Shown in pieces: positions 1-64,000 of a DNA stretch of 64,000 bases. The translations under genes were made by a program, and so were the position numbers. Numbering within the stretch: the stretch's first letter is position 1; each line of letters opens with the position of its first letter. The stretch is from Candidatus Eiseniibacteriota bacterium (GTDB taxonomy: Bacteria; Eisenbacteria; RBG-16-71-46). The stretch spans positions 5,215-69,214 of the forward strand of contig CAVZLN010000006.1 of assembly GCA_963776245.1 (NCBI GenBank), read 5' to 3'. The notes beneath the pieces were generated by a model. It had not been told where the DNA came from and made no database searches. It saw only the letters and a list, made by a program, of their open reading frames with translations.

Positions 1-1545
1 ACGTACCCGGGCCCGCGCGTCGCGATCCGCAGCCGCGAGAACACGATGTCCTTCCCCGTGTCGACGCAGAGCACGAACAGCGGCACGTCGGTAGCGGTTG
101 TGCTTCGACGGGCGATCCGACCAGCGGCCGGCCCGCGACGCTGCCGCCCTTGATCGGGAACACGCGCCGGCCGAGCCGCGCGCGGGCGAACCGGTAGACG
201 TGCTCGGTGTGCGCACCGCCGGAGTCGACCACGGTGCACTCGACCCGCAGCTTCTGCCCGCTCTCGTGGTCGAACGTCTGGCCGAGGAACTTGTCGAGGT
301 CGAACCAGACCGCCTGGCGTCGCGGGGTCGCCGTGGAGCTGGGTGAACGCGATCAGCCAGGACTCCTCGCCGGCGCCGTAGCCCTTGACGACCGCCTCGA
401 GGCGATCGCCCTGCACGTCGACCGCGGCGACGAGCACGCCGACCCCGCTCGGCACCTCGGCCGGGTAGCGCTCGAGCCGCGTCAGCAGCGAGCCCGCGGC
501 GACCGAGTCGCCGCGCTCCTCCCAGGTCTCGCCCAGCACCGTGTTGACCCAGGTCTTGAGCCGGAACGGATCCTCCTTCGCCTGCAGGAACTCCGCGGCG
601 CACCGGGCCCACGACTTCCAGCCCAGCGGCGAGTAGAGCGCCGAGAGGTGAAAGCCCGCGGTGCGGCTCTCGCTCGTCGGCCGTGGGGCGCCACTCGCCG
701 CGGGCCAGCATCTCGGTCTTGTGCCGCTCCTCGACGCGCCCGCCGCAGCGACCGCAGACCATGTGCGCGGTCTCGGGGTGCCCCTCCTCCCACTCGATCC
801 GGTGGTGCTCGGGTCCGCGCCAGAGCAGGTAGTCCAGGTGCCCGCAGAGCGGGCAGGGACGAAGTAGCGCCGCTGGTCGCTCGCCAGGTACTCGCGCTCG
901 ATCCGCGAGAGGCCCTTCACCGTCGGCGTGCTGGTCAGCAGGACCTTCCGCCGCGAGAACGTCGCGGTGCGCTTCTCGGCGAGCGCCACCGGGTCGCCCT
1001 GGCCGTCGACGTCGCCCGGGTACTCGTCGACCTCGTCCATGAACAGGAACCGGATCGGCATCGAGCGCAGGCCGGCGCCCGGAGTTGGCGCCGGTGATGA
1101 TCAGCAGCCCGCCCTCGAATTCCTTCACCTGGACGGTGTTCCCGCTGTCGCGCGAGCGCGACTCGGCCACCCGCTCGCGCAGCACCGGGCTCGCCTCGAT
1201 CATCGGCGCGATGCGCTGCTTGCTGACGCGCTTGGCGACCTCGACGGTGGGCTGGACCATCAGCATCGGCCCCGGGCAGCGGTGGATCACGTAGCCGATC
1301 CAGTTGTTCCCGCACTCGGTCTTGCCGATCTGGGCGCCCGACATGATCACCACGCGCTCGGCCGGGTTCGAGGGCGAGAGCGCATCCATGATCTCGCCCA
1401 GGTAGGGCGTGCGTGAGGTGCGCCAGTGCCCGGGCTCGGCCGAGGCCACCTCGCTCAGGATGCGATGCTCGTCGGCCCACTCGGAGATGGTCGAGTCGGG
1501 GTCCGGGGCCGAGCCCGGCGGCGAACGCTCGCGCGGAGATCTCAA
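1..1545 (-). CDS. phage terminase large subunit, lambda gpA family (partial, continues past window start; apparent +1 frameshift near 1080)
   Basis: Own translation of the minus strand (frame not listed in the track because the ORF runs off the window edge): STISEWADEHRILSEVAS...YLGEIMDALSPSNPAERVVIMSGAQIGKTECGNNWIGYVIHRCPGPMLMVQPTVEVAKRVSKQRIAPMIEASPVLRERV...NTVQVKEFEGGLLIITGANS. This matches the gpA N-terminal ATPase region, P-loop-like SGAQIGKTE. A probable TTG start is near 1545, directly after an in-frame stop at 1555-1557. Confidence 0.7.
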   Translation of the reverse strand, partial: MRSPRERSPPGSAPDPDSTISEWADEHRILSEVASAEPGHWRTSRTPYLGEIMDALSPSNPAERVVIMSGAQIGKTECGNNWIGYVIHRCPGPMLMVQPTVEVAKRVSKQRIAPMIEASPVLRERVAESRSRDSGNTVQVKEFEGGLLIITGANSGRRPALDADPVPVHGRGRRVPGRRRRPGRPGGARREAHRDVLAAEGPADQHADGEGPLADRARVPGERPAALLRPCPLCGHLDYLLWRGPEHHRIEWEEGHPETAHMVCGRCGGRVEERHKTEMLARGEWRPTADEREPHRGLSPLGALLAAGLEVVGPVRRGVPAGEGGSVPAQDLGQHGAGRDLGGARRLGRRGLAADAARALPGRGAERGRRARRRGRRAGRSPRGGRQGLRRRRGVLADRVHPAPRRPRDARRSGSTSTSSSARRSTTRAGRSCGSSAPWSTPAVRTPSTSTGSPARGSAGACSRSRAAASRAGRWSDRPSKHNRYRRAAVRALRRHGEGHRVLAAADRDARARVR

Positions 1546-3465
1546 TCGCCGTGGTCACGAGACAGTGCCTCCAGAGCCGCCTGGCGCAGCTCGGCGGTCA
1601 GGGTGCGGTGGATGTCGGCGGGCTCGTCCTTCGCCGGCGAGGACCGGCGCCAGGCGATCCGGCAGCGACAGGATGGCCTCGCGGACGCGCCGTCCGACCG
1701 TGAAGCTTCGACCCGGACGTCGTCACCGCGACCAGCGTGCCGGACAGGCGCTCGAACTCGAGCTCGCGGTCGGGCGCGGTAGGTCTCGTGCAGCGTGCGC
1801 GCGGCCTGGTAGCCGGACCGGCGCGGTGCCCCGTTCGCGCAAGGCGACGCCAGCCGCGTCCTCCAGCCCGGCGACGCCGATGGGGTCCGAGGCGGCCCGG
1901 GCGCGCGGTGCTGGGCACCCCGGAGACGCTGTTGCGCGGCTTGGACTCGTCGGTGTTGGCCGCCCACGCGCGGTCGGCGCGCCTCCGGGTCCACCTTGCC
2001 GCCCGGCCGCGACCGGGATGCGCCCCGCGGCGATCGCCTTCTGGACCGCCGGGTGCGTGACCCCGCGGTGGCGGGCGTAGGCCGCTGGCTGATGGGAGCC
2101 CCCATGCTGCCTCCGCTACTCCCCGACGCCGCGAGCACAGCCGCGACCTCGGCGAACGGCTGCTCGCCCGCCCAGCGGGCGATGCCACCGGTGGCGTCCT
2201 GCCAGCGGCGGACGATCACGTCCACGAACCGCGGGTCGATCTCGACCAGCCGCGCCCGGAGCCCGAGCGCATCGCAGGCCATCAGGGTCGAGCCCGAGCC
2301 GCCGAACGGGTCCAGCACGTGAGCGCCCGCCGGGCGCGCTGTTGCGCAGCATCTGCGCGACCAGCCCGACCGGCTTCATGGTCGGGTGCTCGGGGTCGAG
2401 GTCGGCCGGTCCTCGTCGATCACCGTGCCGGCGGCTCACGTGAGGTCTCGCCGCGCACGATGAGCGTGGTCTCCCCAGCACGATCTGCCACTCGTGCTCC
2501 CCACCTGCTGAACGGCGGCCGTCGACTCGGAGTGACTTGTCGCGGCCCCGAGCCAGGTGCGGCAGCGCCGGGCTTCCAGCCGTAGAGGATCGGCTCGTGC
2601 AGCCAGTGGTAGTCGAAGCGCCAGAGCGTGAACGCGTTCTTGCGCCAGATCAGGCACGACGAGAGGTAGAACCCCGCCTCCTTGAACGCCGTGCGGAAGG
2701 AGAAGCCCCCGGTGTCCGGGTGCGCGACGTAGATCGGGGCCCCGGGTCGCATCGACTCGAGACCGCGGCGAACGCGCCGCGGAACGCCGCGAACTCGTCG
2801 ATCGGACAGCGCGTCGTTCTGGATCGTCCCGGCGCTCGCCCTCGTAGGACCGACGTTGTACGGCGGGTCGGTCCACACGCAGTCGGCCGAGCTGGCCCTC
2901 GAGCACGCGCCGGAGGTCCTCGAGCTGCGTGGCGTCGCCGCACAGGACGCGGTGCTCGCCCAGGTGCCAGAGGTCGCCGCGGCGCGTGACGGGCTCGGCG
3001 GGCAGCGGCGGGAGCGGCGGCTCCTCGACTACTCGGCGGCGTGAGACGCTCGCCAGGATCTCCGCGATCTCCTCCTCGCTGAACCCGGTGATGCCCAGGT
3101 CGAAGCCGAGGCTGCCCGAGGGCCGGCAGCTCCTCGGCCAGCATGCTCGTTCGACCAGCCGGCGTTCAGCGCGATCTTGTTGTCCGCGATGATGAACGCC
3201 CGCCGCTGGACCGGCGTCAGGTGCCGCTCCTCGACCACCGGCACCAGCGGCAGCCCGAGGCGCAGCGGCCGCCAGGTAGCGGCCGTTGCCCGCCACGATC
3301 TCGCCGGGTCTCGCCGTTCACCATGATCGGCCACAGGAAGCCGAACTCGCGCATGCTGGCCGCGATCTCGGCGATCTGCTCGTCCGAGTGCGTGCGCGGG
3401 TTGCGCGCGAGCGGGACCAGCCGCTCGGTCTTCCACAGCTCGATCCGGGTGATGATCATCGGCAC
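1542..3465 (-). pseudogene. ParB-like nuclease domain fused to DNA (N6-adenine/N4-cytosine) methyltransferase, split over at least 4 reading frames
   Basis: ORF fragments in order: 3217-3465 (RIELWKTERLVPLARNPRTHSDEQIAEIAASMREFG, ParB N-terminal domain); 3029-3865 C-terminal part (LTPVQRRAFIIADNKIALNAGW); 2436-3296 (GDLWHLGEHRVLCGDATQ); 2420-2878 (DPPYN motif IV); 1542-2318 (DPFGGSGST motif I). Each fragment sits in a different frame. Confidence 0.7.
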
Positions 3466-3566
3466 GATGGCGAGCGCGTCCTGGATGGCCGTGCGCGCCG
3501 CGGCACCGCTCAGGCGCGCGTCCCCGGCGGCGTCGGGGGTGGACCGGCGCCGAGGCGGCGATATCG

Positions 3567-3714
3567 TCTTTCTGAACCGTCACACCGTCACACGCCGCGA
3601 TTGGCGCGGCTGCGGTGGCTTTCTGAACCGTCACAGCCCCAATTCCTGTTACGGTTCGAAAAGTGGGTTCCGACCGCGCGGGCCGCGGGTTGTTACGGTG
3701 TGACGGTTCGGAGG
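3567..3714. repeat. array of four GAACCGT half-sites (two direct, two inverted) within about 150 bp of non-coding DNA
   Basis: tctttctgaaccgtcacaccgtcac (3567-3594), ggctttctgaaccgtcacagcc (3618-3639), ctgttacggttcgaaaag (3646-3663), gttacggtgtgacggttcggag (3693-3714, reverse complement of copy 1). Seen directly in the sequence. Confidence 0.5.
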
Positions 3715-3865
3715 CCCCTTTACCGCCCCCCGCGCGCACGCGAGCGCACGCGAGCCTCCTGCGGGCGGCACCTACCGGTTGCGCGGTTGCGTGAGCATCG
3801 CCGGGGATGGAGCCCCCCTCCCCCGGCGGGTCCGTCTCCGTCACTACCCTGTGACCCTTGGACAC

Positions 3866-3902
3866 TGGAAACCTCCCTGGTCTGGAAACTTGCGTGGAAA
3901 CT
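3866..3902. promoter_or_regulatory. three direct TGGAAAC repeats upstream of the repeat-protein gene (possible regulator binding sites)
   Basis: tggaaac at 3866, 3883 and 3896 in a locally lower-GC stretch, about 200 bp upstream of the ATG at 4102. Confidence 0.3.
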
Positions 3903-4101
3903 CCGCCGCTAGCGGGGCATCGCCGTCGCCGTCACCCGCATATTCATTGGCCCGGAAGGACCCATGGACGGCACGGTGCCCACGAGCCAGGGCCGGCTAC
4001 CGTGAACGTAGATTCCTTGCGAGGGAATTGCGCGGTCAGGCTATACTCAGGGTCGCGGCACCATTCGGCCAGCACACGTAACACCTCTCGGAGGCCGCTC
4101 C

Positions 4102-5810
4102 ATGCACAAGGCCACAGCGTTCTTCTTCGTCTGCGCGGGGCTGCTCGGTCTCGCGCTCCTGCTGCCGCGCCCCGCCGCTGCGGCCTGGCCGACCGATCCC
4201 ACTCGTGAACGTGCCGATCTGCACCGCCACCGGCGATCAGTCGCATCCCACCATCGTCTCGGACGGCGCGGGCGGGGCCATCGTCACCTGGTAGGACCAC
4301 CGCAGCGGCACACTACGACATCTACGCCCAGCGGGTCTCGGCCGACGGCACGGTCCAGTGGACGGCCAACGGCGTGGCCCTCTGCACCGCCACCGGCAAC
4401 CAGGCGACCCCACCATCGTCTCGGACGGCGCGGGCGGGGCCATCGTCACCTGGACGGACTACCCGCAGCGGCACCGACGACATCTACGCCCAGCGGATCT
4501 CGGCCGCTGGCACGGTCCAGTGGACGGCCAACGGCGTGGCCCTCTGCACCGCCACCGGCGATCAGGCGTACCCCACCATCGTCTCGGACGGCGCGGGCGG
4601 GGCCATCGTCACCTGGGAGGACTACCGCAGCGGCACGACTCCGACATCTACGCCCAGCGGATCTCGGCCGCTGGCACGGTCCAGTGGACGGCCAACGGCG
4701 TGGCCCTCTGCACCGCCACCGGCGATCAGCACGACCCCACCATCGTCTCGGACGGCGCGGGCGGGGCCATCGTCACCTGGGAGGACGACCGCAGCGGCAC
4801 CGACTACGACATCTACGCCCAGCGGATCTCGGCCGCTGGCACGGTCCAGTGGACGGCCAACGGCGTGGCCCTCTGCACCGCCACCGGCGATCAGATCGAC
4901 CCCACCATCGTCTCGGACGGCGCGGGCGGGGCCATCGTCACCTGGGAGGACTACCGCAGCGGCACCGACTGCGACATCTACGCCCAGCGGATCTCGGCCG
5001 GCGGCACGGTCCAGTGGACGGCCGACGGCGTGGCCCTCTGCACCGCCACCGGCGATCAGCGTACCCCACCATCGTCTCGGACGGCGCGGGCGGGGCCATC
5101 GTCACCTGGAAGGACCACCGCAGCGGCACCAGCTACGACATCTACGCCCAGCGGATCTCGGCCGGTGGCACGGTCCAGTGGACGGCCAACGGCGTGGCCC
5201 TCTGCACCGCCACCGGCGACCAGTCCGTACCCCACCATCGCCTCGGACGGCGCGGGCGGGGCCATCGTCACCTGGCAGGACCGCCGCAGCGGCAACTACC
5301 GACATCTACGCCCAGCGGATCTCGGCCGGCGGCACGGTCCAGTGGACGGCCAACGGCGTGGCCCTCTGCACCGCCACCGGCGACCAGGGCCATCCCACCA
5401 TCGTCTCGGACGGCGCGGGCGGGGCCATCGTCACCTGGCAGGACAACCGCAGCGGCAGCACTACGACATCTACGCCCAGCGCGTGCAGGCGAACGGCCAA
5501 CTCGGCGGCGACGTCGGTGAGCGTGCCGGGCGAGGCCGCGCTCGCGTTCGCGCTCGATCCCGTGCGCCCGAATCCCACGCGCGGCGGCGCGCTGACGGTG
5601 CACTTCACGCTCGCGAGCGCGGCGGCCGCTTCGCTCGAACTGTTCGACGTCGCCGGGCGCCGCATCGCCGCGCGCGAGGTGGGCTCGCTCGGCGCGGGAC
5701 GCCACACGCTCGACCTTGGCGAGGGCCAGCACCTCGCACCCGGGCTCTACCTGGTGTGCCTGCGGCAGGGCACGAACACGCGAGTGACGCGGGTGGCGGT
5801 GCTCGAGTAG
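4102..5810 (+). CDS. secreted tandem-repeat protein (at least 10 copies of an ~40-aa unit) with FlgD-Ig-like C-terminal sorting domain; reading frame switches between repeats
   Basis: Signal peptide MHKATAFFFVCAGLLGLALLLPRPAAAAWP. Repeat unit DPTIVSDGAGGAIVTWEDYRSGTDYDIYAQRISAAGTVQWTANGVALCTATGDQ is recovered alternately from three overlapping + ORFs (4102-5520, 4358-5968, 4374-5810). C-terminus LDPVRPNPTRGGALTVHFTLASAAAASLELFDVAGRRIAAREVGSLGAGRHTLDLGEGQHLAPGLYLVCLRQGTNTRVTRVAVLE. Confidence 0.6.
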
Positions 5811-6072
5811 CGCGAGCGACGCCGAGCAGGAATCCGCTGCCGAGTTGGGGCCGCCATCGAGGCGCTGCACCGGCGACATGCCGGCGCAGGCGATCCGCCC
5901 CGCCATTGTGCTTCGTTTTGTGCTCGAACCATCGAGCACCATCGGTTTCTACGTGCTGGATGTGGTAACACCGCTCTCGCGTATGGTGGCCACACGTGGT
6001 CCATTGTGGCCAATGGTGGCCAGTGGTCTCACCCCGTCCCACCAACTCAAAATCCCGTTCGAGCAATCGAGT

Positions 6073-6100
6073 GTGGGTTCGACCCCCACCTCCGGCACCA
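6073..6100 (+). other. tRNA 3'-half-like fragment (T-arm, acceptor 3' strand, discriminator, CCA) with no matching 5' half; candidate att-site remnant
   Basis: gtggg-ttcgacc-cccac (T stem and 7-nt loop), ctccggc (acceptor 3' strand), a, cca. No complementary GCCGGAG or D-arm found in the preceding 90 nt. Confidence 0.4.
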
Positions 6101-6331
6101 GCCTCTTGCACACACTTACGGCCGCGGGCTGCGTCGCGCATCGCGCCTCCCTCCCGCAGATTGTGCTTGGTCTGCCCCAGTTCTCGGGCGGGCGTCGCTC
6201 GTGCGCTCCAACCTGCGGCGAGCTCCGCGTGAGGCCACGGCAACGCGATCAGCAGTTCAAGCCCTCGCGTCAACTACGAGTCTCTGCGCCTGCGGCGATT
6301 CGACTTCCAGGGCCTTTCGAAAGGCGCCCCC

Positions 6332-8386
6332 TTGAGACCACTTCAGGAAGTCCACCATCGCAAGCTGGATGTGGCTCCCCCTCGCCATGACCATCGTGCA
6401 CCGGCGAGAGAGCCGTGGGTCGTCTGTCTGCTGGTGGCAATGGTGCTGGCTGCCGTCGGCGTGGACGCGCTCCGCGTCGGCTTCTTCGCTGACGACTTCC
6501 ACTTCCTCGACGTCGCTCTCCGCGTGCCGCTCGCGACGCTCGTCACGGGCGCCCACGGCATGTGGCCCTGGTATCGCCCCCTTTCACGGGAACTCTTCTT
6601 CAAGGGCATCGCCACCGTAGGACCGGATGGTCTAGTCGCGGCACATGCCGTGAGCCTTCTGACGTTGCTCGGCATCCTCTGGCTCGTCTGGCGCATCGGG
6701 CGACGCCTGCTCGGTCCCTCGGCGGCAGCGATCGCCATCGCGCTCGTGGTGACGTTCGACCACACGAAGTTCCTCACGGCGTGGGCGAGTGGACTCCAGG
6801 ATCTGCTCTCCACGTTCCTCATCCTGCTTGCCGTTGATGCCCATCAGGCGGGCCGACACCGGCTCGCGCTGCTCGGCGTCGTCCTTGCGCCGATGGCCAA
6901 GGAGACAGGCTTCGTCGCGCTTCCGCTCCTGATCGCCAGTGATGTGGTGCTCCTGCGGCGCGTCGGGCGCGTTCCCCAACTGCTGCGCTACGCGAGCGGG
7001 GCCGTTCTCTCGCTGTGCATCCACGTCGCTGCCCGACTGTCCTGGGGCGCGGCCACGGGCACGCTGAGGAACGTCATCGAACCCGAACGATTGACGGCTG
7101 TCCTCAGCGGCGCGGCGCGAGGCTTCATCCTTCGCGCCCCCGAGACCGCACCCGGCGCCGAGGCACTGGTTCTTGCTTCGATCGCCGCTCTGCTCTCTTT
7201 CGCGCTGGTCGCACTGGCCCGCTCATTCGAACGTGAGGCTCCCGAAGCTCCCAACCAGACGATCCACCGCCGCGGGATCCTCTTCGCGACCGTGGCGGCC
7301 CTGTTCGGTGTGGTGCCGGTCGTGGTCGGTCACCTGCTGACCCTGACGTTCGCACACAGCTATCACCTGTTTCCCGCAATCCCGTGGATCGCCCTCCTGC
7401 TCGCTCGCGGGATCCAGCAGCTACCGAGCCTCGTCTGGCGGTCCGCGCTTCCGATACTGGTCGCCTGGAACGTCTGGGCTTCGGGGTTCGTTGCACTCGA
7501 CATGGACCGGAGTGAGAACTGGGGATTCCAGCGCTGGGACTGGGGACAGACCCTGCGCTTCACGGCCCAGACGCAGCGGCTCTCCGAGGATGTACGCCGC
7601 AGTCTCGCGGCACGACCGGAGAGTCTCGTCGTCCTCTACGATGGCCGCCCGGGCGGCGCGTACTTCCAGACCGAGGATGGGCCGGCCACCCGGGTGATCC
7701 TCGGCGACCCGACCGTGCGTACGTTCGGCCTCAACGAACCGCCTGCGGATATTCGGGAGGACCGCCTATCCATCCTGACGTTCGATACCGACCGCCTTCA
7801 CCTGCGCCCGGTGGACTGGACTCACTCCGAGACACTGCTGCGGGCGATGAAGGCCGTGACGGCAGGTCGCGGGGACGTGGCTCTGGCACTGCTCGCCTTC
7901 AACGCCTCTTCGGATCCGGCCCCGTTCGACCGCGCCTATGTGCGTTCCGCAGCGCTGCTCTTGACGGGCGGCTCAACCCGCTACATCGCGGGACTGGAAG
8001 AGGCTGGACTCGGCGATACGACAAGGGCTCTCCCGTCCAGACTCTCGGCCCCGCTTGCGCAGCGCGATCGAGGGCTTGCCGCGGTCATGGAGAGAATGAC
8101 GCGAAGCCCCACATCTGCATCAACACACGCGGCGCTTGCCGAATCGCTACTGGCGCGGGAGGCGCTTCCCGCCGCGGGCGTCGAATTCCGAATCGCATCG
8201 ACGTTGGACGCCGGACGCCTCGCAGACCGCTACCGACTCGCCCTGGTCATGCTCGGCCTGGGGGGCACTCGCGAAGCCGTCGCGGAGCTGCAAGCGCTGG
8301 TGGACATGCCGACCTCAGGTGCAGTGCGCCCCGCCGCGCGCGCACTTCTCGATCGCGTCCGAAGCGAGTCGCGGCTGACGCCCTGA
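6332..8386 (+). CDS. polytopic membrane protein with C-terminal TPR-like region (possible PMT/ArnT-like glycosyltransferase fold)
   Basis: 684-aa ORF. N-terminal half has multiple hydrophobic helices (WVVCLLVAMVLAAVGV, LLTLLGILWLVW, AIAIALVVTF and others) and an FFADDFHFLD motif. C-terminal half is soluble and alanine/leucine-rich with helical repeats. Confidence 0.5.
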   Translation: MRPLQEVHHRKLDVAPPRHDHRAPAREPWVVCLLVAMVLAAVGVDALRVGFFADDFHFLDVALRVPLATLVTGAHGMWPWYRPLSRELFFKGIATVGPDGLVAAHAVSLLTLLGILWLVWRIGRRLLGPSAAAIAIALVVTFDHTKFLTAWASGLQDLLSTFLILLAVDAHQAGRHRLALLGVVLAPMAKETGFVALPLLIASDVVLLRRVGRVPQLLRYASGAVLSLCIHVAARLSWGAATGTLRNVIEPERLTAVLSGAARGFILRAPETAPGAEALVLASIAALLSFALVALARSFEREAPEAPNQTIHRRGILFATVAALFGVVPVVVGHLLTLTFAHSYHLFPAIPWIALLLARGIQQLPSLVWRSALPILVAWNVWASGFVALDMDRSENWGFQRWDWGQTLRFTAQTQRLSEDVRRSLAARPESLVVLYDGRPGGAYFQTEDGPATRVILGDPTVRTFGLNEPPADIREDRLSILTFDTDRLHLRPVDWTHSETLLRAMKAVTAGRGDVALALLAFNASSDPAPFDRAYVRSAALLLTGGSTRYIAGLEEAGLGDTTRALPSRLSAPLAQRDRGLAAVMERMTRSPTSASTHAALAESLLAREALPAAGVEFRIASTLDAGRLADRYRLALVMLGLGGTREAVAELQALVDMPTSGAVRPAARALLDRVRSESRLTP

Positions 8387-8558
8387 GGCCACCGCGATTA
8401 GCTTGAGCGCGCCCACACGCAGAAGCCACGGGGCCAAGGCAGCGGATTGGACAATCGATGCCCCGACTGGCTGGGGCTGCGGGTTTGGCACGGGAGTGCT
8501 CAAAGACCGGCATGAGCTCGCGGGGCCATCGTCTTCCTCCCACAACCCGCACGAGACC

Positions 8559-9182
8559 CTATCCCGCATTCCGCCTCAGGATCGACCTTGCCATTCGATT
8601 GCCCATCCAAGCAGCTTCCGAGAACCAGTACCGAGCCCATCTGGCGCTAGGCCTCACGCCCACTCCGTCTCGGTAGCAGAACCCGAGGTTGCAGAGTGCC
8701 TTCGCGTCGCCCTGACTGGCCGCCCGCCGGTAGCATCGAACTGCGGCGTCCCAGTTCCTACGTGTCCCAGGTCCCTCGTAGAAGCAGACGCCGAGGTCGC
8801 GCTGTGCATCTGCGTCATTCTGTTCAGCCGCTCTCTTGAACCAGTGAACGGCACGCCTCGCGTTTCGGGTGACACCCTTCCCATCCCTGTATGCGAGTGC
8901 CAGATTGTACTCGGCCGTCACCTCGCCCCGCCGCGCGGCTTGCCGGTAGTAGGCAATCGCCTTCCGGACATTCCTCGGCACGCCGTCGCCGACGTCATGG
9001 CACACGCCGAGATAGAACAAGGCCCGGGCGTGGCCCTGCGCCGCCGAACGCTTCCACCACTCGATGGCGTTGCGCCAGCGTCGAGGCCGATGCCGTCCAA
9101 GGGCGAGCCGGTAGCCAAGTCGAAACTGAGCATCGGCGTCTCCAGCAAGTGCAAGACGTCGAAGTGCGGCCGTCGTGATCAT
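8559..9182 (-). CDS. Sel1-like repeat (TPR-family) protein
   Basis: Repeated AxxWxxxAAxQGxAxAxxxLGxCYxxGxGVxRNxRKAxxWY units across 207 aa. Confidence 0.8.
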   Translation of the reverse strand: MITTAALRRLALAGDADAQFRLGYRLALGRHRPRRWRNAIEWWKRSAAQGHARALFYLGVCHDVGDGVPRNVRKAIAYYRQAARRGEVTAEYNLALAYRDGKGVTRNARRAVHWFKRAAEQNDADAQRDLGVCFYEGPGTRRNWDAAVRCYRRAASQGDAKALCNLGFCYRDGVGVRPSARWARYWFSEAAWMGNRMARSILRRNAG

Positions 9183-9316
9183 GCGAGTTCCCTCTCCTTG
9201 ACTCGGGAGATCAGGCCTCTGCTCCTGAGTTCATCTCGCTTCACCTCCCAATTGAATCGCACCGCTTCTCGGTTCGGGAGCACGCCTCACCTGTGCATCA
9301 CCTTTCACCGTTGGAT

Positions 9317-10297
9317 TCAGCGAAAGCGTTCCTTCAGCTCGCCCCACGAGAGCCTCCTCGCCGCGGTCGTCAGGTTGCCGTAGACCTCGATGGTCCCGTG
9401 AAGATCGCCAGCTGCGAATAGGCGCCCCGACGCATCGACGGCGAGGCAATTCGCCGACGCGGACAGGCTCTGCGGCCCGAATGTCGTCCAAGATGCGACG
9501 ACGCCTCCGTCGAGTGTGTACTTCGTGATGCGGCCGGGTGTCGGCTCGCTGACGTAGACGTGGTTCGACGGCGCGAGCGCGATCCCCGGCGGGTAGTTGA
9601 CGGTCGCTCCCCCGACGGCCCCCCACTCCCCGAGCGGCTGTCCCGCGTAATCGAACTTCCTAACGTGGCAGCCGGAACTGAGCACGTAGAGATTGTCGCT
9701 CGCGTCGAAGCGAAGCCGCTGCGGCGACTCCCAACCGGGGCTGACCGCGAACCCGGTCACATAGCCGCCGGCGGACGTGAACTTATCGGCTCGTTTCTTG
9801 GTTGCATCGAGCACCCAGACGAAACCCTGATGATCGACGGCCAGGCCGATCGGGAAGCCCCACTCCCCGGGTCCGGTCCCCGGCGGTCGTGACCACCAGC
9901 CGACCAGCAGGCCGTCGATGGTGTAGCGGTAGACGATCGAGCCGAAGGGGTCGACGGCATAGATGTACCCCGCGGGGTGGATTGCGAAGTCCCAGGGAGC
10001 AAACCCGAAGTTGAGAACCGTCGAGAACTGGCCCGCGGGCGTGACTCGCTGCAGGTCCTTTCGTGCCCCATCCGATACATACAGGTTGCCCTGCTGGTCC
10101 ATCGCCATACTGCGTGGGGCCACCAGTTGGCCGGGGCCGTAGCCGGGGCCTCCCCAGGAGCCGATGTAGGTCGGCGGTGTCTCCTGCGCAAGGGCCACAT
10201 GGCATGCCCAGGGCGAGAAGAACGTCACTGCCAGGCTCAACCCGACCAGAGACATGCGAGTAGCCTTCGGCATCACACCCTCCGTGCTGGACACCAA
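9317..10297 (-). CDS. secreted NHL-repeat beta-propeller protein ending in the tail TAARRLSWGELKERFR
   Basis: Signal peptide MPKATRMSLVGLSLAVTFFSPWACHVALA. Repeated GxFxxPxGxAxDxxGNLYVxD blades. True start is likely an internal Met at about 10273. Confidence 0.8.
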   Translation of the reverse strand: MVSSTEGVMPKATRMSLVGLSLAVTFFSPWACHVALAQETPPTYIGSWGGPGYGPGQLVAPRSMAMDQQGNLYVSDGARKDLQRVTPAGQFSTVLNFGFAPWDFAIHPAGYIYAVDPFGSIVYRYTIDGLLVGWWSRPPGTGPGEWGFPIGLAVDHQGFVWVLDATKKRADKFTSAGGYVTGFAVSPGWESPQRLRFDASDNLYVLSSGCHVRKFDYAGQPLGEWGAVGGATVNYPPGIALAPSNHVYVSEPTPGRITKYTLDGGVVASWTTFGPQSLSASANCLAVDASGRLFAAGDLHGTIEVYGNLTTAARRLSWGELKERFR

Positions 10298-10708
10298 CGG
10301 ACCTGCTCCCCGGACCTTGCTGAACAGTGCCCCGCCACCCAGGCTCCTCTCCAGCTAGCTGGGGCTTCTCCTGATGCGCTGACGAAGCTGCGTAATCGTG
10401 AGGGCATGCGCGGGTCGATGGAGCATGGCGTGGCAATTGGGGCAGACCGGGATCAGGTCTCGGGTGACCAGCTCCCCGTCTTGCACGCAGTCGTGGCTTC
10501 AGTCCGCCGCGGTCCCGGCGAGCCAGAGTACTAGGTCGTGAACATCACGGACCAATCCTCCGCGTGACGCGGAAGTCATGCACATGTGGCTCGCATGCCC
10601 CGGCGACAAGCACTGTGAGCCTTTAGTAGTAATGATAGAGGGGCGGGCGGCCTTCGGCCGACTGCTACCCACCCCGAGCATTCCGTCGCAGCCCCTTCGC
10701 AGCGGCAG

Positions 10709-11197
10709 CTAAGGACTCACGAACTGCTTGTCCTTCTCGCTTGCCACGATCGGCTTACCCGTGACGCTCTTCAGCTGAAAGAGCATCTCCCGGTAATTCT
10801 GGTCGGCCCCCTGAATCAGCAATCCGCCCTTGGTCGAGTCTGCCTTGGCGTATTCAATGCCGATGAAATGGAGGCGCTGCTTGTGCAGCAAGCCGAAGAG
10901 AGCGATGGGCGCGACCACGATGCCGAGGGAGACCATCATCGCGACGTGACGATGCGCCTCCTGCCCGTAGCTCAGTCCCGTGACCTCCCTTGGGCTGCAC
11001 TCGAAGACCTGGCCGTCCTTGCTGATGAAGCGAATCTTCTCGGGGGTCACGGTGAATATGTTGTCCCAGTCCTTCGGGCCGACCTTCGTCTGCAACGGCC
11101 CCCCGTTGTAGCGGACCTTGTTCCATGTCGTGCCCGCATCGGCAAACGCGAGGTTCGCGAAGGCAAGAAGGAGAAGGATGGCGACGGCTTTACGCAT
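10709..11197 (-). CDS. hypothetical secreted protein/lipoprotein in a lower-GC island
   Basis: Internal start MRKAVAILLLLAFANLAFA preceded by ggagg. Codon usage is noticeably less GC-rich than neighbouring genes. Confidence 0.45.
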   Translation of the reverse strand: MRKAVAILLLLAFANLAFADAGTTWNKVRYNGGPLQTKVGPKDWDNIFTVTPEKIRFISKDGQVFECSPREVTGLSYGQEAHRHVAMMVSLGIVVAPIALFGLLHKQRLHFIGIEYAKADSTKGGLLIQGADQNYREMLFQLKSVTGKPIVASEKDKQFVSP

Positions 11198-11354
11198 AGC
11201 GACCTCCGAGTTAGGCACCGGCCAGACAGCTTCTACTCGGTGTGCGGCACGTGGGGTTTGCACCCCTAAAGCGGGTAGCATCCGCTGCTACGCAGCGGCT
11301 ACACGATCCCGTTGCCATCCTACTCCCCTTCGCTCCTCCACGCTCCGATTCACA

Positions 11355-11432
11355 ATGCGGAAGAGCCGGTTCACGGATGAGCCGATCGTCGCCATCGTGC
11401 GTGAGCGCGAGCGCGAGGCGTTCGACACCAAC
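11355..11432 (+). mobile_element. remnant of the N-terminus of an IS3-family transposase OrfA
   Basis: MRKSRFTDEPIVAIVRERE resembles the IS3/IS911 OrfA start (MKKSRFTEEQIIAIL). Similarity is lost after about 25 aa, so this is a fragment only. Confidence 0.3.
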
Positions 11433-11483
11433 CTCCGGCGCCAGCCGCGCACCTGGGGATCACTGCTGAGAACCCGGCGCGGT

Positions 11484-12050
11484 TCACTCGTCCGGGTGCC
11501 GTTGGGCGCTGGCGGACATCGCGGGATCCAGAGCGAGCTCCTGCGGTCCCAGCAGGAGGAACCAGATGCCCGGGGCCAGACCCCAGACGATGAGCTCGCG
11601 GATGCTCCGGCCGACGCCGGGTGCCTCATGCCCTCCCCCCCGGCTGCCGCCCATCCAGAACTCGAGCGCGAAGCTGGCGGCGAACAGGACCAGCTCGGCC
11701 GCGACGATGAGCGCGAGACCGCGGAGCAGCGCTCCCAGCCGTCCTGCCAGCCGCGTGCGGCGGCTGGCAAGACAGAGTGCGGCGAACAGACCGATCTCGA
11801 ACGGAGTCGAGACCCCGAGACCGGTCACGCGGATCGGGACTCCCAGCGAAGGGAGTACATACGAGAGGGTCTCCCCCAGCCAGCGCTGGTAGGGCAGCGC
11901 AAGATACCAGCACAGCGGCGCCAGCGCCGTGGCCCAGGCCAGCACACCGAGCAGCCAGCGCCCCGGCGCCTCTCTCGGCGTGACGCGCGGGCGAGGCGTG
12001 GTGGTGCCGCGGTTCGCCGTCTGAGGATGCATCGACAGGTCCCGGGTTGA
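11484..12050 (-). CDS. hypothetical integral membrane protein
   Basis: C-terminal 180 aa of ORF 11484-12509 contains 4-5 hydrophobic helices (LLGVLAWATALAPLCWYLAL, FEIGLFAALCLA, LALIVAAELVLFAASFALEFW, LIVWGLAPGIWFLLLG). The N-terminal part of that ORF is Arg-rich and probably not coding. Confidence 0.3.
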   Translation of the reverse strand, partial: STRDLSMHPQTANRGTTTPRPRVTPREAPGRWLLGVLAWATALAPLCWYLALPYQRWLGETLSYVLPSLGVPIRVTGLGVSTPFEIGLFAALCLASRRTRLAGRLGALLRGLALIVAAELVLFAASFALEFWMGGSRGGGHEAPGVGRSIRELIVWGLAPGIWFLLLGPQELALDPAMSASAQRHPDE

Positions 12051-12218
12051 GCCGCGGCGACCTCGTCTCGAGAGCGAGTCCTGCACCGCGGGCGACAGTA
12101 CCTTGAAAGCCCTTGACCGGGTCGACGGCCTCGCCGACCCTCCTTCTGTCACACGATCACGCGCCCGCGGAAGCTCATCGAGCGCTCGGCGACTCGATCC
12201 AGCGAAACGGACACTACC

Positions 12219-12803
12219 ATGCCCCACGCTCCCCATTCGCGAGCGCATCCGCTCAAGCGCGCGTCTCGGTCGGACCAGCAGGCCCCGGGTCGGGGCGGGG
12301 CGCCGGAGCGCGGTCCGCGGCGCATCTCGCCAGCCGCGGCGTATCTGCTGAAGGCCGGATCGGGGTTGCTGGTGGTGCTCTGGCTGCCCGCCCGCTTTCC
12401 GCAGGTCGAGCACCGGGCGATCGAGGCCACGGTCTTCTGCCTGCGGGCCGGCTTCGCCGCGATCGGTGATCCGGTGAGTGTCGTCGGCAATACCCTCACG
12501 CTCCGGCACTTCTCATTCACCATCGTTCCCGACTGCACGCCGCTGATGCCGACCCTGCTGGCGGCGATCGCCATCCTGGCGTTCCCGAGTCCCTGGCGGG
12601 CTCGGGCCTGGGGCCTCGGCGCGGCGGTCGCGGTGCTCTGGTTCTACAATCTGTTCCGGATCATGGCCCTCATGGGGCTCACGGTCGTGTGGCCGGGCGC
12701 CTTCGAGTTCGCGCACGTCTACCTGTGGCAGACCGTGACCCTGGTGGTCGTGGTCGGCACCGTGGTGACCTGGATGCGATTCGCCGTGCGCGCGACTCGC
12801 TGA
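12219..12803 (+). CDS. exosortase/archaeosortase-family protein (short form: catalytic C-terminal region only)
   Basis: FSFTIVPDCTPLMPTLLAAIAILAF (Cys-containing motif analogous to exosortase xCSGL) followed by WFYNLFRI (conserved Asn..Arg motif) and further TM helices. The N-terminal 45 aa are not hydrophobic. Confidence 0.5.
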   Translation: MPHAPHSRAHPLKRASRSDQQAPGRGGAPERGPRRISPAAAYLLKAGSGLLVVLWLPARFPQVEHRAIEATVFCLRAGFAAIGDPVSVVGNTLTLRHFSFTIVPDCTPLMPTLLAAIAILAFPSPWRARAWGLGAAVAVLWFYNLFRIMALMGLTVVWPGAFEFAHVYLWQTVTLVVVVGTVVTWMRFAVRATR

Positions 12804-12945
12804 CGCACGAGGTGCGGAGCCCGGAACGGATTGGCCGTCGCACGCCGGACGGGATATCCTGCCGCGCTCGAACCCAACGCGGCCCGGTGGACCGCTCCCC
12901 CTCGCGCGCCTCCCTCGCGCCCGCGCGTCAGCCTCAGGAGACCCC

Positions 12946-13204
12946 ATGAGCATCGAGGAGACCATCCGCGACTTCCTGCTGCGCGAGCTTCTCTACGCCG
13001 AGCCGGGCACGACGCTGGACCTCGACGAGAACCTGTTCAAGCGGCGCGCCATCGACTCCATCGGCCTGCTGCGCGTGGTCGGCTTCCTCGAGAGCACCTA
13101 CGACATCGAGCTGATCGACGATGACCTGGCGCCCGGGAACCTCGAGACGGTCGGGTCGCATCGCGGCGCTGGTCCGCCGCAAGCTCGACGCGAAGGCAGG
13201 GTAG
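12946..13204 (+). CDS. acyl carrier protein (frameshift near 13160 fuses it in the track to the downstream gene)
   Basis: LFKRRAIDSIGLLRVVGFLESTYDIELIDDDL is ACP-like, with the DSIG phosphopantetheine-attachment site. The expected C-terminus IAALVRRKLDAKAG* is found in the +1 frame ending at 13204. Confidence 0.6.
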
Positions 13205-13209
13205 GAAGC

Positions 13210-13842
13210 ATGGGCTCGTTCGACGACCTGGCGCTCGACCTCGCGCGGCTGCGGCGCTATGGGCGGGAGCGGAACTGGCTCGGCTGGCTGCTCCTGATCG
13301 TCAGCACCGAGGAGCTATGGGTGATCGTGACCTATCGCCTCGCCCGCTGGTCGCTCTTCGAGTGCCGGGTGCCGGTGGTGCGCCAGCTGCTCTCGTTCAT
13401 CTTCCGCGCCCATCTGCGGCTGCTGCGCGTGCTGCTCCACGTCTGGATCGCGCCCCAGGCCAGCATCGGCGGCGGGCTCTACATCAATCACTTCGGCACC
13501 ATCTGGGTGAACCCCAGCGCGGTGATGGGCCGCTTCTGCAACCTGCACCAGGGCGTCACCATCGGCCAGGGCGGCCGCGGTGCCACGTTCGGGGTGCCGC
13601 GGCTCGGCGACCGCGTCAACCTCGGACCGTACGCCACCGTCCTGGGCCGCGTGACGATCGGCAACGACGTGCTCATCGGCGCCAATTCGCTCGTCGTCCA
13701 GGACATCCCGGACCACGCCGTGGCCATCGGGGTGCCCGCGCGGGTGATCTCTCTGCAGGGAAGCGGCATCCCGGAGGATCCAACTCAGCCGGTGGCTCCC
13801 GATGAGACGATCGCGCCGCCGCCGGTCGCGCGAGGAGATTGA
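13210..13842 (+). CDS. hexapeptide-repeat acetyltransferase (serine O-acetyltransferase/CysE-like)
   Basis: ATG at 13210 preceded by aggaag. QASIGGGLYINHFGTIWVNPSAVMGRFCNLHQGVTIGQ...RLGDRVNLGPYATVLGRVTIGNDVLIGANSLVVQDIPDHAVAIGVPARV shows left-handed beta-helix hexapeptide repeats. Confidence 0.7.
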   Translation: MGSFDDLALDLARLRRYGRERNWLGWLLLIVSTEELWVIVTYRLARWSLFECRVPVVRQLLSFIFRAHLRLLRVLLHVWIAPQASIGGGLYINHFGTIWVNPSAVMGRFCNLHQGVTIGQGGRGATFGVPRLGDRVNLGPYATVLGRVTIGNDVLIGANSLVVQDIPDHAVAIGVPARVISLQGSGIPEDPTQPVAPDETIAPPPVARGD

Positions 13843-13882
13843 TGCTCCCCTTGGCGCGTCGTGGGCGTCGGGCCGCCTTCGA

Positions 13883-14761
13883 TCACCGATAGATCGTCTT
13901 CACCGCGCCCCAGGTCCTCGAACGCGTCGCCGTGGGCACGCACGGGCTGGGTGTGCAGGTGGTGCCGGGACCGGCGGGTGAGCCGCCGAGCAGCGTGCAC
14001 TCACCGGGGAACTGCATCGAGCAGCTGTTGTCCGACAGGCAGCAGGCCTGCACCGTGGGCAGCGAGAGTTCCACGCTCACGTCGTCGATGTAGTAGTACG
14101 CGCCGCCCGGCCACAGGCCCGGGCCCGGCACGGTCGAGGTGCTCGCGTCGTCATGGAAGCTGCCGATGACGATGTGGTCCTCCCCACCGCTCGCCACCAC
14201 CACGCCGCTGATCAGGGTCCAGCCCGTGGCATCGGTCAGGTGCACGTTGGCGGCGCTCTCCACCTGAGGCGTGACCGCGAGAGGTGCGTAGTTCGGCACC
14301 GGACCCACCGGGCCCACCGACAGGTAGGCGCCCAGTCGATCGATCGCGAGCATGGATTGGTCGGCCAGCGACACGTAGAACTGGACGAGATACGCGGTGT
14401 TGGCCACCAGCGGTGAAGTGAGGGGCGCCTGCACGTACTCCCGGTAGTCCGCGGCGGCTGACAGCGGGATGAGCCCGGCGTAGCCCACGCCGCTGTGCGC
14501 GGCCTGGTAGCCCTGCTCGTTCTGGGGCACGTTCACCGACGGGAACACCACCGGCGCGCAGGCGTTCAGATAGTCCGACGTGCCGGTGGTCGGCGCATCC
14601 CACGGTGCGGCCTGGTAGGTCTGGCCGAAACTGGTGGGACAGCTCACGTAGCTCTCGAAGTTCCCGTTGGGGACCAGATTCACGGCGTGGGAGGCGCGGG
14701 GGGCCGCCAGCATCGCGCACACCAGACCCAGCGCTGTGATCCGATCGAGGCGGAGATCCAT
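13883..14761 (-). CDS. secreted hypothetical protein ending in the tail TATRSRTWGAVKTIYR
   Basis: Signal peptide MDLRLDRITALGLVCAMLAAPRASHA. No recognisable catalytic motifs. The C-terminal 16 aa are alignable with the C-terminus of the NHL protein. Confidence 0.5.
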   Translation of the reverse strand: MDLRLDRITALGLVCAMLAAPRASHAVNLVPNGNFESYVSCPTSFGQTYQAAPWDAPTTGTSDYLNACAPVVFPSVNVPQNEQGYQAAHSGVGYAGLIPLSAAADYREYVQAPLTSPLVANTAYLVQFYVSLADQSMLAIDRLGAYLSVGPVGPVPNYAPLAVTPQVESAANVHLTDATGWTLISGVVVASGGEDHIVIGSFHDDASTSTVPGPGLWPGGAYYYIDDVSVELSLPTVQACCLSDNSCSMQFPGECTLLGGSPAGPGTTCTPSPCVPTATRSRTWGAVKTIYR

Positions 14762-14888
14762 GGGGCTGCTCCTGTTGGGGGTGGGATCAGGGCCGCCGAG
14801 CGGCCCCACCTTAGGTGCGCGCTGCCACCCCTCGATTCGGAATATCACGGGGCGGACAACTTCCGTCGAGCATCGCCCAGCGAGTTCC

Positions 14889-16488
14889 CTAACGCGCGCC
14901 GAGCCAGGCCACGCGGCGCACCAGCGACCCGCGCTCGCTCGCGACCCGCGCGAAGTACACCCCCGCCGGCGCGTGCCCGCCCCCGTCGCGCTCGCCCTCC
15001 CATGCGACTCCGCCGGAGCCGCGCGCCAGCACGCGCGTCCAGATGGCTGCGGCCGGCGAGATCACGCAGTTCGAGTCGCACGGCGCCATCCGCGCCCGTC
15101 ACCTCGAACCGCATGCTTCCGCGCGCCGGATTGGGGGTGGCCCGCAGGCCCAACCCGCCCGCTCCGCCCCCGCGCGGCCCGTCTACCCCCGCGCTCGGCG
15201 TGGGCGTGAGGCGCAGCAGCACGAAGTCTCCGGCGTCGAGCGTCAGCGCCACGCGACCGCCCGCGTCCACCGCGAGTGAATCCCAGGTCGAGCCGTCGTC
15301 GCTCAGTCGCGACGCTCCCCCTGGGCCGACGAGCGTGAGCGTCACCGTCTGCGGCGCGAGCGAATCGGCGTTGGCGACGAAGACGCACGCCGTGCCCGTG
15401 GAGTCCGCGAATCGGCCCAGCGTCGCGCGGCCCTCGACGGCGTCGACCCACGCGTCCGGCGCGAACGGCACGCCGCCGGGGGGCACCGAGCCGGCGTGCT
15501 CGGTCCGGAGCCACTGCATCCCCGCGAGGGTGTTGCCGAGTGGCGCCAGGCGCGCGTTGAGCGTCTTCACCATGTCGTAGTAGGGCGTCTGCGCGCCGGT
15601 GTCCCACGCGATCATCGCGAGTTGCCAGGCGACCGGCGGCCCGGGCGTCCAGTAGGTGAAGTACCCGATGCCGCGCGCACCCCACGCGAGCCACTGCGCG
15701 ACCTGCCAGCGCAGCATGCCCTCGGTGACATGGCGGTACACCCAGTGTTCCACCAGCTGGACGATGCCCCAGAACGGCAGGTCATTGGCGCGCGCGACCG
15801 CCGCGAGCGTCGCGATGTTCTCGGTCAGCTGCAGCGCGTCGCCGTCGATCCGGAAATCGTAGTGGTTGTTGCAGAGCACCGCCGGGTGCGTGGCGGCGAC
15901 GTACTCCTCGACGTACGCCTGGAAGTCGGCCTGGCTCGCGAACGCTCCGATCGAGGGCAAGTCGTTCCACGCCGGGTGATCGGGATCGCGCGTGCGCAGG
16001 ATCCCGAACCACTCGCCCAGGCGCGGGAAGACGGACGCGGCGGGTTCGTCGCCCAGGTAGTAGCCGAGGAAGGCGGGGTCGTCCCGATAGCGGGAGACGA
16101 TCGTGTCCGCGAGCGCGAGCGATGCCGTGTCGGCGGCCGAGACCAGGTCGAGCTCGTTGTCGAGGAGCAGATTGCGCACCCCGGTGGGGCGCGTGGCGTC
16201 GAGTCGCAGGAGATTGTCCGCGACGGTGCCCGAGTCGTCCGCGGCGAGGACGGTCACATTGAACCCGGTGGCGGCGAGCTCGGCATAGCGCGCCGGGGTC
16301 GTCGAGTCGCGCGGCGGGCTCACCCAGCCGAACAGCGCGAAGCGCGGCAGCGCCGCGCCGTATCCCGCATTGGCGTGTGCGGCGGGCGGGCGCTCGGCCG
16401 CGCGCGCCGGGCCGCACGCCGCGGCGAACAGGGCCACCAGCGCGAGGCACACCGACCGTCGAGCCGAGCGGGGCATGGACCTCTTCAT
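14889..16488 (-). CDS. secreted glycoside-hydrolase-like protein with FlgD-Ig-like C-terminal sorting domain (frameshift near 15050-15090)
   Basis: Signal peptide MKRSMPRSARRSVCLALVALFAAACGPARA. C-terminal domain is split between ORF 14845-16569 (LGLRATPNPARGSMRFEVTGADGAVRLELRDLAGR) and ORF 14889-15089 (WEGERDGGGHAPAGVYFARVASERGSLVRRVAWLGAR). Confidence 0.5.
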
Positions 16489-16795
16489 CGCGATGCCATC
16501 GCCGGTCACCGAGCGATGGGAGTCAGGGGGACGGGGCCTGGGCCCCGGTCGGATTCGCCGGTCGCTCACCGTGCGGCACGGGACTCACCGGCTCGAACTC
16601 CGCCGGCAGTGTAGCGCAGGAGCCGCCGCCTCACGAAGGGATTCCCGCGGCGTCCCGGAACCCGGTGCCCGGGTCGTTTTCCGTTGAATGCATCGCGCGC
16701 ACCATGCACACTGCTCGCGTCGATCGGGCCTCCACGAACTCGGCCGACGCGTCCATTCTGGGCGCGTGCGCCGGGCGGAACCCACACGAGGCCAA

Positions 16796-19225
16796 ATGGT
16801 CGCCGCGCTCCCGGTCCTCACGCTCCTGATCGTCCTTGCCGCACCGGTCGACACCTCCTCGCCACCGCCCGCACCTGCGGCACCGCCGGAGACCACCGCG
16901 GTCCACCCGCGCGTGGTGCGCACCTTCCCGCCCATCGAGGTGAGCGCCCTGCTTCCCGACATGCGCGCGAGCCAGACCGTGCACCTGATCCCGGGCGCCG
17001 TGCTGCACTCCTTCCCCGTGCACGACCTCGCGGACGTCATCGCCCTGCAACCGGGCGTGGTGGCACAGGCCGAGGAGCTCCACGTGCGGGGCGGTCGCGC
17101 GGGCGAGACCGTGGTGAGCATGGACGGCCTGAGCCTCAACGAGCCGCTGCGCCACCGCGCGATGGGAGTGCCCCTGCTCGCGTTGCGCGGAGCGGAACTG
17201 GTGACCGGCGCCCCCGAGGCGCGCTACGGCGGCGGACTCGCCGGGGTCCTGGATCTGCGCACCGTGGATCCCGCGCCGCGGCCATCGCTGGAGTGGCGCT
17301 GGACCAGCGACGGGCGGCGCGGCACGCACTACGACCGGGTCGCCGCGCGCGCGGGCACGCCGCTCCACGCGCTCGGGCTCGGCGTGGTGGCGGCGGCCGA
17401 CGCGACGCTCGACGACACCGCGTTGCCGATGCTGCGCACCGCGAGCCGGCACGAGGTGGCAGGCGGGTCGTTCGGGTGGCGGGCCGAGAACCGGATGCTC
17501 GGCTTCCTCAAGGTGGCTCCGGTGCGCGAACCCGAGCGTTACTCGGCGCAGCTGCTGGTCAGCCGCGGGGTGCACCGGCCCTACAACCCGAGCTGGTCCC
17601 TCGACGGCTGGACCTACGTGCCCGCGAATCTCAAGACCTCGCCGACCTTCAGTCCGGAGCCGCTGCCGGGTTACCAGCGCTACCGCGCCGCCGACCACCT
17701 CGCCATCACCGATGAACGACAGGCGGCCGCGCTGATCCGGGTCGCGACCCTGCACGAGCGCGGCCGCGGCAGCCTCGGCCTCGGATGGCTGCGGGCGCAG
17801 AGTGTCACCTCGGTCGGCGGCAGGCGCGAGCCGGCGAGCGCGGCGCATCGGCCGAAGTACGGGAAGCCGGTCGACCGCGATGGCTTCCATGTGCTGTGGG
17901 GCGACTACCCGCTCTACCGCGAGAGCGACTGCGACGTGCTCACGCTGCGGGGCGACGGCGAACTGCGCCGCAAGGACGGCAGCAGCGTGAGCAGCGGCGC
18001 GGGCCTCACCTACGAGTCGGTGTCCATGCGCGAGATGGATTGGATGCCGTTGACCATGCGCTCCGGGGACATCGGGCTGCCCCCGCCGCTGGATTCCCTC
18101 CGCAGCTATCGGGCGTACGCGCCCGGCGGGTACGCCTACGCCCAGGGTCGCTGGCTCAGCGGCGGGATGATCCTGAACGCCGGGCTGCGCACGGAGTACT
18201 TCACCCCGGGCCCGCAGGCCACGCAGCAGACCCTGCCGGGAAGCGCGGCCGGCATCTGGTCGTTCGCGCCCCGGCTCGGCCTGGCCTATCCCATCTCGGT
18301 GCGCGACGTGTTCTCGTTCGCGTACGTGCGCATGCAGCAGGCCCCGGGACGGGATTACCTGTACGACCAGCGCACCGCGATCAGCGATCGCCAGCCGCTC
18401 GGCAATCCGGCGCTCGGGCCGGCGACCCTGATCTCCTACGAGGCCGCGGTGAAGCACCTCGCCGGGCCCCGGTGGGCGATGCAGACCTCGGTGTTCTACC
18501 GCGACGTGTTCGGCCAGGTGGGCACGGTGGACCAGCAGATCGCGGAGGGCCCGATCAACCTGCGGTACGCCGGAGAGGATCAGAGCCACGTCTCGGGCTG
18601 GGAGCTGAGCGTGATCCACTCCGCGGCGCGCCGCCACCTCGAGGCGCACTACACGTGGATGGTCGCGGCGGGGAACGAGTCCCGTCCCGAGGGCGATCCG
18701 TACGGCCCGGTGCGCGCGGCGAACACCCCGGCGATCGGCACCCAGCCGCTGTCGTGGGATCGCCGCCACTCGTTCCTGTTCGCCGGCGCGTGGCAGTGGA
18801 GCCCGAGCGCATCGCTGGCCTGGTCCACCGCGCTGTCCTCGCCGCTGCCGTGGACGCCCAAGCAGCGGCGCCAGATGCTCACCGACCTCGGGCTCATCAA
18901 CAGCCGCCGTCTCGGGTGGACGGAGAACACCGATCTCGACCTGAGCTGGTCGCCGCGCCGCGCGCTCGGGCTCGCGTTCGGTCTCGAGGTCCGCAATCTG
19001 TGGAACGGTCGCGCGGAGCGCGCTGCGACCGTGGACGGCTACCCCAACCCGATCATCAACACGCTCTACGACGACTACGGCGCGTATCGCACCGAGACCG
19101 GGCTCGGAGGCGGCGCCTACTGGTCGCAGATGCCGGGCGAGGAGGGGCACTGGGTCCCGGTGCACGACGCGCGGCTCTACGCGCCCCCGCGCACGGTGCG
19201 GATGAGCGTCGGCGGGCGGTGGTGA
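16796..19225 (+). CDS. TonB-dependent outer-membrane receptor
   Basis: Signal peptide MVAALPVLTLLIVLAAP. Plug region HDLADVIALQPGVVAQAEELHVRGGRAGETVVSMDGLSLNEP. Long beta-barrel ending ...RTVRMSVGGRW (C-terminal aromatic residue). Confidence 0.8.
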   Translation: MVAALPVLTLLIVLAAPVDTSSPPPAPAAPPETTAVHPRVVRTFPPIEVSALLPDMRASQTVHLIPGAVLHSFPVHDLADVIALQPGVVAQAEELHVRGGRAGETVVSMDGLSLNEPLRHRAMGVPLLALRGAELVTGAPEARYGGGLAGVLDLRTVDPAPRPSLEWRWTSDGRRGTHYDRVAARAGTPLHALGLGVVAAADATLDDTALPMLRTASRHEVAGGSFGWRAENRMLGFLKVAPVREPERYSAQLLVSRGVHRPYNPSWSLDGWTYVPANLKTSPTFSPEPLPGYQRYRAADHLAITDERQAAALIRVATLHERGRGSLGLGWLRAQSVTSVGGRREPASAAHRPKYGKPVDRDGFHVLWGDYPLYRESDCDVLTLRGDGELRRKDGSSVSSGAGLTYESVSMREMDWMPLTMRSGDIGLPPPLDSLRSYRAYAPGGYAYAQGRWLSGGMILNAGLRTEYFTPGPQATQQTLPGSAAGIWSFAPRLGLAYPISVRDVFSFAYVRMQQAPGRDYLYDQRTAISDRQPLGNPALGPATLISYEAAVKHLAGPRWAMQTSVFYRDVFGQVGTVDQQIAEGPINLRYAGEDQSHVSGWELSVIHSAARRHLEAHYTWMVAAGNESRPEGDPYGPVRAANTPAIGTQPLSWDRRHSFLFAGAWQWSPSASLAWSTALSSPLPWTPKQRRQMLTDLGLINSRRLGWTENTDLDLSWSPRRALGLAFGLEVRNLWNGRAERAATVDGYPNPIINTLYDDYGAYRTETGLGGGAYWSQMPGEEGHWVPVHDARLYAPPRTVRMSVGGRW

Positions 19226-19297
19226 TCCGGTCCCGGTGCTGCCGCGTCCCCGCGCACCGGCTCCCGTGGCGTCCGGTCGCCCGGCCGCGCCGACGGA

Positions 19298-21115
19298 TCA
19301 GGGCGTTCCCGCGCGCGACCGGATGAAGAACTTCTTCTGTTCGAGCGCCGATGGAAGCGCGGGATCGTGCGCGAGCGCCGAGTCCACGTACGCCTCGGCG
19401 CGCACCGGATCGCCCGCGCCCATGGTCAGGTACCCGAGCCGCGACCAGGCCTGCGCGTGCACCGGCGAGACCGCCACCGTCTGGCGGAAGCGCTCCGCGG
19501 CCTCCTCGAGGCGGCGGGACTGCATGTACGCGAGGCCGGCCTGGTAGAGCAGGCGCGGGTTGGGACCGCCGCACTCGACCGCCTGGTCGAACAGTCTCGC
19601 CGCCCGATCGGGGTCGCCATCATTGAATGAGCGCGTGCCGAGAAAGTCGTAGGCCTGGGTCCGGGTCGCGGCGCTCCACGCCGGCCGGGCCTCGAGCAGC
19701 CTCATCAGGCGCCCCCGCGCCGCGGCGCCGTCCACGTGCAGCCACCACGTGGACGCGAGCACGGCGAGCGCGAAGGTGACCGCCGGCCCGAGCGTCGCGC
19801 GCGCCCCCCTGCCCTGCCAGCTCTCGACCAGCGCACCGGCCGTGAGGCAGGCGACCAATGTCCCCGCGCCGGTGGCGACGTCCCAGTCACGCGCCCATCC
19901 GCCCCCCGGCTCCACCCCCAGCAGCAACAGCATGAATCCGCCGATCGCGAGCGCCGCCGCGGGCGCGACCGAGAAGCGCGCGCCGGGCCGCGGAGCGCCG
20001 TGGCGTGCGCGCGCGCGCCACACCCCCCACGCGGCGGCGGCCCCCATCCACGACAATGGCACCAGGTAGGCGAGCGCGTTGAGCGCGTTCGAGACGCGCA
20101 CCAGCGCGTCCAGCGCGCCATGGTCCGCACGCGCCCTCGCGACGGTGCCGCCCGGCAGGTGGACGTTGCGATCGAAGTGGAGCGCGAGGTCGAGCGTGCG
20201 CGGGAACATCAGCGCGAACGCCGCCACCACGACGGCCGCCGCGCCCAGCACCTCGGCGCGCGCGCGCCCGCCGACCGCGCTGCGGTGGGCGCGGAACAGC
20301 GTCCACGCCAGCGCCGGCACCAGCAGATACGCCGAGCGGTGGGCCAGCGCCGCGATCGTCGCGCCGAGGGCCAGCGTCCAGACGCCGCGCCCGGTGCGGG
20401 CGAGCTGGACCGTGCCGAGCGCGGCGAGCACCAGCCCCACCATCAGCGGGCCGAACTTGTCGTAGCCGGCGAAGTGCACGACCAGCGCGCCCCCGGCGAG
20501 GGCGAGCGCGCCCGCCGGCAGGGCGCTGCCGCGCGCGCCGCAGGCACGCACGAACCGGATGCCGGCGAACAGGAACACCGCCCCGACCACGGCGCCCACC
20601 CGCTGGAGCGCCGCCTCGTCGCTCATCCCCGCCGACCTCAGCGCGCGCGGCAGCTCGAGATTCAGCAGGCGATCGAGCGGATAAGCCTGCGCCACCAGCG
20701 CCGGCGAGAGCTTGATCGTGCCGAGCATGCCGAGGCGCATGGCCGCGTCGCCGGGGAAGCGCAGCGGATCGCGCAGCGCGGCGAGGGCGGCCCCGCCCGC
20801 GACGCTCGCGACCAGATCGGCGAGGCGCCCGCCCCGCATCCACGCTTCGCCCAGCCACGCCGATCCGCGCTCCACGACGCGGGCCACCGGCGGGAGCCAG
20901 CCCGCGAGCGCCAGCGCGGCGAGCGCGAACGCCTCGGGTGCGGGCCGCGCCCGGAATCCATCCACTCCCCAGAGCCAGTTGGTGGACCACGCCATCGCCG
21001 CCAATCGCGCCGCGAGGCCGAGCGCGAGCGCGACGAACAGGGCCCGGGCCAGCGGCTCGGCGCTCGCCGCGGCCGGCACGGGGCGCGGAGGAACGGATGG
21101 GCGGCGGGCAGGCAT
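19298..21115 (-). CDS. polytopic membrane protein with C-terminal TPR repeats
   Basis: Multiple TM helices in the N-terminal two thirds. C-terminal TPRs (AARLFDQAVECGGPNPRLLYQAGLAYMQSRRLEEAAERFRQTVAVSPVHAQAWSRLGYL). Start is uncertain; the ORF extends to 21349. Confidence 0.5.
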   Translation of the reverse strand: MPARRPSVPPRPVPAAASAEPLARALFVALALGLAARLAAMAWSTNWLWGVDGFRARPAPEAFALAALALAGWLPPVARVVERGSAWLGEAWMRGGRLADLVASVAGGAALAALRDPLRFPGDAAMRLGMLGTIKLSPALVAQAYPLDRLLNLELPRALRSAGMSDEAALQRVGAVVGAVFLFAGIRFVRACGARGSALPAGALALAGGALVVHFAGYDKFGPLMVGLVLAALGTVQLARTGRGVWTLALGATIAALAHRSAYLLVPALAWTLFRAHRSAVGGRARAEVLGAAAVVVAAFALMFPRTLDLALHFDRNVHLPGGTVARARADHGALDALVRVSNALNALAYLVPLSWMGAAAAWGVWRARARHGAPRPGARFSVAPAAALAIGGFMLLLLGVEPGGGWARDWDVATGAGTLVACLTAGALVESWQGRGARATLGPAVTFALAVLASTWWLHVDGAAARGRLMRLLEARPAWSAATRTQAYDFLGTRSFNDGDPDRAARLFDQAVECGGPNPRLLYQAGLAYMQSRRLEEAAERFRQTVAVSPVHAQAWSRLGYLTMGAGDPVRAEAYVDSALAHDPALPSALEQKKFFIRSRAGTP

Positions 21116-21375
21116 GGGGACCGATGATAGGCGTCCGGTTCGCCCGCTGCCAGCCGGACGATGGAGGCGTCGCCGGCGGGCCGTGCCGGCGCGAATGCGG
21201 GCGGGTTCGCGGGGCGTCCGGTCGCGGCGCCGGGCTCCCCCCGGCGGGGCCGGGCGGGAAACGGCCGGCCGGCGCCTTCCCTGCGTGGCCCGCATCGAAT
21301 ATGTTCCATGCGACCGTCGGGCTGCCGCACGAGAGTCCTCGGGCGCCACCGGCTGGGAGCCAAGGAGAAGGAGCC

Positions 21376-22248
21376 ATGCGCAGACCTGTGCTGTTCACCC
21401 TCGTCGCCGTCATCCTGCTGCTGGTGGTCGCGACCTCCATCATGTTCGTGCGGTATCGGAAGTCCTCGGCGGACTACGTGGACATGAAGCTCCGCGAGGA
21501 GACGGCACGGACCGGATACGCCGAGGCCTTCAGCGCCGTCACCGAGATCCAGGACAGCCTCACCGCCCTCGCCCTCGGTGACACCGCGGTGCGGATGCTG
21601 AGCCGCAATCTCAACGACGAGCAGAAGCCGACGGCGATGCAGCGGCGCGAGGCGCTGGACCGCATCGCCTACCTCGGCGCGAGCATCCAGCGCAGCAAGG
21701 AGAAGCTCGCCCGGCTCGAGGCCAGCCTCGCGAAGAGCGGCCTCAAGGTCGCGAGCCTCCAGAACATGATCGGCTCGCTCAAGCAGTCGCTGGCCTACAA
21801 GGAGGCGATCGTCGCGACCCTCGCCGGGCGGGTGGATTCGCTGCAGACCCGCGTCGGCGGCCTGGAGACCGAGGTGCAGCAGGGCGCCGAGACGATCCGT
21901 GCCCGCGAGCAGACCATCGCCGAGACCCAGCGCGAGCTGGCGACCATCTACTACATCGTCGGCACCAAGAAGGCGCTCATCAACGCGGGCGTGCTCGAGG
22001 CCAAGGGCGGCATCCTCGAGCTCGGCAAGACCCTCCAGCTGTCGGGGCACTACACCGAGAGCCTGTTCACCCCGATGGACACCGACCGGGAGAGTGTCAT
22101 CCCCACCGCCGCGGCCCGGGTGCAGGTGATGAGCGCGCAGCCGAAGTCGAGCTACGAGGTGAGGACTGTCGACGGGCGTGCGGAGATCCACATCTTGGAT
22201 GCGAAGGAGTTCCGCAAGGTGAAGCACGCGGTGCTCATGACGCGCTAG
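21376..22248 (+). CDS. membrane-anchored coiled-coil protein of unknown function
   Basis: ATG at 21376 after aaggagaaggag. N-terminal TM helix MRRPVLFTLVAVILLLVVATSIMFV, then a long heptad-like segment (KEKLARLEASLAKSGLKVASLQNMIGSLKQSLAYKEAIVATLAGRVDSLQTRVGGLETEVQQ). Confidence 0.5.
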   Translation: MRRPVLFTLVAVILLLVVATSIMFVRYRKSSADYVDMKLREETARTGYAEAFSAVTEIQDSLTALALGDTAVRMLSRNLNDEQKPTAMQRREALDRIAYLGASIQRSKEKLARLEASLAKSGLKVASLQNMIGSLKQSLAYKEAIVATLAGRVDSLQTRVGGLETEVQQGAETIRAREQTIAETQRELATIYYIVGTKKALINAGVLEAKGGILELGKTLQLSGHYTESLFTPMDTDRESVIPTAAARVQVMSAQPKSSYEVRTVDGRAEIHILDAKEFRKVKHAVLMTR

Positions 22249-22257
22249 CGGCCGGGC

Positions 22258-23865
22258 TCAGAACCTCCAGCTCAGCCCGAGCTGGGCCTGACGCGTCGGA
22301 TCGGCGCCCCCGCGCTCGGCCTGGGCGTTGAGGTCGAGGTAGGCGCGGCGCGCCAGCATCAGCTCGAGGGCGGCGCTTGCCCAGCGCACCTCGTCCGCGA
22401 CCGATGATCCCACGTCCTCGCTGCGCCGGGTCCCGCCCGCGAGCTCGAGGTGCGCGCCCTCGAGTGGGTCGATGCCCGCTCCCACCGAGGTCAGCTGGTT
22501 CGCCAGCCCCGCCCCGCTGATGCGGGCATGGCGCGCACGCAGCGCGAGGTTGAACGCCCCGAGCCGGTAGGCATCCAGCCTCGTCGACCATCCGTTCTGG
22601 TCTGCTTCGCCGGCGACCGAACTGGTGCGCGCTTCGGCGCCGAGCCGGACGTGATTCGCGAGATCGAGCGTGCCCCCCGCCCACGCGCCGCGGCGGTACC
22701 GGTCGAGGAATCGGGTCTCCGGCGTCTCGTGGTCGCGATAGAGCCAGACGTTCCGACGGCTGTCGAGGCCCGCGAACACCGACAGCTCGGGGCTCGCCGC
22801 CGAGAGCGGCGTGGCGGCCCTGACGCGGTACGCCAGGTTGAGGTCGGTGCCGGTGGAGGTCAGCGCCGCGGACCCGGCGTCCCTTTTCCAGCCGCGGTTG
22901 TAGTCCACCTCCTGCTGGAGCGAAGCGGTCAGCCGGCGGTCCGCGTACGCGGCCTGCAGGAACCCGAAGTCGCGGTTCGGATGCCCGCGGTCGGACGACG
23001 TGATCGCGCCGCCGGACACCGAGTAGCGCGCGATGGCGGGGGCCGGCTGGTGCCACGACGCGTAACCGCCACCCTGCACGATGTGACCCGAGACCGCGAG
23101 TCGCGCGGGGTCCGGCTGGGTGCCGGCGAACAGGCCGAAGTCCCAACGCGCGCTCCGCGTCTCGGCCAGCGCGCCGTCGAACAGGTTCACCGGCGAGAGC
23201 GCCGGCGAGAGCAGGCGTCCCACCGTGAAGCGCCGGCGGTCCCCTGAATCCCGCACGCCGACCGAGGCGCGATAGACGAATCCGCGGTCGCGGGTGACCG
23301 ATACGGTTCCCGGGCGGCGGCTGACGAAGCGCCGGCCCCGAAAGTCGAGCGCCACGTCGAGCGGGCTCCCCCCCAGTCGTGTGCCCTCGATCCGGGCATC
23401 CACGGCGGGCTGCGAGAGCCGCACGCCGCCGTCGCTGGTCAGCCCGAGGTAGCGTGCGCCGATGCGGCCATGCAGACCGCCCGCGCGGGCCGCCGGGTGC
23501 GCGCGCGGGCCCGGTCGCGCGGCGCTGTCCGAGCCCGCCACGACGTTTCCCGCACCCGACGCGTCGCGCGCGTCCCCGGCGTGCGGCGTGAAGCTCGCCG
23601 CGTCCCCCGGCTGCACCACCGCCCACGTCTGCAGCGTGTCGCACGCCGCGCGATGCGAGGACAGGAACGACACCCGGAGCCACGCGATGGTGTGTCCCTC
23701 GCGCGTCACCTCGAGCGAGTCGCCCTCGCGGAGGCCGTCGTGCTGGCCGGCGTCCACGTAGACCGACCGGCCGGTGACGTAGTCCACCGTGGTGGCGGCA
23801 CGCTCGGCGCGCGCGCCCGCGGCGAACGGCGGAAGCATCGCGCCGATCGCCATCGCCATCCACAT
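22258..23865 (-). CDS. outer-membrane beta-barrel protein (porin-like), immediately downstream of the multiheme cytochrome
   Basis: Signal peptide MWMAMAIGAMLPPFAAGARA. Alternating hydrophobic beta-strand pattern throughout. C-terminus ...AQLGLSWRF with terminal Phe, typical of BAM-dependent outer-membrane proteins. Confidence 0.6.
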   Translation of the reverse strand: MWMAMAIGAMLPPFAAGARAERAATTVDYVTGRSVYVDAGQHDGLREGDSLEVTREGHTIAWLRVSFLSSHRAACDTLQTWAVVQPGDAASFTPHAGDARDASGAGNVVAGSDSAARPGPRAHPAARAGGLHGRIGARYLGLTSDGGVRLSQPAVDARIEGTRLGGSPLDVALDFRGRRFVSRRPGTVSVTRDRGFVYRASVGVRDSGDRRRFTVGRLLSPALSPVNLFDGALAETRSARWDFGLFAGTQPDPARLAVSGHIVQGGGYASWHQPAPAIARYSVSGGAITSSDRGHPNRDFGFLQAAYADRRLTASLQQEVDYNRGWKRDAGSAALTSTGTDLNLAYRVRAATPLSAASPELSVFAGLDSRRNVWLYRDHETPETRFLDRYRRGAWAGGTLDLANHVRLGAEARTSSVAGEADQNGWSTRLDAYRLGAFNLALRARHARISGAGLANQLTSVGAGIDPLEGAHLELAGGTRRSEDVGSSVADEVRWASAALELMLARRAYLDLNAQAERGGADPTRQAQLGLSWRF

Positions 23866-23890
23866 CCACCGGTTCACGGGGCGCCCCGGC

Positions 23891-24979
23891 TCAGTTGCCG
23901 GCCTGGCCGGAGGGGTGGCATCGGTAGCACGCGCTGCTGACGTACTGATAGCCGCCGACTCCACTGTGCCGCGGGGTGGTGTTGGCGCTGGTGTGACATC
24001 CGCCGGTCAGGCAGTTGAAGCTCGCGTAGTCGGTCGGCACGTCGTGGCAGGTGGTGCACGCGATGCCGGCATGGCGCCCGGAGACGATCGGGAAGAACGC
24101 GCCGTGGTCGAACGTCCAGCCGCACCGGCTCACGTCGTGGCAGGTGACGCACCGGGTCGAGAACCCGGCGGCGGCGTGATTCGGAGCCGCGGTGCCGTCG
24201 TAGGCCGCCCGATGGCAGGCGTAGCAGTCGGTGGGCGGTGAAGCCGTCCACGGATCGCCGTGGCATTGCACGCACGTCACCGGCGGCAGGTGCGGGCAGG
24301 TGAGCGGGAAACCGCTCGCCCCATGATCGAACCGGGCCGGCGACCACGTCATCATCGAGTGACAGCGCGTGCAATCGCTGGAGAAGTTCCGGTGATCGGG
24401 CACCGCGCCCGGGGTGTGACACGCGCGGCACGCCGCGGCCGTGCCGACGAATCGCAGGTGCCCCTGCGCCGTCGGCGGATGGCAGGACTCGCACTCGATC
24501 GCGCCGTGAGCACCGACCAGCGGGAAGCGCGTCATCTGGTGCATGCTCACCATCGCGGCGCGGTCGAGGAAGCTGCGCGCGGTGTGGCAGCGCCCGCAGT
24601 CGCCGCCGAATTCGCCGAGGTGCGGGTCCTGATGGCACGCGGCGCACTGCTTGCGCTGCTGCTCCGCGGTGAAGTCGAGCGAGGCGTGGCACGCCACGCA
24701 GCTCACCGAGGAGTGCGCGCCGGTGAGCGGGAACCCCGAGCGTTTGGCGTGGTTGAAGCGCCGGCTGATGCGCGCGGGCTTCCAGCCCTGGTCGCCGTGG
24801 CACTCCGCGCAGTCGCCGGTGAACCGCCCGTGGGGATACGCGGGCTCGCCGGGCGGCGCGGCGGCCGGCCGATCGGCCACCGCGCCGGCCAGTCCCGACG
24901 CCACGAGCATCAGCGCGAGGACCGCCGGCGCTGCGCGGCGCGCCGGCAGCCTCCGCGGGACGCGACCTTCGAGTTCCAC
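23891..24979 (-). CDS. multiheme c-type cytochrome (12 CxxCH motifs plus one CX4CH)
   Basis: CAECH, CVACH, CAACH, CGRCH, CESCH, CRACH, CTRCH, CVQCH, CYACH, CVTCH, CTTCH, CLTGGCH, CYRCH in 362 aa. N-terminal signal peptide. Confidence 0.85.
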   Translation of the reverse strand: MELEGRVPRRLPARRAAPAVLALMLVASGLAGAVADRPAAAPPGEPAYPHGRFTGDCAECHGDQGWKPARISRRFNHAKRSGFPLTGAHSSVSCVACHASLDFTAEQQRKQCAACHQDPHLGEFGGDCGRCHTARSFLDRAAMVSMHQMTRFPLVGAHGAIECESCHPPTAQGHLRFVGTAAACRACHTPGAVPDHRNFSSDCTRCHSMMTWSPARFDHGASGFPLTCPHLPPVTCVQCHGDPWTASPPTDCYACHRAAYDGTAAPNHAAAGFSTRCVTCHDVSRCGWTFDHGAFFPIVSGRHAGIACTTCHDVPTDYASFNCLTGGCHTSANTTPRHSGVGGYQYVSSACYRCHPSGQAGN

Positions 24980-25031
24980 GCGTGACCTCCGGGGGGATTC
25001 GGACCCGGTCGGCCCGGGCCCACACCGGACC

Positions 25032-27118
<2,087 letters not shown>

Positions 27119-27363
27119 GGAGACATCCTCCGGGGGTTGGCGATCGCGGGTACCGGTGCGCGGGCATCCTAGCGCGAGTCGGGCGCCGGTGCACCGTCGA
27201 GCGCGCTGCGGCGCGACCCGCGCCGGTCCCGGGACGCGAGGGCCGGGGCATCCGTGCGTCCCGCCGCCGGTGGTGATAGTCTGATTCCGACCCCCCGAAG
27301 CACCGGCGCCGGTCGGTTCCGTCACGCCGGCCCGGCTCGCGCAGTACCCTTCGAACCCCGTGC

Positions 27364-28149
27364 GTGTCGAGCGTGGGGTTCTTCCGTTCTGGAGCCATGA
27401 TGCCCCGAAGGCTCGTCGACTGGGACACCGGCGAGATGCTCACCTCCGAGGAGGAGCTGATGATCGACGAACTCGAAGCCATGCTGCGGCCGCCCGTGCT
27501 GCACATGGCCCCGTATCCCCCCAAGGCGATCACCCTCGCGAGCGGCGAGGTGATGGTGGTCCGCCAGGCCTCGGTCGACGAGGTCGACACGATGCTCAAG
27601 GTCATCCAGCCGCTCTCGTGGCTGAACCGCGACTACTACGACATCGTCTCGGCGCGCCTGTTCTCCGAGCTGCTGGGCTGGAAGACCTATCGCGTGCGCA
27701 ACGAGTACTGCCTGGTCGGCGTCATCGACGGGGTGCTCGCCGGCATCGTCAACGGCCGGATGTTCGACGAGAAGCACGGGATCAGCTACCACACGCTCAC
27801 GCTCAAGCGCGGGCTGCGGGTGGGCTCCCACCTGTTCGCGTCCAAGATGGAGCACCACATCGAGTACCTCGGCCAGGACGAGGTCTGGATCGTGGCCGAG
27901 AGCCCGATCGGGCACCGCCGGTGGATGATCGAGTACCCGCTGGACAAGAAGTTCGAGATCCAGCACGAGCTGGGCGGCGCGCCCTCGTGGGTGCTCAAGA
28001 AGGACGTCTACTACCGGGCCAAGGAGCGTCTGGTGACCGGCACGCGTCCGGTGTCCGCGGAACTGCTGGCGAAGTCCTACCCGATCCGCGAGCCGGACCT
28101 GCGCGTGATGCTCACCCAGATCGAGGACACGCTGGAGGCCCGCGTATGA
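27364..28149 (+). CDS. hypothetical protein, possibly GNAT-fold acyltransferase
   Basis: 261-aa [25 protein letters not shown] resembles a GNAT motif-A (R/QxxGxG/A). No other recognisable motif. Its stop overlaps the thiolase start (ATGA). Confidence 0.35.
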
Positions 28150-29328
28150 GGCCGGTCGCGATCGTGGGTGTGGGCTCGACCCAGTTCGGCCGGGCACAGT
28201 GGAGCCTGCTCAAGATGATGTGCGAGGCGTCGCACGACGCGCTCGTGGACGGCGGGGTCGGCGATCGCAAGGTGGACGCGGTCTACGTCGCCAACATGGG
28301 CGCCCCTCGCAACAACAAGATGGCCGGGCTCGCCAGCGCGCTGGTGGACCGGATGAACCTGTATCCCGCCGGCGCGGAGACCATCGAGAACGGGCCCGCC
28401 TCGGGCGCGTCGGCGCTCAAGCACGGCGTGCACGCCATCGCGTCGGGCCATTGCGACCTCGTGCTGGTGTGCGGCGGCGAGCGCATGCAGGAGGTGAACA
28501 ACTTCGAGGCCACCGAGTTCGTCTCGTACCTCTCGCACCGCTACGCCGAGTACGTGTACGGCGTCACCCTGCCGTCGCTGGCGGGGATGTTCGCGCGCCT
28601 CTACATGGACCGCTACGGTGTCACGCCCGAGCACCTGGCGATGGTGGCGATCAAGAACCACGCGAACGGCGCGCTGAACAAGAAGGCCCACTTGCGCATC
28701 CCGATCACGATGGAGGGCATCCTCACGGGGCCCGACGCGTGGAACAACAACCCGTGGATCGCCGACCCGCTGCGCTTCTTCGATTGCTGCCCGGTGAGCG
28801 ACGGCGCCTCGGCGGTGCTGCTCGCGCCGGCCGAGAAGGCGAAGGACTTCCACAAGAAGCCGGTGCTGGTGGCCGGAATCGGTCAGGCGACCGACACCCA
28901 CGCGGTGCACGAGCGCGAGGATCCGACCGAGCTGACGGCGGTGCGCCTCGCGGCGCAGAAAGCGTTCGCGATGGCCGGCCGGCGCCGACGGACATCCAGG
29001 TCGCCGAGCTGCACGACGCCTTCACCATCCTCGAGATCGCGGAGAGCGAAGAGGCCGGGTTCTTCGCCCGGGGCGAGGGGCACAAGGCGCTCGAGCGCGG
29101 CGAGACCAAGATCGGCGGCCGCCTCCCGATCAACCCCTCGGGCGGCCTCAAGTCGAGCGGCCATCCGGTCGGCAACACCGGCGTTTCCCAGATCGTCGAG
29201 CTGGTCCTCCAGTTGCGCGGGGAGGCGGGCGATAGCAGGTCCCGAACCAGCCCCAGCACGGGTTCGCGGTCAACTTCGGTGGCTTCGGCAACAACGTGCT
29301 CGCCACCGTGCTCAAGCGGGGGGTGTGA
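28146..29328 (+). CDS. SCP-x/nsLTP-type thiolase (DUF35-partnered), with 2 apparent frameshifts (about 28975 and 29230)
   Basis: [16 protein letters not shown]...[32 protein letters not shown] (ORF 27360 frame); [21 protein letters not shown]...[36 protein letters not shown] (ORF 28199 frame); [21 protein letters not shown] (third frame, stop at 29326-29328). Confidence 0.75.
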
Positions 29329-29329
29329 C

Positions 29330-29668
29330 ATGCCACGCGACGTCGAAGCCGCGAAGTGCAGGAAGTGCGGCACGCTCTCCTACCCGACCCACTTCTACTG
29401 CCGCTCGTGCAAGGGCACGAAGTTCGAGCCGGTGCCGGTCACGGGGGAAGGCAAGCTCCTCACCTGGACCAAGGTGTACGCGCTGCCGCTGGACTACGAG
29501 GATCTCTACATCACCCTCGGCATCGTCGAGCTCGACATGGGGGTGCGCGCCACCGGCCGGCTCGAGATGGCCGAGCCCCGCATCGGCGCGCGGGTGCGCG
29601 CCCGGGTCGGCAAGGTGCGCGAGACGGCCGGGAAGGACATCACGGGGCTGATCTTCAGCGCGGTATGA
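29330..29668 (+). CDS. DUF35 Zn-ribbon/OB-fold protein (thiolase partner subunit)
   Basis: [20 protein letters not shown] (Zn ribbon) followed by an OB-fold-like segment [39 protein letters not shown]. Confidence 0.7.
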
Positions 29669-29774
29669 ACGCATGCGGTCCGCCTCGCCGCGACCGTCGT
29701 CGCGGCGAGGCCGGGCGGCTCTGGAGCGGCGCGCACCACGCCGGCACGGGCGCGCGGCGGCGCGCTCGCGGAGG

Positions 29775-30641
29775 ATGGACATGAGCGGATTTCGTTACGA
29801 ACGGCCGGAGAGCATCGCCGCGGCGACCGCGCTCCTCGCCGCGTCTCCCGGACGCGCCTGCGTGCTGGCCGGCGGGACCGACCTGATGGTGGCGCTGCGC
29901 GCGGGCTCGGTGTGCCCCGACGTGGTCGTGGACATCAAGCGCATCCCGGGCCTCTCGGATCTCACCTGGGGCGCCGACGGAAGTCTCGCGATCGGCGCGT
30001 GCGTGATCGTGCAACGCGTCGCGGACGACCCGCGGCTGCGCGCCACGTTCCCGGCGCTCGCGGAGGGCGCCGCGGAGATCGGCTCGCTCCAGATCCGCTC
30101 CCGCGCCACCATCGCCGGGAACCTGGTGAACGCCTCGCCGTGCATGGACACCGCGCCCGGCCTGCTGGTCCACGACGCACGGCTGCGCATCGAGGGCCCG
30201 CGCGGCCGGCGCGAGGCGCCGCTGTCCGACTTCTTCGTCGGGGTGCGCCGGAACGCGCTCCTGCCGGGCGAGATGGTGACCGCAGTGGTGGTTCCCGCGC
30301 CCGCGAAGGACGTGCGCAGCGGCTTCGACAAGATCAAGCGCGTCTCGGGTCACGACCTCGCGCTGGTGAACGCGGCCGCCGCGTGGAGCCCCGCGGAGGC
30401 CACCCTGCGGGTCGCGATCGGATCGTGCGCGATCACCCCCGCGCTGGTGCCGGTGCTCGCCGGCGTGGGACCGGAAACCGATCCCGACGACGCGGGACGC
30501 CGGCTCGGCGCCCTGGCGCTCCAGCACATCCAGCCCATCGACGACGTGCGCGCTTCGGCCGAGTACCGGCGCGACATGACGCTCGCGCTGTGCATGAGGC
30601 TCGCCCGGCGCCTGCTCGGCGGGCCGCGGAGATCGTCATGA
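29775..30641 (+). CDS. FAD-binding (medium) subunit of a xanthine-dehydrogenase/CO-dehydrogenase-family molybdoenzyme
   Basis: VLAGGTDLMVALRAG...IKRIPGL...GACV...ATIAGNLVNASPCMDTAPGLL...DVRASAEYRRDM (CoxM/XdhB-like). No Cys-rich 4Fe-4S insertion, so not an HcrB-type subunit. Confidence 0.8.
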   Translation: MDMSGFRYERPESIAAATALLAASPGRACVLAGGTDLMVALRAGSVCPDVVVDIKRIPGLSDLTWGADGSLAIGACVIVQRVADDPRLRATFPALAEGAAEIGSLQIRSRATIAGNLVNASPCMDTAPGLLVHDARLRIEGPRGRREAPLSDFFVGVRRNALLPGEMVTAVVVPAPAKDVRSGFDKIKRVSGHDLALVNAAAAWSPAEATLRVAIGSCAITPALVPVLAGVGPETDPDDAGRRLGALALQHIQPIDDVRASAEYRRDMTLALCMRLARRLLGGPRRSS

Positions 30642-33499
30642 AGACCTATCCGATCACCCTCACGATCAACGGCGAGAAGACGGCGCTCGAGGTGCCCGCC
30701 GGGCGCACGCTGCTCGAACTCCTCAAGGGCGAGCTGCACCAGCCGAGCGTGAAGGGCGGCTGCGGCATCGGCGAGTGCGGCCTCTGCACGGTGATCCTCG
30801 ACGGCCTGCCGGTCAACGCCTGCCTGGTGATGGCGGCCGAGGTCGATGGTGCCGTGATCGAGACCGCCGAGGGCGCGATGCAGGAGCTGGGCGTGATGTC
30901 CGACCTGCAGCGGGCGTTCGTGGACTTCGGCGCGGTGCAGTGCGGCTTCTGCACTCCGGGCATGCTCAATTCCGCGCGCGCCCTCCTGCAGCGGACCCCG
31001 CGACCGACGCGCGAGCAGATCGTCGAGGCGCTGGCCGGGAACTACTGCCGGTGCACCGGCTACGAGCCGCTGGTGGACGCGGTCGAAGCGGTGGCGCGCG
31101 GCGGGTACACCGCGGCGGCCCCGCTGGCGTCGCCGTACGTCGGCGGCGCCGCGAATCGCGTGGACGCGGCGGCCAAGGTGACCGGCTCCGCGACCTTCGT
31201 GCACGACATGGTCCTGCCGGGGATGCTGCACGCGCGCATCCTGACCTCGCCGCACGCGTCGGCGCGCATCCGCGCGATCGACACCTCGAAGGCGCGCCGG
31301 ATGCCGGGCGTGCGCGCGGTGCTGACCGGGGCCGACCTGCCGTACAAGGTCGGACTCTACATGGAGGACAAGGACATCCTCGCGCGCGGCGTCGTGCGCC
31401 ACCAGGGCGAAGCGGTGGCCGCGGTGGCCGCGGACACCGTGGCGCAGGCGAGCGCGGCGTGCGCGGCGATCGAGGTGGACTACGAAGGGCTCGAGCCGCT
31501 CACCGACGTCCACCAGGCCCTCGCCGAGGGCGCGCGTCAGGTGCACCCCGGGATCGCGGACTACTCGTGGATGAAGGGCGTGTTCTTCCCGGAGCCCGGC
31601 AAGAACGTCGCCCACCATCAGAAGATCCGCAAGGGGGACATCGAGAAGGGCATGGCCGCGGCCGACCGCGTGTTCGAGTTCCACTTCGAGAATCCCCCCG
31701 CGCCCCACGTGCCGATGGAGACCCACACCGCGATCGCCACCGCGCGCGGCGATGGCGAGGTGGAGATCATCACTTCCGCCCAGTCCCCGTTCGCGGTGCG
31801 TCATCTGTTCTGCCACGCGTTCGCGATGCCGCTGCACAAGGTGCGGGTGAAGGTCCCGTACGTGGGCGGCGGCTTCGGCGGCAAGGCGGGGATCCATCTG
31901 GAGCCGCTGGTGTACTGCCTGTCGAAGGCCGCGCGCGGGCGCCCGGTCAAGATCGTGGCTTCGCGCGAGGAGGAGTTCAACACCCTCCCCTCCCGCCAGG
32001 GGCTCTCGAGCGTCATCAAGACCGGCGTGACGAAGGATGGCCGGCTGGTGGCGCTCGACGTCACCTACCTGTGGGACGCCGGCGCCTACGCGGACTACGG
32101 CGTCAACATCGGCCGCGCCGCCGCCTACGCGGGGGCCGGTCCGTACGTGGTGCCGCATTGCCGGGTGGACTCGCTGGTGGTGTACACCAACAAGGTGTTC
32201 GGCACCGCGTACCGCGGCTTCGGCCATCTCGAGGTGCTGTGGGGGATCGAGCGCAACATGGACCTGGTGGCGCACGCGCTCGGCATGGACCCGGTGGAGT
32301 TCCGCCGCAGGAACCTGCTGCGCGTCGGCGAGACCACCATCACCGGCGAGCTGTTCACCGAGGGCCACGGGCGCCCCGAGGAGTGCCTGCGGCTGGTGTC
32401 CGAGGGAATCGGCTGGGATCCCGCGCAGCGGGCGGCGCGCCCGGTCAAGCCCGGCAGCGGGAAGGTGCGCGCAAAGGGCATCGCGATGCTCCACAAGGCG
32501 CCCGCCATGCCCACCTTCACCTCGAGCTCGGCCACCATCCTGTTCAACGGCGACGGTTCCGCGAACGTGCTGGTCTCGGGCGTGGATTACGGGCAGGGCA
32601 CGTACACGACGTTCGCGCAGATCGCGGCGGACGAGCTGAGGATCCCGCTCGAGAAGGTGCGCGTGCCGTGGGACAGCGATACCGACTACACGCCGTACGA
32701 CTGGCAGACGGTGGCGAGCCGTCTCACGGTGATGGGCGGCAACGCCATCATCATGGCGGCGAAGGAATGCATGGACCAGATCCGCGCCACCGCCGGCGCC
32801 GCGCTGCACGCGGCGCCCGAGATGATCGAGTGCGGGAACGGCAGGGCGTGGGTCCGGGGCCGGCCCGGCACGGCGCTGGACTACAGCCAGCTCGTGCTCG
32901 GGTACGTGTTCCCCGACGGCTCGAGCATCGGGGGCCCGGTGATCGGCAAGGGCCGCTACATCGCGACCGGGCTCACCAATCTCGATCCCCAGACCGGACA
33001 GGGCCTGCCCGCGCTCAACTGGACCTACGGCGCGCACGCGGTGGACGTCGAGGTCGACACCGACACCGGTCACATCCGCGTGCTCAAGGTGGTCTCGGCG
33101 TTCGACGTCGGCCGGGTGCTCAACGCCCAGCAGGCGAAGGCGCAGGTGGTGGGCGGCGTGGTGCAGGGAGTGGGCTCGGCGGTGATCGAGAAACTGGTGT
33201 TCGAGGACGGGCGCATGCTGAACAACTCGTTCGTCGATCTCAAGATCCCGACCGCCAAGGACGTCCCCACCGAGATGGTGCAGCTGTTCGTCGAGACGCC
33301 ACACCCGCAGGGCCCCTATGGCGCGCGCGGGCTGGCCGAGCACCCGATGATCTCGATCCCGAGCGCGATCGGGAACGCGGTCGCCAACGCGACCGGCGTC
33401 GAGTTCTTCGAGCTGCCCCTCGATCCCGAGCGCGTCTATCTCACACTCAAGCGGGCGGCCGCTGCGCCGAAGCCGGCGCTCAGCGCCACGCACCGGTAG
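30638..33499 (+). CDS. molybdoenzyme with the [2Fe-2S] small subunit fused N-terminally to the molybdopterin-binding large subunit (xanthine dehydrogenase/aldehyde oxidoreductase family)
   Basis: N-terminus KGGCGIGECGLCTV...QCGFCTPGM...NYCRCTGY (two 2Fe-2S motifs) continues without a stop into AKVTGSATFVHDM...VGGGFGGK...the large-subunit MoCo domain. ATGA overlap with the FAD subunit stop. Confidence 0.8.
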   Translation: MKTYPITLTINGEKTALEVPAGRTLLELLKGELHQPSVKGGCGIGECGLCTVILDGLPVNACLVMAAEVDGAVIETAEGAMQELGVMSDLQRAFVDFGAVQCGFCTPGMLNSARALLQRTPRPTREQIVEALAGNYCRCTGYEPLVDAVEAVARGGYTAAAPLASPYVGGAANRVDAAAKVTGSATFVHDMVLPGMLHARILTSPHASARIRAIDTSKARRMPGVRAVLTGADLPYKVGLYMEDKDILARGVVRHQGEAVAAVAADTVAQASAACAAIEVDYEGLEPLTDVHQALAEGARQVHPGIADYSWMKGVFFPEPGKNVAHHQKIRKGDIEKGMAAADRVFEFHFENPPAPHVPMETHTAIATARGDGEVEIITSAQSPFAVRHLFCHAFAMPLHKVRVKVPYVGGGFGGKAGIHLEPLVYCLSKAARGRPVKIVASREEEFNTLPSRQGLSSVIKTGVTKDGRLVALDVTYLWDAGAYADYGVNIGRAAAYAGAGPYVVPHCRVDSLVVYTNKVFGTAYRGFGHLEVLWGIERNMDLVAHALGMDPVEFRRRNLLRVGETTITGELFTEGHGRPEECLRLVSEGIGWDPAQRAARPVKPGSGKVRAKGIAMLHKAPAMPTFTSSSATILFNGDGSANVLVSGVDYGQGTYTTFAQIAADELRIPLEKVRVPWDSDTDYTPYDWQTVASRLTVMGGNAIIMAAKECMDQIRATAGAALHAAPEMIECGNGRAWVRGRPGTALDYSQLVLGYVFPDGSSIGGPVIGKGRYIATGLTNLDPQTGQGLPALNWTYGAHAVDVEVDTDTGHIRVLKVVSAFDVGRVLNAQQAKAQVVGGVVQGVGSAVIEKLVFEDGRMLNNSFVDLKIPTAKDVPTEMVQLFVETPHPQGPYGARGLAEHPMISIPSAIGNAVANATGVEFFELPLDPERVYLTLKRAAAAPKPALSATHR

Positions 33500-33515
33500 G
33501 CAGGGCGAGGAGCAC

Positions 33516-35072
33516 GTGATCGACGCCTTCGTGCTGGTGCGCCGCGACGCGTACCAGGATTCGGTGCTCCTCATGCGGCTCTCCGAGGCGCTGCGCGGAC
33601 TGCCGGGCGTCGAGGACGCGGTGGTAGCGATGGGCACGCCTCACAACCGCGAACTGCTCGAGACCCAGGGCTACGGCGGCGCTGCGCTCACGGGCGCCTC
33701 CCCCAACGACCTCGTGATCGCGGTGAAGGGCGGCCCCGACGCGCCCCCCGCCGTGGAGGCCGAGCTCGAGCGCCTGCTGCGGGCCGGCTCGGGTGGCGGC
33801 GCCGAGGAGAGAGCGCGCGTGTCCTCGGTGGCCGCAGCGGTCCGCCAGCACCCCGAGGCGAATCTGGTGCTCATCTCGGTGCCGGGCGAGCACGCGGCGC
33901 GCGAGGCGCGGCGCGCGCTGGCGCTCGGCCGGCACGTCATGCTGTTCTCGGACAACGTGGCGCTGGCGGACGAAGTCGCGCTCAAGCGCGACGCCGTGGC
34001 GCGCGGGCTCCTGATGATGGGGCCCGACTGCGGCACCGCGATCGTCAACGGGATGCCGCTGGGGTTCGCCAACGCGGTGCGCCGCGGTCCGGTCGGGATC
34101 GTGGGCGCGGCCGGCACCGGCATCCAGGAGGTCTCCAGCTGCATCCACCGCCTCGGGAGCGGGGTGTCCCAGGCGATCGGCACCGGCGGCCGCGACCTGA
34201 CCCAGGCGGTGGAAGGGCTCATGACGCGCCTCGGCATCGCGGCGCTGGCGGACGATCCCGCGACGCGCGTGATCGTGGTGATCTCCAAGCCTCCCGCCCC
34301 CGCCGTGGCCGAGCGGGTCATCGCCGCGCTCGCAGCCACCCCCAAGCCCTGCGTGGTGCATTTCGTCGGCGACGCGCCGCGCCCCGACGACGCCTCGCAC
34401 GGGATCGCCTTCGCCGACTCGCTCGCCGGCGCGGCCGAGGCCGCCTGCCGGCTCGCGGGAGTGCCGGTGCCCCCTCCCTCCGCTCCCGCGCCCGAGGCCG
34501 CCCGGGCCGCGGCGCTGGCGGCGCGCCTCGCGCCCCGCGCGCGGCTGCGCGCGCTGTTCTGCGGCGGCACCACCGGGCAGGAGGCGCTGGCGATGCTCGG
34601 CCGCGCCGGGCTCGAGGTGCGCTCGAACCTGCACAAGGGGGGCGCGCTGCGTATCGACGGCAGTGAGCTGGGGGCACCCGCCGATGGCGGCTCGGGGCAC
34701 GTGCTGCTCGACCTCGGGGACGACCTGTTCACCCGCGGCCGGCCCCATCCCATGATCGAGCCCGCGCTCCGCAACGAGCGCCTCGCGCTCGAGGTCGCGG
34801 ATCCCGCGGTGGGCCTGCTGCTCTTCGATTGCGTGATCGGCTACGGATCGCACGCCGACCCGGCGGGGGTGCTCGCCGCCGGCGTGCGCGAGGCGCGCGC
34901 GCGCGCCGCCCCGCGGGCGCTGGTCGCCATCGCGTCGGTCACCGGCACGGCCGACGATCCGCAGGACTTCCAGGCCCAGGTCCGGGCACTGGAGGCGGCG
35001 GACGTGGTCGTCGCCCCCGACAACCGCGCCGCCGCGGCGCTCGCCGCCGCGGTGCTCCGGAGGATCGGGTGA
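33516..35072 (+). CDS. FdrA-family protein (succinyl-CoA-synthetase-alpha-like CoA-binding/ligase fold)
   Basis: 518 aa. LVLISVPGEHAAREARRALALGRHVMLFSDNV...GPDCGTAIVNGMPLGFANAVRRGPVGIVGAAGTGIQEV resembles the ligase-CoA domain. Followed by DUF1116 and DUF2877 genes as in fdrA-ylbE-ylbF triads. Confidence 0.7.
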   Translation: MIDAFVLVRRDAYQDSVLLMRLSEALRGLPGVEDAVVAMGTPHNRELLETQGYGGAALTGASPNDLVIAVKGGPDAPPAVEAELERLLRAGSGGGAEERARVSSVAAAVRQHPEANLVLISVPGEHAAREARRALALGRHVMLFSDNVALADEVALKRDAVARGLLMMGPDCGTAIVNGMPLGFANAVRRGPVGIVGAAGTGIQEVSSCIHRLGSGVSQAIGTGGRDLTQAVEGLMTRLGIAALADDPATRVIVVISKPPAPAVAERVIAALAATPKPCVVHFVGDAPRPDDASHGIAFADSLAGAAEAACRLAGVPVPPPSAPAPEAARAAALAARLAPRARLRALFCGGTTGQEALAMLGRAGLEVRSNLHKGGALRIDGSELGAPADGGSGHVLLDLGDDLFTRGRPHPMIEPALRNERLALEVADPAVGLLLFDCVIGYGSHADPAGVLAAGVREARARAAPRALVAIASVTGTADDPQDFQAQVRALEAADVVVAPDNRAAAALAAAVLRRIG

Positions 35073-36514
35073 TGGACACGCGCAAGGTGCTCGATCTGTT
35101 CGGCGCCGAGCTGGCGGTGGTGAACGCGGGGCTCGGCTCGTTCGCGCACGACCTGCGCCGCGCCGGGGGCACCGCCATCGAGGTGGACTGGCGTCCGCCC
35201 GCCGGCGGGGATCCCGCGGTGTGCGAGGCGCTCGACCGCTGCTTCGGTCCCGACGGCGGGGTGCGCGCCGACGTGGCAGCCGCCACCCGCGAGTCGGTGG
35301 ACCGTCTGCTGCGGGCGAAACCGGTGATCGCGGGGATCGGCCGCGCCCTCGACGTCATCCCGGGAATGCGCCAGGAGCTGGTCCTCCACTCCGGTCCGCC
35401 GGTCGAGTGGTCGCGCATGAGCGGACCGACGCGCGGCGCCGTGATGGGCGGACTGGTGTACGAGGGGCTCGCCGCCGACCCCGACGAGGCCGCCGCGCTC
35501 GCCGCGTCCGGGCGCATCGCGTTCGCGCCCTGCCACCATCACCAGACCGTGGGCCCGATGGCGGGGATCGTCACCGCGTCGATGCCGGTGTGGATCCTCG
35601 AGAACGAGGCGTTCGGCAATCGCGCCTTCAGCACCCTCAACGAAGGCCTCGGCAAGGTGCTGCGCTACGGGGCCTACGACGCCGAGGTGATCGAGCGCCT
35701 GCGCTGGATGGAACGCGTGCTCGCGCCGCTGCTGGCCCGGACGTTCGAACGCATGGGCCGCTTCGACCTGCGGTCGCTGATCGCGCAGGCCCTGCAGATG
35801 GGCGACGAGGTCCACAATCGCAACCGCGCCGCCACCTCGCTGCTGATCCGCGCGCTCGCGCCGCACCTGGTGGCGCTCGAAGCCCCTTCCGGCGATGTCG
35901 CGGCGGCGCTCCGGTTCCTCGATTCGAACGACCACTTCTTCCTCAACCTGTCGATGGCGGCGTGCAAGAGCGCGCTCGATCCCGCCGCCGGCATCGCCGG
36001 CTCGAGCATGATCACGGTGATGGCGCGCAACGGGACCGACTTCGGCGTGCAGGTGTCGGCGCTGCCGGGCCGCTGGTTCACCGCCCCGGCCCCGATGGTG
36101 GACGGGCTCTACCTGCCCGGGTTCACCGCCGCCGACGCGGCTCCCGACATCGGCGACTCGGTCATCACCGAGACCGCCGGCCTCGGCGGCATGGCGATGG
36201 CCGCGGCGCCCGCGATCGTGCAGTTCGTGGGCGGCACCGCCGCCCAGGCGCTGGGGACCACCCGGCGCATGTACGAGATCACCCTCGCCGAACATCCGGC
36301 CTACCGGATCCCGGCGCTCGACTTCCGCGGCACCGCGACCGGCATCGACCTGCTCAAGGTGGTCGAGACCGGCGTGGTCCCGGTGGTCAACACCGGCATC
36401 GCCCACAAGACGCCCGGCGTCGGAATGGTCGGCGCCGGGCTGGTGAAGCCCCCATTCGAGTGTTTCCGCGACGCGCTGCTCGCGTTCACCGACGCCCTCG
36501 GGGCCGGCGCGTAG
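35072..36514 (+). CDS. DUF1116 (YlbE-like) protein
   Basis: About 480 aa. Start overlaps the FdrA stop. Occupies the conserved gene-neighbour position next to FdrA. No catalytic motif recognised by eye. Confidence 0.6.
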   Translation: MDTRKVLDLFGAELAVVNAGLGSFAHDLRRAGGTAIEVDWRPPAGGDPAVCEALDRCFGPDGGVRADVAAATRESVDRLLRAKPVIAGIGRALDVIPGMRQELVLHSGPPVEWSRMSGPTRGAVMGGLVYEGLAADPDEAAALAASGRIAFAPCHHHQTVGPMAGIVTASMPVWILENEAFGNRAFSTLNEGLGKVLRYGAYDAEVIERLRWMERVLAPLLARTFERMGRFDLRSLIAQALQMGDEVHNRNRAATSLLIRALAPHLVALEAPSGDVAAALRFLDSNDHFFLNLSMAACKSALDPAAGIAGSSMITVMARNGTDFGVQVSALPGRWFTAPAPMVDGLYLPGFTAADAAPDIGDSVITETAGLGGMAMAAAPAIVQFVGGTAAQALGTTRRMYEITLAEHPAYRIPALDFRGTATGIDLLKVVETGVVPVVNTGIAHKTPGVGMVGAGLVKPPFECFRDALLAFTDALGAGA

Positions 36515-36551
36515 CGCGCGACGCTACCCGCGGCCCCTTCCCGGAGGACCC

Positions 36552-37418
36552 ATGAAGCCCATCGAACTCTCGATCCCGATCGGCATCGGCACGCCGGCGT
36601 GGCCCACCTACGAGCCGCTGCAGATCAAGTACTTCAAGCGCCTCGCCCCCAACGGCGCCAACGGCCAGATCATCACCCACTCCAACCACGTCGGCACCCA
36701 CCTCGACGGCGAGATCCATTTCTACACCCCGGGCAAGGACATCGCGCAGCTCTCGCTCGACTACCTGGTGGGCGAGGCCGCGATCGTGGACCTGTCCGAC
36801 GCGTGCGGGGACTACGACGTGTACACCTCGAAGATGGTGGAGGAGCGCGTCGAGGTGAAGGACGGCGACATCCTCCTCATCCACACCGGCTATCACCACT
36901 ACGGCTGGGACCAGCCGACCGCGGACGAGATCGCCTACATGGTCAAGCACCCCGGCCCCGACCGCGAGTTCGCGGAGTGGTGCAAGAAGAAGAAGCTGCG
37001 CTGGCTCGGGGTGGACTGCGGCAGCGCCGACCATCCGATGAACACCATCATCCGGGAGTGGATGCCGCGCCAGGCGCGCCAGGCCGATCAGCACTTCCGC
37101 ACCCGCTACGGCAAGCCGCTCGCCGAGTTCTTCGACGACTCGAAGTACCAGCTCATGCACATCGAGATGTTCAACCACGGCATCATCCACGCCGAGTGCC
37201 TGGGCGGCGACATCGACCTGCTGCTGAACCAGCGCTGCACCGTCGGCTGCTTCCCGTGGCGCCTGGTGGACGGCGAGGCGTGCATCTCGCGCATCGTCGC
37301 GTTCGTGGACGACGCCCGTCACGCCGAACTGATGAAGAAGAAGGCGTCGTGCGCCCTGACCCGGCACGGCGACATCGCCGGCGCGTCGTGCCCCGAACTG
37401 CACGGCAAGCAGCGCTGA
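36552..37418 (+). CDS. cyclase-family protein (kynurenine-formamidase-like metal-dependent hydrolase)
   Basis: HSNHVGTHLDGEIHF matches the HxGTHxDxPxH cyclase signature. 288 aa. Confidence 0.75.
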   Translation: MKPIELSIPIGIGTPAWPTYEPLQIKYFKRLAPNGANGQIITHSNHVGTHLDGEIHFYTPGKDIAQLSLDYLVGEAAIVDLSDACGDYDVYTSKMVEERVEVKDGDILLIHTGYHHYGWDQPTADEIAYMVKHPGPDREFAEWCKKKKLRWLGVDCGSADHPMNTIIREWMPRQARQADQHFRTRYGKPLAEFFDDSKYQLMHIEMFNHGIIHAECLGGDIDLLLNQRCTVGCFPWRLVDGEACISRIVAFVDDARHAELMKKKASCALTRHGDIAGASCPELHGKQR

Positions 37419-37432
37419 ACGACCCCACGCCC

Positions 37433-38188
37433 GTGCTGCGGGCGGAGCGCGCCGGCCCGCTGGCGGCCGACGCGCTCCGTGCCGGGGCCGCCGGGCGGGT
37501 GGTGGACGTCTCCTCGCGCGCGGCGTTCGTGCGCCTCGACGACGGTCCGCTGGTCGCGGTGCTCCCCGCCGCGACGCCGCTCCATCCGTGGGCGGTAGTC
37601 GCCGCGGCCGGGGCCCCTCCCGAGGCCGGCGCGGCCGTGCGTCTCTCGGTCGACGGAGCGGCGGTCCCCGGTCTGTGTCTGACCGCACGGCCCGCGACAT
37701 TCCACCCGGGCCTCGTCCGTGCGCTCGCGTCGCTGGTGCGCGCCCCAGCACGCCCGGATGACTTCGACGAGGCGCTGTCCGGCGGGCTCCACCGCTTCCG
37801 CGCGCTCGGCGACGCCCGCGCGCTTGCCGGGCTGGTGGGGCTCGGCCCGGGCCTCACACCTTCGGGGGACGACATCGTGGTGGGCGCGCTCGCGGCGCTC
37901 GACCTCGCGCAGGAGGCACGGCCCGCCGCGGCCGGGCTGCGCGACGCGCTCGCAGCGGCGCTCGACGGGAAGATCGCGTTTCGCACCCCGCGGCTGTCGG
38001 CCCAGCTGCTGTCGGCCGCGCTCGCGGGGTTCTATGCCGAGCCGCTGCTCGCGCTGCTCGAGGCGCTCGCGACTGCCGGATCGCCCGGCGCGCTTGCCGC
38101 GGCGGCGGACGCCCTCACTGCGGTCGGCCATCGAAGCGGGACCGATATGTTGCGCGGGGTCGCGGCGGCGATGGAGTGCGTGGGATGA
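37433..38188 (+). CDS. DUF2877 (YlbF-like) protein; GTG start inferred
   Basis: C-terminal part of ORF 36599-38188 (TPSGDDIVVGALAALD...GHRSGTDMLRGV), in the expected position after FdrA/DUF1116. GTG at 37433 lies immediately after the cyclase stop. Confidence 0.5.
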   Translation: MLRAERAGPLAADALRAGAAGRVVDVSSRAAFVRLDDGPLVAVLPAATPLHPWAVVAAAGAPPEAGAAVRLSVDGAAVPGLCLTARPATFHPGLVRALASLVRAPARPDDFDEALSGGLHRFRALGDARALAGLVGLGPGLTPSGDDIVVGALAALDLAQEARPAAAGLRDALAAALDGKIAFRTPRLSAQLLSAALAGFYAEPLLALLEALATAGSPGALAAAADALTAVGHRSGTDMLRGVAAAMECVG

Positions 38189-38201
38189 CCCGCCCGAACT
38201 C

Positions 38202-40049
38202 CTAGCGGATCCACACCACCTTGCCCGACGCGTTCCCCGCGTCGGTGCGCAGGTCCCAGAAGTAGATGCCGCTCGCCAGTGACTCGGGAAAACGCCATCC
38301 CAGCCGGCTCTCGCCCGCGTGCAGCTCGCCCGCGGCGCGATGCACGCGCTCGCCCTCGAGGGACACCACGTCGAGCGAGTACCGCGAAGACCGCGGCAGG
38401 GTGACCGTGAGTTCGGCGCCCTCGGCCCGCACACGGGCGACCGGATTGGGCCACTCCGTGACGTGGAGGCCTGCGGGAGGCGCGCCCGGCCGGCCCACGC
38501 CGAGCTCCTGGGGCACCGGGCTCTCCAGGTGCCGGATGATATTGAGCACGACCTGTCGGACGACCGGGTTGCCCGTGGTGCCGACGTAGTACCAGAGGTC
38601 GTCGCCAAGATGGCGGTAGGGCATCGTGAAGACGGCGCCCTGGCCAGGCTGCTGGTACCCACCCATGACCCCCCAGCACGGAGACACCGGGTGCGAGGTA
38701 CCATACGGGTTGGCCTCGCACGTCGCGGCGATCGCGAACGACCAGGGCGTTCCCCGGGCGTAGGCGTCCGCCATCAGCGTGGGCCTGCCGTCGGCGGTGG
38801 ACGGATCGCCGAACCATGTGAGCTTCGCGCCATCCACCTCGTCGCCCGGCAGGTGGGTGGCGCCGAGCTTCGCGCCCTTCGCCAGACCGGTGTTCGCGAA
38901 CGCCCAGTGCGTCGAGTCGCGCACCGTCCAGTCGGTCGGGGTGCCTTGCCCGTCGCTGTCCAGGGACGCCTGCGTGGCGTCCCCCCAGTCGAGGCCGGTG
39001 AGCGAATACGCCCCGCGGTTGGCCGGCGGGAGTCTCCAGTTGTAGGTGCCGGGGTGCAGCGGATGGGGTCCGGTCGGCCCATAGAGGTACTGCTGCCCGG
39101 GCAGGATGCCGCGCGTGCCGCCATCGGCGTCGCTGATGTTGTCGCCCTTGTAACAGATCAGCTGGCGCATGTCGGTGGAGTACTCGGTCCGCCACCAGCA
39201 GGTGTTGCCGGTGGCGAAGAAGACGTTGCCGCCGCTGGCGATGTACGCCTCGACGGCGTCCCGCTGGGACTCGGACCAGTACTCCGAGTGCCCGGTGAAC
39301 ACCACTTCCTGGTACGCGCTGAGCAGGGCGAGTCCCTGGACGTGGATGTCCTCCATGGTGGCGTAGTCGGCCTCCACGCCGGACAGGGCGAGGAAGCGCA
39401 CCCACGGCAGGTCGAACTGGGCGAACTGGCCACGCCCGTCGTTGGTGTCCGCCGGGCGCTCGAGCGAGGCCATGTTGGTGCGGTCGGCGGACAGCTTGTC
39501 GTAGAGGGAGCGCCCGCCCCAGGCCTGATAGGCGAAGCAGGTCGAGGTGGAGGGAACCACTAGGATGGGGTGGGTCGGCTGCGGGTTGCGGACGAAGAAC
39601 GGCACCTGTTGACGCATGAAGCTGGGCTCACCGTCCTCGGGCCACACCTCGACGTAGTACGCCGCGCTGACCCAATCGGCCGGAACGACGACCCGCAGCG
39701 TCGGCGCCCAGCCGCAGCCGGTCGACGACACCCCGACGTTGACGCCGGCCGCGTCCGTGACCAGTTGATGGCCGGCGGGCGTGTGGGGGTGGTGGGCTCC
39801 GGTGCCGTCGTACACGTAGGTCTCGCTCGCGCCCACCCGCTGGAAGCGGATCCCCACCGTCGGCGACTTCGAGCACACGAAGATCGACAGCGTGTCCCCC
39901 GCCACCACCGAGGGCGGCCAGACATAGGCGTAGATCGACTTGATGGGGGCGCCGGTCCAGGTCGGATCCAGCGGATCGACCATCGCGGCGGTGGCCGGGG
40001 ACGCGGCGGCCAGCGCCAGTCCGAGCGCGCCGTGGAGCCACCACGGCAT
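38202..40049 (-). CDS. secreted protein with FlgD-Ig-like C-terminal sorting domain, function unknown
   Basis: Signal peptide MPWWLHGALGLALAAASPATAA. C-terminus WPNPVARVRAEGAELTVTLPRSSRYSLDVVSLEGERVHRAAGELHAGESRLGWRFPESLASGIYFWDLRTDAGNASGKVVWIR. Confidence 0.55.
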   Translation of the reverse strand: MPWWLHGALGLALAAASPATAAMVDPLDPTWTGAPIKSIYAYVWPPSVVAGDTLSIFVCSKSPTVGIRFQRVGASETYVYDGTGAHHPHTPAGHQLVTDAAGVNVGVSSTGCGWAPTLRVVVPADWVSAAYYVEVWPEDGEPSFMRQQVPFFVRNPQPTHPILVVPSTSTCFAYQAWGGRSLYDKLSADRTNMASLERPADTNDGRGQFAQFDLPWVRFLALSGVEADYATMEDIHVQGLALLSAYQEVVFTGHSEYWSESQRDAVEAYIASGGNVFFATGNTCWWRTEYSTDMRQLICYKGDNISDADGGTRGILPGQQYLYGPTGPHPLHPGTYNWRLPPANRGAYSLTGLDWGDATQASLDSDGQGTPTDWTVRDSTHWAFANTGLAKGAKLGATHLPGDEVDGAKLTWFGDPSTADGRPTLMADAYARGTPWSFAIAATCEANPYGTSHPVSPCWGVMGGYQQPGQGAVFTMPYRHLGDDLWYYVGTTGNPVVRQVVLNIIRHLESPVPQELGVGRPGAPPAGLHVTEWPNPVARVRAEGAELTVTLPRSSRYSLDVVSLEGERVHRAAGELHAGESRLGWRFPESLASGIYFWDLRTDAGNASGKVVWIR

Positions 40050-40330
40050 GAGCACCGATCGCGGTCTCAGATACACACCGGGACACTCCCTGGGGGGGGC
40101 CAGTGGGAACGCGACGGTGCCGGGACGCACGTTCGCCCGGCGGGACGGCTATAAGCGTACGGCGGCCCGGGGGTTTCCGCCAGCGGCGCCATCCGGACCG
40201 GCCGGCGCCACGCGGGGCCGGGCCGGCGGCGGTCCCCCGGCGCGAATCCCCCGTTGACCAACGAACGTTCGTTCGTTAACGTCCGCGGGTCGGGAGCCCC
40301 CCAGCTTCCCTGTCGCCGCGAGGTCCGCGC

Positions 40331-41392
40331 ATGAACGCTCCTGTCGCGTATTTCCTCGACGCGCCCGCCGCACCGCTGGTGCCGCGCGCGCTCGAGCTGG
40401 CCCCGCCCGGGCCCGGCGAGGCCGTCGTCGAGGTCCTCGCCTGCGGCCTGTGCCACACCGACCTCGGGTTCGCCGACGGCTCGGTGCGCCCCAATCACGC
40501 GCTTCCCCTGGTGCTCGGCCACGAGGTCGTGGGCACCGTCACCGCGACCGGGGACGGCGTGACGCTGAAGACCGGCACCCGCGTCATCGTGCCCGCGGTG
40601 CTGCCGTGCGGCACGTGCGCGTTCTGCCGCGCGGGCCGCGGGAACGCCTGCCCCTCGCAGAAGATGCCCGGCAACGACATCCACGGCGGCTTCGCCACCC
40701 ACCTGCTGGTGCCGGCCGCCCCGCTGGTCTCGCTCGACGGTCTGCCCGCGGGCGTGGACGTCCGGATGCTCTCGGTGGTGGCCGACGCGGTCTCGACCGC
40801 GTACCAGGCGGTGCGCCGCGCGGACCTCAAGGCCGGGGATGTCGCGTTCGTCGTCGGCGCGGGCGGCGTGGGCGGATTCGTCACCCAGATCGCGCACGCC
40901 ATGGGCGCACGGGTCGCGGTGTGCGACGTGCAGCCGGCCCGCCTCGCGCAGTTGCTCGCCCACGGCGCCGCGCACACCGCGGACGTCCGTGATCGCACGC
41001 CCCAGGAGGTCCGCAAGGAGCTGCACGCGCTGGCGCGCGGATGGGACGTGCCCTCGCTGCGCTGGCGCGTCTTCGAGTGCAGCGGGAGCCCCGCCGGGCA
41101 GACGCTCGCCTTCGGGCTCCTCTCCCGCGGCGCGACCCTGCTGCAGGTGGGCTACACCATCCAGACGGTGGAGGTGCGCCTCTCCAACCTGATGGCGTTC
41201 GACGCCACCATTCACGGCACCTGGGGCTGTCCGCCGGAGGCGTATGCCGATGTGCTGCGCCTGATCGCCGAGGGCAAGGTGGCGCTCGAGCCGTTCGTCG
41301 AGCACGCGCCGATGTCCTCGATCAACGAACTGCTCGACGCCCTGGCGCATCACCGGCTGGAGCGCCGCATGATCCTCGACCCTCGCCGCTAG
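40331..41392 (+). CDS. had: Zn-dependent medium-chain alcohol dehydrogenase; candidate 6-hydroxycyclohex-1-ene-1-carbonyl-CoA dehydrogenase
   Basis: GLCHTD and GHEVVGTV zinc-ADH signatures, GxGxxG NAD fold (VVGAGGVGGFV). Sits immediately upstream of oah and dch homologues. Confidence 0.65.
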   Translation: MNAPVAYFLDAPAAPLVPRALELAPPGPGEAVVEVLACGLCHTDLGFADGSVRPNHALPLVLGHEVVGTVTATGDGVTLKTGTRVIVPAVLPCGTCAFCRAGRGNACPSQKMPGNDIHGGFATHLLVPAAPLVSLDGLPAGVDVRMLSVVADAVSTAYQAVRRADLKAGDVAFVVGAGGVGGFVTQIAHAMGARVAVCDVQPARLAQLLAHGAAHTADVRDRTPQEVRKELHALARGWDVPSLRWRVFECSGSPAGQTLAFGLLSRGATLLQVGYTIQTVEVRLSNLMAFDATIHGTWGCPPEAYADVLRLIAEGKVALEPFVEHAPMSSINELLDALAHHRLERRMILDPRR

Positions 41393-41402
41393 GGAGCCGC
41401 CG

Positions 41403-42536
41403 ATGCCCGAGACCACGCACCCGCCGGTCGCCATGAAGAGCCACGAGCTCGACCCGGAGTTCCGTTTCCGCTCCATCCGCTACGAGGAGCGCCCGGTGCT
41501 GGGCCGCGACGGCACTCCCGTCGCCGGCCTGCACCAGACCTGGATCTGGCTCGACAACGAGAAGCAGCTCAACTCCTACACCACCGACGCGGTGAAGGAG
41601 ATCATCCTGGCGTTCCGCCGCGCCAGCATGGACCGCCGCAGCGTGGCGGTGGTGTTCACGGCGGTGGGGGCGCGCTCCTTCTGCACCGGCGGCAACACCG
41701 AGGAGTACGCGGTCTATTACGCCGGACGCCCGCTCGAGTACCTGCAGTACATGCGCCTGTTCAACGACATGGTCACCGCCATCCTGCTGTGCGACAAGCC
41801 GGTGATCTGCCGCGTCAACGGCATGCGCATCGGGGGCGGTCAGGAGATCGGCATGGCGTGCGACTTCTCGATCGCCGGCGACCACGCGCGCTTCGGCCAG
41901 GCCGGCCCGGTGCACGGCTCCGCGCCCGATGGCGGGTCGACCGACTTCCTCCACCTCTACGTGGGGTTCGGGAACGCGGCGGAGTCGCTGGTGTTGTGCG
42001 AGCCATGGTCGGCGCACAAGGCGCAGCGCCTCGGACTGGTGAACGAGATCGTGCCGGTGCACCGCGGCGCGGACGGCGCGTGGCTGCCCAACCCGTACGC
42101 GCACACCGACCGCTGGACCGACGCGATGGGCCGCGTCGTGTTCGGCGACTGGAAGACCGGGGACGACGCCCGCGCGGCCAAGGCGGCGGCCGCCGCGTGC
42201 ACCGTCGATCTCGCGCTGCTGGACGAGGCGGTGGACCGGATGGTCACCAAGCTCATGCACACCTTCCCCGACTGCACGCGCAAGACGCTCGAGAGCCTGC
42301 GCAAGAAGAAGCTCGAGCACTGGTACGCCAACAGCGAGACCAACCGCTCGTGGCTGGCGCTCAACATGAACACCGAGGCGGCGGCGGGATTCCCCGCGTT
42401 CCACTTCGGGGACAACAACGAGCGCACGATCGACTTCGCGGAGATGCGGCGCGCGTATGCGGAAGGCGCCCGCTTCGACGCCGACCTGGTGCGCCGCGTG
42501 CTGCCGCCCTCGGCGCGCGCGCGGATGGACACGTGA
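41403..42536 (+). CDS. oah: 6-oxocyclohex-1-ene-1-carbonyl-CoA hydrolase (ring-cleaving crotonase-family enzyme, BamA/Oah type)
   Basis: 377-aa crotonase-fold protein (AVGARSFCTGGNTEEY...RVNGMRIGGGQEIGMACDFSIA) with the long C-terminal extension characteristic of Oah/BamA rather than the about 260-aa standard hydratases. Neighbours had, dch, bcrCBAD. Confidence 0.7.
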   Translation: MPETTHPPVAMKSHELDPEFRFRSIRYEERPVLGRDGTPVAGLHQTWIWLDNEKQLNSYTTDAVKEIILAFRRASMDRRSVAVVFTAVGARSFCTGGNTEEYAVYYAGRPLEYLQYMRLFNDMVTAILLCDKPVICRVNGMRIGGGQEIGMACDFSIAGDHARFGQAGPVHGSAPDGGSTDFLHLYVGFGNAAESLVLCEPWSAHKAQRLGLVNEIVPVHRGADGAWLPNPYAHTDRWTDAMGRVVFGDWKTGDDARAAKAAAAACTVDLALLDEAVDRMVTKLMHTFPDCTRKTLESLRKKKLEHWYANSETNRSWLALNMNTEAAAGFPAFHFGDNNERTIDFAEMRRAYAEGARFDADLVRRVLPPSARARMDT

Positions 42537-42546
42537 GGAGGCGACG

Positions 42547-43347
42547 ATGAACCTCCCCCCTGCCCCCTCCTCCCTGTCGCGCGCGGAGCTGATCGAGCAC
42601 GGCACGGTATTGCGCATCGTGATGGACAAGCCCAAGGGCAACGTGCTCTCGCGCGCGATGATGTCCGAGCTCGCGGCCACCCTCGCGGCGCACCGCGACC
42701 TGCCCCACCTGCGGCTGGTGATCCTGCGCGGTGCGGGCGGCCACTTCTCCTTCGGTGCCGCGGTCGAGGAGCACGTGCCCGAACTGGCGGCCGCGATGCT
42801 CGCGGAGTTCCACGCCTTCATCCGCGCGCTCGCGGCCTATCCGGTGCCGGTGGCGGCGCTGGTCGAGGGACGCTGCCTGGGCGGGGCGTTCGAGACCGTG
42901 CTCGCCTGCCATCTGGTGTTCGCCGCGTCGAACGCGCGCTTCGGCTGCCCCGAGATCAAGCTCGGCGTGTTCCCTCCGGTGCTCGCGGCGGCGGGCGCGC
43001 TGCGGCTCGGCGGCGCGCTCGCCGAGCGGCTGCTGGTCACCGGCGACGAGCTCGACGCCGCGGCCGCGGCGCGTGCCGGGCTGGTCGCGCGCGTGCTCGA
43101 GGACGGCACCGACCCCGAGGCCGCGGTGCTCGAGTGGTACCGCGAGCGACTCGCGCCCCTGTCGGCGTTCTCGCTGCGCGCCGCGACCCGCGCCGCGCGG
43201 GAGGGCTCGGGCCTGCTCGCCGCCCTCGGGGCGCCGCTCGACGCCGCGGAGCGGCTCTACCTCGAGCGGCTGGTGCCGAGCTACGACGGCAACGAGGGCG
43301 TCGCCGCGTTCCTGGCGCGTCGCGCGCCGGTCTGGAAGGACGCGTGA
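42547..43347 (+). CDS. dch: enoyl-CoA hydratase; candidate cyclohexa-1,5-diene-1-carbonyl-CoA hydratase
   Basis: 266-aa crotonase (LRGAGGHFSFGAAVEE...EGRCLGGAFETVLACHLVFAASNARFGCPEIKLGVFP). Confidence 0.6.
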   Translation: MNLPPAPSSLSRAELIEHGTVLRIVMDKPKGNVLSRAMMSELAATLAAHRDLPHLRLVILRGAGGHFSFGAAVEEHVPELAAAMLAEFHAFIRALAAYPVPVAALVEGRCLGGAFETVLACHLVFAASNARFGCPEIKLGVFPPVLAAAGALRLGGALAERLLVTGDELDAAAAARAGLVARVLEDGTDPEAAVLEWYRERLAPLSAFSLRAATRAAREGSGLLAALGAPLDAAERLYLERLVPSYDGNEGVAAFLARRAPVWKDA

Positions 43348-44051
43348 ACGATCCCCCCCGGCGCATCCCGCCCTCGCCGCGCGTGGCGCGCAAGGAGGCC
43401 GGGCGCGTGGACATCCTGCAGGCCGCGGCCGGCCTGCTGGCGACCCATGGGTATCACGGCATGTCGATGCGCGACCTCGCGGCCGCCGCCGGCATGAGCC
43501 TCGCCAATCTCTACAACTACTTCGGCTCGAAGGAGGACCTGCTGTTCGCGCTCCAGACGCGCTCCTTCGAGACCCTGATCGCCATCGCCGCGGAGGTCAC
43601 GGCGGGCGCCGGGAACGCCGAGGCGCAGCTGCACGCGTTCATCCTCAGCCACGTGCGCTACGTGTCGAGCCATCGCGACGTCATGCGCGTGCTGGTCGAG
43701 GAGGCGGGCGGGCTGCCACCCGCACAACGCCGCGCCGTGCGCGCGCTCAAGGAGCGCTATTTCCGCCTCGGGCTCGCCACCGTGCGCGCGGCCCAGCCGC
43801 GCGGACGCCCGGCCGGCCGCCGGTCACTCGAACGCATCACCTACAGCATCTTCGGCATGCTCAACTGGGTGTACGCGTGGTACGAGCCGGGGCGTCACGG
43901 CTCGCCCCACGAGGTCGCGCGCACCATCCATCGTCTCGCGATGACCGGGATGGCCGGTCGCGCGTCCGGCCGCGCTTCGCTCACCGCCACCGAGCGTCAC
44001 GTCGAGCGGGTGGCCGTCCGCTCCCCGATCCATCTGCACCCTCCCGACTGA
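43344..44051 (+). CDS. TetR-family transcriptional regulator
   Basis: N-terminal HTH RVDILQAAAGLLATHGYHGMSMRDLAAAAGMSLANLYNYFGSKEDLL. GTG start overlaps the dch stop (GTGA). Confidence 0.75.
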   Translation: MNDPPRRIPPSPRVARKEAGRVDILQAAAGLLATHGYHGMSMRDLAAAAGMSLANLYNYFGSKEDLLFALQTRSFETLIAIAAEVTAGAGNAEAQLHAFILSHVRYVSSHRDVMRVLVEEAGGLPPAQRRAVRALKERYFRLGLATVRAAQPRGRPAGRRSLERITYSIFGMLNWVYAWYEPGRHGSPHEVARTIHRLAMTGMAGRASGRASLTATERHVERVAVRSPIHLHPPD

Positions 44052-44062
44052 GGACGATCCCC

Positions 44063-45268
44063 ATGGATCCCGCCCGTACCGCCCCGACCCCGCCGGACCC
44101 CTGCGCGCCGTTCCTCGAGCGCGCGCTGGAGCAGGTCGAGGACCACACCTTCGCCGCCGTGCGCGCGTGGAAGGCCGCCCATCCGGGAGCGCTCGCGATC
44201 GGGCACATGCCGATCTACGCGCCGCGCCCGCTGCTCGAGGCGATGGGATGCCTGCCGGTCGCCGTGTTCGGCGCCGGCGCGCAGATCGACATCATCCGCG
44301 GCGATTCGTACTTCCAGTCCTACATGTGCCACATCCCGCGCAGCACGCTCGAGCTCGCGCTCAACGGCCACCTCGACGCGCTCGACGGGATGCTGTTCCC
44401 GTCCATCTGCGACGTCATCCGCAATCTCGGCGGGATGTGGCACATGCTCTTCCCGGAGCGCTACGCGTTCTACCTCGATCTGCCGCAGAACTTCGACGCG
44501 GCGCTCGGCGGCCGCTTCTACGTCGAGCAGATGCGCACCGTGGCGCGCGACCTCGAGGCCCGCGGCGCGCGGCCGCTCACCGACGCCGCGCTCCGCGCGG
44601 CGCTCGCCGACGAGGACGCCCGGCGCGAGCGGCTGGCCACCCTCGACGCGCTGCGCCGTCGCGAGCCGTGGCGCGTGCGCTGTTCGGAGGCCTACCTGAT
44701 CGTGCGCGCCGGCACCCAGATGCTGGCGCGGGAGCACACCGCCCTGCTCGACGCGTTCCTCGCCGCCGCCGCCGATCGCCCGGCCAGGGTCTTCGACAAC
44801 GCGCGCGTCGTGCTGGTGGGATCGTTCTGCGAGCAGCCGCCGATCGAGCTGATCCGCACGCTCGAACGCGCCGGCTGCGACATCCTCGACGACGACCTGC
44901 AGCTCGGCCTGCGGATGATCGAGCAGCCGGTCGCGGCGGGCGCGGACGAGCCGCCGCTCGACGCGCTCGCCCGGGGCTACCTGGAGCACGGCGCGGCGAC
45001 CGCTTCGCGGTACATCGCCGAGGGCGTCAAGGGCGCGGCGCTGATCGAGAAAGTGCGGGCCTGCGGCGCCGACGGCGTCATCTTCGCCGCCGCGTCGTTC
45101 TGCGACCCGGCGCTGCTCGACCAACCGATGCTGGAGGTCGCGCTGGACGCCGCCGGGATCCCGCACACCAGCGTGAAGTTCGCCGAGAACACCGGCCAGT
45201 TCCAGACCACGCGCGAGCAGGCCGGCGCGTTCTCCGACGCCGTCAAGCTCTGGGAGGGCCAGTCATGA
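44063..45268 (+). CDS. bcrC: benzoyl-CoA reductase subunit C (HgdB-like)
   Basis: About 400 aa, 2-hydroxyglutaryl-CoA dehydratase component-D-like. First of four co-directional genes in bcrCBAD order. Confidence 0.75.
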   Translation: MDPARTAPTPPDPCAPFLERALEQVEDHTFAAVRAWKAAHPGALAIGHMPIYAPRPLLEAMGCLPVAVFGAGAQIDIIRGDSYFQSYMCHIPRSTLELALNGHLDALDGMLFPSICDVIRNLGGMWHMLFPERYAFYLDLPQNFDAALGGRFYVEQMRTVARDLEARGARPLTDAALRAALADEDARRERLATLDALRRREPWRVRCSEAYLIVRAGTQMLAREHTALLDAFLAAAADRPARVFDNARVVLVGSFCEQPPIELIRTLERAGCDILDDDLQLGLRMIEQPVAAGADEPPLDALARGYLEHGAATASRYIAEGVKGAALIEKVRACGADGVIFAAASFCDPALLDQPMLEVALDAAGIPHTSVKFAENTGQFQTTREQAGAFSDAVKLWEGQS

Positions 45269-46572
45269 GCACCCCCACGCCGCCCGCCACGCCCGCCGCT
45301 CCCGAGAGCGCCAAGGACCTGAGCCAGGTCCGGCAGAAGCGCATGATCGCGGATCTGTTCGACCGTCTCGCGCGCTCGAAGGCGGACGGCAAGCCGGTGG
45401 TCTACACGTTCGTGCCCGGGAACCTCACCGAGATGATCGGCGCGCTCGACATGCTGCCGGTGCTGCCCGAGATCAACGCCCTGCAATCCGGGATGCGCGG
45501 ACGCTCGGGCGGCTACATCGCCGAGGCCGAGAAGGCCGGGCACTCCGAGGACGTCTGCACGTACGTCAAGTGCGACATCGGGATGCTGCGCAGCGGCAAC
45601 ATCGGCCCCACCGGCACCAAGCTCCCGGAGCCCGACCTGCTGCTGCTCTCCTATACCGGCTGCTTCACGTTCATGAAGTGGTTCGAGCTGCTGCGCGAGC
45701 AGTACAAGTGCCCGGTCGTGATGCTCCACGTGCCGTACCAGCCGGACGGGATCATCACGCCGGACATGCGCCGCTACGTGGTGGAGCAGCTGCGCGACAA
45801 GGTGGTGCCCGCGCTCGAGGCGGTCGCCGGCCGGAAGCTCGACCTCGACGAGCTGGCGCGCCGGCTGGCGCTATCCGCCCAGGCCGAAGACGATCTGGTG
45901 GCGGTGTGGGAGTCGGCGCGCCACCGCCCCTCGCCCATCGACGGCTACTTCGGCGGCGTGTACTACATCGGACCGATCTTCAGCGCCTTCCGGGGCACCG
46001 AGGACGCGGTCGCCTACTACCGCGAGCTGCGCGCAGAGGTCGAGGCGCGCATCGCCAGCGGCGAGGGCCCGACCACGCCCGACGGTCCGCTCGGCGAGGA
46101 GCGCTACCGCCTGGTCATCGAGGGCCCGCCGAACTGGACCAGCTTCAACGATTTCTGGCGCATGTTCTCGCGTGAGGGCGCGGTGGTGGTGGCGAGCACG
46201 TACACGCGCGTGGGCGGGCTCTACGACACCGGATTCCGCCACGACCCCCGGCATCCGCTCGAGAGCCTCGCCGACTACTGCCTCGGCTGCTACACCAACC
46301 TCGGGTTGTCGTCGCGCGTCGCGCTGCTCGAGCGCTACATCCGCGACTACCACGCCGACGGCTTCATCATCAACAGCGTGAAGTCGTGCAATTCGTTCAG
46401 CGCCGGCCAGCTGCTCATGCTGCGCGAGCTCGAGAAGCGCACCGGCGTGCCGGGCGGGTTCATCGAGTCCGACCTCGTGGATCCGCGCTACTTCGGCAAG
46501 GCCAACATCGAGAACCGGATCCAATCCTACCTGCAGATGATCGAGGCGCGCCGCCACGGAGGATTCGCATGA
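45265..46572 (+). CDS. bcrB: benzoyl-CoA reductase subunit B (HgdA-like)
   Basis: About 435 aa HgdA/BcrB-family protein (CTYVKCDIGML, SYTGCFTFMKWFELL). Start overlaps the bcrC stop. Confidence 0.75.
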   Translation: MSTPTPPATPAAPESAKDLSQVRQKRMIADLFDRLARSKADGKPVVYTFVPGNLTEMIGALDMLPVLPEINALQSGMRGRSGGYIAEAEKAGHSEDVCTYVKCDIGMLRSGNIGPTGTKLPEPDLLLLSYTGCFTFMKWFELLREQYKCPVVMLHVPYQPDGIITPDMRRYVVEQLRDKVVPALEAVAGRKLDLDELARRLALSAQAEDDLVAVWESARHRPSPIDGYFGGVYYIGPIFSAFRGTEDAVAYYRELRAEVEARIASGEGPTTPDGPLGEERYRLVIEGPPNWTSFNDFWRMFSREGAVVVASTYTRVGGLYDTGFRHDPRHPLESLADYCLGCYTNLGLSSRVALLERYIRDYHADGFIINSVKSCNSFSAGQLLMLRELEKRTGVPGGFIESDLVDPRYFGKANIENRIQSYLQMIEARRHGGFA

Positions 46573-48011
46573 AGTGCGTCGTCGGCATCGACCTCGGCTC
46601 GACCACCACCAAGGCCGTCCTCATGGACGAGCACGGCGCCATCCTCGGCCAGGGCATCACCAACAGCCGGAGCAACTACGAGGTGGCCTGCGCGGTGGCC
46701 CACGAGGAAGCGCTGCTCTCCGCGCGCCGCAGCCTGGTGGAGCGCGCCATCGCGGCCCTCGAAGGCCCGGGCGCGGACGAGTCGCGCACGCTCGGCCCGC
46801 GGCTGTTCGACGCGCTGCGGCTCGAGATGTACCTCGAGGAACTGGGGGAGCTCGCGGAAGCGGTGCTCCACCACCTCGCGCATCCGGGGGTGCGCGGGGC
46901 TCGCGAGACCCTCGAGCCCGCCGCGCGCGAGGTGCTGGGCGACATGGAGCGCACCGCGCCGGAGATGTTCCTGGGCGCGGCCCCGCGCAAGAGCGACTTC
47001 TTCCGCGACCTCGCCGGAGCCGCGTTCATGGCCGGCGCCGAGCGCATCTGCGCGAGCGGAGCGGTGCCGTTCGACCGGCTGGTGGGATTGTTCGACCGCG
47101 CGATCCTCGACGTCGAGGTCCGCTTCCGCCGCCCGCAGTTCTCCGCGCTGGTGCGGCGCGCTCTCGAGCGCATCGCCCCCGCGCGCGAGGCCGGGCATGT
47201 CGCGGCGCGTCCGCGCATCGAGGAGGTGCTGCGCGACGCCGCCGACCTGCCGCTCGACGAGGTGGCGTTCGTGGGGACCGGCTACGGGCGCCAGACCCTG
47301 CCGTTCCCCAAGGAGGCGGTGCGCAGCGAGATCCTCTGCCATGGCCGTGGCGCCCACGACTCGTTCGCCGACACGCGCACCGTGCTCGACATCGGCGGGC
47401 AGGACACCAAGGCCATCCAGGTGAACGAGATCGGCGTCGTGACGTCGTTCCAGATGAACGACCGCTGCGCCGCCGGCTGCGGGCGCTACCTGGGCTACAT
47501 CGCCGACGAGCTGAATCTCGGCCTCCACGAACTCGGCCCGCTCGCGCTCCAGGCGCGCAAGCTGGTGCGCGTGAACTCCACGTGCACGGTGTTCGCGGGC
47601 GCCGAGCTGCGCGACCGGCTGGCGCTGGGACAGAACCGCGCGGACATCCTGGCGGGGCTCCATCGGGCGATGATGCTGCGCGCGATGTCCCTGCTGGCGC
47701 GCTCCGGCGGGATCGACAACGCCTTCACGTTCACCGGTGGGGTGTGCAAGAACCCGATGGCGACGCGCATCCTGGCGGAGCTGGTGCACGAGCACTATGG
47801 CGCCGGCATCACGCTCCACACCCACGCCGATTCGATCTACATGGGCGCGCGCGGCGCCGCGCTGTTCGCGCTCGACGACCTGCGCGCCGGGCGCCCGGGG
47901 ATCCTGCCCAACTTCGGCCGCGCCGCCGATCCGCCGGCCGAGGAGCCCCCCTGCGGGGGCGGCGAGCCCGCGACGGTCCAGTTCGGCCATGACGCGAAAG
48001 CACAGGGGTAA
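46569..48011 (+). CDS. bcrA: benzoyl-CoA reductase subunit A (ATPase, BadF/BadG/BcrA/BcrD family)
   Basis: MKCVVGIDLGSTTTKAVLMDE (acetate/sugar-kinase-fold ATPase N-terminus) and DRCAAGCGRYL cluster-ligating region. ATGA overlap with bcrB. Confidence 0.8.
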   Translation: MKCVVGIDLGSTTTKAVLMDEHGAILGQGITNSRSNYEVACAVAHEEALLSARRSLVERAIAALEGPGADESRTLGPRLFDALRLEMYLEELGELAEAVLHHLAHPGVRGARETLEPAAREVLGDMERTAPEMFLGAAPRKSDFFRDLAGAAFMAGAERICASGAVPFDRLVGLFDRAILDVEVRFRRPQFSALVRRALERIAPAREAGHVAARPRIEEVLRDAADLPLDEVAFVGTGYGRQTLPFPKEAVRSEILCHGRGAHDSFADTRTVLDIGGQDTKAIQVNEIGVVTSFQMNDRCAAGCGRYLGYIADELNLGLHELGPLALQARKLVRVNSTCTVFAGAELRDRLALGQNRADILAGLHRAMMLRAMSLLARSGGIDNAFTFTGGVCKNPMATRILAELVHEHYGAGITLHTHADSIYMGARGAALFALDDLRAGRPGILPNFGRAADPPAEEPPCGGGEPATVQFGHDAKAQG

Positions 48012-48015
48012 CCCG

Positions 48016-48942
48016 ATGCCCATCCAGCATCTACAGCCGCTCCTCACGGCCGGTGTCGACGTCGGTTCGAGCGCCATCAAGATCGCGCTGATGCAGAGCG
48101 GCGGGGACGGGCCGCCCGCCATGCTCGCCACCGCGACCGAGCGCATCCGCCGGCGCAACGTGTACGAGGTCACCCAGCGCGCCTTCACCGCCACCTGCGA
48201 GGCCGCCGGGGTCGCGCCCGGCGCGTTCGACTACATCGCCTCGACCGGCGACGGCGACGCGGTCCCGTTCCGCACCGGACACTTCTACAGCATGACCACC
48301 CACGCGGCCGGCGCCCTGCACCTGGTGCCGCGCGCGCGCGCCGCGCTCGACGTCGGCGCGCTGCACGCGCGCGCCATCCGCATGGACGACCGCGGCAAGG
48401 TGCTCGCCCACCGCATGACCAGCCAGTGCGCGAGTGGCAGCGGCCAGTTCCTGGAGAACATCGCCCGCTACCTGGGTGTGGCGCTCGCGGACGTCGGCAC
48501 GCTCTCGCTCGCGGCCCGCCGCAGCGAACCGGTGTCGAGCATCTGCGCGGTGCTCGCCGAGACCGACGTCATCAACATGGTGAGCCGCGGCATCTCCACG
48601 GCCGAGATCCTGCGCGGCATCCACCACAGCATCGCCGGCCGGCTGGTGCGGCTGGTGCGCTCGGTCGGCGCCACCGACGTGGTGCTCGTGACCGGCGGGC
48701 TGGCGCAGGACGGGGGGCTGCTCGAACGGCTGGAGACCCTCATCAACGAGGGCGACGAGGCCACCCGGGCCGCGCCGCTGCGCGTCGTGACGCACCCCGA
48801 GGCGATCCTCGCGGGCGCCGTCGGCGCGGCCCTGCTGGGCGCCTACCGGCACCGCCAGCTGGCGCAGAGCGGCCGGCTGGCCGCCGCGGGCACGGCGGTC
48901 GGCGTCACAGCGGGGGATCGTACGGAAATACGTCCGCGGTGA
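48016..48942 (+). CDS. bcrD: benzoyl-CoA reductase subunit D (ATPase)
   Basis: LTAGVDVGSSAIKIALMQ...TSQCASGSGQFLENIARYLG...VVLVTGGLAQDGGL (BcrD/BadG/HgdC-type activase fold). Confidence 0.8.
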   Translation: MPIQHLQPLLTAGVDVGSSAIKIALMQSGGDGPPAMLATATERIRRRNVYEVTQRAFTATCEAAGVAPGAFDYIASTGDGDAVPFRTGHFYSMTTHAAGALHLVPRARAALDVGALHARAIRMDDRGKVLAHRMTSQCASGSGQFLENIARYLGVALADVGTLSLAARRSEPVSSICAVLAETDVINMVSRGISTAEILRGIHHSIAGRLVRLVRSVGATDVVLVTGGLAQDGGLLERLETLINEGDEATRAAPLRVVTHPEAILAGAVGAALLGAYRHRQLAQSGRLAAAGTAVGVTAGDRTEIRPR

Positions 48943-49816
48943 CCTCGAGCGGCACGAACGCATCGCGCAGCGGGCCCTCGAGGGCCGCGGCGACGGACTC
49001 CGCGGTCCATCCCCCGGCCTGGTGGAGCTTGACCGTGGGACGGGGCAGCGAGAACAGCACCAGCTCGGCGCCCCGCACCGCGAACACCTGCCCGCTCACG
49101 CCGCGCGCGGCGTCCGAGACCAGCACCACCGCGAGCGGGGCCACCTGGTCGGCGCGGAGGCGCTGGAGCCCCTCGACGCGCGCTCGCTCGGCGTCGGAGC
49201 TGGCGCCGCCCAGCGTGCCGGTGATGCGCGTCCACGCGAACGGGGCGATGGCGTTGGCGCGGACCCCGAAGCGCGCCAGGTCGAGCGCGATCGAGCGCGT
49301 GAGCCCGACGATGCCGAGCTTGGCGGCGGCATAGTTGGCCTGGCCGAGATTGCCGATGAGCCCCGACGTGGAGGTCATGTTGAGCACCGCCCCCGCGCCC
49401 TGCGCGCGGAAGCGCTCCGCCGCGGCGCGCGACACGTTGAAGGTGCCCTTGAGGTGCACCGCGATGACCGCGTCCCAGTCGGCCTCGGTCATCTTGTGGA
49501 AGATGACGTCCCGCAGGATGCCGGCGTTGTTCACCACGAAGTCGACGCGGCCGAACTCCCGCACGCAACGCTCGACCATGGCGTGGGAGTCGTCCCACGA
49601 CGCCACCGAGCCGTGGTCCGCGACCGCGCGGCCGCCCGCGGTCCCGATGGCGGCCACCACCTCGTCCGCGGGACGCTCGGTCGAGGGCGCTCCATCCACC
49701 GCCACCCCCGCGTCGTTCACCACCACCCCGGCGCCCGCCGCCGCCAGCGCCCGCGCGATCTCGCGCCCGATGCCGCGACCCGCGCCGGTGACCACCCCGG
49801 CCTTGCCCTGGAGCAT
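48905..49816 (-). CDS. short-chain dehydrogenase/reductase (SDR)
   Basis: GKAGVVTGAGRGIGREIA (TGxxxGxG) and NNAG...YAAAK active-site pattern. 303 aa. The upstream 500 codons of ORF 48905-51346 are antisense to the next gene and not coding. Confidence 0.8.
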   Translation of the reverse strand: MLQGKAGVVTGAGRGIGREIARALAAAGAGVVVNDAGVAVDGAPSTERPADEVVAAIGTAGGRAVADHGSVASWDDSHAMVERCVREFGRVDFVVNNAGILRDVIFHKMTEADWDAVIAVHLKGTFNVSRAAAERFRAQGAGAVLNMTSTSGLIGNLGQANYAAAKLGIVGLTRSIALDLARFGVRANAIAPFAWTRITGTLGGASSDAERARVEGLQRLRADQVAPLAVVLVSDAARGVSGQVFAVRGAELVLFSLPRPTVKLHQAGGWTAESVAAALEGPLRDAFVPLEVTADVFPYDPPL

Positions 49817-49945
49817 CTTCGCCTTTCCCGGCGCCGCCGTGCGATTCTCGGCGGCGCGCGCCCGTTCGATGTCGTACAGTCCCCCGGCCGAACCTGGTCG
49901 CCGCTCGCCCGCGGACCGCATCGCGCGGTCCTGAGGAGGACACCC

Positions 49946-51250
49946 ATGCAGCCGAACCCGCCTGTCACGTCCCTGATCTACGACTGGAACACCGCCGGCA
50001 ACGGCTATCCGCACCGCCCGCATCCGGTGGAGTTCGACGATGAGACGCTCCGCGACGGTCTCCAGTCGCCCTCGGTGCGGGACCCCGACATCGACACCAA
50101 GATCCGGCTGCTCCACCTCATGGACCAGCTCGGCATCCACACCGCCGACCTCGGCCTGCCGGGTGCCGGCCCGCGCGCGTGCGCGGACATCCTGCTGCTG
50201 TGCCGGGAGATCGTGCGCGCGCGCCTGCGCATCACTCCCAACTGCGCGGTGCGGACGGTGCGCGCCGACATCGAACCGCTGATCGAGATCTCGCAGAAGG
50301 TGGGCATCGCGATCGAGACGTGCGCCTTCATCGGCTCGTCCCCGATCCGCCAGTACGCCGAGGACTGGTCGCTCGACACCATGCTGCGGCTGACCGACGA
50401 GGCGGTGTCGTTCGCGGTGCAGAACGGGCTGCCGGTGATGTACGTGACCGAGGACACCACCCGCTCCACCCCCGAGACCATCAAGCGCCTCTTCACCACC
50501 GCGATCGCCGCCGGCGCGAAGCGCGTGTGCGTGGCGGACACGGTGGGCCACATCACGCCCCGCGGCGTGCGCAATCTCATCCCCTACGTGCGCCAGATCA
50601 TCCGCGAGACCGGGGAGGATATCAAGATCGACTGGCATGGCCACAACGACCGCGGCCTCGGTGTCATCAATACCATCACCGCGATGACCTCGGGCGTGGA
50701 CCGCGTGCACGCGACCGCGCTCGGCATCGGCGAACGCGTGGGCAACTGCTCGATGGACCAGCTGCTCATCAACCTGCGGCTGATGGGCTATATCGACAAC
50801 GATCTCTCGGCGCTGGCGGAGTACACCCGTGCCGCCAGCGAGGCCACCCAGGTGCCGATCCCGCCCAACTACCCGGTGTTCGGCCACGACGCCTTCCGCA
50901 CCGCCACCGGCGTGCATGCCGCGGCCATCATCAAGGCGAAGAAGAAGGGCGAGGACTGGCTCGCCGACCTCGTGTACTCGGGCGTGCCGGCCGGGATGGT
51001 GGGCCTGCACCAGCGGATCGAGGTCGGGTTCATGTCGGGCATGTCGAACGTCGTCTACTGGCTGCACGCGCACGGCTTCGAGGCCGAGGAGCGCCTGGTC
51101 GAGGCGATCTTCCGTGCCGCCAAGGAGCACAATCGCGTGCTCACCGACGACGAGCTCACCCAGATCTGCAAGTTCGAGAAGGCCGTCGAGCAGCGCCCGA
51201 TGACGATCGAGACCCTGGGCGCCTGGAAGCACGAGATCGAGGAGCCCTAG
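49946..51250 (+). CDS. HMGL-like family enzyme (2-isopropylmalate/homocitrate/citramalate synthase family)
   Basis: VEFDDETLRDGLQSP (DxxLRDGxQ), TIM-barrel region with HGHNDRGLG. 435 aa. Confidence 0.7.
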   Translation: MQPNPPVTSLIYDWNTAGNGYPHRPHPVEFDDETLRDGLQSPSVRDPDIDTKIRLLHLMDQLGIHTADLGLPGAGPRACADILLLCREIVRARLRITPNCAVRTVRADIEPLIEISQKVGIAIETCAFIGSSPIRQYAEDWSLDTMLRLTDEAVSFAVQNGLPVMYVTEDTTRSTPETIKRLFTTAIAAGAKRVCVADTVGHITPRGVRNLIPYVRQIIRETGEDIKIDWHGHNDRGLGVINTITAMTSGVDRVHATALGIGERVGNCSMDQLLINLRLMGYIDNDLSALAEYTRAASEATQVPIPPNYPVFGHDAFRTATGVHAAAIIKAKKKGEDWLADLVYSGVPAGMVGLHQRIEVGFMSGMSNVVYWLHAHGFEAEERLVEAIFRAAKEHNRVLTDDELTQICKFEKAVEQRPMTIETLGAWKHEIEEP

Positions 51251-51394
51251 CGCCAGACGATTGCGACGGACGTCGGTGCGCGGGTGGGTCCGAAGGAGGC
51301 ATCCCGGCGAAGCGGATTCATGCCTCCGCAGGACCCGCCCGCGCACCGACGTCCGTCGTCCGCATGGGCACTTGCTGCGCCGAGAGACCCGCGA

Positions 51395-52573
51395 TCAGAC
51401 GCGCTCGAGCAGCATCGCGAAGCCCATCCCTCCCGACACGCACAGCGTGGCCAGTCCGCGCCGCGCCTGGCGCCGGCGCATCTCGTGGAGCAGCGTCACC
51501 ACGATGCGCGTCCCGGTGGCCCCGATCGGGTGCCCCAGGGCGATGGCCCCGCCGTTCACGTTGAGCCGTTCGCGGTCGAAGCGCAGTTCGCGGTCGCACG
51601 CCAGCACCTGCGAGGCGAACGCCTCATTGAGCTCCACCAGATCGATGTCGCCGAGCGCCACCCCGGTGCGCGCCTCCAGCCGGTGCACCGCCGGCACCGG
51701 ACCGATCCCCATGATCTCGGGCGCCACGCCCGCGGTCGCGAACCCCGCGAGGCGCGCCCACGGCGTGACCCCATGGCGCGCCGCGGCGTCCGCCGACATC
51801 ACCAGCACCGCGGCCGCTCCATCCGTGATGCCCGAGGAATTGCCCGCGTGCACGCTCCCGCCCTTCTTGAACACCGCCGGCAGCTCGGCCAGCGCCGCGG
51901 CCGTCACCCCGTCGCGCGGATGCTCGTCGGCCTCGACCCGCGTGGTCCTGCGGCCGTCCGCCACCTCCACCGCGACGATCTCGTCGGCGAACCGGCCGGC
52001 GCGGCGCGCGCTCTCGCACCGCTGCTGGCTCGTCGCGGCGTAAGCGTCCTGCTCCGCGCGCGGGATCGCGTACTGTTCCGCCAGCGTCTCGGCGGTCTCG
52101 CCCATGATGCGGCCGCTCAGCGGGCAGAGGAACCCGTCCCGGTACATGCCGTCGGTGAGCTCGCCATGGCCGAGCCGGTAGCCCCAGCGCGCCCGTTCGA
52201 GCATGTAGGGCACGCGGCTCATGGACTCGGTGCCGCCCGCCAGCACCACGTCGGTCTCGCCATCGCGGATGATGCGGGCCGCCGACAGGATGGCCTGGAG
52301 ACCAGAGGCGCACGCCATGTTGATCGTGAAGGCCGGTGACTCGTCGGGCACTCCCGCGCGACGCCCGACCTGGCGCGCCGGGTTCGGGCCGCCCCCGGCC
52401 TGACGCGCGTTGCCGAACACCGTGTAGCCCACCGCGGCGGGCGCGAGCCCCGCGCGCTCCAGGCTCGCGCGCGCGGCACAGCCGCCGAGCTCGGCCGCGG
52501 TGAGCGACGCGAGCGCGCCGCCGAAGCGGCCGATCGGGGTCCGGACGGGGGATGCGAGGACGATCTCGGTCAT
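51395..52573 (-). CDS. acetyl-CoA C-acyltransferase (thiolase II)
   Basis: SPVRTPIGRFGG...NMACASGLQAI...GHPIGATGTRIVVTLLHEM...CVSGGMGFAMLLE. Confidence 0.85.
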   Translation of the reverse strand: MTEIVLASPVRTPIGRFGGALASLTAAELGGCAARASLERAGLAPAAVGYTVFGNARQAGGGPNPARQVGRRAGVPDESPAFTINMACASGLQAILSAARIIRDGETDVVLAGGTESMSRVPYMLERARWGYRLGHGELTDGMYRDGFLCPLSGRIMGETAETLAEQYAIPRAEQDAYAATSQQRCESARRAGRFADEIVAVEVADGRRTTRVEADEHPRDGVTAAALAELPAVFKKGGSVHAGNSSGITDGAAAVLVMSADAAARHGVTPWARLAGFATAGVAPEIMGIGPVPAVHRLEARTGVALGDIDLVELNEAFASQVLACDRELRFDRERLNVNGGAIALGHPIGATGTRIVVTLLHEMRRRQARRGLATLCVSGGMGFAMLLERV

Positions 52574-52755
52574 CGAAAGGCTCCTGAAAGGGCGGACGGC
52601 GCGCGGGCGCGGGCTCGGACGGGGCGCACTATAGCATCGGCTCGCGCCGCGGGCGCTCGGGGCGGGCCCCTCGCTCACGCGCCGCGGGGCTGTCGTGCTA
52701 GCGTGGGCGGCCCCGCTCACCGACCCATCGCTTCCCCCCGGAGGACGCACCCGCC

Positions 52756-53289
52756 ATGGCCGACGAGAAGAAGGAACCCTGGCTCAATTACCTCGCGCTC
52801 ACCACCATCGTCCTCGCGGTGTGCGCCACGCTCTCGACGTTCAAGGGCAGCTCGTATTCCACCCGTTCGGTGATGAGCCAGACGCTCGCCGCCAACCAGT
52901 GGGCGTACTTCCAGGCCAAGAGCCTCAAGGGCTACCTCTACGAGATCCAGAAGCAGGAGTTCGAGATCGAGATCGCGACCAATCCGGACCGCTGGCCGGC
53001 GGCGACCGTGGCGCGCTACCGCTCGCTCGCGGACCGTTACGGGGCGGAGATCGCCCGCTACGACGAGGAGAAGCGGCAGATCCAGGCTGAGGCGAAGCGG
53101 CTCGAGGCGCGGCGGGACCATGCCCAGCGCCACTCGCAGGCGTTCGGGATCGCGGTCATCTTCCTGCAGATCGGCATCCTGCTCTCGTCGGTCGCCGCGC
53201 TGCTCAGGAGGAAACCGCTGTGGTGGTTCGGCATGGCATCCGGGGCGGCCGGCATGTATCACTTCGCCTACGGGTTCCTCGCCCCTTGA
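52756..53289 (+). CDS. DUF4337-like small membrane protein
   Basis: Two TM helices at the ends (LNYLALTTIVLAVCATL; FGIAVIFLQIGILLSSVAAL) around a charged helical middle. Confidence 0.5.
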   Translation: MADEKKEPWLNYLALTTIVLAVCATLSTFKGSSYSTRSVMSQTLAANQWAYFQAKSLKGYLYEIQKQEFEIEIATNPDRWPAATVARYRSLADRYGAEIARYDEEKRQIQAEAKRLEARRDHAQRHSQAFGIAVIFLQIGILLSSVAALLRRKPLWWFGMASGAAGMYHFAYGFLAP

Positions 53290-53328
53290 GCATCCCGGAA
53301 GCGACGTCACGGACCCGCATGTGAGAAC

Positions 53329-53742
53329 ATGGCGCCCATGCTCGAACGTCGGTTCCCCCGCTCCATCGATTCGCTCGAAGCGCTGTTCGCCTGGGTGCGT
53401 GAGTTCCTCGCCGCCGAGGGGCTCGACGAGTCACGCGCGTTCACGCTCGACCTGGTGGCCGAGGAGCTGTTCACCAACCGCGTGAAGCACGCGCGCGGCG
53501 GTCGCGACCTCGCGCTCACGCTCGCGCGCGCGGGGGACGTCGTGGAGCTCACAGTGCGCGACCCCGGCGGCACGCCGTTCGACCCCATGCAGGCGCCCGC
53601 GGCCGGGCTCGACGGCCCGCTCGAAGAGCGCCGCGCCGGCGGGATGGGGCTCCATCTGGTGCGCGCGCTCGTGAGCGAGCTCCGCTATCATCGCGACGGG
53701 GGCGACGACGTGCTCACCGCGCTCGTTCGACCGGAGGACTGA
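53329..53742 (+). CDS. anti-sigma regulatory factor (RsbW/SpoIIAB-type Ser kinase, HATPase_c)
   Basis: ELFTNRVKHA...GGMGLHLVRALVSEL. Confidence 0.7.
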   Translation: MAPMLERRFPRSIDSLEALFAWVREFLAAEGLDESRAFTLDLVAEELFTNRVKHARGGRDLALTLARAGDVVELTVRDPGGTPFDPMQAPAAGLDGPLEERRAGGMGLHLVRALVSELRYHRDGGDDVLTALVRPED

Positions 53743-54026
53743 TGTTCGAGATCCGCACCACCCCTGATGGGACCGTCCATCTCCTGGGCCGCCTCGACGC
53801 GTCCCAGTCCGACGCCGCGATGGAAGCCCTCTCCCAGCTCGCCGGACCCGTGGTGCTCGACTGCGCCGGGCTCGACTACATCTCGAGCGCCGGCCTCGGC
53901 GCGCTGATCGAGACCTTCAAGCGCCTGCGGCTCAGGGGCCACACCCTCCGCCTGTCGAACGTCACCCCGCGGGTGAAGAGCGTGTTCAAGCTGGCGAATC
54001 TCGACACGCTGCTGGGCATCGAGTAG
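53742..54026 (+). CDS. STAS-domain anti-sigma-factor antagonist
   Basis: 94 aa. VVLDCAGLDYISSAGLGALI (conserved phosphorylatable Ser region). Confidence 0.8.
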   Translation: MFEIRTTPDGTVHLLGRLDASQSDAAMEALSQLAGPVVLDCAGLDYISSAGLGALIETFKRLRLRGHTLRLSNVTPRVKSVFKLANLDTLLGIE

Positions 54027-54212
54027 CCCCCGCGGGCCGGCCCACCCCTCCGGGCCTGACGATTTTCCTGCCGGCCGGAAGATTTCCCTTCGGACGCAGC
54101 CCCCCCACCGGTATCCTGCGCCCCGCGGAGCAGCGCCCCCGTTCCTGCCTCCTGCCGCGTTCCGCTGGCCGACGACGGATCATCCCCCCAACCTTTCGGG
54201 CGGATCCCTGTC

Positions 54213-54770
54213 TTGATGGATGAACGACGCGTGGAAGCCCTGGTGCGGAGGACCCTCGACGGGGACTCCCGGGCGTTCGGCGAGATCGTCGCCGAGCACC
54301 AGAAGGTCCTGTTCAACGTCGCGTTGCGGATGACCAACGACCGCGAGGACGCCGCCGATCTGGTGCAGACGGCGTTCCTCAGGGCCTACCGCAGCCTCGG
54401 CACCTGGGACCCGCGTCACCGGTTCTTCTCGTGGATCTACCGCATCCTCCTCAATGCCACGCTGGATCATCTGAGCCGCCGGCGCCCGCACGAGGAACTG
54501 GACGAGCGCCTCCCGTCGGGGGGGGCATCGCCCGAGGACCGGATCCACGAGCGCGAGATCGGGGAGATCGTGCAGGGGGCGCTGATGACGCTCGCGGTGG
54601 AGAAGCGGCAGGTGATCATCCTGCGCCACTTCCTGCAGCTGTCGCACCGAGACATGAGTGAGGCACTCGGTGTACCGGAGAAGACGGTCAAATCGCGCCT
54701 GCACGAAGCTCGGCGGGCGCTGGGCGCGATTCTCGAGCGGCGGGGGTACCACCATGACCATCCACGATGA
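54213..54770 (+). CDS. ECF (group IV) RNA polymerase sigma factor
   Basis: Region 2 (DLVQTAFLRAYRSL...FFSWIYRILLNATLD) and region 4 (ILRHFLQLSHRDMSEALGVPEKTVKSRLHEARRAL). Confidence 0.85.
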   Translation: MMDERRVEALVRRTLDGDSRAFGEIVAEHQKVLFNVALRMTNDREDAADLVQTAFLRAYRSLGTWDPRHRFFSWIYRILLNATLDHLSRRRPHEELDERLPSGGASPEDRIHEREIGEIVQGALMTLAVEKRQVIILRHFLQLSHRDMSEALGVPEKTVKSRLHEARRALGAILERRGYHHDHPR

Positions 54771-55536
54771 AGGCATCGAACGACTGATCCAGGAGGTGCT
54801 CGACGGCACCGCCAGCGACGCGGAGCGGACGCGCCTGCAGGACCTCCTGGCCCGCGACCCGGCGGTGCGCGAGCGCCATGCCGAGCTGGAGTCGCTGTTC
54901 CGAGCACTCTCCTCGGTCCCGAGCGCGGAGGCGCCCGCCGGCCTCGAGCCGGCGGTGATGCGCGCCGTCGCGGCCGAAGCGCGGGCCCACCCGCCGCGGA
55001 GCGGGTGGCTCGAGGCGGTCCGCGCCGCGTTGACGAGGCGGCCGGGGGTGTCGCTGGCCTACGGATTCGTGGCGGGGGCGCTCGTGGGCGCCACCGTCCT
55101 CGGCGTGATGACGGGGGGGCTCAGCCCGCGCGTGCGCGCTCAGCTGCCGGTTGCGGGCACCATGATGCCCATGCCGCCGCGCACCGCGGGCGCCCTCGTC
55201 GCCCGTGACGTGGTGCGGGTCGGGGACGCCAACGTGACTCTCGAAGCCCGGCGCGATGGCGCCACCATCGAGTTGAGCGTGGATCCGGGATCCGCGCCCG
55301 GGCTCGAGACCGAGGTGCTCTACGACGAGGCCAGGCTCACGACGCTGGGCGTCACCTGGTCGCGTCCCGGCAGGCACGTGCTCGACGTGACCGCCGGGCG
55401 TGCGGTGACCACCCAGAGCGGCGACGAGCCGTTCCGCCTCGCGCTGGCGGCGGCCGGCGAGGAGGCGCCGCTGCGCGTGCGGCTGCGCCGCGGGGCGGTG
55501 AGCGTGGAGCGCGCGCTCGAGGCCACCGCCCGGTGA
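54754..55536 (+). CDS. anti-sigma factor (N-terminal anti-sigma domain, one TM helix, periplasmic C-terminal domain)
   Basis: Overlaps the sigma-gene stop. TM segment LAYGFVAGALVGATVLGVM. Confidence 0.55.
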   Translation: MTIHDEGIERLIQEVLDGTASDAERTRLQDLLARDPAVRERHAELESLFRALSSVPSAEAPAGLEPAVMRAVAAEARAHPPRSGWLEAVRAALTRRPGVSLAYGFVAGALVGATVLGVMTGGLSPRVRAQLPVAGTMMPMPPRTAGALVARDVVRVGDANVTLEARRDGATIELSVDPGSAPGLETEVLYDEARLTTLGVTWSRPGRHVLDVTAGRAVTTQSGDEPFRLALAAAGEEAPLRVRLRRGAVSVERALEATAR

Positions 55537-55657
55537 GCGCCGCGGGGCACCCCGCCACCAACCTTTCGAACCGGTTGAAGTCATTCCCGACACGGACGAG
55601 GAGTCCACAAGGTCCGGCCCCTAGGAGCCGGTGGTACCAAGCCAGAGGGAGGAAGTG

Positions 55658-56641
55658 ATGAAGAACAACCGCATCATGATCATCGTGGCGATCGTGGCGA
55701 TCGGCGGCGCCGTGGCCTACTTCGGCCTCAAGGGCAAGTTCCCGCCCGCGAGCGGCACCGAGGGCGCGATCGGGGCGGCCAACCGCTACACGGCACAGCA
55801 GATCGCCGACCAGGACGTGGCGCTCAAGAACCCCGACGTCCAGGCCTTCCTCCAGAGCGACACGTTCCACCAGCTGGCGACCAACGCGGACTTCCGGACG
55901 ATGGTGAAGGACGGCGCGTTCAATCGGGTCGCCGAGTACATGGCGTCGAAGGAGGTCGAGGGGTTCATCAGCAACCCGCGCAAGATCGACGATGGCACCA
56001 GCGGTGCCGGCGCCCCGCGGCCTCGCCGCAACAACCCGCTCGGCCAGCCGTCGCGCTGGACCGGGGACCGCCTCGCCATCCTCGACGGTCTGCGGCTGGT
56101 GTCCGCGGACAAGAACGTGATCAGCATGCCGGCGGACCAGCGCCAGGTGCTGTTCTCGAAGGCGATGACGACCCTGCTGGCGGACCAGGCGTACGTCGCG
56201 ATGCTCGGCGACCAGGCGTTCCAGACCGCCGCGAAGAACGGCAAGCTCGACGCCCTGTCCGGCAAGCTCGGGGAGACCTGGGATCACTTCAAGATGGACC
56301 CCAATCAGCAGGTGCTGACGGCGGACAACGCCTGGGCGCCGATGGTCGGCGGAGACGCGCTCCACAACCTCATCGAGGAGCGCACCCAGTCCGTCCGCGC
56401 CGAGGAGAGCCACGCCCAGATGGGCGTCATCGACCTGCTCGCGATCGACGGCTTCGCGCAGATCTCGGACGGCTTCCGGGCGATCGCCTTCGACCCGGCG
56501 GTCCAGCAGATGGTGAGCCGGGACGAGTACAAGGTCGTGGACAACGCGGTGTTCGCCGACGCGCTGAACCATCCTCCCTTCATCGAGCTGCTCCGGGTGG
56601 GTGCGGACTTCGGGAAGCTGATCGGGCCGGAACAGCAGTAG
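55658..56641 (+). CDS. hypothetical N-terminally anchored protein
   Basis: MKNNRIMIIVAIVAIGGAVAYFGL TM anchor. Protein-like composition over 327 aa. Confidence 0.5.
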   Translation: MKNNRIMIIVAIVAIGGAVAYFGLKGKFPPASGTEGAIGAANRYTAQQIADQDVALKNPDVQAFLQSDTFHQLATNADFRTMVKDGAFNRVAEYMASKEVEGFISNPRKIDDGTSGAGAPRPRRNNPLGQPSRWTGDRLAILDGLRLVSADKNVISMPADQRQVLFSKAMTTLLADQAYVAMLGDQAFQTAAKNGKLDALSGKLGETWDHFKMDPNQQVLTADNAWAPMVGGDALHNLIEERTQSVRAEESHAQMGVIDLLAIDGFAQISDGFRAIAFDPAVQQMVSRDEYKVVDNAVFADALNHPPFIELLRVGADFGKLIGPEQQ

Positions 56642-56759
56642 TTCCAGTCGACGGTATCGTGACGACGCGGGTCGCCCACCGGGGCCCGCCGACCGGAGCG
56701 AGGAGGTCCTGCGGTGACGCCGCGGGATCTCCTCGCCGCACTGTGGACGCTCGAGGCCC

Positions 56760-59751
56760 ATGACCGACCGATCCCTCGCCCGAACCGCCGCGTGGTCGCT
56801 GCGCGCGGCGCTGCTCTGCCTCCTGCCCGTCCTCCCCCGCCCCGCGCTCGCCCAGTTCCACCTCACCGAGACCGGGGACCTGCGCCTCGCGTACTACGAG
56901 CGCACCCAGGGCTTCATCGTGCCGCACACCGCGCGCTGCTTCGAGAACGCGATGGCGTTCTACCGCCGGGTCCTCCACTACGCCCCCACCGAGCGCGTGA
57001 ACGTGTTCCTCGACGACACCGGGGACTACGGCAACGCGGGCGTCTGGGGCGCGCCGCGCAGCAGCATGATGGTGCAGATCGCGCCCGCCAACTTCGTGTA
57101 CGAGACCGCGCCCTCGAACGAGCGCATCAACTTCCTCATGAACCACGAGCTCGCGCACGTGGTCACCCTCGACCAGGCGGCGGGCCGCGACCGGCTCTTC
57201 CGGCGGCTGTTCCACGGCAAGGTGCGCCGAGAGCGCCGATCACCCCGAGACCATCTTCTACAACTACCTCACGCTGCCGCGGCGGGTCGCGCCGCGCTGG
57301 CACCGCGAGGGCGCGGCGGTGTTCTTCGAGACCTGGATGGCCGGCGGCTACGGCCGCGCCCAGGGCCCCTACGACGAGATGGTGTTCCGGTCGATGGTGC
57401 GCGACAGCGCGCACTTCTACGACCCGCTCGGGCTCGAGGCCGAGGGCGTGCGCGTGGACTTCCAGATCGGCGTGAATGCCTACCTGTACGGCACGCGATT
57501 CATGACCTACATGGCCTACCAGTACTCGCCCGAGAAGCTCGTGGACTGGGTCTCGCGCACGCCCGGCTCGCGGGCCTACTTCGCGTCGCAGTTCCGGCAC
57601 GTGTACGGGAAGTCGCTGGAGCAGGGCTGGCGGGAGTGGATCGACTGGGAACACGCGTTCCAGAAGGCGAATCTCGACTCGGTGCACCGCTTCCCCACCA
57701 CCACGTCCCGCGACCTGTCGCCGAGCGCGCTCGGCTCGGTCTCGCGCGCCTGCCTCGACTCGGCCTCGCGCACGCTCTACGCCGGCGTGAACTACCCGGG
57801 GACGGTGCCCTACATCGCGGCCCTGCCGCTCGACGGCGGCCCGCTTCGGAACGTGCGCGAGGTCAAGGGGCCGGCGCTCTACTTCGTGTGCTCGCTCGCC
57901 TACGACCCCGACGGCAAGGTGCTGTTCTACACCACCGACAACAACGAATGGCGCGACCTCAACCAGCTCGACCCGGCCACCGGCCGGACCCGGCGGTTGA
58001 TGAAGGACGCGCGCGTCGGCGACCTCGCCTTCAATCGCCAGGACCGTTCGCTGTGGGGCGTGCGTCACTTCAACGGCATCTCGACGCTGGTGCGGTTCCC
58101 CTATCCCTACAAGGACTACCACCGGGTGTTCGCGTTCCCGTACGGACGCGACCTCTACGACATCGACATCTCCCCCGACGGCACCCGGCTGGTGGCCTCG
58201 GTGCCCGAGATCAACGGCCGCCAGTACCTGCGGCTGATGAGCGTGCCCGCGCTGCTCGCGGGCGACACGACGTCGCGGGCGCTCTACGACTTCGGCAGCT
58301 CGATCCCCAACAGTTTCGTGTTCTCGCCGGACGGACGCTTCCTGTACGGCAGCTCGTACTACACCGGCGTCTCGAACGTCTTCCGGTACGATCTCGTCGC
58401 GGACTCCATGGACGTGATCACCAACGCCGAGACCGGCTACTTCCGCCCGGTGCCGCTGGGCGGCGACTCGCTGGTGGCGTTCCGCTATTCCGGCAAGGGC
58501 TTCGTCCCCACGCTGATCGCCGACCGTCCCCTGCGCGACGTGAGCGCCATCACGTTCCTGGGCCAGCAGCTGGCCGAGAAGCACCCCGTGGTCAAGACCT
58601 GGATGGTGCCTTCGCCGCTCAGCGTGAACCTGGACTCGCTCACCACGTTCTCCGGGCCCTACCGCCCCTGGAGCCGGTTCGGGCTCGCGGACCTGTACCC
58701 GGTGGTCGAGGGGTACAAGAACACCACCGCGGGCGGCCTCCACCTCGACTTCTCCGACCCGTTCTCGTTCCACCGCATCGAGGTCACCGCCAGCGTCACG
58801 CCGCAGGCGGCGGTGCCCGCGGACGAGCGCTGGCACGTGGAGGCGAGCTACCGGCACTTCAACACCGGCGCGAGCTTCCGCTACAACGCGGCGTCGTTCT
58901 ACGACCTGTTCGGCCCGACCAAGACCAGCCGCAAGGGCTACGCCCTGGGCCTCACCTACGGCGCCTCGCTGGTGCGCGACCATCCCCGCACGCTCGACTT
59001 GGATCTCGCGACCACCGGGTACGCGGGGCTCGAGCGCCTGCCCGATTACCAGAACGTCGCGACCTCGCTCGGTTTCGACAAGATGATCTCGAGCAGCGTG
59101 GAGCTGGCCTACAAGAACACGCGCTCGTCGCTCGGTTCGGTGGACGCGGAGAAGGGCGATCTGTGGCGGCTCGAGGCGTCCGTGAACAGCGTGCGCTACG
59201 ATCGCCCCGGGTACGCCACGTGGCGCAACTTCCCGCTGTTCGCGGGGGTGGCCGATCTCGGCACGCCGCTTCCCGTCGGACATTCCTCGGTGTGGCTGAG
59301 GAACGCGGCGGGCTACTCTCCCGGCGATGCGGACGAGCCATTCGCGAACTTCTATTTCGGCGGCTTCGGCAATAACTGGGTGGACCGGAACGATCCCAAG
59401 CGCTACCGCCAGTACGACAGCTTCCCCGGGATCCCGTTGAACGCGGCCGGAGGCACGCGCTTCGCGAAGAGCATGGTGGACCTGAACCTGCCGCCGCTGC
59501 GGTTCCGCCATCTCGGCACGCTGGACTTCTACGCCGCGTGGGCACGCCTGTCGGTGTTCGGGGGCGCGCTCGTCACCGATACCGGCCGGGACGCCACGCG
59601 ACGCACCCTCGGGAACGCCGGCGCGCAGGCGGATGTCCGCCTGTCCCTGATGATCCAGCAGCCCCTCACGTTCTCGTTCGGCTACGCCCGCGCGTTCGAG
59701 CGGCGGCAGCTTCCCACCGGAGAGTGGATGGCGTCCCTCAAGATCCTCTGA
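56760..59751 (+). CDS. large outer-membrane protein: TolB-like beta-propeller region plus C-terminal beta-barrel (frameshift near 57240-57320)
   Basis: Signal peptide in ORF 56760-59375 (AALLCLLPVLPRPALAQ). Remainder in ORF 57319-59751 has PD40/TolB-like repeats (DISPDGTRLVAS, FSPDGRFLYGSSY) and an amphipathic beta-strand-rich C-terminal third. Confidence 0.55.
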
Positions 59752-60761
59752 TGATCGTCCTCAGCCTGCTGGTGGGCCTGGTGCCCGTGCTGCTGTTCCT
59801 CGCCGCGCTCATGGTGATGGACAGCTACCAGCTCGTCACCCGCCGGTCGGTGGCACGCTCGCTCGCGATCGGCGCGCTGGCGGCGCTCGCCGCCCTGCTC
59901 GCGAACCGGGCGGCGGTGGCGGTGCTGCACCTCGACCCGCTGACGCTCAAGCGGTACGGGGCGCCGTTGATCGAGGAGGTGCTCAAGGTGGCGTTCGTGG
60001 TGTGGCTCATCCGGGCCGAGAAGGTGGGCTTCATGGTGGACGCCGGGGTCCACGGCTTCGCCCTCGGCACCGGGTTCGCGCTGGTCGAGAACGTGTACTA
60101 CGCCGGCGCGCTGCGGGACTTCGGTCCGCTGCTCTGGATCGTGCGCGGACTGGGCACCGCGGTGATGCACGGCTCCACCACCGCCATCGCCGCGATCCTC
60201 ACCAAGAGCCTCGCCGACCGCCACGATTCGCACGCGATCCGCTGGGCCGCGCCAGGGCTGGCGCTGGCGTTCGCGGCGCACTCGTTCTTCAACCATCTCA
60301 CCGTCCATCCCCTGACACTCACCGCGCTGCTGCTCGTCACCATGCCCCTGCTGCTGCTGGTGGTGTTCGAGCGCAGCGAGCAGGCCACGCGCCGCTGGCT
60401 CGGCGCCGGGCTCGACGCCGACCTCGGCACGCTCGAGCTGGTGCTGAGCGGCGAGGTGCACGAGAGCCGCGTCGGCCGGTACCTCGAGTCGCTCAAGACG
60501 CGCTTCGCGCCCGCCGTGGTGGCGGACATGCTGTGCCTGCTCCGCGTCCACCTCGAGCTGGCGCTGAGCGCCAAGGGCATCCTGATGGCGCGCGCGGCGG
60601 GCATCGAGATCCCGCTGGACGAGCACGTCCGCGCCAACCTCGAGGAACTGCGCTACCTCGGGAAGTCGGTCGGTCCCACCGGCCGCCTGGCGCTCATGCC
60701 CTTCCTGCGCTCCAGCCGCCGCGACCTCTGGCAGATCCATCTGCTGGGGTCGAGGCGATAG
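59751..60761 (+). CDS. PrsW-family intramembrane metalloprotease
   Basis: Multiple TM helices with the IEEVLK, FALVEN and HGSTTA motifs characteristic of PrsW. Confidence 0.65.
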   Translation: MIVLSLLVGLVPVLLFLAALMVMDSYQLVTRRSVARSLAIGALAALAALLANRAAVAVLHLDPLTLKRYGAPLIEEVLKVAFVVWLIRAEKVGFMVDAGVHGFALGTGFALVENVYYAGALRDFGPLLWIVRGLGTAVMHGSTTAIAAILTKSLADRHDSHAIRWAAPGLALAFAAHSFFNHLTVHPLTLTALLLVTMPLLLLVVFERSEQATRRWLGAGLDADLGTLELVLSGEVHESRVGRYLESLKTRFAPAVVADMLCLLRVHLELALSAKGILMARAAGIEIPLDEHVRANLEELRYLGKSVGPTGRLALMPFLRSSRRDLWQIHLLGSRR

Positions 60762-60806
60762 CCGGCGCGCCCGCTCCAGCCTCCGCCGCGCGGCGCGGCG
60801 GGCGCC

Positions 60807-61196
60807 TCAGCCCGCGCGCCGGCTCATCATCACCAGCGCCGCGCCGGTGAAATAGGCCGCGACCCAGTACGCATAGGCCAGGCGCGAGTAGAGGTGCAGC
60901 CCGCTCCCGAGCGGCGCCTCCCCCGCGCGCCGCGCATGGCGCCACAGGAGCAGCGTGTCGGTGGCCATCGCGGCGAGCGCCGAGTAGCCCAGGATCCCGT
61001 GCAGGCTGACGCCCTCGCGCCGGGTGGCGAGGATCATGAGCAGCGTGGCGGTGACATCGAAGGCCACGGCCACCGTGAAGAAGCCGCGCACCCCGCGGGT
61101 GGCGCGGCGGGCACGGACCTCCTTCACGGCGCCGGCGGTGTAGAGCGCCAGCGCCGCGGTCACGGTGGTCACCGCCGCCAATCGCAACGGGGTCAT
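60807..61196 (-). CDS. small integral membrane protein (4 predicted TM helices)
   Basis: 129 aa, four hydrophobic segments. Confidence 0.4.
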   Translation of the reverse strand: MTPLRLAAVTTVTAALALYTAGAVKEVRARRATRGVRGFFTVAVAFDVTATLLMILATRREGVSLHGILGYSALAAMATDTLLLWRHARRAGEAPLGSGLHLYSRLAYAYWVAAYFTGAALVMMSRRAG

Positions 61197-61233
61197 GTCG
61201 GTTCCTTTCGTCGCGGGCGCGCGAGCGCCCGCG

Positions 61234-63048
61234 TCACTCCCAGCCGATCGTGCGGCCCCGGTTCTGCCGCTCGAGCCATGCCATCAGGGGTTGGAAGTAC
61301 TCGACCATCGCGCGCGTCGAGAGCTCCTCACCGGTGGCTTCGCGGAGCACCACGCGCCAGTCGCGGGTCGCCCCCTGCTCCATGATCCCGCGCAGGAAGT
61401 CGCCGACCTCCCGGTTGTCCGCGTACGAGCACGCGTGGGGATCCTGCTTCAGGATCTTCCGTGCGATGTGGTCGTGGAGCTGGAACTTGAGCACCGTCGC
61501 GATGGCGTACGAGTAGTAGTAGCAGGGCGTGTCGTTGATGTGGGTCTTGGTCGCCGGGTCGCAGAACTCCTCGCCGCGCGGCGCGGGCGGCTCGATGCCC
61601 TGGAACTCGCCGACGTAGCGCCACCAGCGCGCGTTCCACTGGTCGGCCGGCAGGCCCCGCGCGTACACGTCCGCCTCCCAGTGTGTCATCACGCCCGAGG
61701 ACCAGTACAGGAAGGGCACCGACTCGAGCGCGTCCTGCAGCAGGTGCCGCGTCTGCTCGTCCTTCGGGGTCTTGCCGGGCGGGAGCAGCCCCATCGAGAC
61801 CAGGTAGGGCTGCTGGCCCGAGGCGAGCGAGATCAGCTCGCCGATGCCCTCGTGGAACGACGGGTTGGCGCCGTCCCGCAGCAGCGGCGGGACCTCGGGC
61901 CGCGTGTACGCCATGAAGTAGTAGCCATGCCCGAGCTCGTGGTGCGCGGTGTGCCACCACCACTCGTCGGGCTGCACGCTCATCAGCGAGCGGATGTCGC
62001 GATCGAGGTCGATGTGCCAGCACGAGGCGTGCGCGTTCTTCTTCCGCGCCGCGTCCGCGGCCAGCGGGTAGAGGTCGCTGCGCTCCCAGAACGTGGCCGG
62101 CAGCGGCGCGAATCCGAGCCCGGTGTAGAAGCGCTCGGCGCTCTTCACCACGAACTCGGCCGACTTGTCGCGGAACGCCGCGTCGAGGCTCGACGAGGGT
62201 GTCATCGCCTGCCACTCCTGGCCCCAGCGGTTGGGCAGCCAGTGCGCCGGGATGCGCTTCGGGACCGGCTGGTGGTAGCGCTTCGCCAGTTCGTAGCGCG
62301 CCCAGGTGTGGAGCTGGAGATAGAGCGGCCGCAGTTCGCGCATGAAGTCCTGGTTCAGTCTCAGCATCTCGTCGGTGGTCATGTCGTACTTGGCCACCTG
62401 GAGCGAGAAGTAGTCGGGGTATCCGAGCTCCCGCGCGACGCCGTTGCGCAGGCCCTGGAGCTTCTCCAGTCCCGGCCGCAGTTCGGGCCCCATGCGCTTG
62501 GAGGCCTCCCACATCGCGAGGCGCTTCGACACGTCGGTGAGCGTCACCAGGCTGTCGTCGATGGCGTTCGCGGTGATGGGCTGGCCATCCAGGCGGTAGG
62601 TGTAGCCGTTCATCGCCGAGGCCTGCGCGGTCTCCGCGTCGATGCGCGCGCGCACCAGGTCCGGCGCCGTCATCGGCCCCTCGGCGGCATTCAGGAGCAC
62701 GCGCCTGAGCTCCCGCACGCTGAGCGGGTCGAGCTCGGCGGCGTGCTCGAGCAGGGCCCGCGCCTCGGTGATGAGCTCCGGATTGCCGTTGAACGCGGCC
62801 TGCGCCTTGGTGGCGGTGGCCGACGCGGCATCGTGCACCGGGCTGACGTCGGTGGCCGCGTCCCACTGGGCTCGGCTGTTCACGGCGTAGAGCGCCTGGT
62901 ACGCGGCGTTGACCAGCGCGAGGAAGCGGTCGGCGCGTTCCTGGTACGCGCCGCGGGCCGGCTCGGCGGTGACCGCGGGCGCGGCACGGAGCGCGGCGGC
63001 GAGGCTCACGACGAGCGCGAGCCAGAGAGGAAGGCGGGTGCGGGACAT
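61234..63048 (-). CDS. M2-family zinc peptidyl-dipeptidase (angiotensin-converting-enzyme-like)
   Basis: HTAHHELGH (HExxH) with the downstream HEGIGELISL Glu ligand. Signal peptide MSRTRLPLWLALVVSLAAALRA. Confidence 0.8.
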   Translation of the reverse strand: MSRTRLPLWLALVVSLAAALRAAPAVTAEPARGAYQERADRFLALVNAAYQALYAVNSRAQWDAATDVSPVHDAASATATKAQAAFNGNPELITEARALLEHAAELDPLSVRELRRVLLNAAEGPMTAPDLVRARIDAETAQASAMNGYTYRLDGQPITANAIDDSLVTLTDVSKRLAMWEASKRMGPELRPGLEKLQGLRNGVARELGYPDYFSLQVAKYDMTTDEMLRLNQDFMRELRPLYLQLHTWARYELAKRYHQPVPKRIPAHWLPNRWGQEWQAMTPSSSLDAAFRDKSAEFVVKSAERFYTGLGFAPLPATFWERSDLYPLAADAARKKNAHASCWHIDLDRDIRSLMSVQPDEWWWHTAHHELGHGYYFMAYTRPEVPPLLRDGANPSFHEGIGELISLASGQQPYLVSMGLLPPGKTPKDEQTRHLLQDALESVPFLYWSSGVMTHWEADVYARGLPADQWNARWWRYVGEFQGIEPPAPRGEEFCDPATKTHINDTPCYYYSYAIATVLKFQLHDHIARKILKQDPHACSYADNREVGDFLRGIMEQGATRDWRVVLREATGEELSTRAMVEYFQPLMAWLERQNRGRTIGWE

Positions 63049-63296
63049 CGGGTTCCTCCGATTGCAGGTCGCGGATGCCGGCGGCAGATCGGCGGGCACG
63101 GGCCCGCCGGCCGGCGCAGGCTAGCAGACAGCCCACCTCATCCGAAGCACCCTCGGAGGGGATCCGCCACCCTCCCGCTCGCGGCGGAAAGCGCGGCATC
63201 GCGGCCGACGGGTCGCGCGCTGGCATCCCGCGGCACCCCCGCGTAGGCTGGGCGGGCACGGAGCCGGGTGGTCGGCCCACGGGAAGGAGTCGCCTG

Positions 63297-63671
63297 ATGT
63301 TCTGTCCACGCTGTCGTACCGAGTACGTCGAAGGCGTCGGCCGCTGCGACGCGTGCGATCTCGACCTGGTGGAGGCTCTGGAGCCGCTGCCGACCGAGGA
63401 GCCCGCATGGGTCGACCTCGTCACGGTGCTCGAGACCCTCGATCCCACGCGCGCCTCGGTGGTCCGCGCGCTGCTCGAGGCGGAGGAGATCCCCTGCGCC
63501 GTGGCCGACGAGCGGACGCGTCACGCCCTCGGCCTGATCGGAGGCGAGGGCCCGCTCGGGCTCTGGCGCATCCAGGTGCCCGCCGAGCTCGCGGACGCCG
63601 CGCGCGCGCTCATCGCCGACCGCGGGGCCGAGCTGGCCGAGGGCGGCGAGCCGCCCGAAGCCTCCGTCTGA
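63297..63671 (+). CDS. small Zn-ribbon plus DUF2007-like protein
   Basis: MFCPRCRTEY...CDACD then an about 80-aa alpha/beta domain. Confidence 0.45.
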   Translation: MFCPRCRTEYVEGVGRCDACDLDLVEALEPLPTEEPAWVDLVTVLETLDPTRASVVRALLEAEEIPCAVADERTRHALGLIGGEGPLGLWRIQVPAELADAARALIADRGAELAEGGEPPEASV

Positions 63672-63850
63672 GCGTCTCCCGCACCGCTCTCGTCCCGCGC
63701 TTCCCCGCGTCCGTCGCCGCGCGCGCCGCTCGTCCCGCGCCCGGGGGCGCCTGGTGCTACCATGCGCGGCCGTCGCATCCGGTCCACCCTCGTGTCCCTT
63801 CGGCGCTCGCGCGTCCCACGTCCACTCGGAAGAGTAGGAAGGCTCCCGCA

Positions 63851-64000
63851 TGAAGATCGCACGGTCGCACCTCGCCCTCGCCCTCGCCGCGGCACTGCTG
63901 GTGGCCGCCGCGCCCGCGCCTGCCCTGGAGCGCTCGGAGGTGGCGGAGAAGTACACCTGGGATCTCCGGGATCTGTACCCGTCGGTGGAAGCGTGGCAGA
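63851..64000 (+). CDS. oligoendopeptidase F (M3B) N-terminus, partial at the window end
   Basis: MKIARSHLALALAAALLVAAAPAPALERSEVAEKYTWDLRDLYPSVEAWQ resembles the pepF start (xKWDLxxLYxSxEAW). Confidence 0.45.

Follow-up and report, generated by a model that had tools for sequence, protein, structure and literature searches.

Do a secreted multiheme cytochrome and the outer-membrane protein encoded next to it form a path for electrons across the outer membrane? Detailed understanding of extracellular electron transfer is limited to a few Proteobacteria and Desulfuromonadia. We analyzed the two genes in their context, a stretch of 64,000 nucleotides referred to below as the window. Their features are collected in Table 1. 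The two genes probably encode the outer-membrane core of an electron conduit, a porin-cytochrome system of the PCC3 type.

Table 1. Features of the cytochrome-barrel pair (positions are those of the window).
Feature	Position	Strand	Description and basis
Ribosome-binding site GGAGG	24986..24990	-	6-nt spacer to cytochrome GTG start; sequence reading
Cytochrome c gene	23891..24979	-	362 aa, secreted, 13 heme sites (12 CxxCH and one CX4CH); ORF and motif count
Cytochrome Sec-type signal peptide	24878..24979	-	Residues 1-34, ...LAGA/VADR; from translation, putative cleavage site
N-terminal one-heme segment	24761..24877	-	Contains family-invariant PHG (P49, H50, G51; homologue alignment); unit parsing
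Four tandem c7-like triheme units	23894..24760	-	About 72 aa each; pattern FPLxGxH...CxxCH...CxxCH...CxxCH
CX4CH heme site CLTGGCH	23993..24013	-	Residue 323, 12th heme position; motif count and sequence reading
Outer-membrane protein gene	22258..23877	-	Preferred start GTG 23877, 539 aa; ORF and start-codon reading
N-terminal beta domain	23590..23799	-	About 70 aa, probably periplasmic; AlphaFold2 strands, residues 23-92
Low-complexity disordered linker, N-terminal domain to barrel	23488..23574	-	Residues 98-126, pLDDT <50
Predicted 22-strand transmembrane beta-barrel	22261..23475	-	C-terminal ...SWRF; strands within residues 131-534, pLDDT mostly >90

ORF and motif counts confirmed the original prediction of a secreted protein of 362 residues with 12 CxxCH motifs and one CX4CH. 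The CxxCH motifs are found at residues 57, 94, 112, 128, 163, 184, 203, 236, 252, 277, 308 and 351, in a protein containing 27 histidines and 28 cysteines in total. The heme density corresponds to 25.2 residues per heme in the mature protein (27.8 in the whole protein). No lipobox cysteine was detected in the N-terminus. All 26 motif cysteines are invariant across 50 homologues, as are the Cys, Cys and His columns of the CX4CH site. This site is also present in the closest relatives, from loci L004 and L085, and lines up with that of Desulfomicrobium cytochrome c3 (1aqe), likewise CX4CH. When aligned pairwise, the triheme units resembled each other with z = 4.4-7.7 over shuffles.

Pfam matched the cytochrome only to c7/c3 families (Cytochrome_C7 at 8e-14, Cytochrom_c3_2 and Cytochrom_CIII). 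Sequence matches in the PDB were to c3, high-molecular-weight, nonaheme and reaction-centre cytochromes. The protein thus groups with electron-transfer cytochromes of the c7/c3 type, and families of the nitrite or hydroxylamine type gave no match; an assignment to the NrfA or hydroxylamine-oxidoreductase type was therefore rejected. The structure model of the cytochrome was poor (pLDDT 67), and a Foldseek search of the PDB with this weak model returned zero matches. No second multiheme ORF was found in the window, where all other ORFs of at least 60 aa, in every frame, contain at most one CxxCH. The region 40280-41389 was considered as a second cytochrome and rejected, as its single CxxCH sits inside a zinc alcohol dehydrogenase.

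The GTG at 23877 (MNRWMWMAMAIGAMLPPFAAGARA|E) was read as giving the best signal peptide for the barrel protein. The alternative starts are ATG 23865 (535 aa), a public call, P0001 (531 aa), and GTG 23964 (568 aa). As described earlier, the two genes are co-directional; the slight overlap reported with them was not recovered. Indeed, the gap from the cytochrome stop to the barrel start is 13 nt with GTG 23877 and 25 nt with ATG 23865, the start given in the original prediction itself. An overlap, of 74 nt, arises only with GTG 23964.

In the AlphaFold2 model (pLDDT 85.3), the protein is predicted to consist of a small beta domain at the N-terminus and a barrel of 22 strands, joined by a disordered linker. 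The expected outer-membrane barrel ending in Phe is thus consistent with both the model and the sequence: the ORF ends at 22258 with ...LGLSWRF, and R534 and F535 are at least 90% conserved. A terminal aromatic residue is a barrel-insertion (BAM) signal, and the one found here would act in this way. Within the family, Y29, Y36, G40, C75 and D88 of the N-terminal domain are invariant, C75 being its single invariant cysteine (535-aa numbering). This domain gave weak matches to FlgT_C in 14 of 61 family members. The barrel ORF contains a single cysteine and no CxxCH, the 13 heme sites lying in a separate protein; a fused cytochrome-porin of the Cyc2 type was thus rejected.

Neither Pfam nor the NCBIfam porin models matched the barrel protein (Pfam E 0.1). 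No barrel family of Pfam, be it porin, OmpA or MtrB_PioB, and no transporter family matched any of the 61 family members at E 0.01, and a barrel profile run against all PDB sequences gave nothing significant. Fold matches of the barrel model in the PDB were generic only, with the PapC and FimD ushers at the top (TM 0.3-0.46), and MtrB was absent among the 50 matches listed. A general porin or an OmpA-like barrel (8, 16 or 18 strands) was rejected, given the 22 strands and the failure of all 61 members to match those families. The original prediction had set such a barrel, and a cytochrome of the nitrite or hydroxylamine type, against a conduit; both were examined and neither held.

The S9 peptidase noted upstream is on the same strand. 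However, it is not an intact gene, being split over at least three reading frames, with the PD40 propeller, the S9 core and the C-terminus each in a different frame. Frameshifts are present in the genes neighbouring the pair in this assembly. Scanning for sigma-70 promoters and terminators around the pair gave nothing useful. A TonB-dependent receptor is encoded about 3 kb from the pair.

The family of the barrel is very large and has neither a name nor a Pfam or NCBIfam model. A word-indexed search returned 153 homologues, and an exhaustive profile search returned 2,822 clusters at 50% identity. Related loci for which more than 1.5 kb of upstream DNA is available number 65, and in each of them a co-directional multiheme cytochrome directly precedes the barrel. 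An automated distance cut-off flagged 58 of these loci; the remaining 7 fell outside it solely because distances were counted from where the BLAST match begins, and the cytochrome is present in each of them too. Upstream DNA of more than 8 kb is available for 44 loci, and 41 of these also encode an inner-membrane protein, an FeS flavoprotein and a second cytochrome with 20 or 23 CxxCH. Both the strict adjacency and this five-gene cluster support the porin-cytochrome module originally proposed. Since the barrel family is always found beside multiheme cytochromes, transfer of electrons through the outer membrane is the most likely function of the pair.

The hosts are MAGs named as Eisenbacteria, Gemmatimonadota and Acidobacteriota, and the same arrangement was found in a Bacteroidota isolate. 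Clusters EET1 and EET2, described in Acidobacteriota in a peat preprint that gives no sequences, may overlap this family. The cytochromes adjacent to the barrel contain 10, 13, 16, 19, 22, 25, 28, 31, 49 or 61 hemes, and 40 in Emticicia. They mostly obey a 1+3n rule, that is, they grow by whole three-heme steps, as does the 13-heme protein of the window, and both of their termini are conserved. The cytochrome-barrel pair has been duplicated as one unit in separate lineages, and it is retained while the flanking genes vary among loci.

The core without its partner genes was found at two of the 44 loci (L085 and L078) and in the window itself. In a neighbour-joining tree the barrels of L085 and the window are sisters; they share about 54% identity, and the two cytochromes about 63%. 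The inner-membrane protein, the FeS flavoprotein and the second cytochrome are all absent from the 64-kb window. When the inner-membrane protein and the 20-heme cytochrome of L004 were compared with the window by tblastn, no partner gene was detected, the latter query matching only the 13-heme cytochrome gene. With the same inner-membrane protein as query, no contig of the size of the window's own (902,951 bp) was among the best 120 matches, a result that covers that contig alone. As the window holds the core pair alone, its periplasmic electron partner would be encoded elsewhere or be generic. Judging from these gene contents, the pair is most likely a rare, derived two-gene version of the five-gene system.

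The inner-membrane protein of the relatives has about 300 aa, with two WX3HX13H motifs (di-heme b type) and SGxxG; both WX3HX13H motifs are present in the proteins of L001, L002, L004 and Emticicia. The flavoprotein is membrane-anchored, binds NAD(P) and contains FeS. The closest described layout to the pair and to these clusters is PCC3, a porin-cytochrome cluster predicted in Sideroxydans, Leptothrix and other Proteobacteria (He et al. 2017, PMC5566968; Gallionellaceae survey, PMC9900912). The likeness is one of layout and protein features. In PCC3 as in the window (by its ORFs and the 22-strand model), the barrel gene adjoins a multiheme cytochrome gene. Both cytochromes are built of repeats, with 22-39 residues per heme in PCC3 and 25-28 in the window, and heme number differs between organisms in both families. 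The second cytochrome has 20-23 hemes in the window's relatives and 21, 24 or 27 in PCC3. The inner-membrane protein with its size and motifs has been published for PCC3 and PCC4 (PMC5566968). In Leptothrix cholodnii, PCC3 comprises a porin predicted with 22 transmembrane regions and cytochromes of 24 and 22 hemes, with 27-30 residues per heme.

The window differs from PCC3 in having only the cytochrome and the barrel, the second cytochrome and the inner-membrane protein of PCC3 being absent from it. Moreover, PCC3 was described from Alpha-, Beta- and Gammaproteobacteria, whereas the present loci come from organisms named as Eisenbacteria, Gemmatimonadota, Acidobacteriota and Bacteroidota. The NAD(P)-binding FeS flavoprotein of the relatives is not among the four listed components of PCC3. 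Finally, certain PCC3 porins are predicted to have up to about 40 strands, compared with 22 for the window's barrel.

The MtrAB(C), MtoAB and PioAB systems share with the window the order of cytochrome then barrel, the common direction and the close spacing, and all have a secreted, non-lipoprotein cytochrome. The original prediction of this order, with sizes and heme number differing, was borne out by a 13-heme protein in place of a decaheme one. Indeed, the MtrAB-type cytochrome is a decaheme, whereas the 13 hemes of the window's protein come from triheme repeats. The HMM searches proposed with that prediction (MtrA/MtoA, MtrB/MtoB) went against these families: the barrel did not match MtrB_PioB, and the cytochrome had no match in NCBIfam, the DmsE/MtrA decaheme model TIGR03508 not reaching E 0.01. 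This model matches 41 of the 50 cytochrome relatives, with E down to 8e-10, and the 24-heme cytochrome of L004 scores 39.5 bits against a cut-off of 192 bits. The solved MtrB barrel has 26 strands; at 22 strands, the modelled barrel is narrower. Taken with the empty PDB profile search, these results led us to reject a homologue of MtrAB, MtoAB or PioAB.

With its Cytochrome_C7 match and its four triheme repeats, the window's cytochrome may be a chain of c7-type triheme domains, as is the poly-c7 'nanowire' dodecaheme GSU1996 (PDB 3OV0) of Geobacter; the match between the two was weak and not significant (E 0.028). The nanowire_3heme model matched only 5 of the 50 cytochrome relatives. In Geobacter, the dodecaheme ExtA is paired with the porin-like ExtB, and the window's cytochrome is likewise paired with a porin-like protein. 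Unlike the OmbB-OmaB-OmcB and ExtABCD systems, the window has neither an outer-surface lipoprotein cytochrome nor an octaheme partner of the OmaB type. The full cluster of the relatives also recalls the NOX/FRE ferric reductases, through its cytoplasmic NAD(P)-binding flavoprotein and its membrane protein with two paired-His (HX13H) helices. He et al. (PMC5566968) compared the HX13H motif with the ferric-reductase domain. However, in the relatives these are separate proteins, two 4Fe-4S clusters are inserted, and multiheme cytochromes and an outer-membrane barrel follow. The window contains none of them.

In a conduit of this kind, the 13-heme cytochrome would be exported by Sec and loaded with heme in the periplasm. 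It would form a slender heme wire of about 10 nm or longer, made of one N-terminal heme and four c7-like triheme units with about 25 residues per heme. This wire would sit in, or thread, the lumen of the 22-strand barrel, and electrons would hop from heme to heme over the outer membrane. The tethered N-terminal domain of the barrel protein would remain periplasmic, possibly as a docking site; it could also be a plug. This counts against a conduit, as do the poor model of the cytochrome, the generic fold matches and smaller strand number of the barrel, the partner genes missing from the window and the frameshifts in neighbouring genes. In most relatives the core may be fed by three further proteins, the FeS flavoprotein, the di-heme b-type inner-membrane protein and the periplasmic 20-23-heme cytochrome. 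The five proteins would thus form a chain from a cytoplasmic reductant to the cell surface. We infer that the cytochrome threads the barrel, and likewise where in the envelope it lies, which way the electrons run and what the physiological substrate is.

A broader proposal can be made only tentatively. The barrel might mark a major, uncharacterised system by which soil and sediment bacteria export electrons through the envelope, and in which a split NOX-like module (FeS flavoprotein and di-heme membrane protein) drives electrons from cytoplasmic NAD(P)H outward, bypassing the quinone pool. A length-adjustable 1+3n poly-triheme wire of 10 to 61 hemes would lie in the 22-strand barrel. The window's pair would then be a self-sufficient minimal conduit, budded off several times.

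The usher folds at the top of the PDB matches, those of the PapC and FimD translocation pores, raise another explanation, which we consider unlikely. The barrel would be an export or anchoring pore that moves the cytochrome to the surface and is then closed by its N-terminal domain, rather than a permanent insulating sheath, and electrons would reach the surface cytochrome by another route. The N-terminal domain is indeed tethered to the barrel. Moreover, barrel-adjacent cytochromes of up to 49-61 hemes, with more than 1,200-1,500 aa, exceed the barrel interior, and the PCC3 authors placed the counterpart cytochrome extracellularly, as a prediction. However, the TM-scores of the usher matches are low and such matches are generic for large barrels. 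Minimal pairs have a single cytochrome, and a further outer-membrane conduit is missing from their surroundings. A surface wire would still require an electrical path over the membrane, for which a cytochrome lodged in the barrel is the simplest solution.

The pair might also serve no extracellular conduit, the cytochrome being a periplasmic store or carrier of electrons and the barrel merely a co-expressed substrate channel, for instance for a metal or an organic compound. The membrane location of the cytochrome is deduced, the cluster is found in Emticicia, an aerobe, and the TonB-dependent receptor is close by; all three would suit such an arrangement. It is nevertheless improbable in view of the strict adjacency at 65 of 65 loci across the three MAG phyla, with the same order in the Bacteroidota isolate, the duplication of the pair as a unit, its retention between varying flanks, and the lack of a transporter family signature in all 61 barrel members. 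Finally, a decaying remnant of a duplicated full cluster, no longer working, would account for the three missing partner genes, the frameshifted neighbours and the rarity of minimal pairs, but it is very improbable, as both ORFs are full length against homologues and retain all 26 heme-motif cysteines and every family-invariant residue, the ribosome-binding site is good and the genes are closely coupled, and L085 keeps the same pair at an identity that implies long maintenance.

The porin-cytochrome conduit is thus the reading that we retain. The barrel family is tied to multiheme cytochromes in soil-abundant phyla with few or no cultured members. If the conduit is real, the barrel would serve in those phyla as a marker gene for organisms that exchange electrons with minerals, humic substances or other cells. 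Its two-gene form would be small enough for testing in a heterologous host, and the 1+3n heme series would provide a natural set of wires of differing lengths.

A full cluster was also found in a cultured bacterium, Emticicia oligotrophica DSM 17448, at positions 81299-89995 of its plasmid pEMTOL02 (NC_018749.1). A tblastn search of plasmids with the barrel gave no match; the homologue was reached via the inner-membrane protein and then confirmed by profile comparison (hhalign probability 98.6%). This occurrence opens the whole family to genetics. Emticicia is an aerobic heterotroph; therefore the system is not necessarily a metal reductase used for respiration.

The cytochrome is secreted, extremely heme-dense and modular. 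Its 362 residues contain 12 CxxCH motifs and one CX4CH (CLTGGCH, residue 323), the same count as in the original prediction, with 27 histidines and 28 cysteines. When every frame of the 64-kb window (G+C content 72%) was scanned, no other ORF of at least 60 residues held more than one CxxCH. An ORF with a single motif was rejected as a second cytochrome, being a zinc alcohol dehydrogenase. The cytochrome gene starts with GTG, preceded by GGAGG at a 6-nt spacing, and the N-terminus, as read from the translation, is a Sec signal peptide (...LAGA/VADR) lacking a lipobox cysteine. The mature chain averages 25 residues for each heme. The protein opens with an N-terminal one-heme segment, in which PHG is invariant, and continues with four units, each about 72 aa long and of the pattern FPLxGxH...CxxCH...CxxCH...CxxCH; unit-to-unit alignments reached z = 4.4-7.7 against shuffles. 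Across 50 homologues, none of the 26 motif cysteines varies. The CX4CH site is common to the closest relatives, and a PDB sequence search aligned it with the CX4CH heme site of Desulfomicrobium cytochrome c3.

Pfam matches were Cytochrome_C7 (8e-14), Cytochrom_c3_2 and Cytochrom_CIII; an NCBIfam search gave no match. PDB sequence searches returned only weak c3-family matches (c3, GSU1996/3OV0, high-molecular-weight, nonaheme and reaction-centre cytochromes), and none to the nitrite-reductase or hydroxylamine-oxidoreductase type that had been named as the result contrary to a conduit. The DmsE/MtrA decaheme model matched 41 of 50 relatives, with E down to 8e-10; the window's cytochrome did not reach E 0.01 with it. 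The AlphaFold2 model of the cytochrome was weak (pLDDT 67), and a PDB fold search with it found no match.

The two genes had been described as slightly overlapping. This is wrong for the 535-aa barrel start used in that description, because ATG 23865 lies 25 nt beyond the cytochrome stop. The sole start overlapping the cytochrome gene is GTG 23964, far upstream. GTG 23877, 13 nt past the stop, gives the most convincing signal peptide (MNRWMWMAMAIGAMLPPFAAGARA, cleaved before E), and the public gene call is 531 aa long.

The barrel protein is confidently predicted to form an outer-membrane barrel of 22 strands, to which an N-terminal domain is tethered. The AlphaFold2 model (pLDDT 85.3, pTM 0.71) places a small beta domain at 23-92, a disordered linker at 98-126 and 22 strands within 131-534. 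With this strand number and no match to the Pfam or NCBIfam porin models, the protein is not the general porin or OmpA-like barrel that would have spoken against the original prediction. None of 61 aligned members matched barrel-family models; the only recurrent match was a weak FlgT_C in the N-terminal domain (14/61). Foldseek against the PDB gave generic large barrels only (TM 0.3-0.46), with PapC/FimD ushers first, then OprD/Occ channels and AlgE; MtrB was absent from the 50 listed matches, and searching PDB sequences with a profile yielded nothing. The family is very large: a word-indexed search found 153 homologues, and an exhaustive profile search 2,822 clusters at 50% identity (E up to 0.001), 839 of them at E up to 1e-30. 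R534 and F535 show at least 90% conservation. All 61 homologues have C75 in the N-terminal domain. A conserved free cysteine that could pair with it is lacking in the cytochrome, and C75 may be a heme ligand or form a disulfide with another partner.

Coordinates of the pair, of its neighbours in the window and of related loci
Feature	Position	Strand	Remarks
Cytochrome ORF	23891-24979	minus	362 residues
Barrel ORF	ends at 22258	minus	next after cytochrome; C-terminus ...LGLSWRF
Barrel C75 codon	23641-23643	minus	535-aa numbering
S9 peptidase gene	25049-27121	minus	split over at least three reading frames
Thiolase-like gene, C-terminal zinc-ribbon/OB part	28161-29668	plus	frame change
Putative molybdenum hydroxylase ORFs	29673-33499	plus
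Zinc alcohol dehydrogenase ORF	40280-41389		single CxxCH
Cbp1-family coiled-coil lipoprotein-like gene	~21400-22248	plus	NF052320, 111.9 bits (cut-off 90)
TPR membrane protein	19298-21349	minus	beyond Cbp1-family gene
TonB-dependent receptor	16688-19225	plus	beyond TPR membrane protein
Flavoprotein next to di-heme-type inner-membrane protein	L004 (full-cluster locus) 3929-6314		equivalents in 41/44 related loci
Emticicia five-gene cluster	NC_018749.1 81299-89995 (L087 11914-20610)		adjoins CcsA
Methylophaga pinxianii plasmid locus	NZ_CP095734.1 (L086 9938-13292)		no barrel

The decisive line of evidence is the conserved neighbourhood. Scanning one genome per species gave 264 barrel loci, the best 80 of which all belong to MAGs named Eisenbacteria, Gemmatimonadota or Acidobacteriota, except for a few labelled simply "uncultured bacterium". 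Those nearest to the window, at 51-55% identity, carry the name Eisenbacteria. Upstream DNA longer than 1.5 kb was available for 65 non-duplicate loci, and in all of these a multiheme cytochrome gene lies immediately before the barrel in the same direction. Automatic flagging found 58 of these; the other seven fell outside the 500-nt cut-off only because distances were counted from where the BLAST match begins, and in each of them the cytochrome was seen directly before the barrel. Linkage of the two genes is strict and ancient. Where more than 8 kb of upstream sequence was available, a full five-gene set was present in 41 of 44 loci. It comprises an inner-membrane protein of about 300 aa (WX3HX13H twice, and SGxxG), a flavoprotein (about 480 aa), a further cytochrome bearing 20 or 23 CxxCH, and the barrel with its adjacent cytochrome. 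In the flavoprotein, a YpdA/thioredoxin-reductase-like NAD(P)/FAD domain is combined with two 4Fe-4S sites, a zinc ribbon and, at the N-terminus, a membrane helix. This protein and the di-heme-type inner-membrane protein together resemble a NOX/FRE-type transmembrane reductase in split form that feeds the cytochromes. These counts support the porin-cytochrome reading of the original prediction.

Complete barrel-adjacent cytochromes most often carry 13 (12 loci), 16 (15 loci) or 19 (12 loci) CxxCH. Further counts are 10, 22, 25, 28, 31, 49 and 61 among the related loci L001-L084. The numbers mostly follow 1+3n, with a few off-series. The proteins keep both ends conserved and are expanded in the middle, which makes them a natural set of wires that differ in length. 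Since 13 is among the three most common counts, the window's protein is no fragment.

The inner-membrane protein, the flavoprotein and the second cytochrome are all absent from the 64-kb window, and none of the best 120 matches to the inner-membrane protein lay on a contig as long as the window's. This two-gene state recurs in only two of 44 well-flanked loci. On the 1.16-Mb contig of L085, a 13-heme cytochrome whose motifs follow the same 12+1 pattern and a 532-aa barrel stand between an alpha/beta hydrolase and CopD; the flanks of L085 show no similarity to the window outside the pair. L078 lies on the Terriglobia contig CAVVHE010000004.1 together with a full cluster, L075. A third possible case, L031, is in an Acidobacteria MAG that also has a near-full cluster, L057. 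A neighbour-joining tree places the window and L085 as sisters adjoining a full-cluster Eisenbacteria clade and groups L078 with L075 and L031 with L057. This pairing of reduced copies with the fuller cluster of their own genome indicates repeated lineage-specific duplication, in which cytochrome and barrel were co-duplicated. From the tree positions, copying of the cytochrome-barrel core seems to have produced minimal pairs on at least three occasions. Among the cytochromes closest to the window's (63-67% identity) is the product of a stand-alone 13-heme gene directly after the barrel in the full cluster L004.

The pair is a reduced form of a widespread, unnamed system that is PCC3-like in organisation, likened by layout and described features, and not Mtr-type. 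PCC3 is a predicted cluster, for which we found no biochemical test in the literature. Its components are a porin, an inner-membrane protein and two cytochromes, one "extracellular" with 10-85 hemes and one periplasmic with 21-27, at 22-39 residues per heme (PMC5566968). The inner-membrane protein of PCC3 and PCC4 carries two WX3HX13H and SGxxG (PMC5566968), exactly as in the relatives of the window locus, and the overall PCC3 layout matches that of the barrel-family clusters. For L. cholodnii, the PCC3 porin is listed with 22 transmembrane regions and the cytochromes with 24 and 22 hemes. The FeS flavoprotein is not among the four components given by He et al. (PMC5566968). Homology to MtrAB, MtoAB or PioAB was rejected, as no test run supports it; a Cyc2-type fusion, a general porin and an enzyme-type cytochrome were each rejected for the pair.

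In the proposed mechanism, the cytochrome would lodge inside the barrel and carry electrons over the outer membrane. GSU1996 is roughly 12 nm long; by analogy with it and MtrA, a 13-heme chain would be long enough to span this membrane. Standard barrel geometry gives a calculated C-alpha diameter near 40 Å for 22 strands, which would be narrower than MtrB. In the full clusters, and for these rather than the window's pair, the presence of an NAD(P)-binding flavoprotein is an argument that electrons flow outward, from a cytoplasmic reductant. We consider that the pair is probably a conduit. The remaining probability is shared by an export pore, co-expression of the two proteins outside any conduit, and a decaying duplicate; both genes are full length relative to their homologues.

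A search with the inner-membrane protein also led to an isolate from the Bacteroidota, Emticicia oligotrophica DSM 17448, whose plasmid pEMTOL02 gave a match. The order there is CcsA, a 281-aa hypothetical protein containing the WX3HX13H motif twice, an NAD(P)-binding protein that is the FeS flavoprotein, two "cytochrome c3 family" proteins of 23 and 40 hemes (the latter 1+3x13), and a 538-aa hypothetical protein. The last is a barrel-family homologue (hhalign probability 98.6%, E 1e-15, 405 aligned columns) retaining C75 and the YDNRRNV motif. Our literature search found nothing tying Emticicia to multiheme cytochromes, and, for Gemmatimonadota and Eisenbacteria, no description of the cluster. 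Systems of this kind are already known; the family, the modular heme rule, the two-gene form and the cultured host are new relative to the literature found. On the Methylophaga plasmid, the gene for a relative of the inner-membrane protein is flanked by those for a 2Fe-2S protein and a small cytochrome c, and a ccm operon is close by. As this locus is barrel-free, the membrane module also occurs without the outer-membrane part.

An S9 peptidase had been noted upstream of the pair on the same strand. Its position holds, but the gene is not intact, with the PD40 propeller, S9 core and C-terminus in three different frames. The frame changes in this and the thiolase-like gene seem to be assembly indel errors or pseudogenes. 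On the other side, the Cbp1-family gene is convergent with the barrel gene, their stop codons being 9 nt apart. Finally, translations of the ORFs beyond the thiolase-like gene resemble the FAD-binding, 2Fe-2S and large subunits of a putative three-part molybdenum hydroxylase, of the type that the original prediction tied to aromatic-CoA metabolism.

Follow-up and report, generated by a model that had tools for sequence, protein, structure and literature searches.

A nine-gene cassette joining AllFGH-like subunits, a cyclase-family hydrolase and a molybdenum hydroxylase, probably for anaerobic breakdown of a nucleobase-like ring

The aerobic oxidative pathway for pyrimidines, known from Rhodococcus and Corynebacterium, consists of uracil/thymine dehydrogenase, barbiturase and ureidomalonase, with ureidomalonate as the intermediate after barbiturate. 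The dehydrogenase (EC 1.17.99.4) is a molybdo-iron-sulfur flavoprotein whose product is barbiturate, and barbiturase has the AtzD/TrzD fold. Thiolase-fold proteins of the SCP-x or archaeal type usually have a DUF35 protein as partner, and PucR regulators have a classic link to purines. E. coli degrades allantoin anaerobically with the help of AllFGH (FdrA/YlbE/YlbF), an oxamate carbamoyltransferase that splits an N-carbamoyl amide into carbamoyl phosphate and an amide (Kim & Kim 2024, PMC11326118). The genes described for anaerobic purine routes encode SsnA, YgfK, HyuA, YgeW and YgeX (PMC12507026). Isatin hydrolase and dihydrophloroglucinol cyclohydrolase, both ring-opening enzymes, belong to the cyclase family PF04199 (PMC10470551), whose members break open the rings of cyclic amides or 1,3-diones by hydrolysis (PMC10470551; PMC6117287).

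Gene set and proteins of the cassette

The window analysed here, a 64,000-nucleotide stretch of a contig from a Candidatus Eiseniibacteriota bacterium, has nine genes on the plus strand at 27397-38188, their frames being taken from GC3 frame analysis and their families from Pfam, NCBIfam or fold searches. A preliminary description had listed nine same-direction genes here, and its family assignments proved correct by Pfam or fold searches (for the first gene, g1, by predicted fold only). Seven of the eight junctions have overlapping start and stop codons or 1-37 nt spacing, and the sole exception is the widest, a 106-nt gap ahead of the FAD gene. The nine genes, when checked for co-occurrence across genomes, are a unit kept across lineages. 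The combination had been thought not to be a described pathway, and a literature search found no published pathway with it; it probably represents an undescribed anaerobic route for the breakdown of a nucleobase-like ring, uracil or thymine most likely.

The AllF/FdrA-like subunit (33516..35072, plus strand; CoA_binding and Ligase_CoA), which is succinyl-CoA-synthetase-alpha-like, scores 477 bits with the NCBIfam FdrA subfamily model (cut-off 433), is 40% identical to E. coli FdrA and has a structure match in PDB 3dmy. Its AllG/DUF1116-like neighbor (35072..36514, plus strand; PF06545), with which it is fused in Sphaerochaeta, is 46% identical to E. coli YlbE, matches the structure PDB 3clq, and has 66-100% identity to its 120 closest relatives among the matches listed. 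The AllH/DUF2877-like subunit (37415..38188, plus strand; PF11392) has an uncertain start, with a candidate GTG at 37433, and shares 36% identity with E. coli YlbF across the 120 C-terminal residues. This FdrA/DUF1116/DUF2877 triad, for which carbamoyl transfer had been suggested, corresponds by its Pfam names to AllFGH, the oxamate carbamoyltransferase (PMC11326118). A cyclase-family metal-dependent hydrolase does lie, as had been remarked, between DUF1116 and DUF2877 (36552..37418, plus strand; PF04199). The metal motif HxGTHxDxxxH is intact in each of 51 homologues; no other cassette protein is so well conserved (50-90% identity), and the cyclase gene always lies directly 3′ of allG.

Pfam bears out the predicted xanthine-dehydrogenase (XDH)-family molybdoenzyme, with an FAD-binding subunit (29775..30641, plus strand; FAD_binding_5 PF00941 and CO_deh_flav_C PF03450) and a fused 2x[2Fe-2S] and molybdopterin-binding subunit of 953 aa (30638..33499, plus strand; Fer2, Fer2_2, Ald_Xan_dh_C, MoCoBD_1 and MoCoBD_2), the latter being encoded by two separate genes in most other lineages. 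The MoCo subunit retains the catalytic Glu (LAEHP) and is approximately equidistant from XdhA, aldehyde oxidoreductase, 4-hydroxybenzoyl-CoA reductase (4-HBCR) and PucD; the position of the xanthine-binding Glu802 is occupied by Ala (GGGFGGKA) in 35 of 39 homologues. The FAD subunit reaches no NCBIfam equivalog cut-off (4-HBCR beta, 141 against 404). The 4-HBCR beta model aligns to it in two separate stretches only, far under cut-off, which fits a subunit without the extra [4Fe-4S] loop that 4-HBCR beta carries.

The first three genes form what is here termed the trio. The product of g1 (27397..28149, plus strand; start uncertain, at 27364, 27397 or 27460) is a conserved protein of 230-250 aa. 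It had been called GNAT-like, and the predicted fold is indeed that of a GNAT (acyl-CoA N-acyltransferase), but no sequence profile detects GNAT and there is no Pfam or NCBIfam match. The second gene (28146..29328, plus strand; Thiolase_N and Thiolase_C_1 in Pfam) encodes a thiolase-fold protein that comes closest, among solved structures, to 7yvy and 6esq, both archaeal acetoacetyl-CoA thiolases. Where these have EAACASG it has ENGPASG (GPASG in place of ACASG), and Pro occupies the position of the nucleophilic Cys in 32/32 cassette homologues, so an acyl-enzyme intermediate is impossible; GHP and NFGG are kept but the acyl-accepting Cys is not. Ketosynthase-fold proteins with such a Cys-less pattern favor decarboxylation or enolate chemistry. 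The DUF35 protein (29330..29668, plus strand; Zn-ribbon and OB fold, zf-ChsH2 PF12172 and OB_ChsH2_C PF01796) has CxxC...CxxC in the window copy, and in relatives its gene always adjoins the thiolase-like gene. Of the proposal that this pair is a BbsAB-like side-chain thiolase, the families hold, but the loss of the catalytic Cys in every homologue weakens the function, and scores with the BbsA and BbsB NCBIfam equivalogs are far under cut-offs.

In relatives the thiolase-like gene is uninterrupted (394-410 aa), while here it spans three frames, with 1-nt deletions near 28975 and 29233 with respect to loci L001, L009 and L012. Both are probably assembly errors, because the neighboring S9 peptidase gene is full of frame switches (at least four in 1.2 kb), a sign that indel errors are frequent in this assembly. 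A real pseudogene, within a cassette that is being lost in this organism, is rather improbable: two independent disruptions within one 1.2-kb gene would suit it, as would the change of TAC to TAG at the second site relative to relatives in one possible alignment, but the other eight cassette genes are intact and the contigs of the closest relatives look, from their names and lengths (about 1-2 Mb), like long-read MAG assemblies.

Distribution, neighbors and the benzoyl-CoA genes

The cassette was found in about a dozen annotated lineages, its genes in varying order, and the carrier MAG labels include Eisenbacteria, Sumerlaeota, Phycisphaerales, Acidobacteriota, Spirochaetota, Thermotogae, Bacteroidota, Bacillota (including the cultured Anaerocolumna aminovalerica DSM 1283) and Chloroflexota. 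By these labels, most carriers belong to fermentative lineages (Sphaerochaeta, Christensenellaceae, Anaerolineaceae, Thermotogae). Among 37 non-redundant loci with full flanks (87 loci were fetched overall), allF and allG are each present in 37, the cyclase gene in 36 and XDH genes in 27. The trio occurs in 25 of the 37 and a CoA-transferase in seven, with both together in none. In the latter arrangement, variant B, the trio is replaced by an amidase and a family III CoA-transferase nearest to the oxalate and glutarate dicarboxylate CoA-transferases (best NCBIfam match CoA:oxalate CoA-transferase, 350-397 bits). Seven Christensenellaceae-type loci and the spirochaete locus L042 have no XDH within 10 kb, despite having the trio, AllF/AllG and cyclase.

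An NCS2 permease gene accompanies 20 of the 37 full-flank loci, and 25 loci in all, with none within the window. Its product scores 268-356 bits with uracil permease/RutG models against 124-231 bits for xanthine permease, though under the NCBIfam equivalog cut-off (356 versus 477). Regulators of the PucR or GntR type occur in clusters of other lineages, as does a MobA-like domain that may be a molybdenum-cofactor nucleotidylyl-transferase. This permease and PucR context fits the earlier idea that an N-heterocycle is hydroxylated and its ring opened by hydrolysis. Carbamate kinase is encoded at one locus only among those scanned and not in the window; allC, allD and allE are absent from every locus scanned.

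Genes of the had, oah, dch and bcr types follow downstream of the cassette from 40331 on, and the preliminary description had the cassette feeding this benzoyl-CoA pathway: an aromatic or N-heteroaromatic acid would be hydroxylated, opened or trimmed to benzoyl-CoA for the adjacent class I reductase, with thiolase/DUF35 as a BbsAB-like side-chain thiolase. Apart from the adjacency, what could be said for it is that the best solved-structure match of the MoCo-only region is 4-HBCR alpha and that TetR and aldehyde:ferredoxin oxidoreductase genes lie upstream of the cassette in one lineage. However, a convergent minus-strand gene (38202-40130) separates the two sets and lies 13 nt from the end of the cassette, which is therefore not co-transcribed with had, and of the 87 loci a single contig from one close relative (L001, identical to L008) is the only one with homologues of these genes at 10 kb or less from the cassette. 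Elsewhere the permeases and regulators are of nucleobase type, in carriers that are presumably mostly fermenters; the 4-HBCR equivalog score, like those of BbsA and BbsB, is far under cut-off and the thiolase nucleophile is missing. Synteny largely refutes this very improbable reading. What stands of the earlier interpretation is the families, the co-conservation and the N-heterocycle chemistry, not the benzoyl-CoA link or the side-chain thiolase.

Possible route and substrates

The cassette would then be self-contained, acting on a nucleobase-like N-heterocycle under anoxic conditions and functionally unrelated to the benzoyl-CoA genes, and we tentatively favor, as the likeliest of the possibilities, an O2-independent oxidative pyrimidine pathway. 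The FAD/FeS/MoCo enzyme would make barbiturate from uracil, or 5-methylbarbiturate from thymine, by hydroxylation at C6, and the cyclase-fold metallohydrolase would open the ring to ureidomalonate (N-carbamoyl-malonamate). The AllF/AllG/AllH-like enzyme could pass the carbamoyl group on to phosphate, with carbamoyl phosphate and the amide malonamate as products, parallel to the action of E. coli AllFGH on oxalurate, which is one carbon shorter; ATP may be gained from carbamoyl phosphate, possibly by a carbamate kinase encoded elsewhere. The GNAT-fold, Cys-less thiolase-fold and DUF35 proteins might convert the malonyl amide to an acyl-CoA, with decarboxylation to acetyl-CoA or propionyl-CoA as the probable driving force, a step for which the amidase and dicarboxylate-type family III CoA-transferase may serve in other lineages. 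In favor of this pathway are the identities of AllF, AllG and AllH to the E. coli enzyme, the uracil-leaning permease scores, the Ala at the Glu802 position, the intact metal site of the cyclase and the dicarboxylate-type CoA-transferase of variant B. Less favorable are the permease scores under cut-off and the lack of a permease gene in the window, carbamate kinase at one locus only, the eight loci without XDH within 10 kb and the purine link of PucR regulators; a GNAT acting from amide toward thioester would also be without precedent.

Oxalurate could instead be the retained substrate of the AllFGH-like enzyme, which would equally fit the oxalate-type CoA-transferase. The cyclase would then open a five-membered cyclic ureide (parabanate or a hydroxy-hydantoin) coming from the molybdoenzyme, and the oxamate formed with carbamoyl phosphate would be deamidated and activated to oxalyl-CoA. 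The identity of AllF and AllG to their E. coli counterparts, the coupling of the core to amidase and CoA-transferase in variant B and the PucR regulators are all in keeping with this. It is nevertheless unlikely, given the absence of allC, allD and allE, a permease that resembles uracil carriers more than those for xanthine or urate, and no oxalyl-CoA decarboxylase among the conserved neighbors; oxalyl units are without an alpha-carbon, and so the thiolase-fold partner has no obvious role. To our knowledge parabanate arises from no known nucleobase by a single molybdenum hydroxylation.

About as doubtful is another N-heterocycle, a purine (xanthine, hypoxanthine or 8-oxopurines), pterin/lumazine or a pyridine carboxylate, handled by the same enzyme logic (hydroxylate, open the ring, strip carbamoyl or acyl) through other intermediates. 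The equidistance of the XDH-family enzyme from several characterized clades, the PucR regulators, the carriage of purines too by the NCS2 family and permease scores that are all under equivalog cut-offs leave room for it. Against it are the Ala at the Glu802 position and the absence of SsnA, YgfK, HyuA, YgeW and YgeX among the cassette proteins or the frequent neighbor clusters scanned. Purine routes to glycine or diaminopropionate also do not need the CoA-activated C2-C4 acid that the thiolase-fold and CoA-transferase modules imply.

Comparison with known systems

As with E. coli AllFGH, to which they are 40%, 46% and 36% identical, the three subunits have their genes grouped, and phosphorolytic decarbamoylation of an N-acylurea to carbamoyl phosphate and an amide is the likely common chemistry, but the cassette has the cyclase-family hydrolase after allG, is without allB/C/D/E or an adjacent carbamate kinase, and couples its triad to a molybdenum hydroxylase and CoA-linked enzymes. 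The C-terminal tail of about 50 aa of E. coli FdrA corresponds to the N-terminus of the cassette AllG. The cyclase shares its HxGTHxDxxxH metal site with kynurenine formamidase, isatin hydrolase and dihydrophloroglucinol cyclohydrolase; at 288 aa, against about 210 aa, it has some 80 extra C-terminal residues, it scores 48 with the arylformamidase equivalog (cut-off 223) and, unlike these, it is genetically tied to allG.

The archaeal acetoacetyl-CoA thiolase/HMG-CoA synthase/DUF35 complex, PhlACB, BbsAB and Ltp2-ChsH2(DUF35) likewise have a thiolase fold and DUF35 with a third catalytic partner encoded alongside. In the cassette that partner is a GNAT-fold protein and not an HMGCS- or KAS III-like one, and Pro replaces the nucleophilic Cys in all the homologues. 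E. coli XdhD-YgfM, XdhABC, D. gigas aldehyde oxidoreductase (MOP) and 4-HBCR have the same XDH-family cofactor set, and the fused FeS-MoCo polypeptide with its conserved catalytic Glu resembles XdhD and Desulfovibrio gigas MOP; yet the cassette enzyme, with its Ala for Glu802, reaches no equivalog cut-off, nor is it accompanied by selenium-linked or uricolytic neighbors (SsnA, YgfK).

With the aerobic pyrimidine pathway the proposed route would share its intermediates, barbiturate and ureidomalonate, and a Mo/FAD/FeS hydroxylase as first enzyme. Since the nine proteins have Pfam matches only to the families named above, none looks like barbiturase, and ring opening would be by the cyclase-fold enzyme. 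An amidase-signature protein occurs in variant B only. Cleavage of the ureide would be by transcarbamoylation instead of hydrolysis to urea, and the route would end in an acyl-CoA and not in free malonate.

A nine-gene unit and its neighbourhood

Nine forward-strand genes between 27397 and 38188 form a unit. The window has a G+C content of about 71%, ORF lists are therefore full of spurious frames, and the genes were resolved by third-position GC frame analysis with translation and assigned to families by Pfam. The first, g1, is followed by a thiolase-like gene, thl (PF00108 Thiolase_N and PF22691 Thiolase_C_1), with duf35 (zf-ChsH2 and OB_ChsH2_C) directly downstream. Next come an FAD subunit (FAD_binding_5 and CO_deh_flav_C) and a fused 953-aa FeS/MoCo subunit (two [2Fe-2S] domains, an a/b hammerhead and two MoCo-binding domains), a domain content that places the pair in the xanthine dehydrogenase (XDH) family, and then an AllF/FdrA-like protein (PF02629 CoA_binding and PF00549 Ligase_CoA), AllG (PF06545, formerly DUF1116), a cyclase (PF04199) and AllH (PF11392, formerly DUF2877). 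For the eight genes that Pfam detects, these families are those named in the preliminary description. At all but one of the eight junctions the genes overlap or are spaced by 1-37 nt, and the only sizeable gap is the 106 nt before the FAD gene (29669-29774). In the same gap of one relative, L001, a 40-aa ORF is called (4593-4715), and in the window the FAD frame can be read back as far as an ATG at 29673. A promoter and terminator scan of 27000-40400 yielded nothing informative, and neither the window nor seven representative loci have a riboswitch linked to the cluster at Rfam gathering thresholds.

Related contexts came from exact-protein look-up and from 185,579 scanned species genomes; they were scored with the nine window proteins as tblastn queries, and neighbours were grouped by all-against-all ORF clustering. 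The window order is shared by Candidatus Eisenbacteria MAGs, which are the closest relatives, by Sumerlaeota and Phycisphaerales MAGs and by an RBG Acidobacteria MAG (L025). Sphaerochaeta and the Acidobacteriota MAG L036 have allF-allG-cyc-g1-thl-duf35-(GntR)-allH-fad-FeS-moco-permease, and Bacillota, among them the cultured strain Anaerocolumna aminovalerica DSM 1283, have (MobA-like)-g1-thl-duf35-allH-allF-allG-cyc-fad-FeS-moco-permease. In that strain the genes occupy about 50.5-64.7 kb of NZ_FOWD01000002.1, on the complement strand. Among 37 non-redundant loci with complete flanks of 10 kb, allF and allG are present in all 37, the cyclase gene in 36, the XDH genes in 27 and the trio of g1, thl and duf35 in 25; XDH is absent nearby in eight loci, seven of Christensenellaceae type and one from a spirochaete. 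Co-occurrence across genomes, the check that the preliminary description had proposed for its module, is thus borne out, with a gene set shared by multiple lineages and all nine genes together in 17/37 loci. A family III CoA-transferase gene is found in seven of the 37, never together with the trio (0/37). Anaerolineaceae-type clusters have a PucR regulator and, downstream of the cyclase, an amidase-signature enzyme and the CoA-transferase in place of the trio (variant B; the trio is variant A). The amidase occurs only in variant B loci, and the CoA-transferase most resembles CoA:oxalate and succinate-glutarate CoA-transferases.

Some loci carry additional ORFs. Between the cyclase and FAD genes of ten Bacillota loci (12393-12977 in L058) is a conserved protein of about 190 aa with no Pfam match, which may be a further cassette member there; ORF cluster c30 is also of about 190 aa and without Pfam match. 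Clusters c29 and c33, again with no Pfam match, overlap annotated genes on the opposite strand, look like shadow ORFs and were set aside. A Bacteroidota MAG, L075, has an unannotated 256-aa ORF between allF and allG (9240-10010).

Downstream of the cassette, and convergent with it, is a gene whose 642-aa product has a C-terminal domain resembling the N,N-dimethylformamidase beta subunit (DMFA2_C-like; 38202-40130, reverse strand); it was considered as a tenth member and rejected, having no homologue in any related locus. Beyond it come had, oah, dch, bcr-type HGD-D and BadFG, and HMGL-like genes. These make up a benzoyl-CoA reductase locus of class I (ATP-dependent, Bcr/Bzd-type) on the forward strand (40331-51250), with two HGD-D proteins and two BadF/BadG/BcrA/BcrD ATPases. 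The preliminary description had the cassette hydroxylate and open an N-heterocyclic or substituted aromatic acid that feeds this adjacent pathway. The had/oah/dch/bcr genes are within 10 kb of the cassette on one other contig only, that of the closest relative (L001, identical to L008), where a kinase gene is interposed. The adjacency is therefore lineage-specific, and because of the convergent gene the two gene sets in the window are separate transcription units; a role of the cassette in feeding benzoyl-CoA is not supported, and such an aromatic-acid route is very improbable. A class I locus is notable in its own right in an Eisenbacteria-like MAG. Elsewhere in the window are a classical thiolase gene (51395-52783, reverse strand), genes for a TonB-dependent receptor, a TPR protein and a multihaem cytochrome c with c7/c3-type domains upstream of the cassette (16688-24979), and a homologue of peptidase M2 (angiotensin-converting-enzyme-like; 61234-63120, reverse strand), a family uncommon in bacteria.

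The transcarbamoylase subunits and the cyclase

AllF, AllG and AllH of the window share 40%, 46% and 36% identity with FdrA, YlbE and YlbF of E. coli K-12 and, as Pfam also indicates, constitute three co-encoded AllFGH-type subunits. The earlier description of this triad as a proposed carbamoyl-transferring enzyme was correct: FdrA/YlbE/YlbF is AllFGH, the oxamate carbamoyltransferase with which E. coli degrades allantoin anaerobically (PMC11326118). Its reaction interconverts oxalurate plus phosphate and oxamate plus carbamoyl phosphate. The enzyme was identified in 2024 and in the enterobacterial allantoin pathway only. AllG homologues are highly conserved, with at least 8000 proteins matching at E <= 1e-10. 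Tblastn with E. coli AllC, AllD and AllE finds allC, allD or allE in no locus, and with E. coli YbcF it finds carbamate kinase in one locus only (L042) and none in the window, so neither the allantoin genes nor the kinase gene count as conserved neighbours. In Sphaerochaeta AllF and AllG are fused in a single 1050-aa protein (L031, 8246-11398). The first 55 or so residues of window AllG (35072-35270) are the counterpart of the C-terminal tail of FdrA in E. coli (NCBIfam PRK06091 positions 508-552), from which it follows that the boundary between the two subunits has moved.

Of all cassette members the cyclase is the most conserved (50-90% identity), and in all ordered loci examined its gene comes immediately after allG, small insertions aside (such as the IS200-like transposase gene at 11542-11976 in L075). 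It scores 113 bits for PF04199 against a cut-off of 23, and its metal motif, HxGTHxDxxxH, is present in 51 of 51 homologues. The description as kynurenine-formamidase-like holds at the level of the family; the arylformamidase model TIGR03035 gives 48 bits against an NCBIfam equivalog cut-off of 223. PF04199 includes kynurenine formamidase, the ring-opening isatin hydrolase and the C-C-cleaving dihydrophloroglucinol cyclohydrolase. The cyclase would work with, and is perhaps bound to, the AllFGH-type transcarbamoylase.

The molybdenum hydroxylase and the g1-thl-duf35 trio

The FeS/MoCo subunit has GLAEHP aligned to GVGELP of MOP, so that the catalytic Glu (bovine Glu1261) is present, as it is in 38/39 homologues. 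At the position that corresponds, by the bovine motif GGGFGGKE, to the substrate-binding Glu802, the window has Ala (GGGFGGKA), and GGGFG[GS]KA is found in 35 of the 39. With this Ala and an XdhA_XDHase score of 517 against a cut-off of 780, it does not qualify as a bona fide xanthine dehydrogenase, nor does it approach the NCBIfam cut-offs of the XdhA, Se-XDH, PucD, 4-HBCR, PaoC and CODH models. For 4-hydroxybenzoyl-CoA reductase (4-HBCR) the alpha, beta and gamma scores are 452, 141 and 133 bits against 995, 405 and 258. The 4-HBCR FAD subunit carries an extra [4Fe-4S] loop, and the cassette FAD subunit matches the beta model in two separate stretches only, an alignment pattern that fits absence of the loop.

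An NCS2 permease gene is present in 25 loci and is usual outside the Eisenbacteria group; the window has none. These permeases score 268-356 bits with the uracil permease model, and RutG also does better than the PbuX xanthine permease (124-231 bits), all scores being below the equivalog cut-offs. Another heterocycle, for instance a purine, a pterin or a pyridine, is an unlikely substrate: the sub-threshold scores of permease and hydroxylase leave some room for it, while the Ala at the Glu802 position and the ranking of the permease models point away from xanthine.

For g1 the predicted fold alone gave the family. Its AlphaFold model (pLDDT 83.5) has a GNAT fold, in keeping with the "GNAT-like" label of the preliminary description, and sequence profiles lend the label no support: searches of Pfam, NCBIfam and PDB (phmmer and hmmsearch) with g1, and of PDB sequences with a profile of its family, give no match, and the loop RGLRVG departs from the canonical Q/RxxGxG/A by an Arg at the first Gly of the motif. 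The family is large, with 2639 proteins matching g1.

The second trio member matches archaeal thiolase 7yvy (E = 1e-78), and its GHP and NFGGFGN motifs are intact. The EAACASG stretch of archaeal thiolases, which contains the acyl-accepting Cys, is replaced by ENGPASG, and Pro occupies the nucleophile position (GPASG) in the window and in each of the 32 cassette homologues. Judged by these motifs, it would not function as a thiolase of the classical kind. The retro-Claisen pair of BbsAB type proposed earlier thus retains its fold and its DUF35 partner and loses its nucleophile, and the BbsAB equivalog cut-offs are missed as well (BbsB, 150 bits against 750; BbsA, 37 against 250). In the window thl is read in three successive frames with switches near 28975 and 29233, and alignment with three relatives reveals two 1-nt deletions. 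In relatives the gene is intact, at 394-410 aa. These might be taken for decay, and a true pseudogene in the window organism is quite unlikely, since the S9 prolyl-oligopeptidase gene just upstream (about 24900-27325, reverse strand; PD40/DPPIV N-terminal propeller), readable only by frame switching, itself has at least four switches in 1.2 kb, which argues for indel errors of assembly.

A proposed pathway and the known systems

The cassette is seen here as a cluster for the breakdown of a nucleobase or ureide, with an AllFGH-type transcarbamoylase at its core, and it probably serves catabolism of a nucleobase-like heterocycle independently of benzoyl-CoA. A more specific version, an oxygen-independent oxidative pyrimidine pathway, is advanced tentatively, at somewhat less than even chances, and is preferred because it is the simplest scheme that uses every part. 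A Mo/FAD/FeS uracil-thymine dehydrogenase is known to hydroxylate uracil and thymine to barbiturate and 5-methylbarbiturate, and the cassette hydroxylase would do likewise. The cyclase would open the barbiturate ring to ureidomalonate, a one-carbon homologue of oxalurate, from which the AllFGH-like enzyme with phosphate would form carbamoyl phosphate and malonamate. The amide would then become an acyl-CoA by way of the amidase and dicarboxylate CoA-transferase in variant B, or of the GNAT, Cys-less thiolase and DUF35 proteins in variant A; that the two modules never occur in the same locus suggests that they perform the same task. A Cys-less thiolase fold that keeps His and Asn is, by analogy, what would be expected of a decarboxylase or an enolate-stabilising enzyme, and for that reason a malonyl unit suits and an oxalyl unit does not. 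A route through oxalurate, oxamate and oxalyl-CoA, to which the oxamate activity of E. coli AllFGH and the resemblance of the variant B CoA-transferase to CoA:oxalate CoA-transferase would lend themselves, is on that account unlikely. Doubtful, though less so, is a hitherto undescribed, ATP-yielding pyrimidine route of anaerobes through barbiturate, with carbamoyl phosphate from the ureide bond and the malonyl amide converted directly by the trio to acetyl-CoA or propionyl-CoA; if true, it would mean new enzyme chemistry for all three folds (GNAT, thiolase and DUF35). Weak points of the pyrimidine version are the lack of a window permease, the sub-cut-off permease scores, the lack of a linked carbamate kinase, the loci with no XDH nearby and the unprecedented direction for a GNAT.

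If the proposed function is true, there would be a new oxygen-independent pathway of nucleobase degradation with relevance for the cycling of nitrogen and carbon in sediments, digesters and guts, a role for the large "hypothetical" g1 family, and a clear case of a thiolase fold that lacks its nucleophile yet is under strong selection. Its wide distribution, its coherence and the chance of a direct test in a cultured carrier, A. aminovalerica DSM 1283, make the cassette more interesting than the average.

The known oxidative pyrimidine pathway employs a barbiturase of AtzD/TrzD fold and an amidase-type ureidomalonase, and by Pfam the nine cassette proteins match neither. Every family is known and AllFGH chemistry is described; full-text searches of a literature that did not include Tong et al. 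2023 on the xanthinase cluster yielded papers on AllFGH and none on the nine-gene combination, the obligatory pairing of allG with the cyclase gene, the Cys-less thiolase or the unannotated GNAT-fold family. Whereas the characterised AllFGH system has allantoin genes and an adjacent carbamate kinase gene, the cassette loci have no allantoin genes and, with one exception, no carbamate kinase gene, and the cassette represents a distinct and much more widespread branch of the AllFGH family, one linked to a hydrolase of cyclase fold, to a molybdenum hydroxylase and to an unannotated trio.

Follow-up and report, generated by a model that had tools for sequence, protein, structure and literature searches.

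A Thauera-type benzoyl-CoA operon with an embedded tetR gene and a candidate PaaR-like operator in a probable Eisenbacteria genome

Results

Eight collinear genes on the forward strand, modeled from third-codon-position GC plots and start-codon analysis, fill positions 40331–48942 of the window (the whole 64-kb stretch of DNA analyzed here) exactly. These gene models, together with Pfam and NCBIfam profiles that agree on each of the eight assignments, bear out the contiguous order had-oah-dch-tetR-bcrCBAD put forward in the original prediction. The first gene, had (40331–41392, 353 aa), carries ADH_N and ADH_zinc_N domains and scores 405.3 bits on TIGR03201 (cut-off 338.65). It is followed by oah (41403–42536, 377 aa; TIGR03200, 497.8 bits against a cut-off of 464.45), encoding the ring-cleaving crotonase 6-oxocyclohex-1-ene-1-carbonyl-CoA hydrolase, and by dch (42547–43347, 266 aa; TIGR03189, 210.8 bits against 292.5), encoding a probable cyclohexa-1,5-diene-1-carbonyl-CoA hydratase. 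The embedded regulator gene tetR (43344–44051, 235 aa; Pfam TetR_N and TetR_C_24) separates these from the reductase genes: bcrC for the γ subunit of the HGD-D family (44063–45268, 401 aa; TIGR02263, 417.9 bits against 421.15), bcrB for the predicted catalytic β subunit (45265–46572, 435 aa; TIGR02260, 684.5 bits against 486.55), bcrA for the long ATPase/electron-activating subunit (46569–48011, 480 aa; TIGR02259, 501.8 bits against 578), and bcrD for the short ATPase subunit (48016–48942, 308 aa; TIGR02261, 322.5 bits against 312.85). Starts and stops had been said to overlap throughout; they do so, by 4 nt, at three of the seven junctions (dch/tetR, bcrC/bcrB, and bcrB/bcrA), whereas the remaining four are gaps of 4–11 nt. 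With gaps and overlaps of so few nucleotides, the spacing is tight enough for a single operon. GC content is uniform (72.2% in the cluster, 71.2% in the window). Judged by its sequence, the region makes up a complete operon of eight genes for breaking down the benzene ring without oxygen, with an ATP-driven benzoyl-CoA reductase, three ring-opening enzymes, and a predicted repressor.

For all seven enzymes, the top NCBIfam equivalog is the Thauera/Bcr-type pathway model. Had, Oah, BcrB, and BcrD (four of the seven) pass their cut-offs; BcrC is 3 bits short of that of TIGR02263, and BcrA and Dch also score under theirs, which marks this clade as diverged from the proteobacterial seed sequences. 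The Bcr models are by far the best matches to reductase subunits C, B, A, and D and align end to end, BcrA spanning TIGR02259 whole (1–432 of 432), and Pfam places PF06050 twice and PF01869 twice, contiguously, in the order C-B-A-D. On the BadI model, the Oah protein reaches only 115 bits against 497.8 on TIGR03200. For Dch, the runner-up family scores 118 bits, ∼90 below TIGR03189, and the slot between oah and bcrC is kept in most relatives; we therefore name the protein “probable Dch” despite its score under the cut-off. Models of the Bzd type and of the Had/Hgd dehydratases score 4–10 times lower than the Bcr type: those for BzdN, BzdO, and BzdQ reach 89.7, 68.9, and 133.6 bits (cut-offs 453.8, 448.6, and 380.2), and those for HadB and HadC reach 145.8 and 145.3 bits (cut-offs 750 and 700), with BcrC itself at 90 bits on BzdN and 145 on HadC. 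Clustering of the subunits with 2-hydroxyglutaryl-CoA dehydratases, the outcome that would have overturned the proposed assignment, is clearly contradicted by BcrB, which reaches 684 bits on its Bcr model and 146 on HadB.

The predicted Fe–S ligand cysteines are all present and do not vary among 67–82 relatives. C98, C133, and C375 of BcrB, invariant in 82 of 82 sequences, align with C95, C128, and C380, the ligands of the catalytic [4Fe-4S] cluster in BzdO (PMC11971306). BcrC shows no variation at C89, C116, C256, C272, or C347 across 80 sequences. The bridging-cluster ligands C127 and C166 of HgdC have equivalents in C300 and C339 of BcrA (75 of 75) and are matched by C138 and C177 of BcrD (67 of 67). 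The catalytic His131 of BzdO is replaced by Phe136 in BcrB, and MbdO also has Phe there. Pfam, NCBIfam, and the cysteine ligands thus back the predicted combination of a Thauera/Bcr-type class I benzoyl-CoA reductase with Dch, Had, Oah, and an embedded TetR.

Among solved structures, those of the 3-methylbenzoyl-CoA reductase MbdONQP from Aromatoleum/Azoarcus sp. CIB (PDB ID codes 9g87/9gai; 196–203 bits) come closest to each of the four subunits, with MbdN the best solved relative of BcrC, but the similarity is low, only 197 bits between BcrB and MbdO. BzdNOPQ, the Bzd-type class I benzoyl-CoA reductase of Aromatoleum sp. CIB (PDB ID code 8s02; PMC11971306), shares the superfamily, the predicted reaction, and the three cysteines that ligate the catalytic aqua-[4Fe-4S] cluster. 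It differs in that Bzd equivalogs score 69–134 bits on the window proteins against cut-offs of 380–454, in having His131 in BzdO where BcrB has Phe, and in the [8Fe-9S] double cubane held by BzdN.

A candidate promoter/operator lies on the forward strand at 40254–40282, 54 nt upstream of the had ATG. A −35-like TTGACC (40254–40259) directly precedes a palindrome, the inverted repeat AACGAACG-TT-CGTTCGTT (40260–40277), and a weak −10-like box, TAACGT, occupies 40277–40282; this −10 assignment is tentative because a sigma-70 scan did not return a promoter before had. The palindrome is unique in the window, with 0 occurrences expected by chance, and stands as a conserved block against three related loci (L001, L082, and L083) in an intergenic alignment that is diverged elsewhere. 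Counting its core CGAACGNNCGTTCG with at most one mismatch in the 260 bp that precede the first gene of the cluster, we found it in 28 of 31 loci with tetR vs. 2 of 44 without (L071 and L076); the Fisher p of ∼5e-15 for this co-occurrence is not phylogenetically corrected, and the loci are mutually related. Within the palindrome, CGAACGTTCGTTCG (40262–40275) fits the operator consensus CNAACGNNCGTTNG of Thermus thermophilus PaaR (PMC9493321) at every specified position; the core is also compatible with GAAC-N4-GTTC. Metagenomes yielded 124 exact matches to the motif, of which 16 precede LexA-like genes, 15 lie directly before tetR-like genes, and 8 lie before paaA (PaaA identity by TIGR02156, 518 bits); there too the motif is embedded in promoters.

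The window TetR is 30–36% identical to the tetR genes of the operator-bearing metagenomic paaA loci, and its closest solved homologue is 3vpr. It is most likely a PaaR-like repressor, predicted to be released by an aryl-CoA, most likely benzoyl-CoA. PaaR, the phenylacetyl-CoA-responsive TetR repressor of T. thermophilus HB8, has the operator consensus in common and has an aryl-CoA as effector, but it governs an aerobic-hybrid phenylacetate pathway, whereas the window TetR sits in a benzoyl-CoA reductase operon. Control of a class I reductase cluster by a TetR repressor and an aryl-CoA has a precedent in MbdR, which is released by the first aryl-CoA of its pathway, so inducing the cluster (PMC4424350). 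The MbdR operator is ATAC-N10-GTAT vs. CGAACG-N2-CGTTCG at the window, mbdR is a separate transcription unit whereas the window tetR is embedded in the operon, and MbdR is absent from the 60 best solved homologues of the window TetR.

Downstream, a convergent SDR oxidoreductase gene (48905–49816, reverse strand; 303 aa, adh_short, PRK07791-like) overlaps the 3′ end of bcrD by 38 bp with its own 3′ end and keeps its position in L001 (89% identity), L082 (77%), and L083/L084 (81%). It is a candidate for 3-hydroxypimelyl-CoA dehydrogenase. An HMGL-like/isopropylmalate-synthase-like gene (49946–51250, forward strand; 434 aa, PF00682, under all NCBIfam cut-offs) adjoins the cluster in the closest relatives as well (91% identity in L001, 81% in L082) and turns up near bcr clusters of other phyla. 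A thiolase gene (acetyl-CoA C-acyltransferase; 51395–52573, reverse strand; 392 aa; TIGR01930, 447 bits against 240.55), kept in L001 at 86% identity, may encode the 3-oxopimelyl-CoA thiolase. The stated absence of a ferredoxin gene and a benzoate-CoA ligase gene from the window was confirmed: the six frames of the 64 kb contain no CxxCxxCxxxC motif, no scanned gene has an AMP-binding domain, and the sole match to PROSITE PS00455 in the window falls in a noncoding frame. The window likewise has no KGOR, and a small ferredoxin ORF adjoins bcrD in none of 81 related loci. A linked 2[4Fe-4S] ferredoxin gene is typical of proteobacterial reductase clusters, although it is not strictly defining.

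The host lineage had been described as non-proteobacterial, of the FCB group or Gemmatimonadota-like. Non-proteobacterial holds, but the names of related MAG proteins place the host probably in Candidatus Eisenbacteria/Eiseniibacteriota and not in Gemmatimonadota. Among named relatives of BcrB, the closest are Candidatus Eisenbacteria (86–88%), and a named Eisenbacteria MAG contig (L082) carries ten collinear genes, including the SDR and HMGL-like genes, at 60–86% identity. Among the matches to an unlinked 810-aa protein, six names bear a taxon: four are Eisenbacteria/Eiseniibacteriota, and two carry other labels. The window contains no rRNA or tRNA. Profiles did not bear out the FlgD-Ig C-terminal domains cited earlier as a lineage marker; the best match, on the C terminus of the protein at 38202–40055, is Por_Secre_tail at 14.5 bits (E = 0.046), below its cut-off of 27. 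In a concatenated BcrCBAD tree, phyla are mixed, and the window stands apart from an Eiseniibacteriota chromosome (L048). The cassette appears to belong to a tetR-containing lineage of the cluster that it shares mainly with Myxococcota and with some Acidobacteriota; such a pattern implies that the cassette moved laterally between phyla.

Discussion

The observations made here concern gene content, the families of the products, conservation of the cofactor ligands, synteny, and operator/tetR co-occurrence; from them we infer the catalysis and its substrate, repression and its effector, and what the SDR and thiolase do, as follows. BcrA and BcrD would form an ATP-hydrolyzing heterodimer with a bridging [4Fe-4S] cluster in common, from which low-potential electrons would travel by way of BcrC to BcrB and its water-ligated [4Fe-4S] cluster, where benzoyl-CoA would be reduced to cyclohexa-1,5-diene-1-carbonyl-CoA. 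Dch would then hydrate the diene, Had would oxidize the 6-hydroxy product, and Oah would open the ring hydrolytically, yielding 3-hydroxypimelyl-CoA. The β-oxidation steps that follow could plausibly fall to the SDR and thiolase encoded nearby. The electron-donating ferredoxin and the benzoate-CoA ligase would be encoded elsewhere. TetR most likely binds the palindrome adjoining the −35-like box upstream of had and, when bound, would repress the entire operon, its own gene included; an aryl-CoA thioester, most probably benzoyl-CoA, would release TetR. We hold this reading as a whole, a Thauera (Bcr)-type benzoyl-CoA operon under PaaR-like TetR control in a probable Eisenbacteria host, with a cassette moved laterally between phyla, with fairly high confidence.

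Other readings of the enzymes and of the operator were weighed against it. A Bcr-family reductase acting on a substituted or other aryl-CoA (e.g., 4-methyl- or 3-hydroxybenzoyl-CoA), with TetR sensing that thioester, would accommodate the scores of BcrA, BcrC, and Dch under their equivalog cut-offs, a closest solved relative that is MbdONQP and not BzdNO, and an operator of the PaaR (phenylacetyl-CoA) type; we consider it unlikely, given that the benzoyl-CoA reductase B equivalog matches BcrB at 684 bits, compared with 197 to MbdO, that the Had and Oah equivalogs of the unsubstituted type are matched above their cut-offs, and that the window holds no peripheral-pathway genes for substituted aromatics. 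The identity of the bcr products as a 2-hydroxyacyl-CoA dehydratase with its activator, serving amino acid fermentation beside crotonase genes that are neighbors by coincidence, is effectively refuted. The Pfam families HGD-D and BcrAD_BadFG are indeed common to both, and homology to solved HadBC and HgdC can be detected, but HadB and HadC models stay at 146 and 145 bits (cut-offs 750 and 700) where Bcr models reach 418–684, the cluster has two distinct ATPase subunits, including a long BcrA that matches TIGR02259 end to end, and the bcr genes are linked to Had, Oah, and Dch without exception across 81 loci. It also seems improbable that the palindrome serves another regulator, either as a LexA/SOS box (GAAC-N4-GTTC) or as the site of a PaaR paralogue encoded elsewhere. 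Against the compatible core, the 16 of 124 exact metagenomic matches before LexA-like genes, and the site in tetR-less L071 and L076, the site tracks the embedded tetR (28 of 31 vs. 2 of 44), metagenomic sites lie directly before tetR-like genes (15) and before paaA (8), and an SOS box before a catabolic operon has no rationale.

A last alternative is that the contig comes from Myxococcota or that the cluster region is a chimeric misassembly, the cassette then being ordinary vertical synteny in that phylum. The window does fall in a Myxococcota-dominated clade of the BcrCBAD tree, BcrB is 80–84% identical to Polyangiaceae/Myxococcales proteins, and at least two frameshift-like defects in the window point to imperfect assembly quality. 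Set against this are the uniform GC content of cluster and window, the collinearity of both flanks with an independent 1.45-Mb contig, the subunits other than BcrB (56–70% identical to Myxococcota copies vs. 77–86% to L082), and the unlinked 810-aa protein, which has no Myxococcota among its named relatives; we regard either origin as quite improbable.

Compared through equivalog models, those built around the Thauera proteins being the best matches, the window operon has the same seven enzyme families and bcrCBAD order as the cluster of Thauera aromatica K172 (had, oah, dch, bcrCBAD, and fdx), the same Dch/Had/Oah route instead of the Rhodopseudomonas BadK/BadH/BadI route, and likewise a long BcrA and a short BcrD. 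The Thauera gene order was reportedly described by Breese et al. in 1998. The window differs in having, as in its 81 relatives, no ferredoxin gene after bcrD, in the tetR between dch and bcrC, in its non-proteobacterial host, and in the divergence of BcrA, BcrC, and Dch to below curated cut-offs.

The locus had been put forward as widening the known range of ATP-dependent anaerobic degradation of aromatics, but that range is not new. The pathway was reported outside Proteobacteria in 2019 for Chloroflexota, Aminicenantes, TA06, and archaea (PMC6472368) and in 2024 for the FCB-group phylum Krumholzibacteriota (PMC10936416), and BcrB relatives occur in at least 584 GTDB species-representative genomes. 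The 80 best of these, at least 68% identical and nearly always in the gene order of the window, are spread over Myxococcota, Acidobacteriota, Planctomycetota, Krumholzibacteriia, Eiseniibacteriota, Gemmatimonadota, and other groups; 81 loci keep the order had-oah-dch-(tetR)-bcrCBAD. In NCBI and JGI, the BcrB-relative genes already carry the annotation “benzoyl-CoA reductase subunit B.” The operon is thus real but ordinary, since hundreds of public non-proteobacterial genomes already hold the same cassette, although we found no description of a complete cluster in Eisenbacteria in the searchable literature. The MAG gene sets bcrABCD-dch-had-oah of the two reports (PMC10936416 and PMC6472368) resemble the window in the pathway inferred and in coming from high-GC FCB-group and other metagenome-only lineages, but the tetR-containing variant and its operator are not described there. 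What is added here is the palindrome upstream of had, which co-occurs with the embedded tetR and predicts a repressor released by an aryl-CoA. Two Krumholzibacteriia loci (L034 and L066) are among the relatives found.

Identification of the reductase and ring-opening enzymes

Reading frames were chosen by third-codon-position GC, a signal that is very strong in the window (71% G+C). Eight collinear genes occupy positions 40331-48942 on the + strand in the order had, oah, dch, tetR, bcrC, bcrB, bcrA, and bcrD, and their products have the lengths that the original prediction gave (353, 377, 266, 235, 401, 435, 480, and 308 aa, respectively). The accompanying claim that starts and stops overlap throughout holds for three junctions, each overlapping by 4 nt (dch/tetR, bcrC/bcrB, and bcrB/bcrA); the other four are gaps of 4-11 nt. 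With junctions this short, the eight genes are packed as one operon.

For all seven enzymes, the top match was the NCBIfam equivalog of the Thauera-type benzoyl-CoA pathway, and Pfam domains were consistent with these assignments. Had (TIGR03201, 405 bits against a cut-off of 339), Oah (TIGR03200, 498 against 464), BcrB (TIGR02260, 684.5 against 486.55), and BcrD (TIGR02261, 322.5 against 312.85) scored above their cut-offs; Dch (TIGR03189, 211 against 292.5), BcrC (TIGR02263, 417.9 against 421.15), and BcrA (TIGR02259, 502 against 578) scored below. Competing models were much lower: those for Bzd-type subunits gave 69-134 bits on the window's subunits, those for 2-hydroxyisocaproyl-CoA dehydratase subunits gave ∼145 bits against cut-offs of 700-750, and the model for BadI, the Rhodopseudomonas-type counterpart, gave 115 bits on Oah. 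These scores exclude a clustering of the subunits with 2-hydroxyglutaryl-CoA dehydratases, and they assign the pathway, as predicted, to the Thauera rather than the Rhodopseudomonas type. None of the eight genes is interrupted, each aligns with its model from end to end, and the predicted function of the cluster is supported.

We then compared the subunits with class I reductases of known structure (BzdNO, 8s02; MbdONQP, 9g87/9gai), among which Mbd was closest (196-203 bits). [quoted passage not shown] A HMMER alignment matched C98, C133, and C375 of BcrB to these three cysteines in that order. However, F136 takes the place of H131 in the window's BcrB, and MbdO likewise has Phe. The cluster-bridging cysteines of HgdC, C127 and C166, correspond to C300/C339 in BcrA and C138/C177 in BcrD. 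Because the listed cysteines of BcrB, BcrA, and BcrD, together with five in BcrC, are invariant across 67-82 homologous loci, the encoded enzyme looks functional.

Partner genes outside the cluster

Neither a ferredoxin nor a benzoate-CoA ligase is encoded in the window, as originally predicted: the CxxCxxCxxxC motif was found in none of its frames, and the genes that were scanned included no AMP-binding ligase. We rejected a PROSITE AMP-binding match at 38573-38608, which lies out of frame inside the gene for a DMFA2_C-domain protein. Proteobacterial clusters carry a ferredoxin gene (fdx in Thauera, badB in Rhodopseudomonas, and bzdM in Azoarcus). In contrast, a small ferredoxin gene adjoined bcrD in 0 of 81 loci related to the window, a clade-wide lack that raises the question of the enzyme's electron donor.

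Host lineage

Rfam and tRNA scans found no rRNA or tRNA taxonomic markers in the window. The closest named BcrB relatives are from Candidatus Eisenbacteria (86-88% identity). One of these comes from a metagenome-assembled genome (MAG) contig (L082, GCA_044451485.1) in which ten genes, including those for a short-chain dehydrogenase-like protein (SDR) and an HMGL-like protein, are collinear with the window, with identities of 60-86%. For an unlinked 810-aa protein (57319-59751), matches share 60-64% identity, six of them with taxon-bearing names; four are Eisenbacteria/Eiseniibacteriota, and the other two bear the labels Hyphomicrobiales and Dormibacteraeota. Judged by these similarities, the host probably belongs to Eisenbacteria. 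The Gemmatimonadota-like lineage proposed originally is not supported, and the FlgD-Ig C-terminal domains cited as a cue gave no significant profile match. There was only a sub-threshold match to Por_Secre_tail (T9SS sorting domain; E=0.046) on the C-terminal 90 aa of the protein encoded at 38202-40055.

Distribution of the cassette

When 5.8 billion proteins were searched with BcrB, strong matches numbered in the thousands. One, with 100% identity, is on a 903 kb NCBI/ENA contig, presumably the one from which the window comes; another, with 93% identity, is on a contig of 1.45 Mb whose synteny is identical to the window's. The JGI and NCBI names for such relatives are already benzoyl-CoA reductase subunit B. 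Relatives occur in at least 584 GTDB species-representative genomes. The best 80 of these (68-87% identity) come from Myxococcota, Acidobacteriota (labeled Thermoanaerobaculia, Vicinamibacterales, and Terriglobia), Planctomycetota, Krumholzibacteriia, Eiseniibacteriota, Gemmatimonadota, and others, and nearly all of the 80 have the order had-oah-dch-bcrCBAD. As in the window, tetR lies between dch and bcrC in the closest ∼30 relatives. A plasmid search with BcrB gave one match only, 26% identical. In the loci nearest by BcrB (L083, L084, and L085, the last being the same as L002; 88-89%), dch is missing between oah and tetR; L083 has a gene for a 253-aa crotonase downstream, past a thiolase gene, and dch may have been relocated or replaced there.

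We built a midpoint-rooted neighbor-joining tree of concatenated BcrCBAD from metagenomic relatives only, so that Thauera, Rhodopseudomonas, and Magnetospirillum references lie outside it, and its MAG labels can be wrong. The tree splits a tetR-containing clade (the window, the related locus L001, many Myxococcota, and some Acidobacteriota) from a tetR-less clade that includes a complete Eiseniibacteriota chromosome (L048) and a Gemmatimonadota locus (L065). Since phyla are mixed within both clades, the tree suggests lateral transfer of the cluster.

Textbooks assign class I benzoyl-CoA reductases to facultatively anaerobic Proteobacteria, and the locus was originally thought to extend the distribution of the pathway. 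That claim is not supported, as public non-proteobacterial genomes already carry the cassette widely and published work describes it there. A 2019 study described class I bcr genes together with dch, had, and oah in MAGs of Dehalococcoidia, Anaerolineae, Aminicenantes, TA06, and archaea (PMC6472368); a 2024 study described such genes in Krumholzibacteriota (FCB group, ∼71% GC), with all four subunits in 12 of 40 MAGs (PMC10936416), and a 2025 preprint treats them in soil MAGs as well. No paper that we found describes a complete Eisenbacteria cluster, which, given the public data, is a descriptive gap and not a discovery. Eisenbacteria are a phylum almost without physiological description. The locus adds one more well-preserved example to the evidence that the complete Thauera-type cassette is common among uncultured phyla of soil and groundwater, and it mainly confirms what public annotations and several papers already made visible. 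Its modest added value lies in the clade-wide lack of a linked ferredoxin and in a predicted PaaR-type operator/repressor pair.

A candidate operator and its predicted repressor

Alignment of the region upstream of had in the window, L001, L082, and L083 revealed a single conserved block amid diverged sequence, TTGAC(C)-AACGAACG-TT-CGTTCGTT-TAnnnT. Its palindrome (40260-40277) is present in one copy in the window, where 0 are expected by chance. A sigma-70 scan called no promoter upstream of had, and the assignment of a -10 element there is weak. With at most one mismatch allowed, the core CGAACGNNCGTTCG was found in the 260 bp preceding the first cluster gene in 28 of 31 loci with an embedded tetR vs. 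2 of 44 without (Fisher p ∼5e-15, treating loci as independent despite their relatedness). A search for a second operator in the intergenic region between the SDR and HMGL-like genes gave a site with two mismatches in L001 but no more than a half-site in the window.

The core fits every specified position of CNAACGNNCGTTNG, the operator consensus of PaaR, a TetR repressor of Thermus thermophilus that is released by phenylacetyl-CoA (PMC9493321). The exact promoter-embedded motif, TTGACNAACGAACGNNCGTTCG, has at least 120 matches in metagenome contigs (loci L086-L205). When 124 metagenome sites were sorted by downstream gene, LivJ-type solute-binding proteins were most frequent (28), and then came LexA-like (16), tetR-like (15), PaaA (8; TIGR02156, 518 bits), Bug/TctC-like solute-binding protein (6), and had (4) genes. 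Of the four long paaA loci, three contain a gene for a TetR that shares 30-36% identity with the one in the window. The 16 sites upstream of LexA-like genes, together with the resemblance of the motif to the GAAC-N4-GTTC SOS box, lead us to keep as a rival reading that the motif is an SOS-box-like LexA site; by motif alone, this and a PaaR-type operator are indistinguishable.

We read the embedded TetR as a PaaR-family paralogue that would repress the operon, its own gene included, from a site adjoining the -35-like box, and benzoyl-CoA would release it. [quoted passage not shown] However, the MbdR operator differs from the window's, and the two TetR proteins are not closely related. To our knowledge, a specific regulator of Bcr-type clusters is uncharacterized; a PaaR-type palindrome that co-occurs with an embedded tetR across phyla offers a testable candidate for a benzoyl-CoA sensor, which may serve specialists. 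We tentatively entertain, with some doubt, a broader reading: the tetR form would be a stand-alone unit of eight genes that carries its own regulation and has spread by lateral transfer among Myxococcota, Acidobacteriota, and Eisenbacteria. Its PaaR-family repressor would have changed its effector from phenylacetyl-CoA to benzoyl-CoA, and a housekeeping ferredoxin would serve in place of a dedicated one. If true, ATP-dependent ring reduction would be widespread and portable among bacteria of soil and groundwater, well outside the denitrifying and phototrophic Proteobacteria that served to define it.

Neighboring genes and assembly features

Downstream of the cluster lie a convergent SDR gene, an HMGL-like/isopropylmalate synthase-like gene, and a thiolase gene, an arrangement kept in the closest relatives. 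Oxidation and thiolysis of 3-hydroxypimelyl-CoA would plausibly fall to the SDR and the thiolase. At their 3′ ends, bcrD and the SDR gene share 38 bp (48905-48942), and no terminator-like hairpin was detected between these genes; in relatives, in contrast, BcrD is 13 aa shorter and there is no overlap. The HMGL-like gene (49946-51250; 434 aa) scored under all equivalog cut-offs. It recurs <10 kb from bcr clusters of several phyla (L009, L033, L035, L041, L065, L076, and L082), with 41-81% identity across phyla and 91% in L001, which may point to a functional link with the pathway, though no known step would account for one.

Upstream of the cluster, the region 29652-38188 encodes an XDH-family molybdenum hydroxylase (an FAD subunit and a 953-aa 2Fe-2S/MoCo fusion) and then FdrA, AllG, a cyclase-family protein, and AllH; in L001, the AllG-cyclase-AllH part is likewise conserved on the upstream side of the bcr cluster. 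The hydroxylase fell under every NCBIfam equivalog cut-off, xanthine dehydrogenase included. As a 4-hydroxybenzoyl-CoA reductase, the enzyme (29652-33499) was rejected (alpha, 452 vs. 995; beta, 140 vs. 405) and was not assigned to the pathway. Next to the operon and divergent from it, 38202-40055 (-) encodes the DMFA2_C protein, which is secreted and N,N-dimethylformamidase beta-like; L001 has a Ser/Thr kinase there instead. We found no tie of these upstream genes (XDH-family, FdrA/AllG/cyclase/AllH, and DMFA2_C) to the aromatic pathway.

Two genes outside the cluster are split. A gene for a ∼996-aa TolB/surface-antigen-like protein (56760-59751) is interrupted by a frameshift at ∼57.2 kb: its 996-aa homologue P0133 aligns in two frames, residues 1-173 at 56760-57269 and 154-996 at 57220-59748, and the source annotation has the 810-aa part only. 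A second apparent frameshift, at ∼28949, splits a thiolase/DUF35-like gene (28200-29668), with Thiolase_N in one frame and Thiolase_C_1, a ChsH2 zinc ribbon, and an OB fold (DUF35-like) in the next. Both splits look like long-read indel errors or pseudogenes. Positions 1-12000 have a weak, irregular coding signal; G+C is 61-67% (6-11.5 kb) vs. 70-75% elsewhere, and most long ORFs have no Pfam or NCBIfam match, an exception being an NHL-repeat protein at 9317-10297 (-); this stretch may be foreign or poorly assembled DNA. Finally, 23891-24910 (-) encodes a multihaem cytochrome c (Cytochrome_C7, c3, and CIII domains) beside TPR and uncharacterized secreted proteins, a hint that the host lives anaerobically or by metal respiration.
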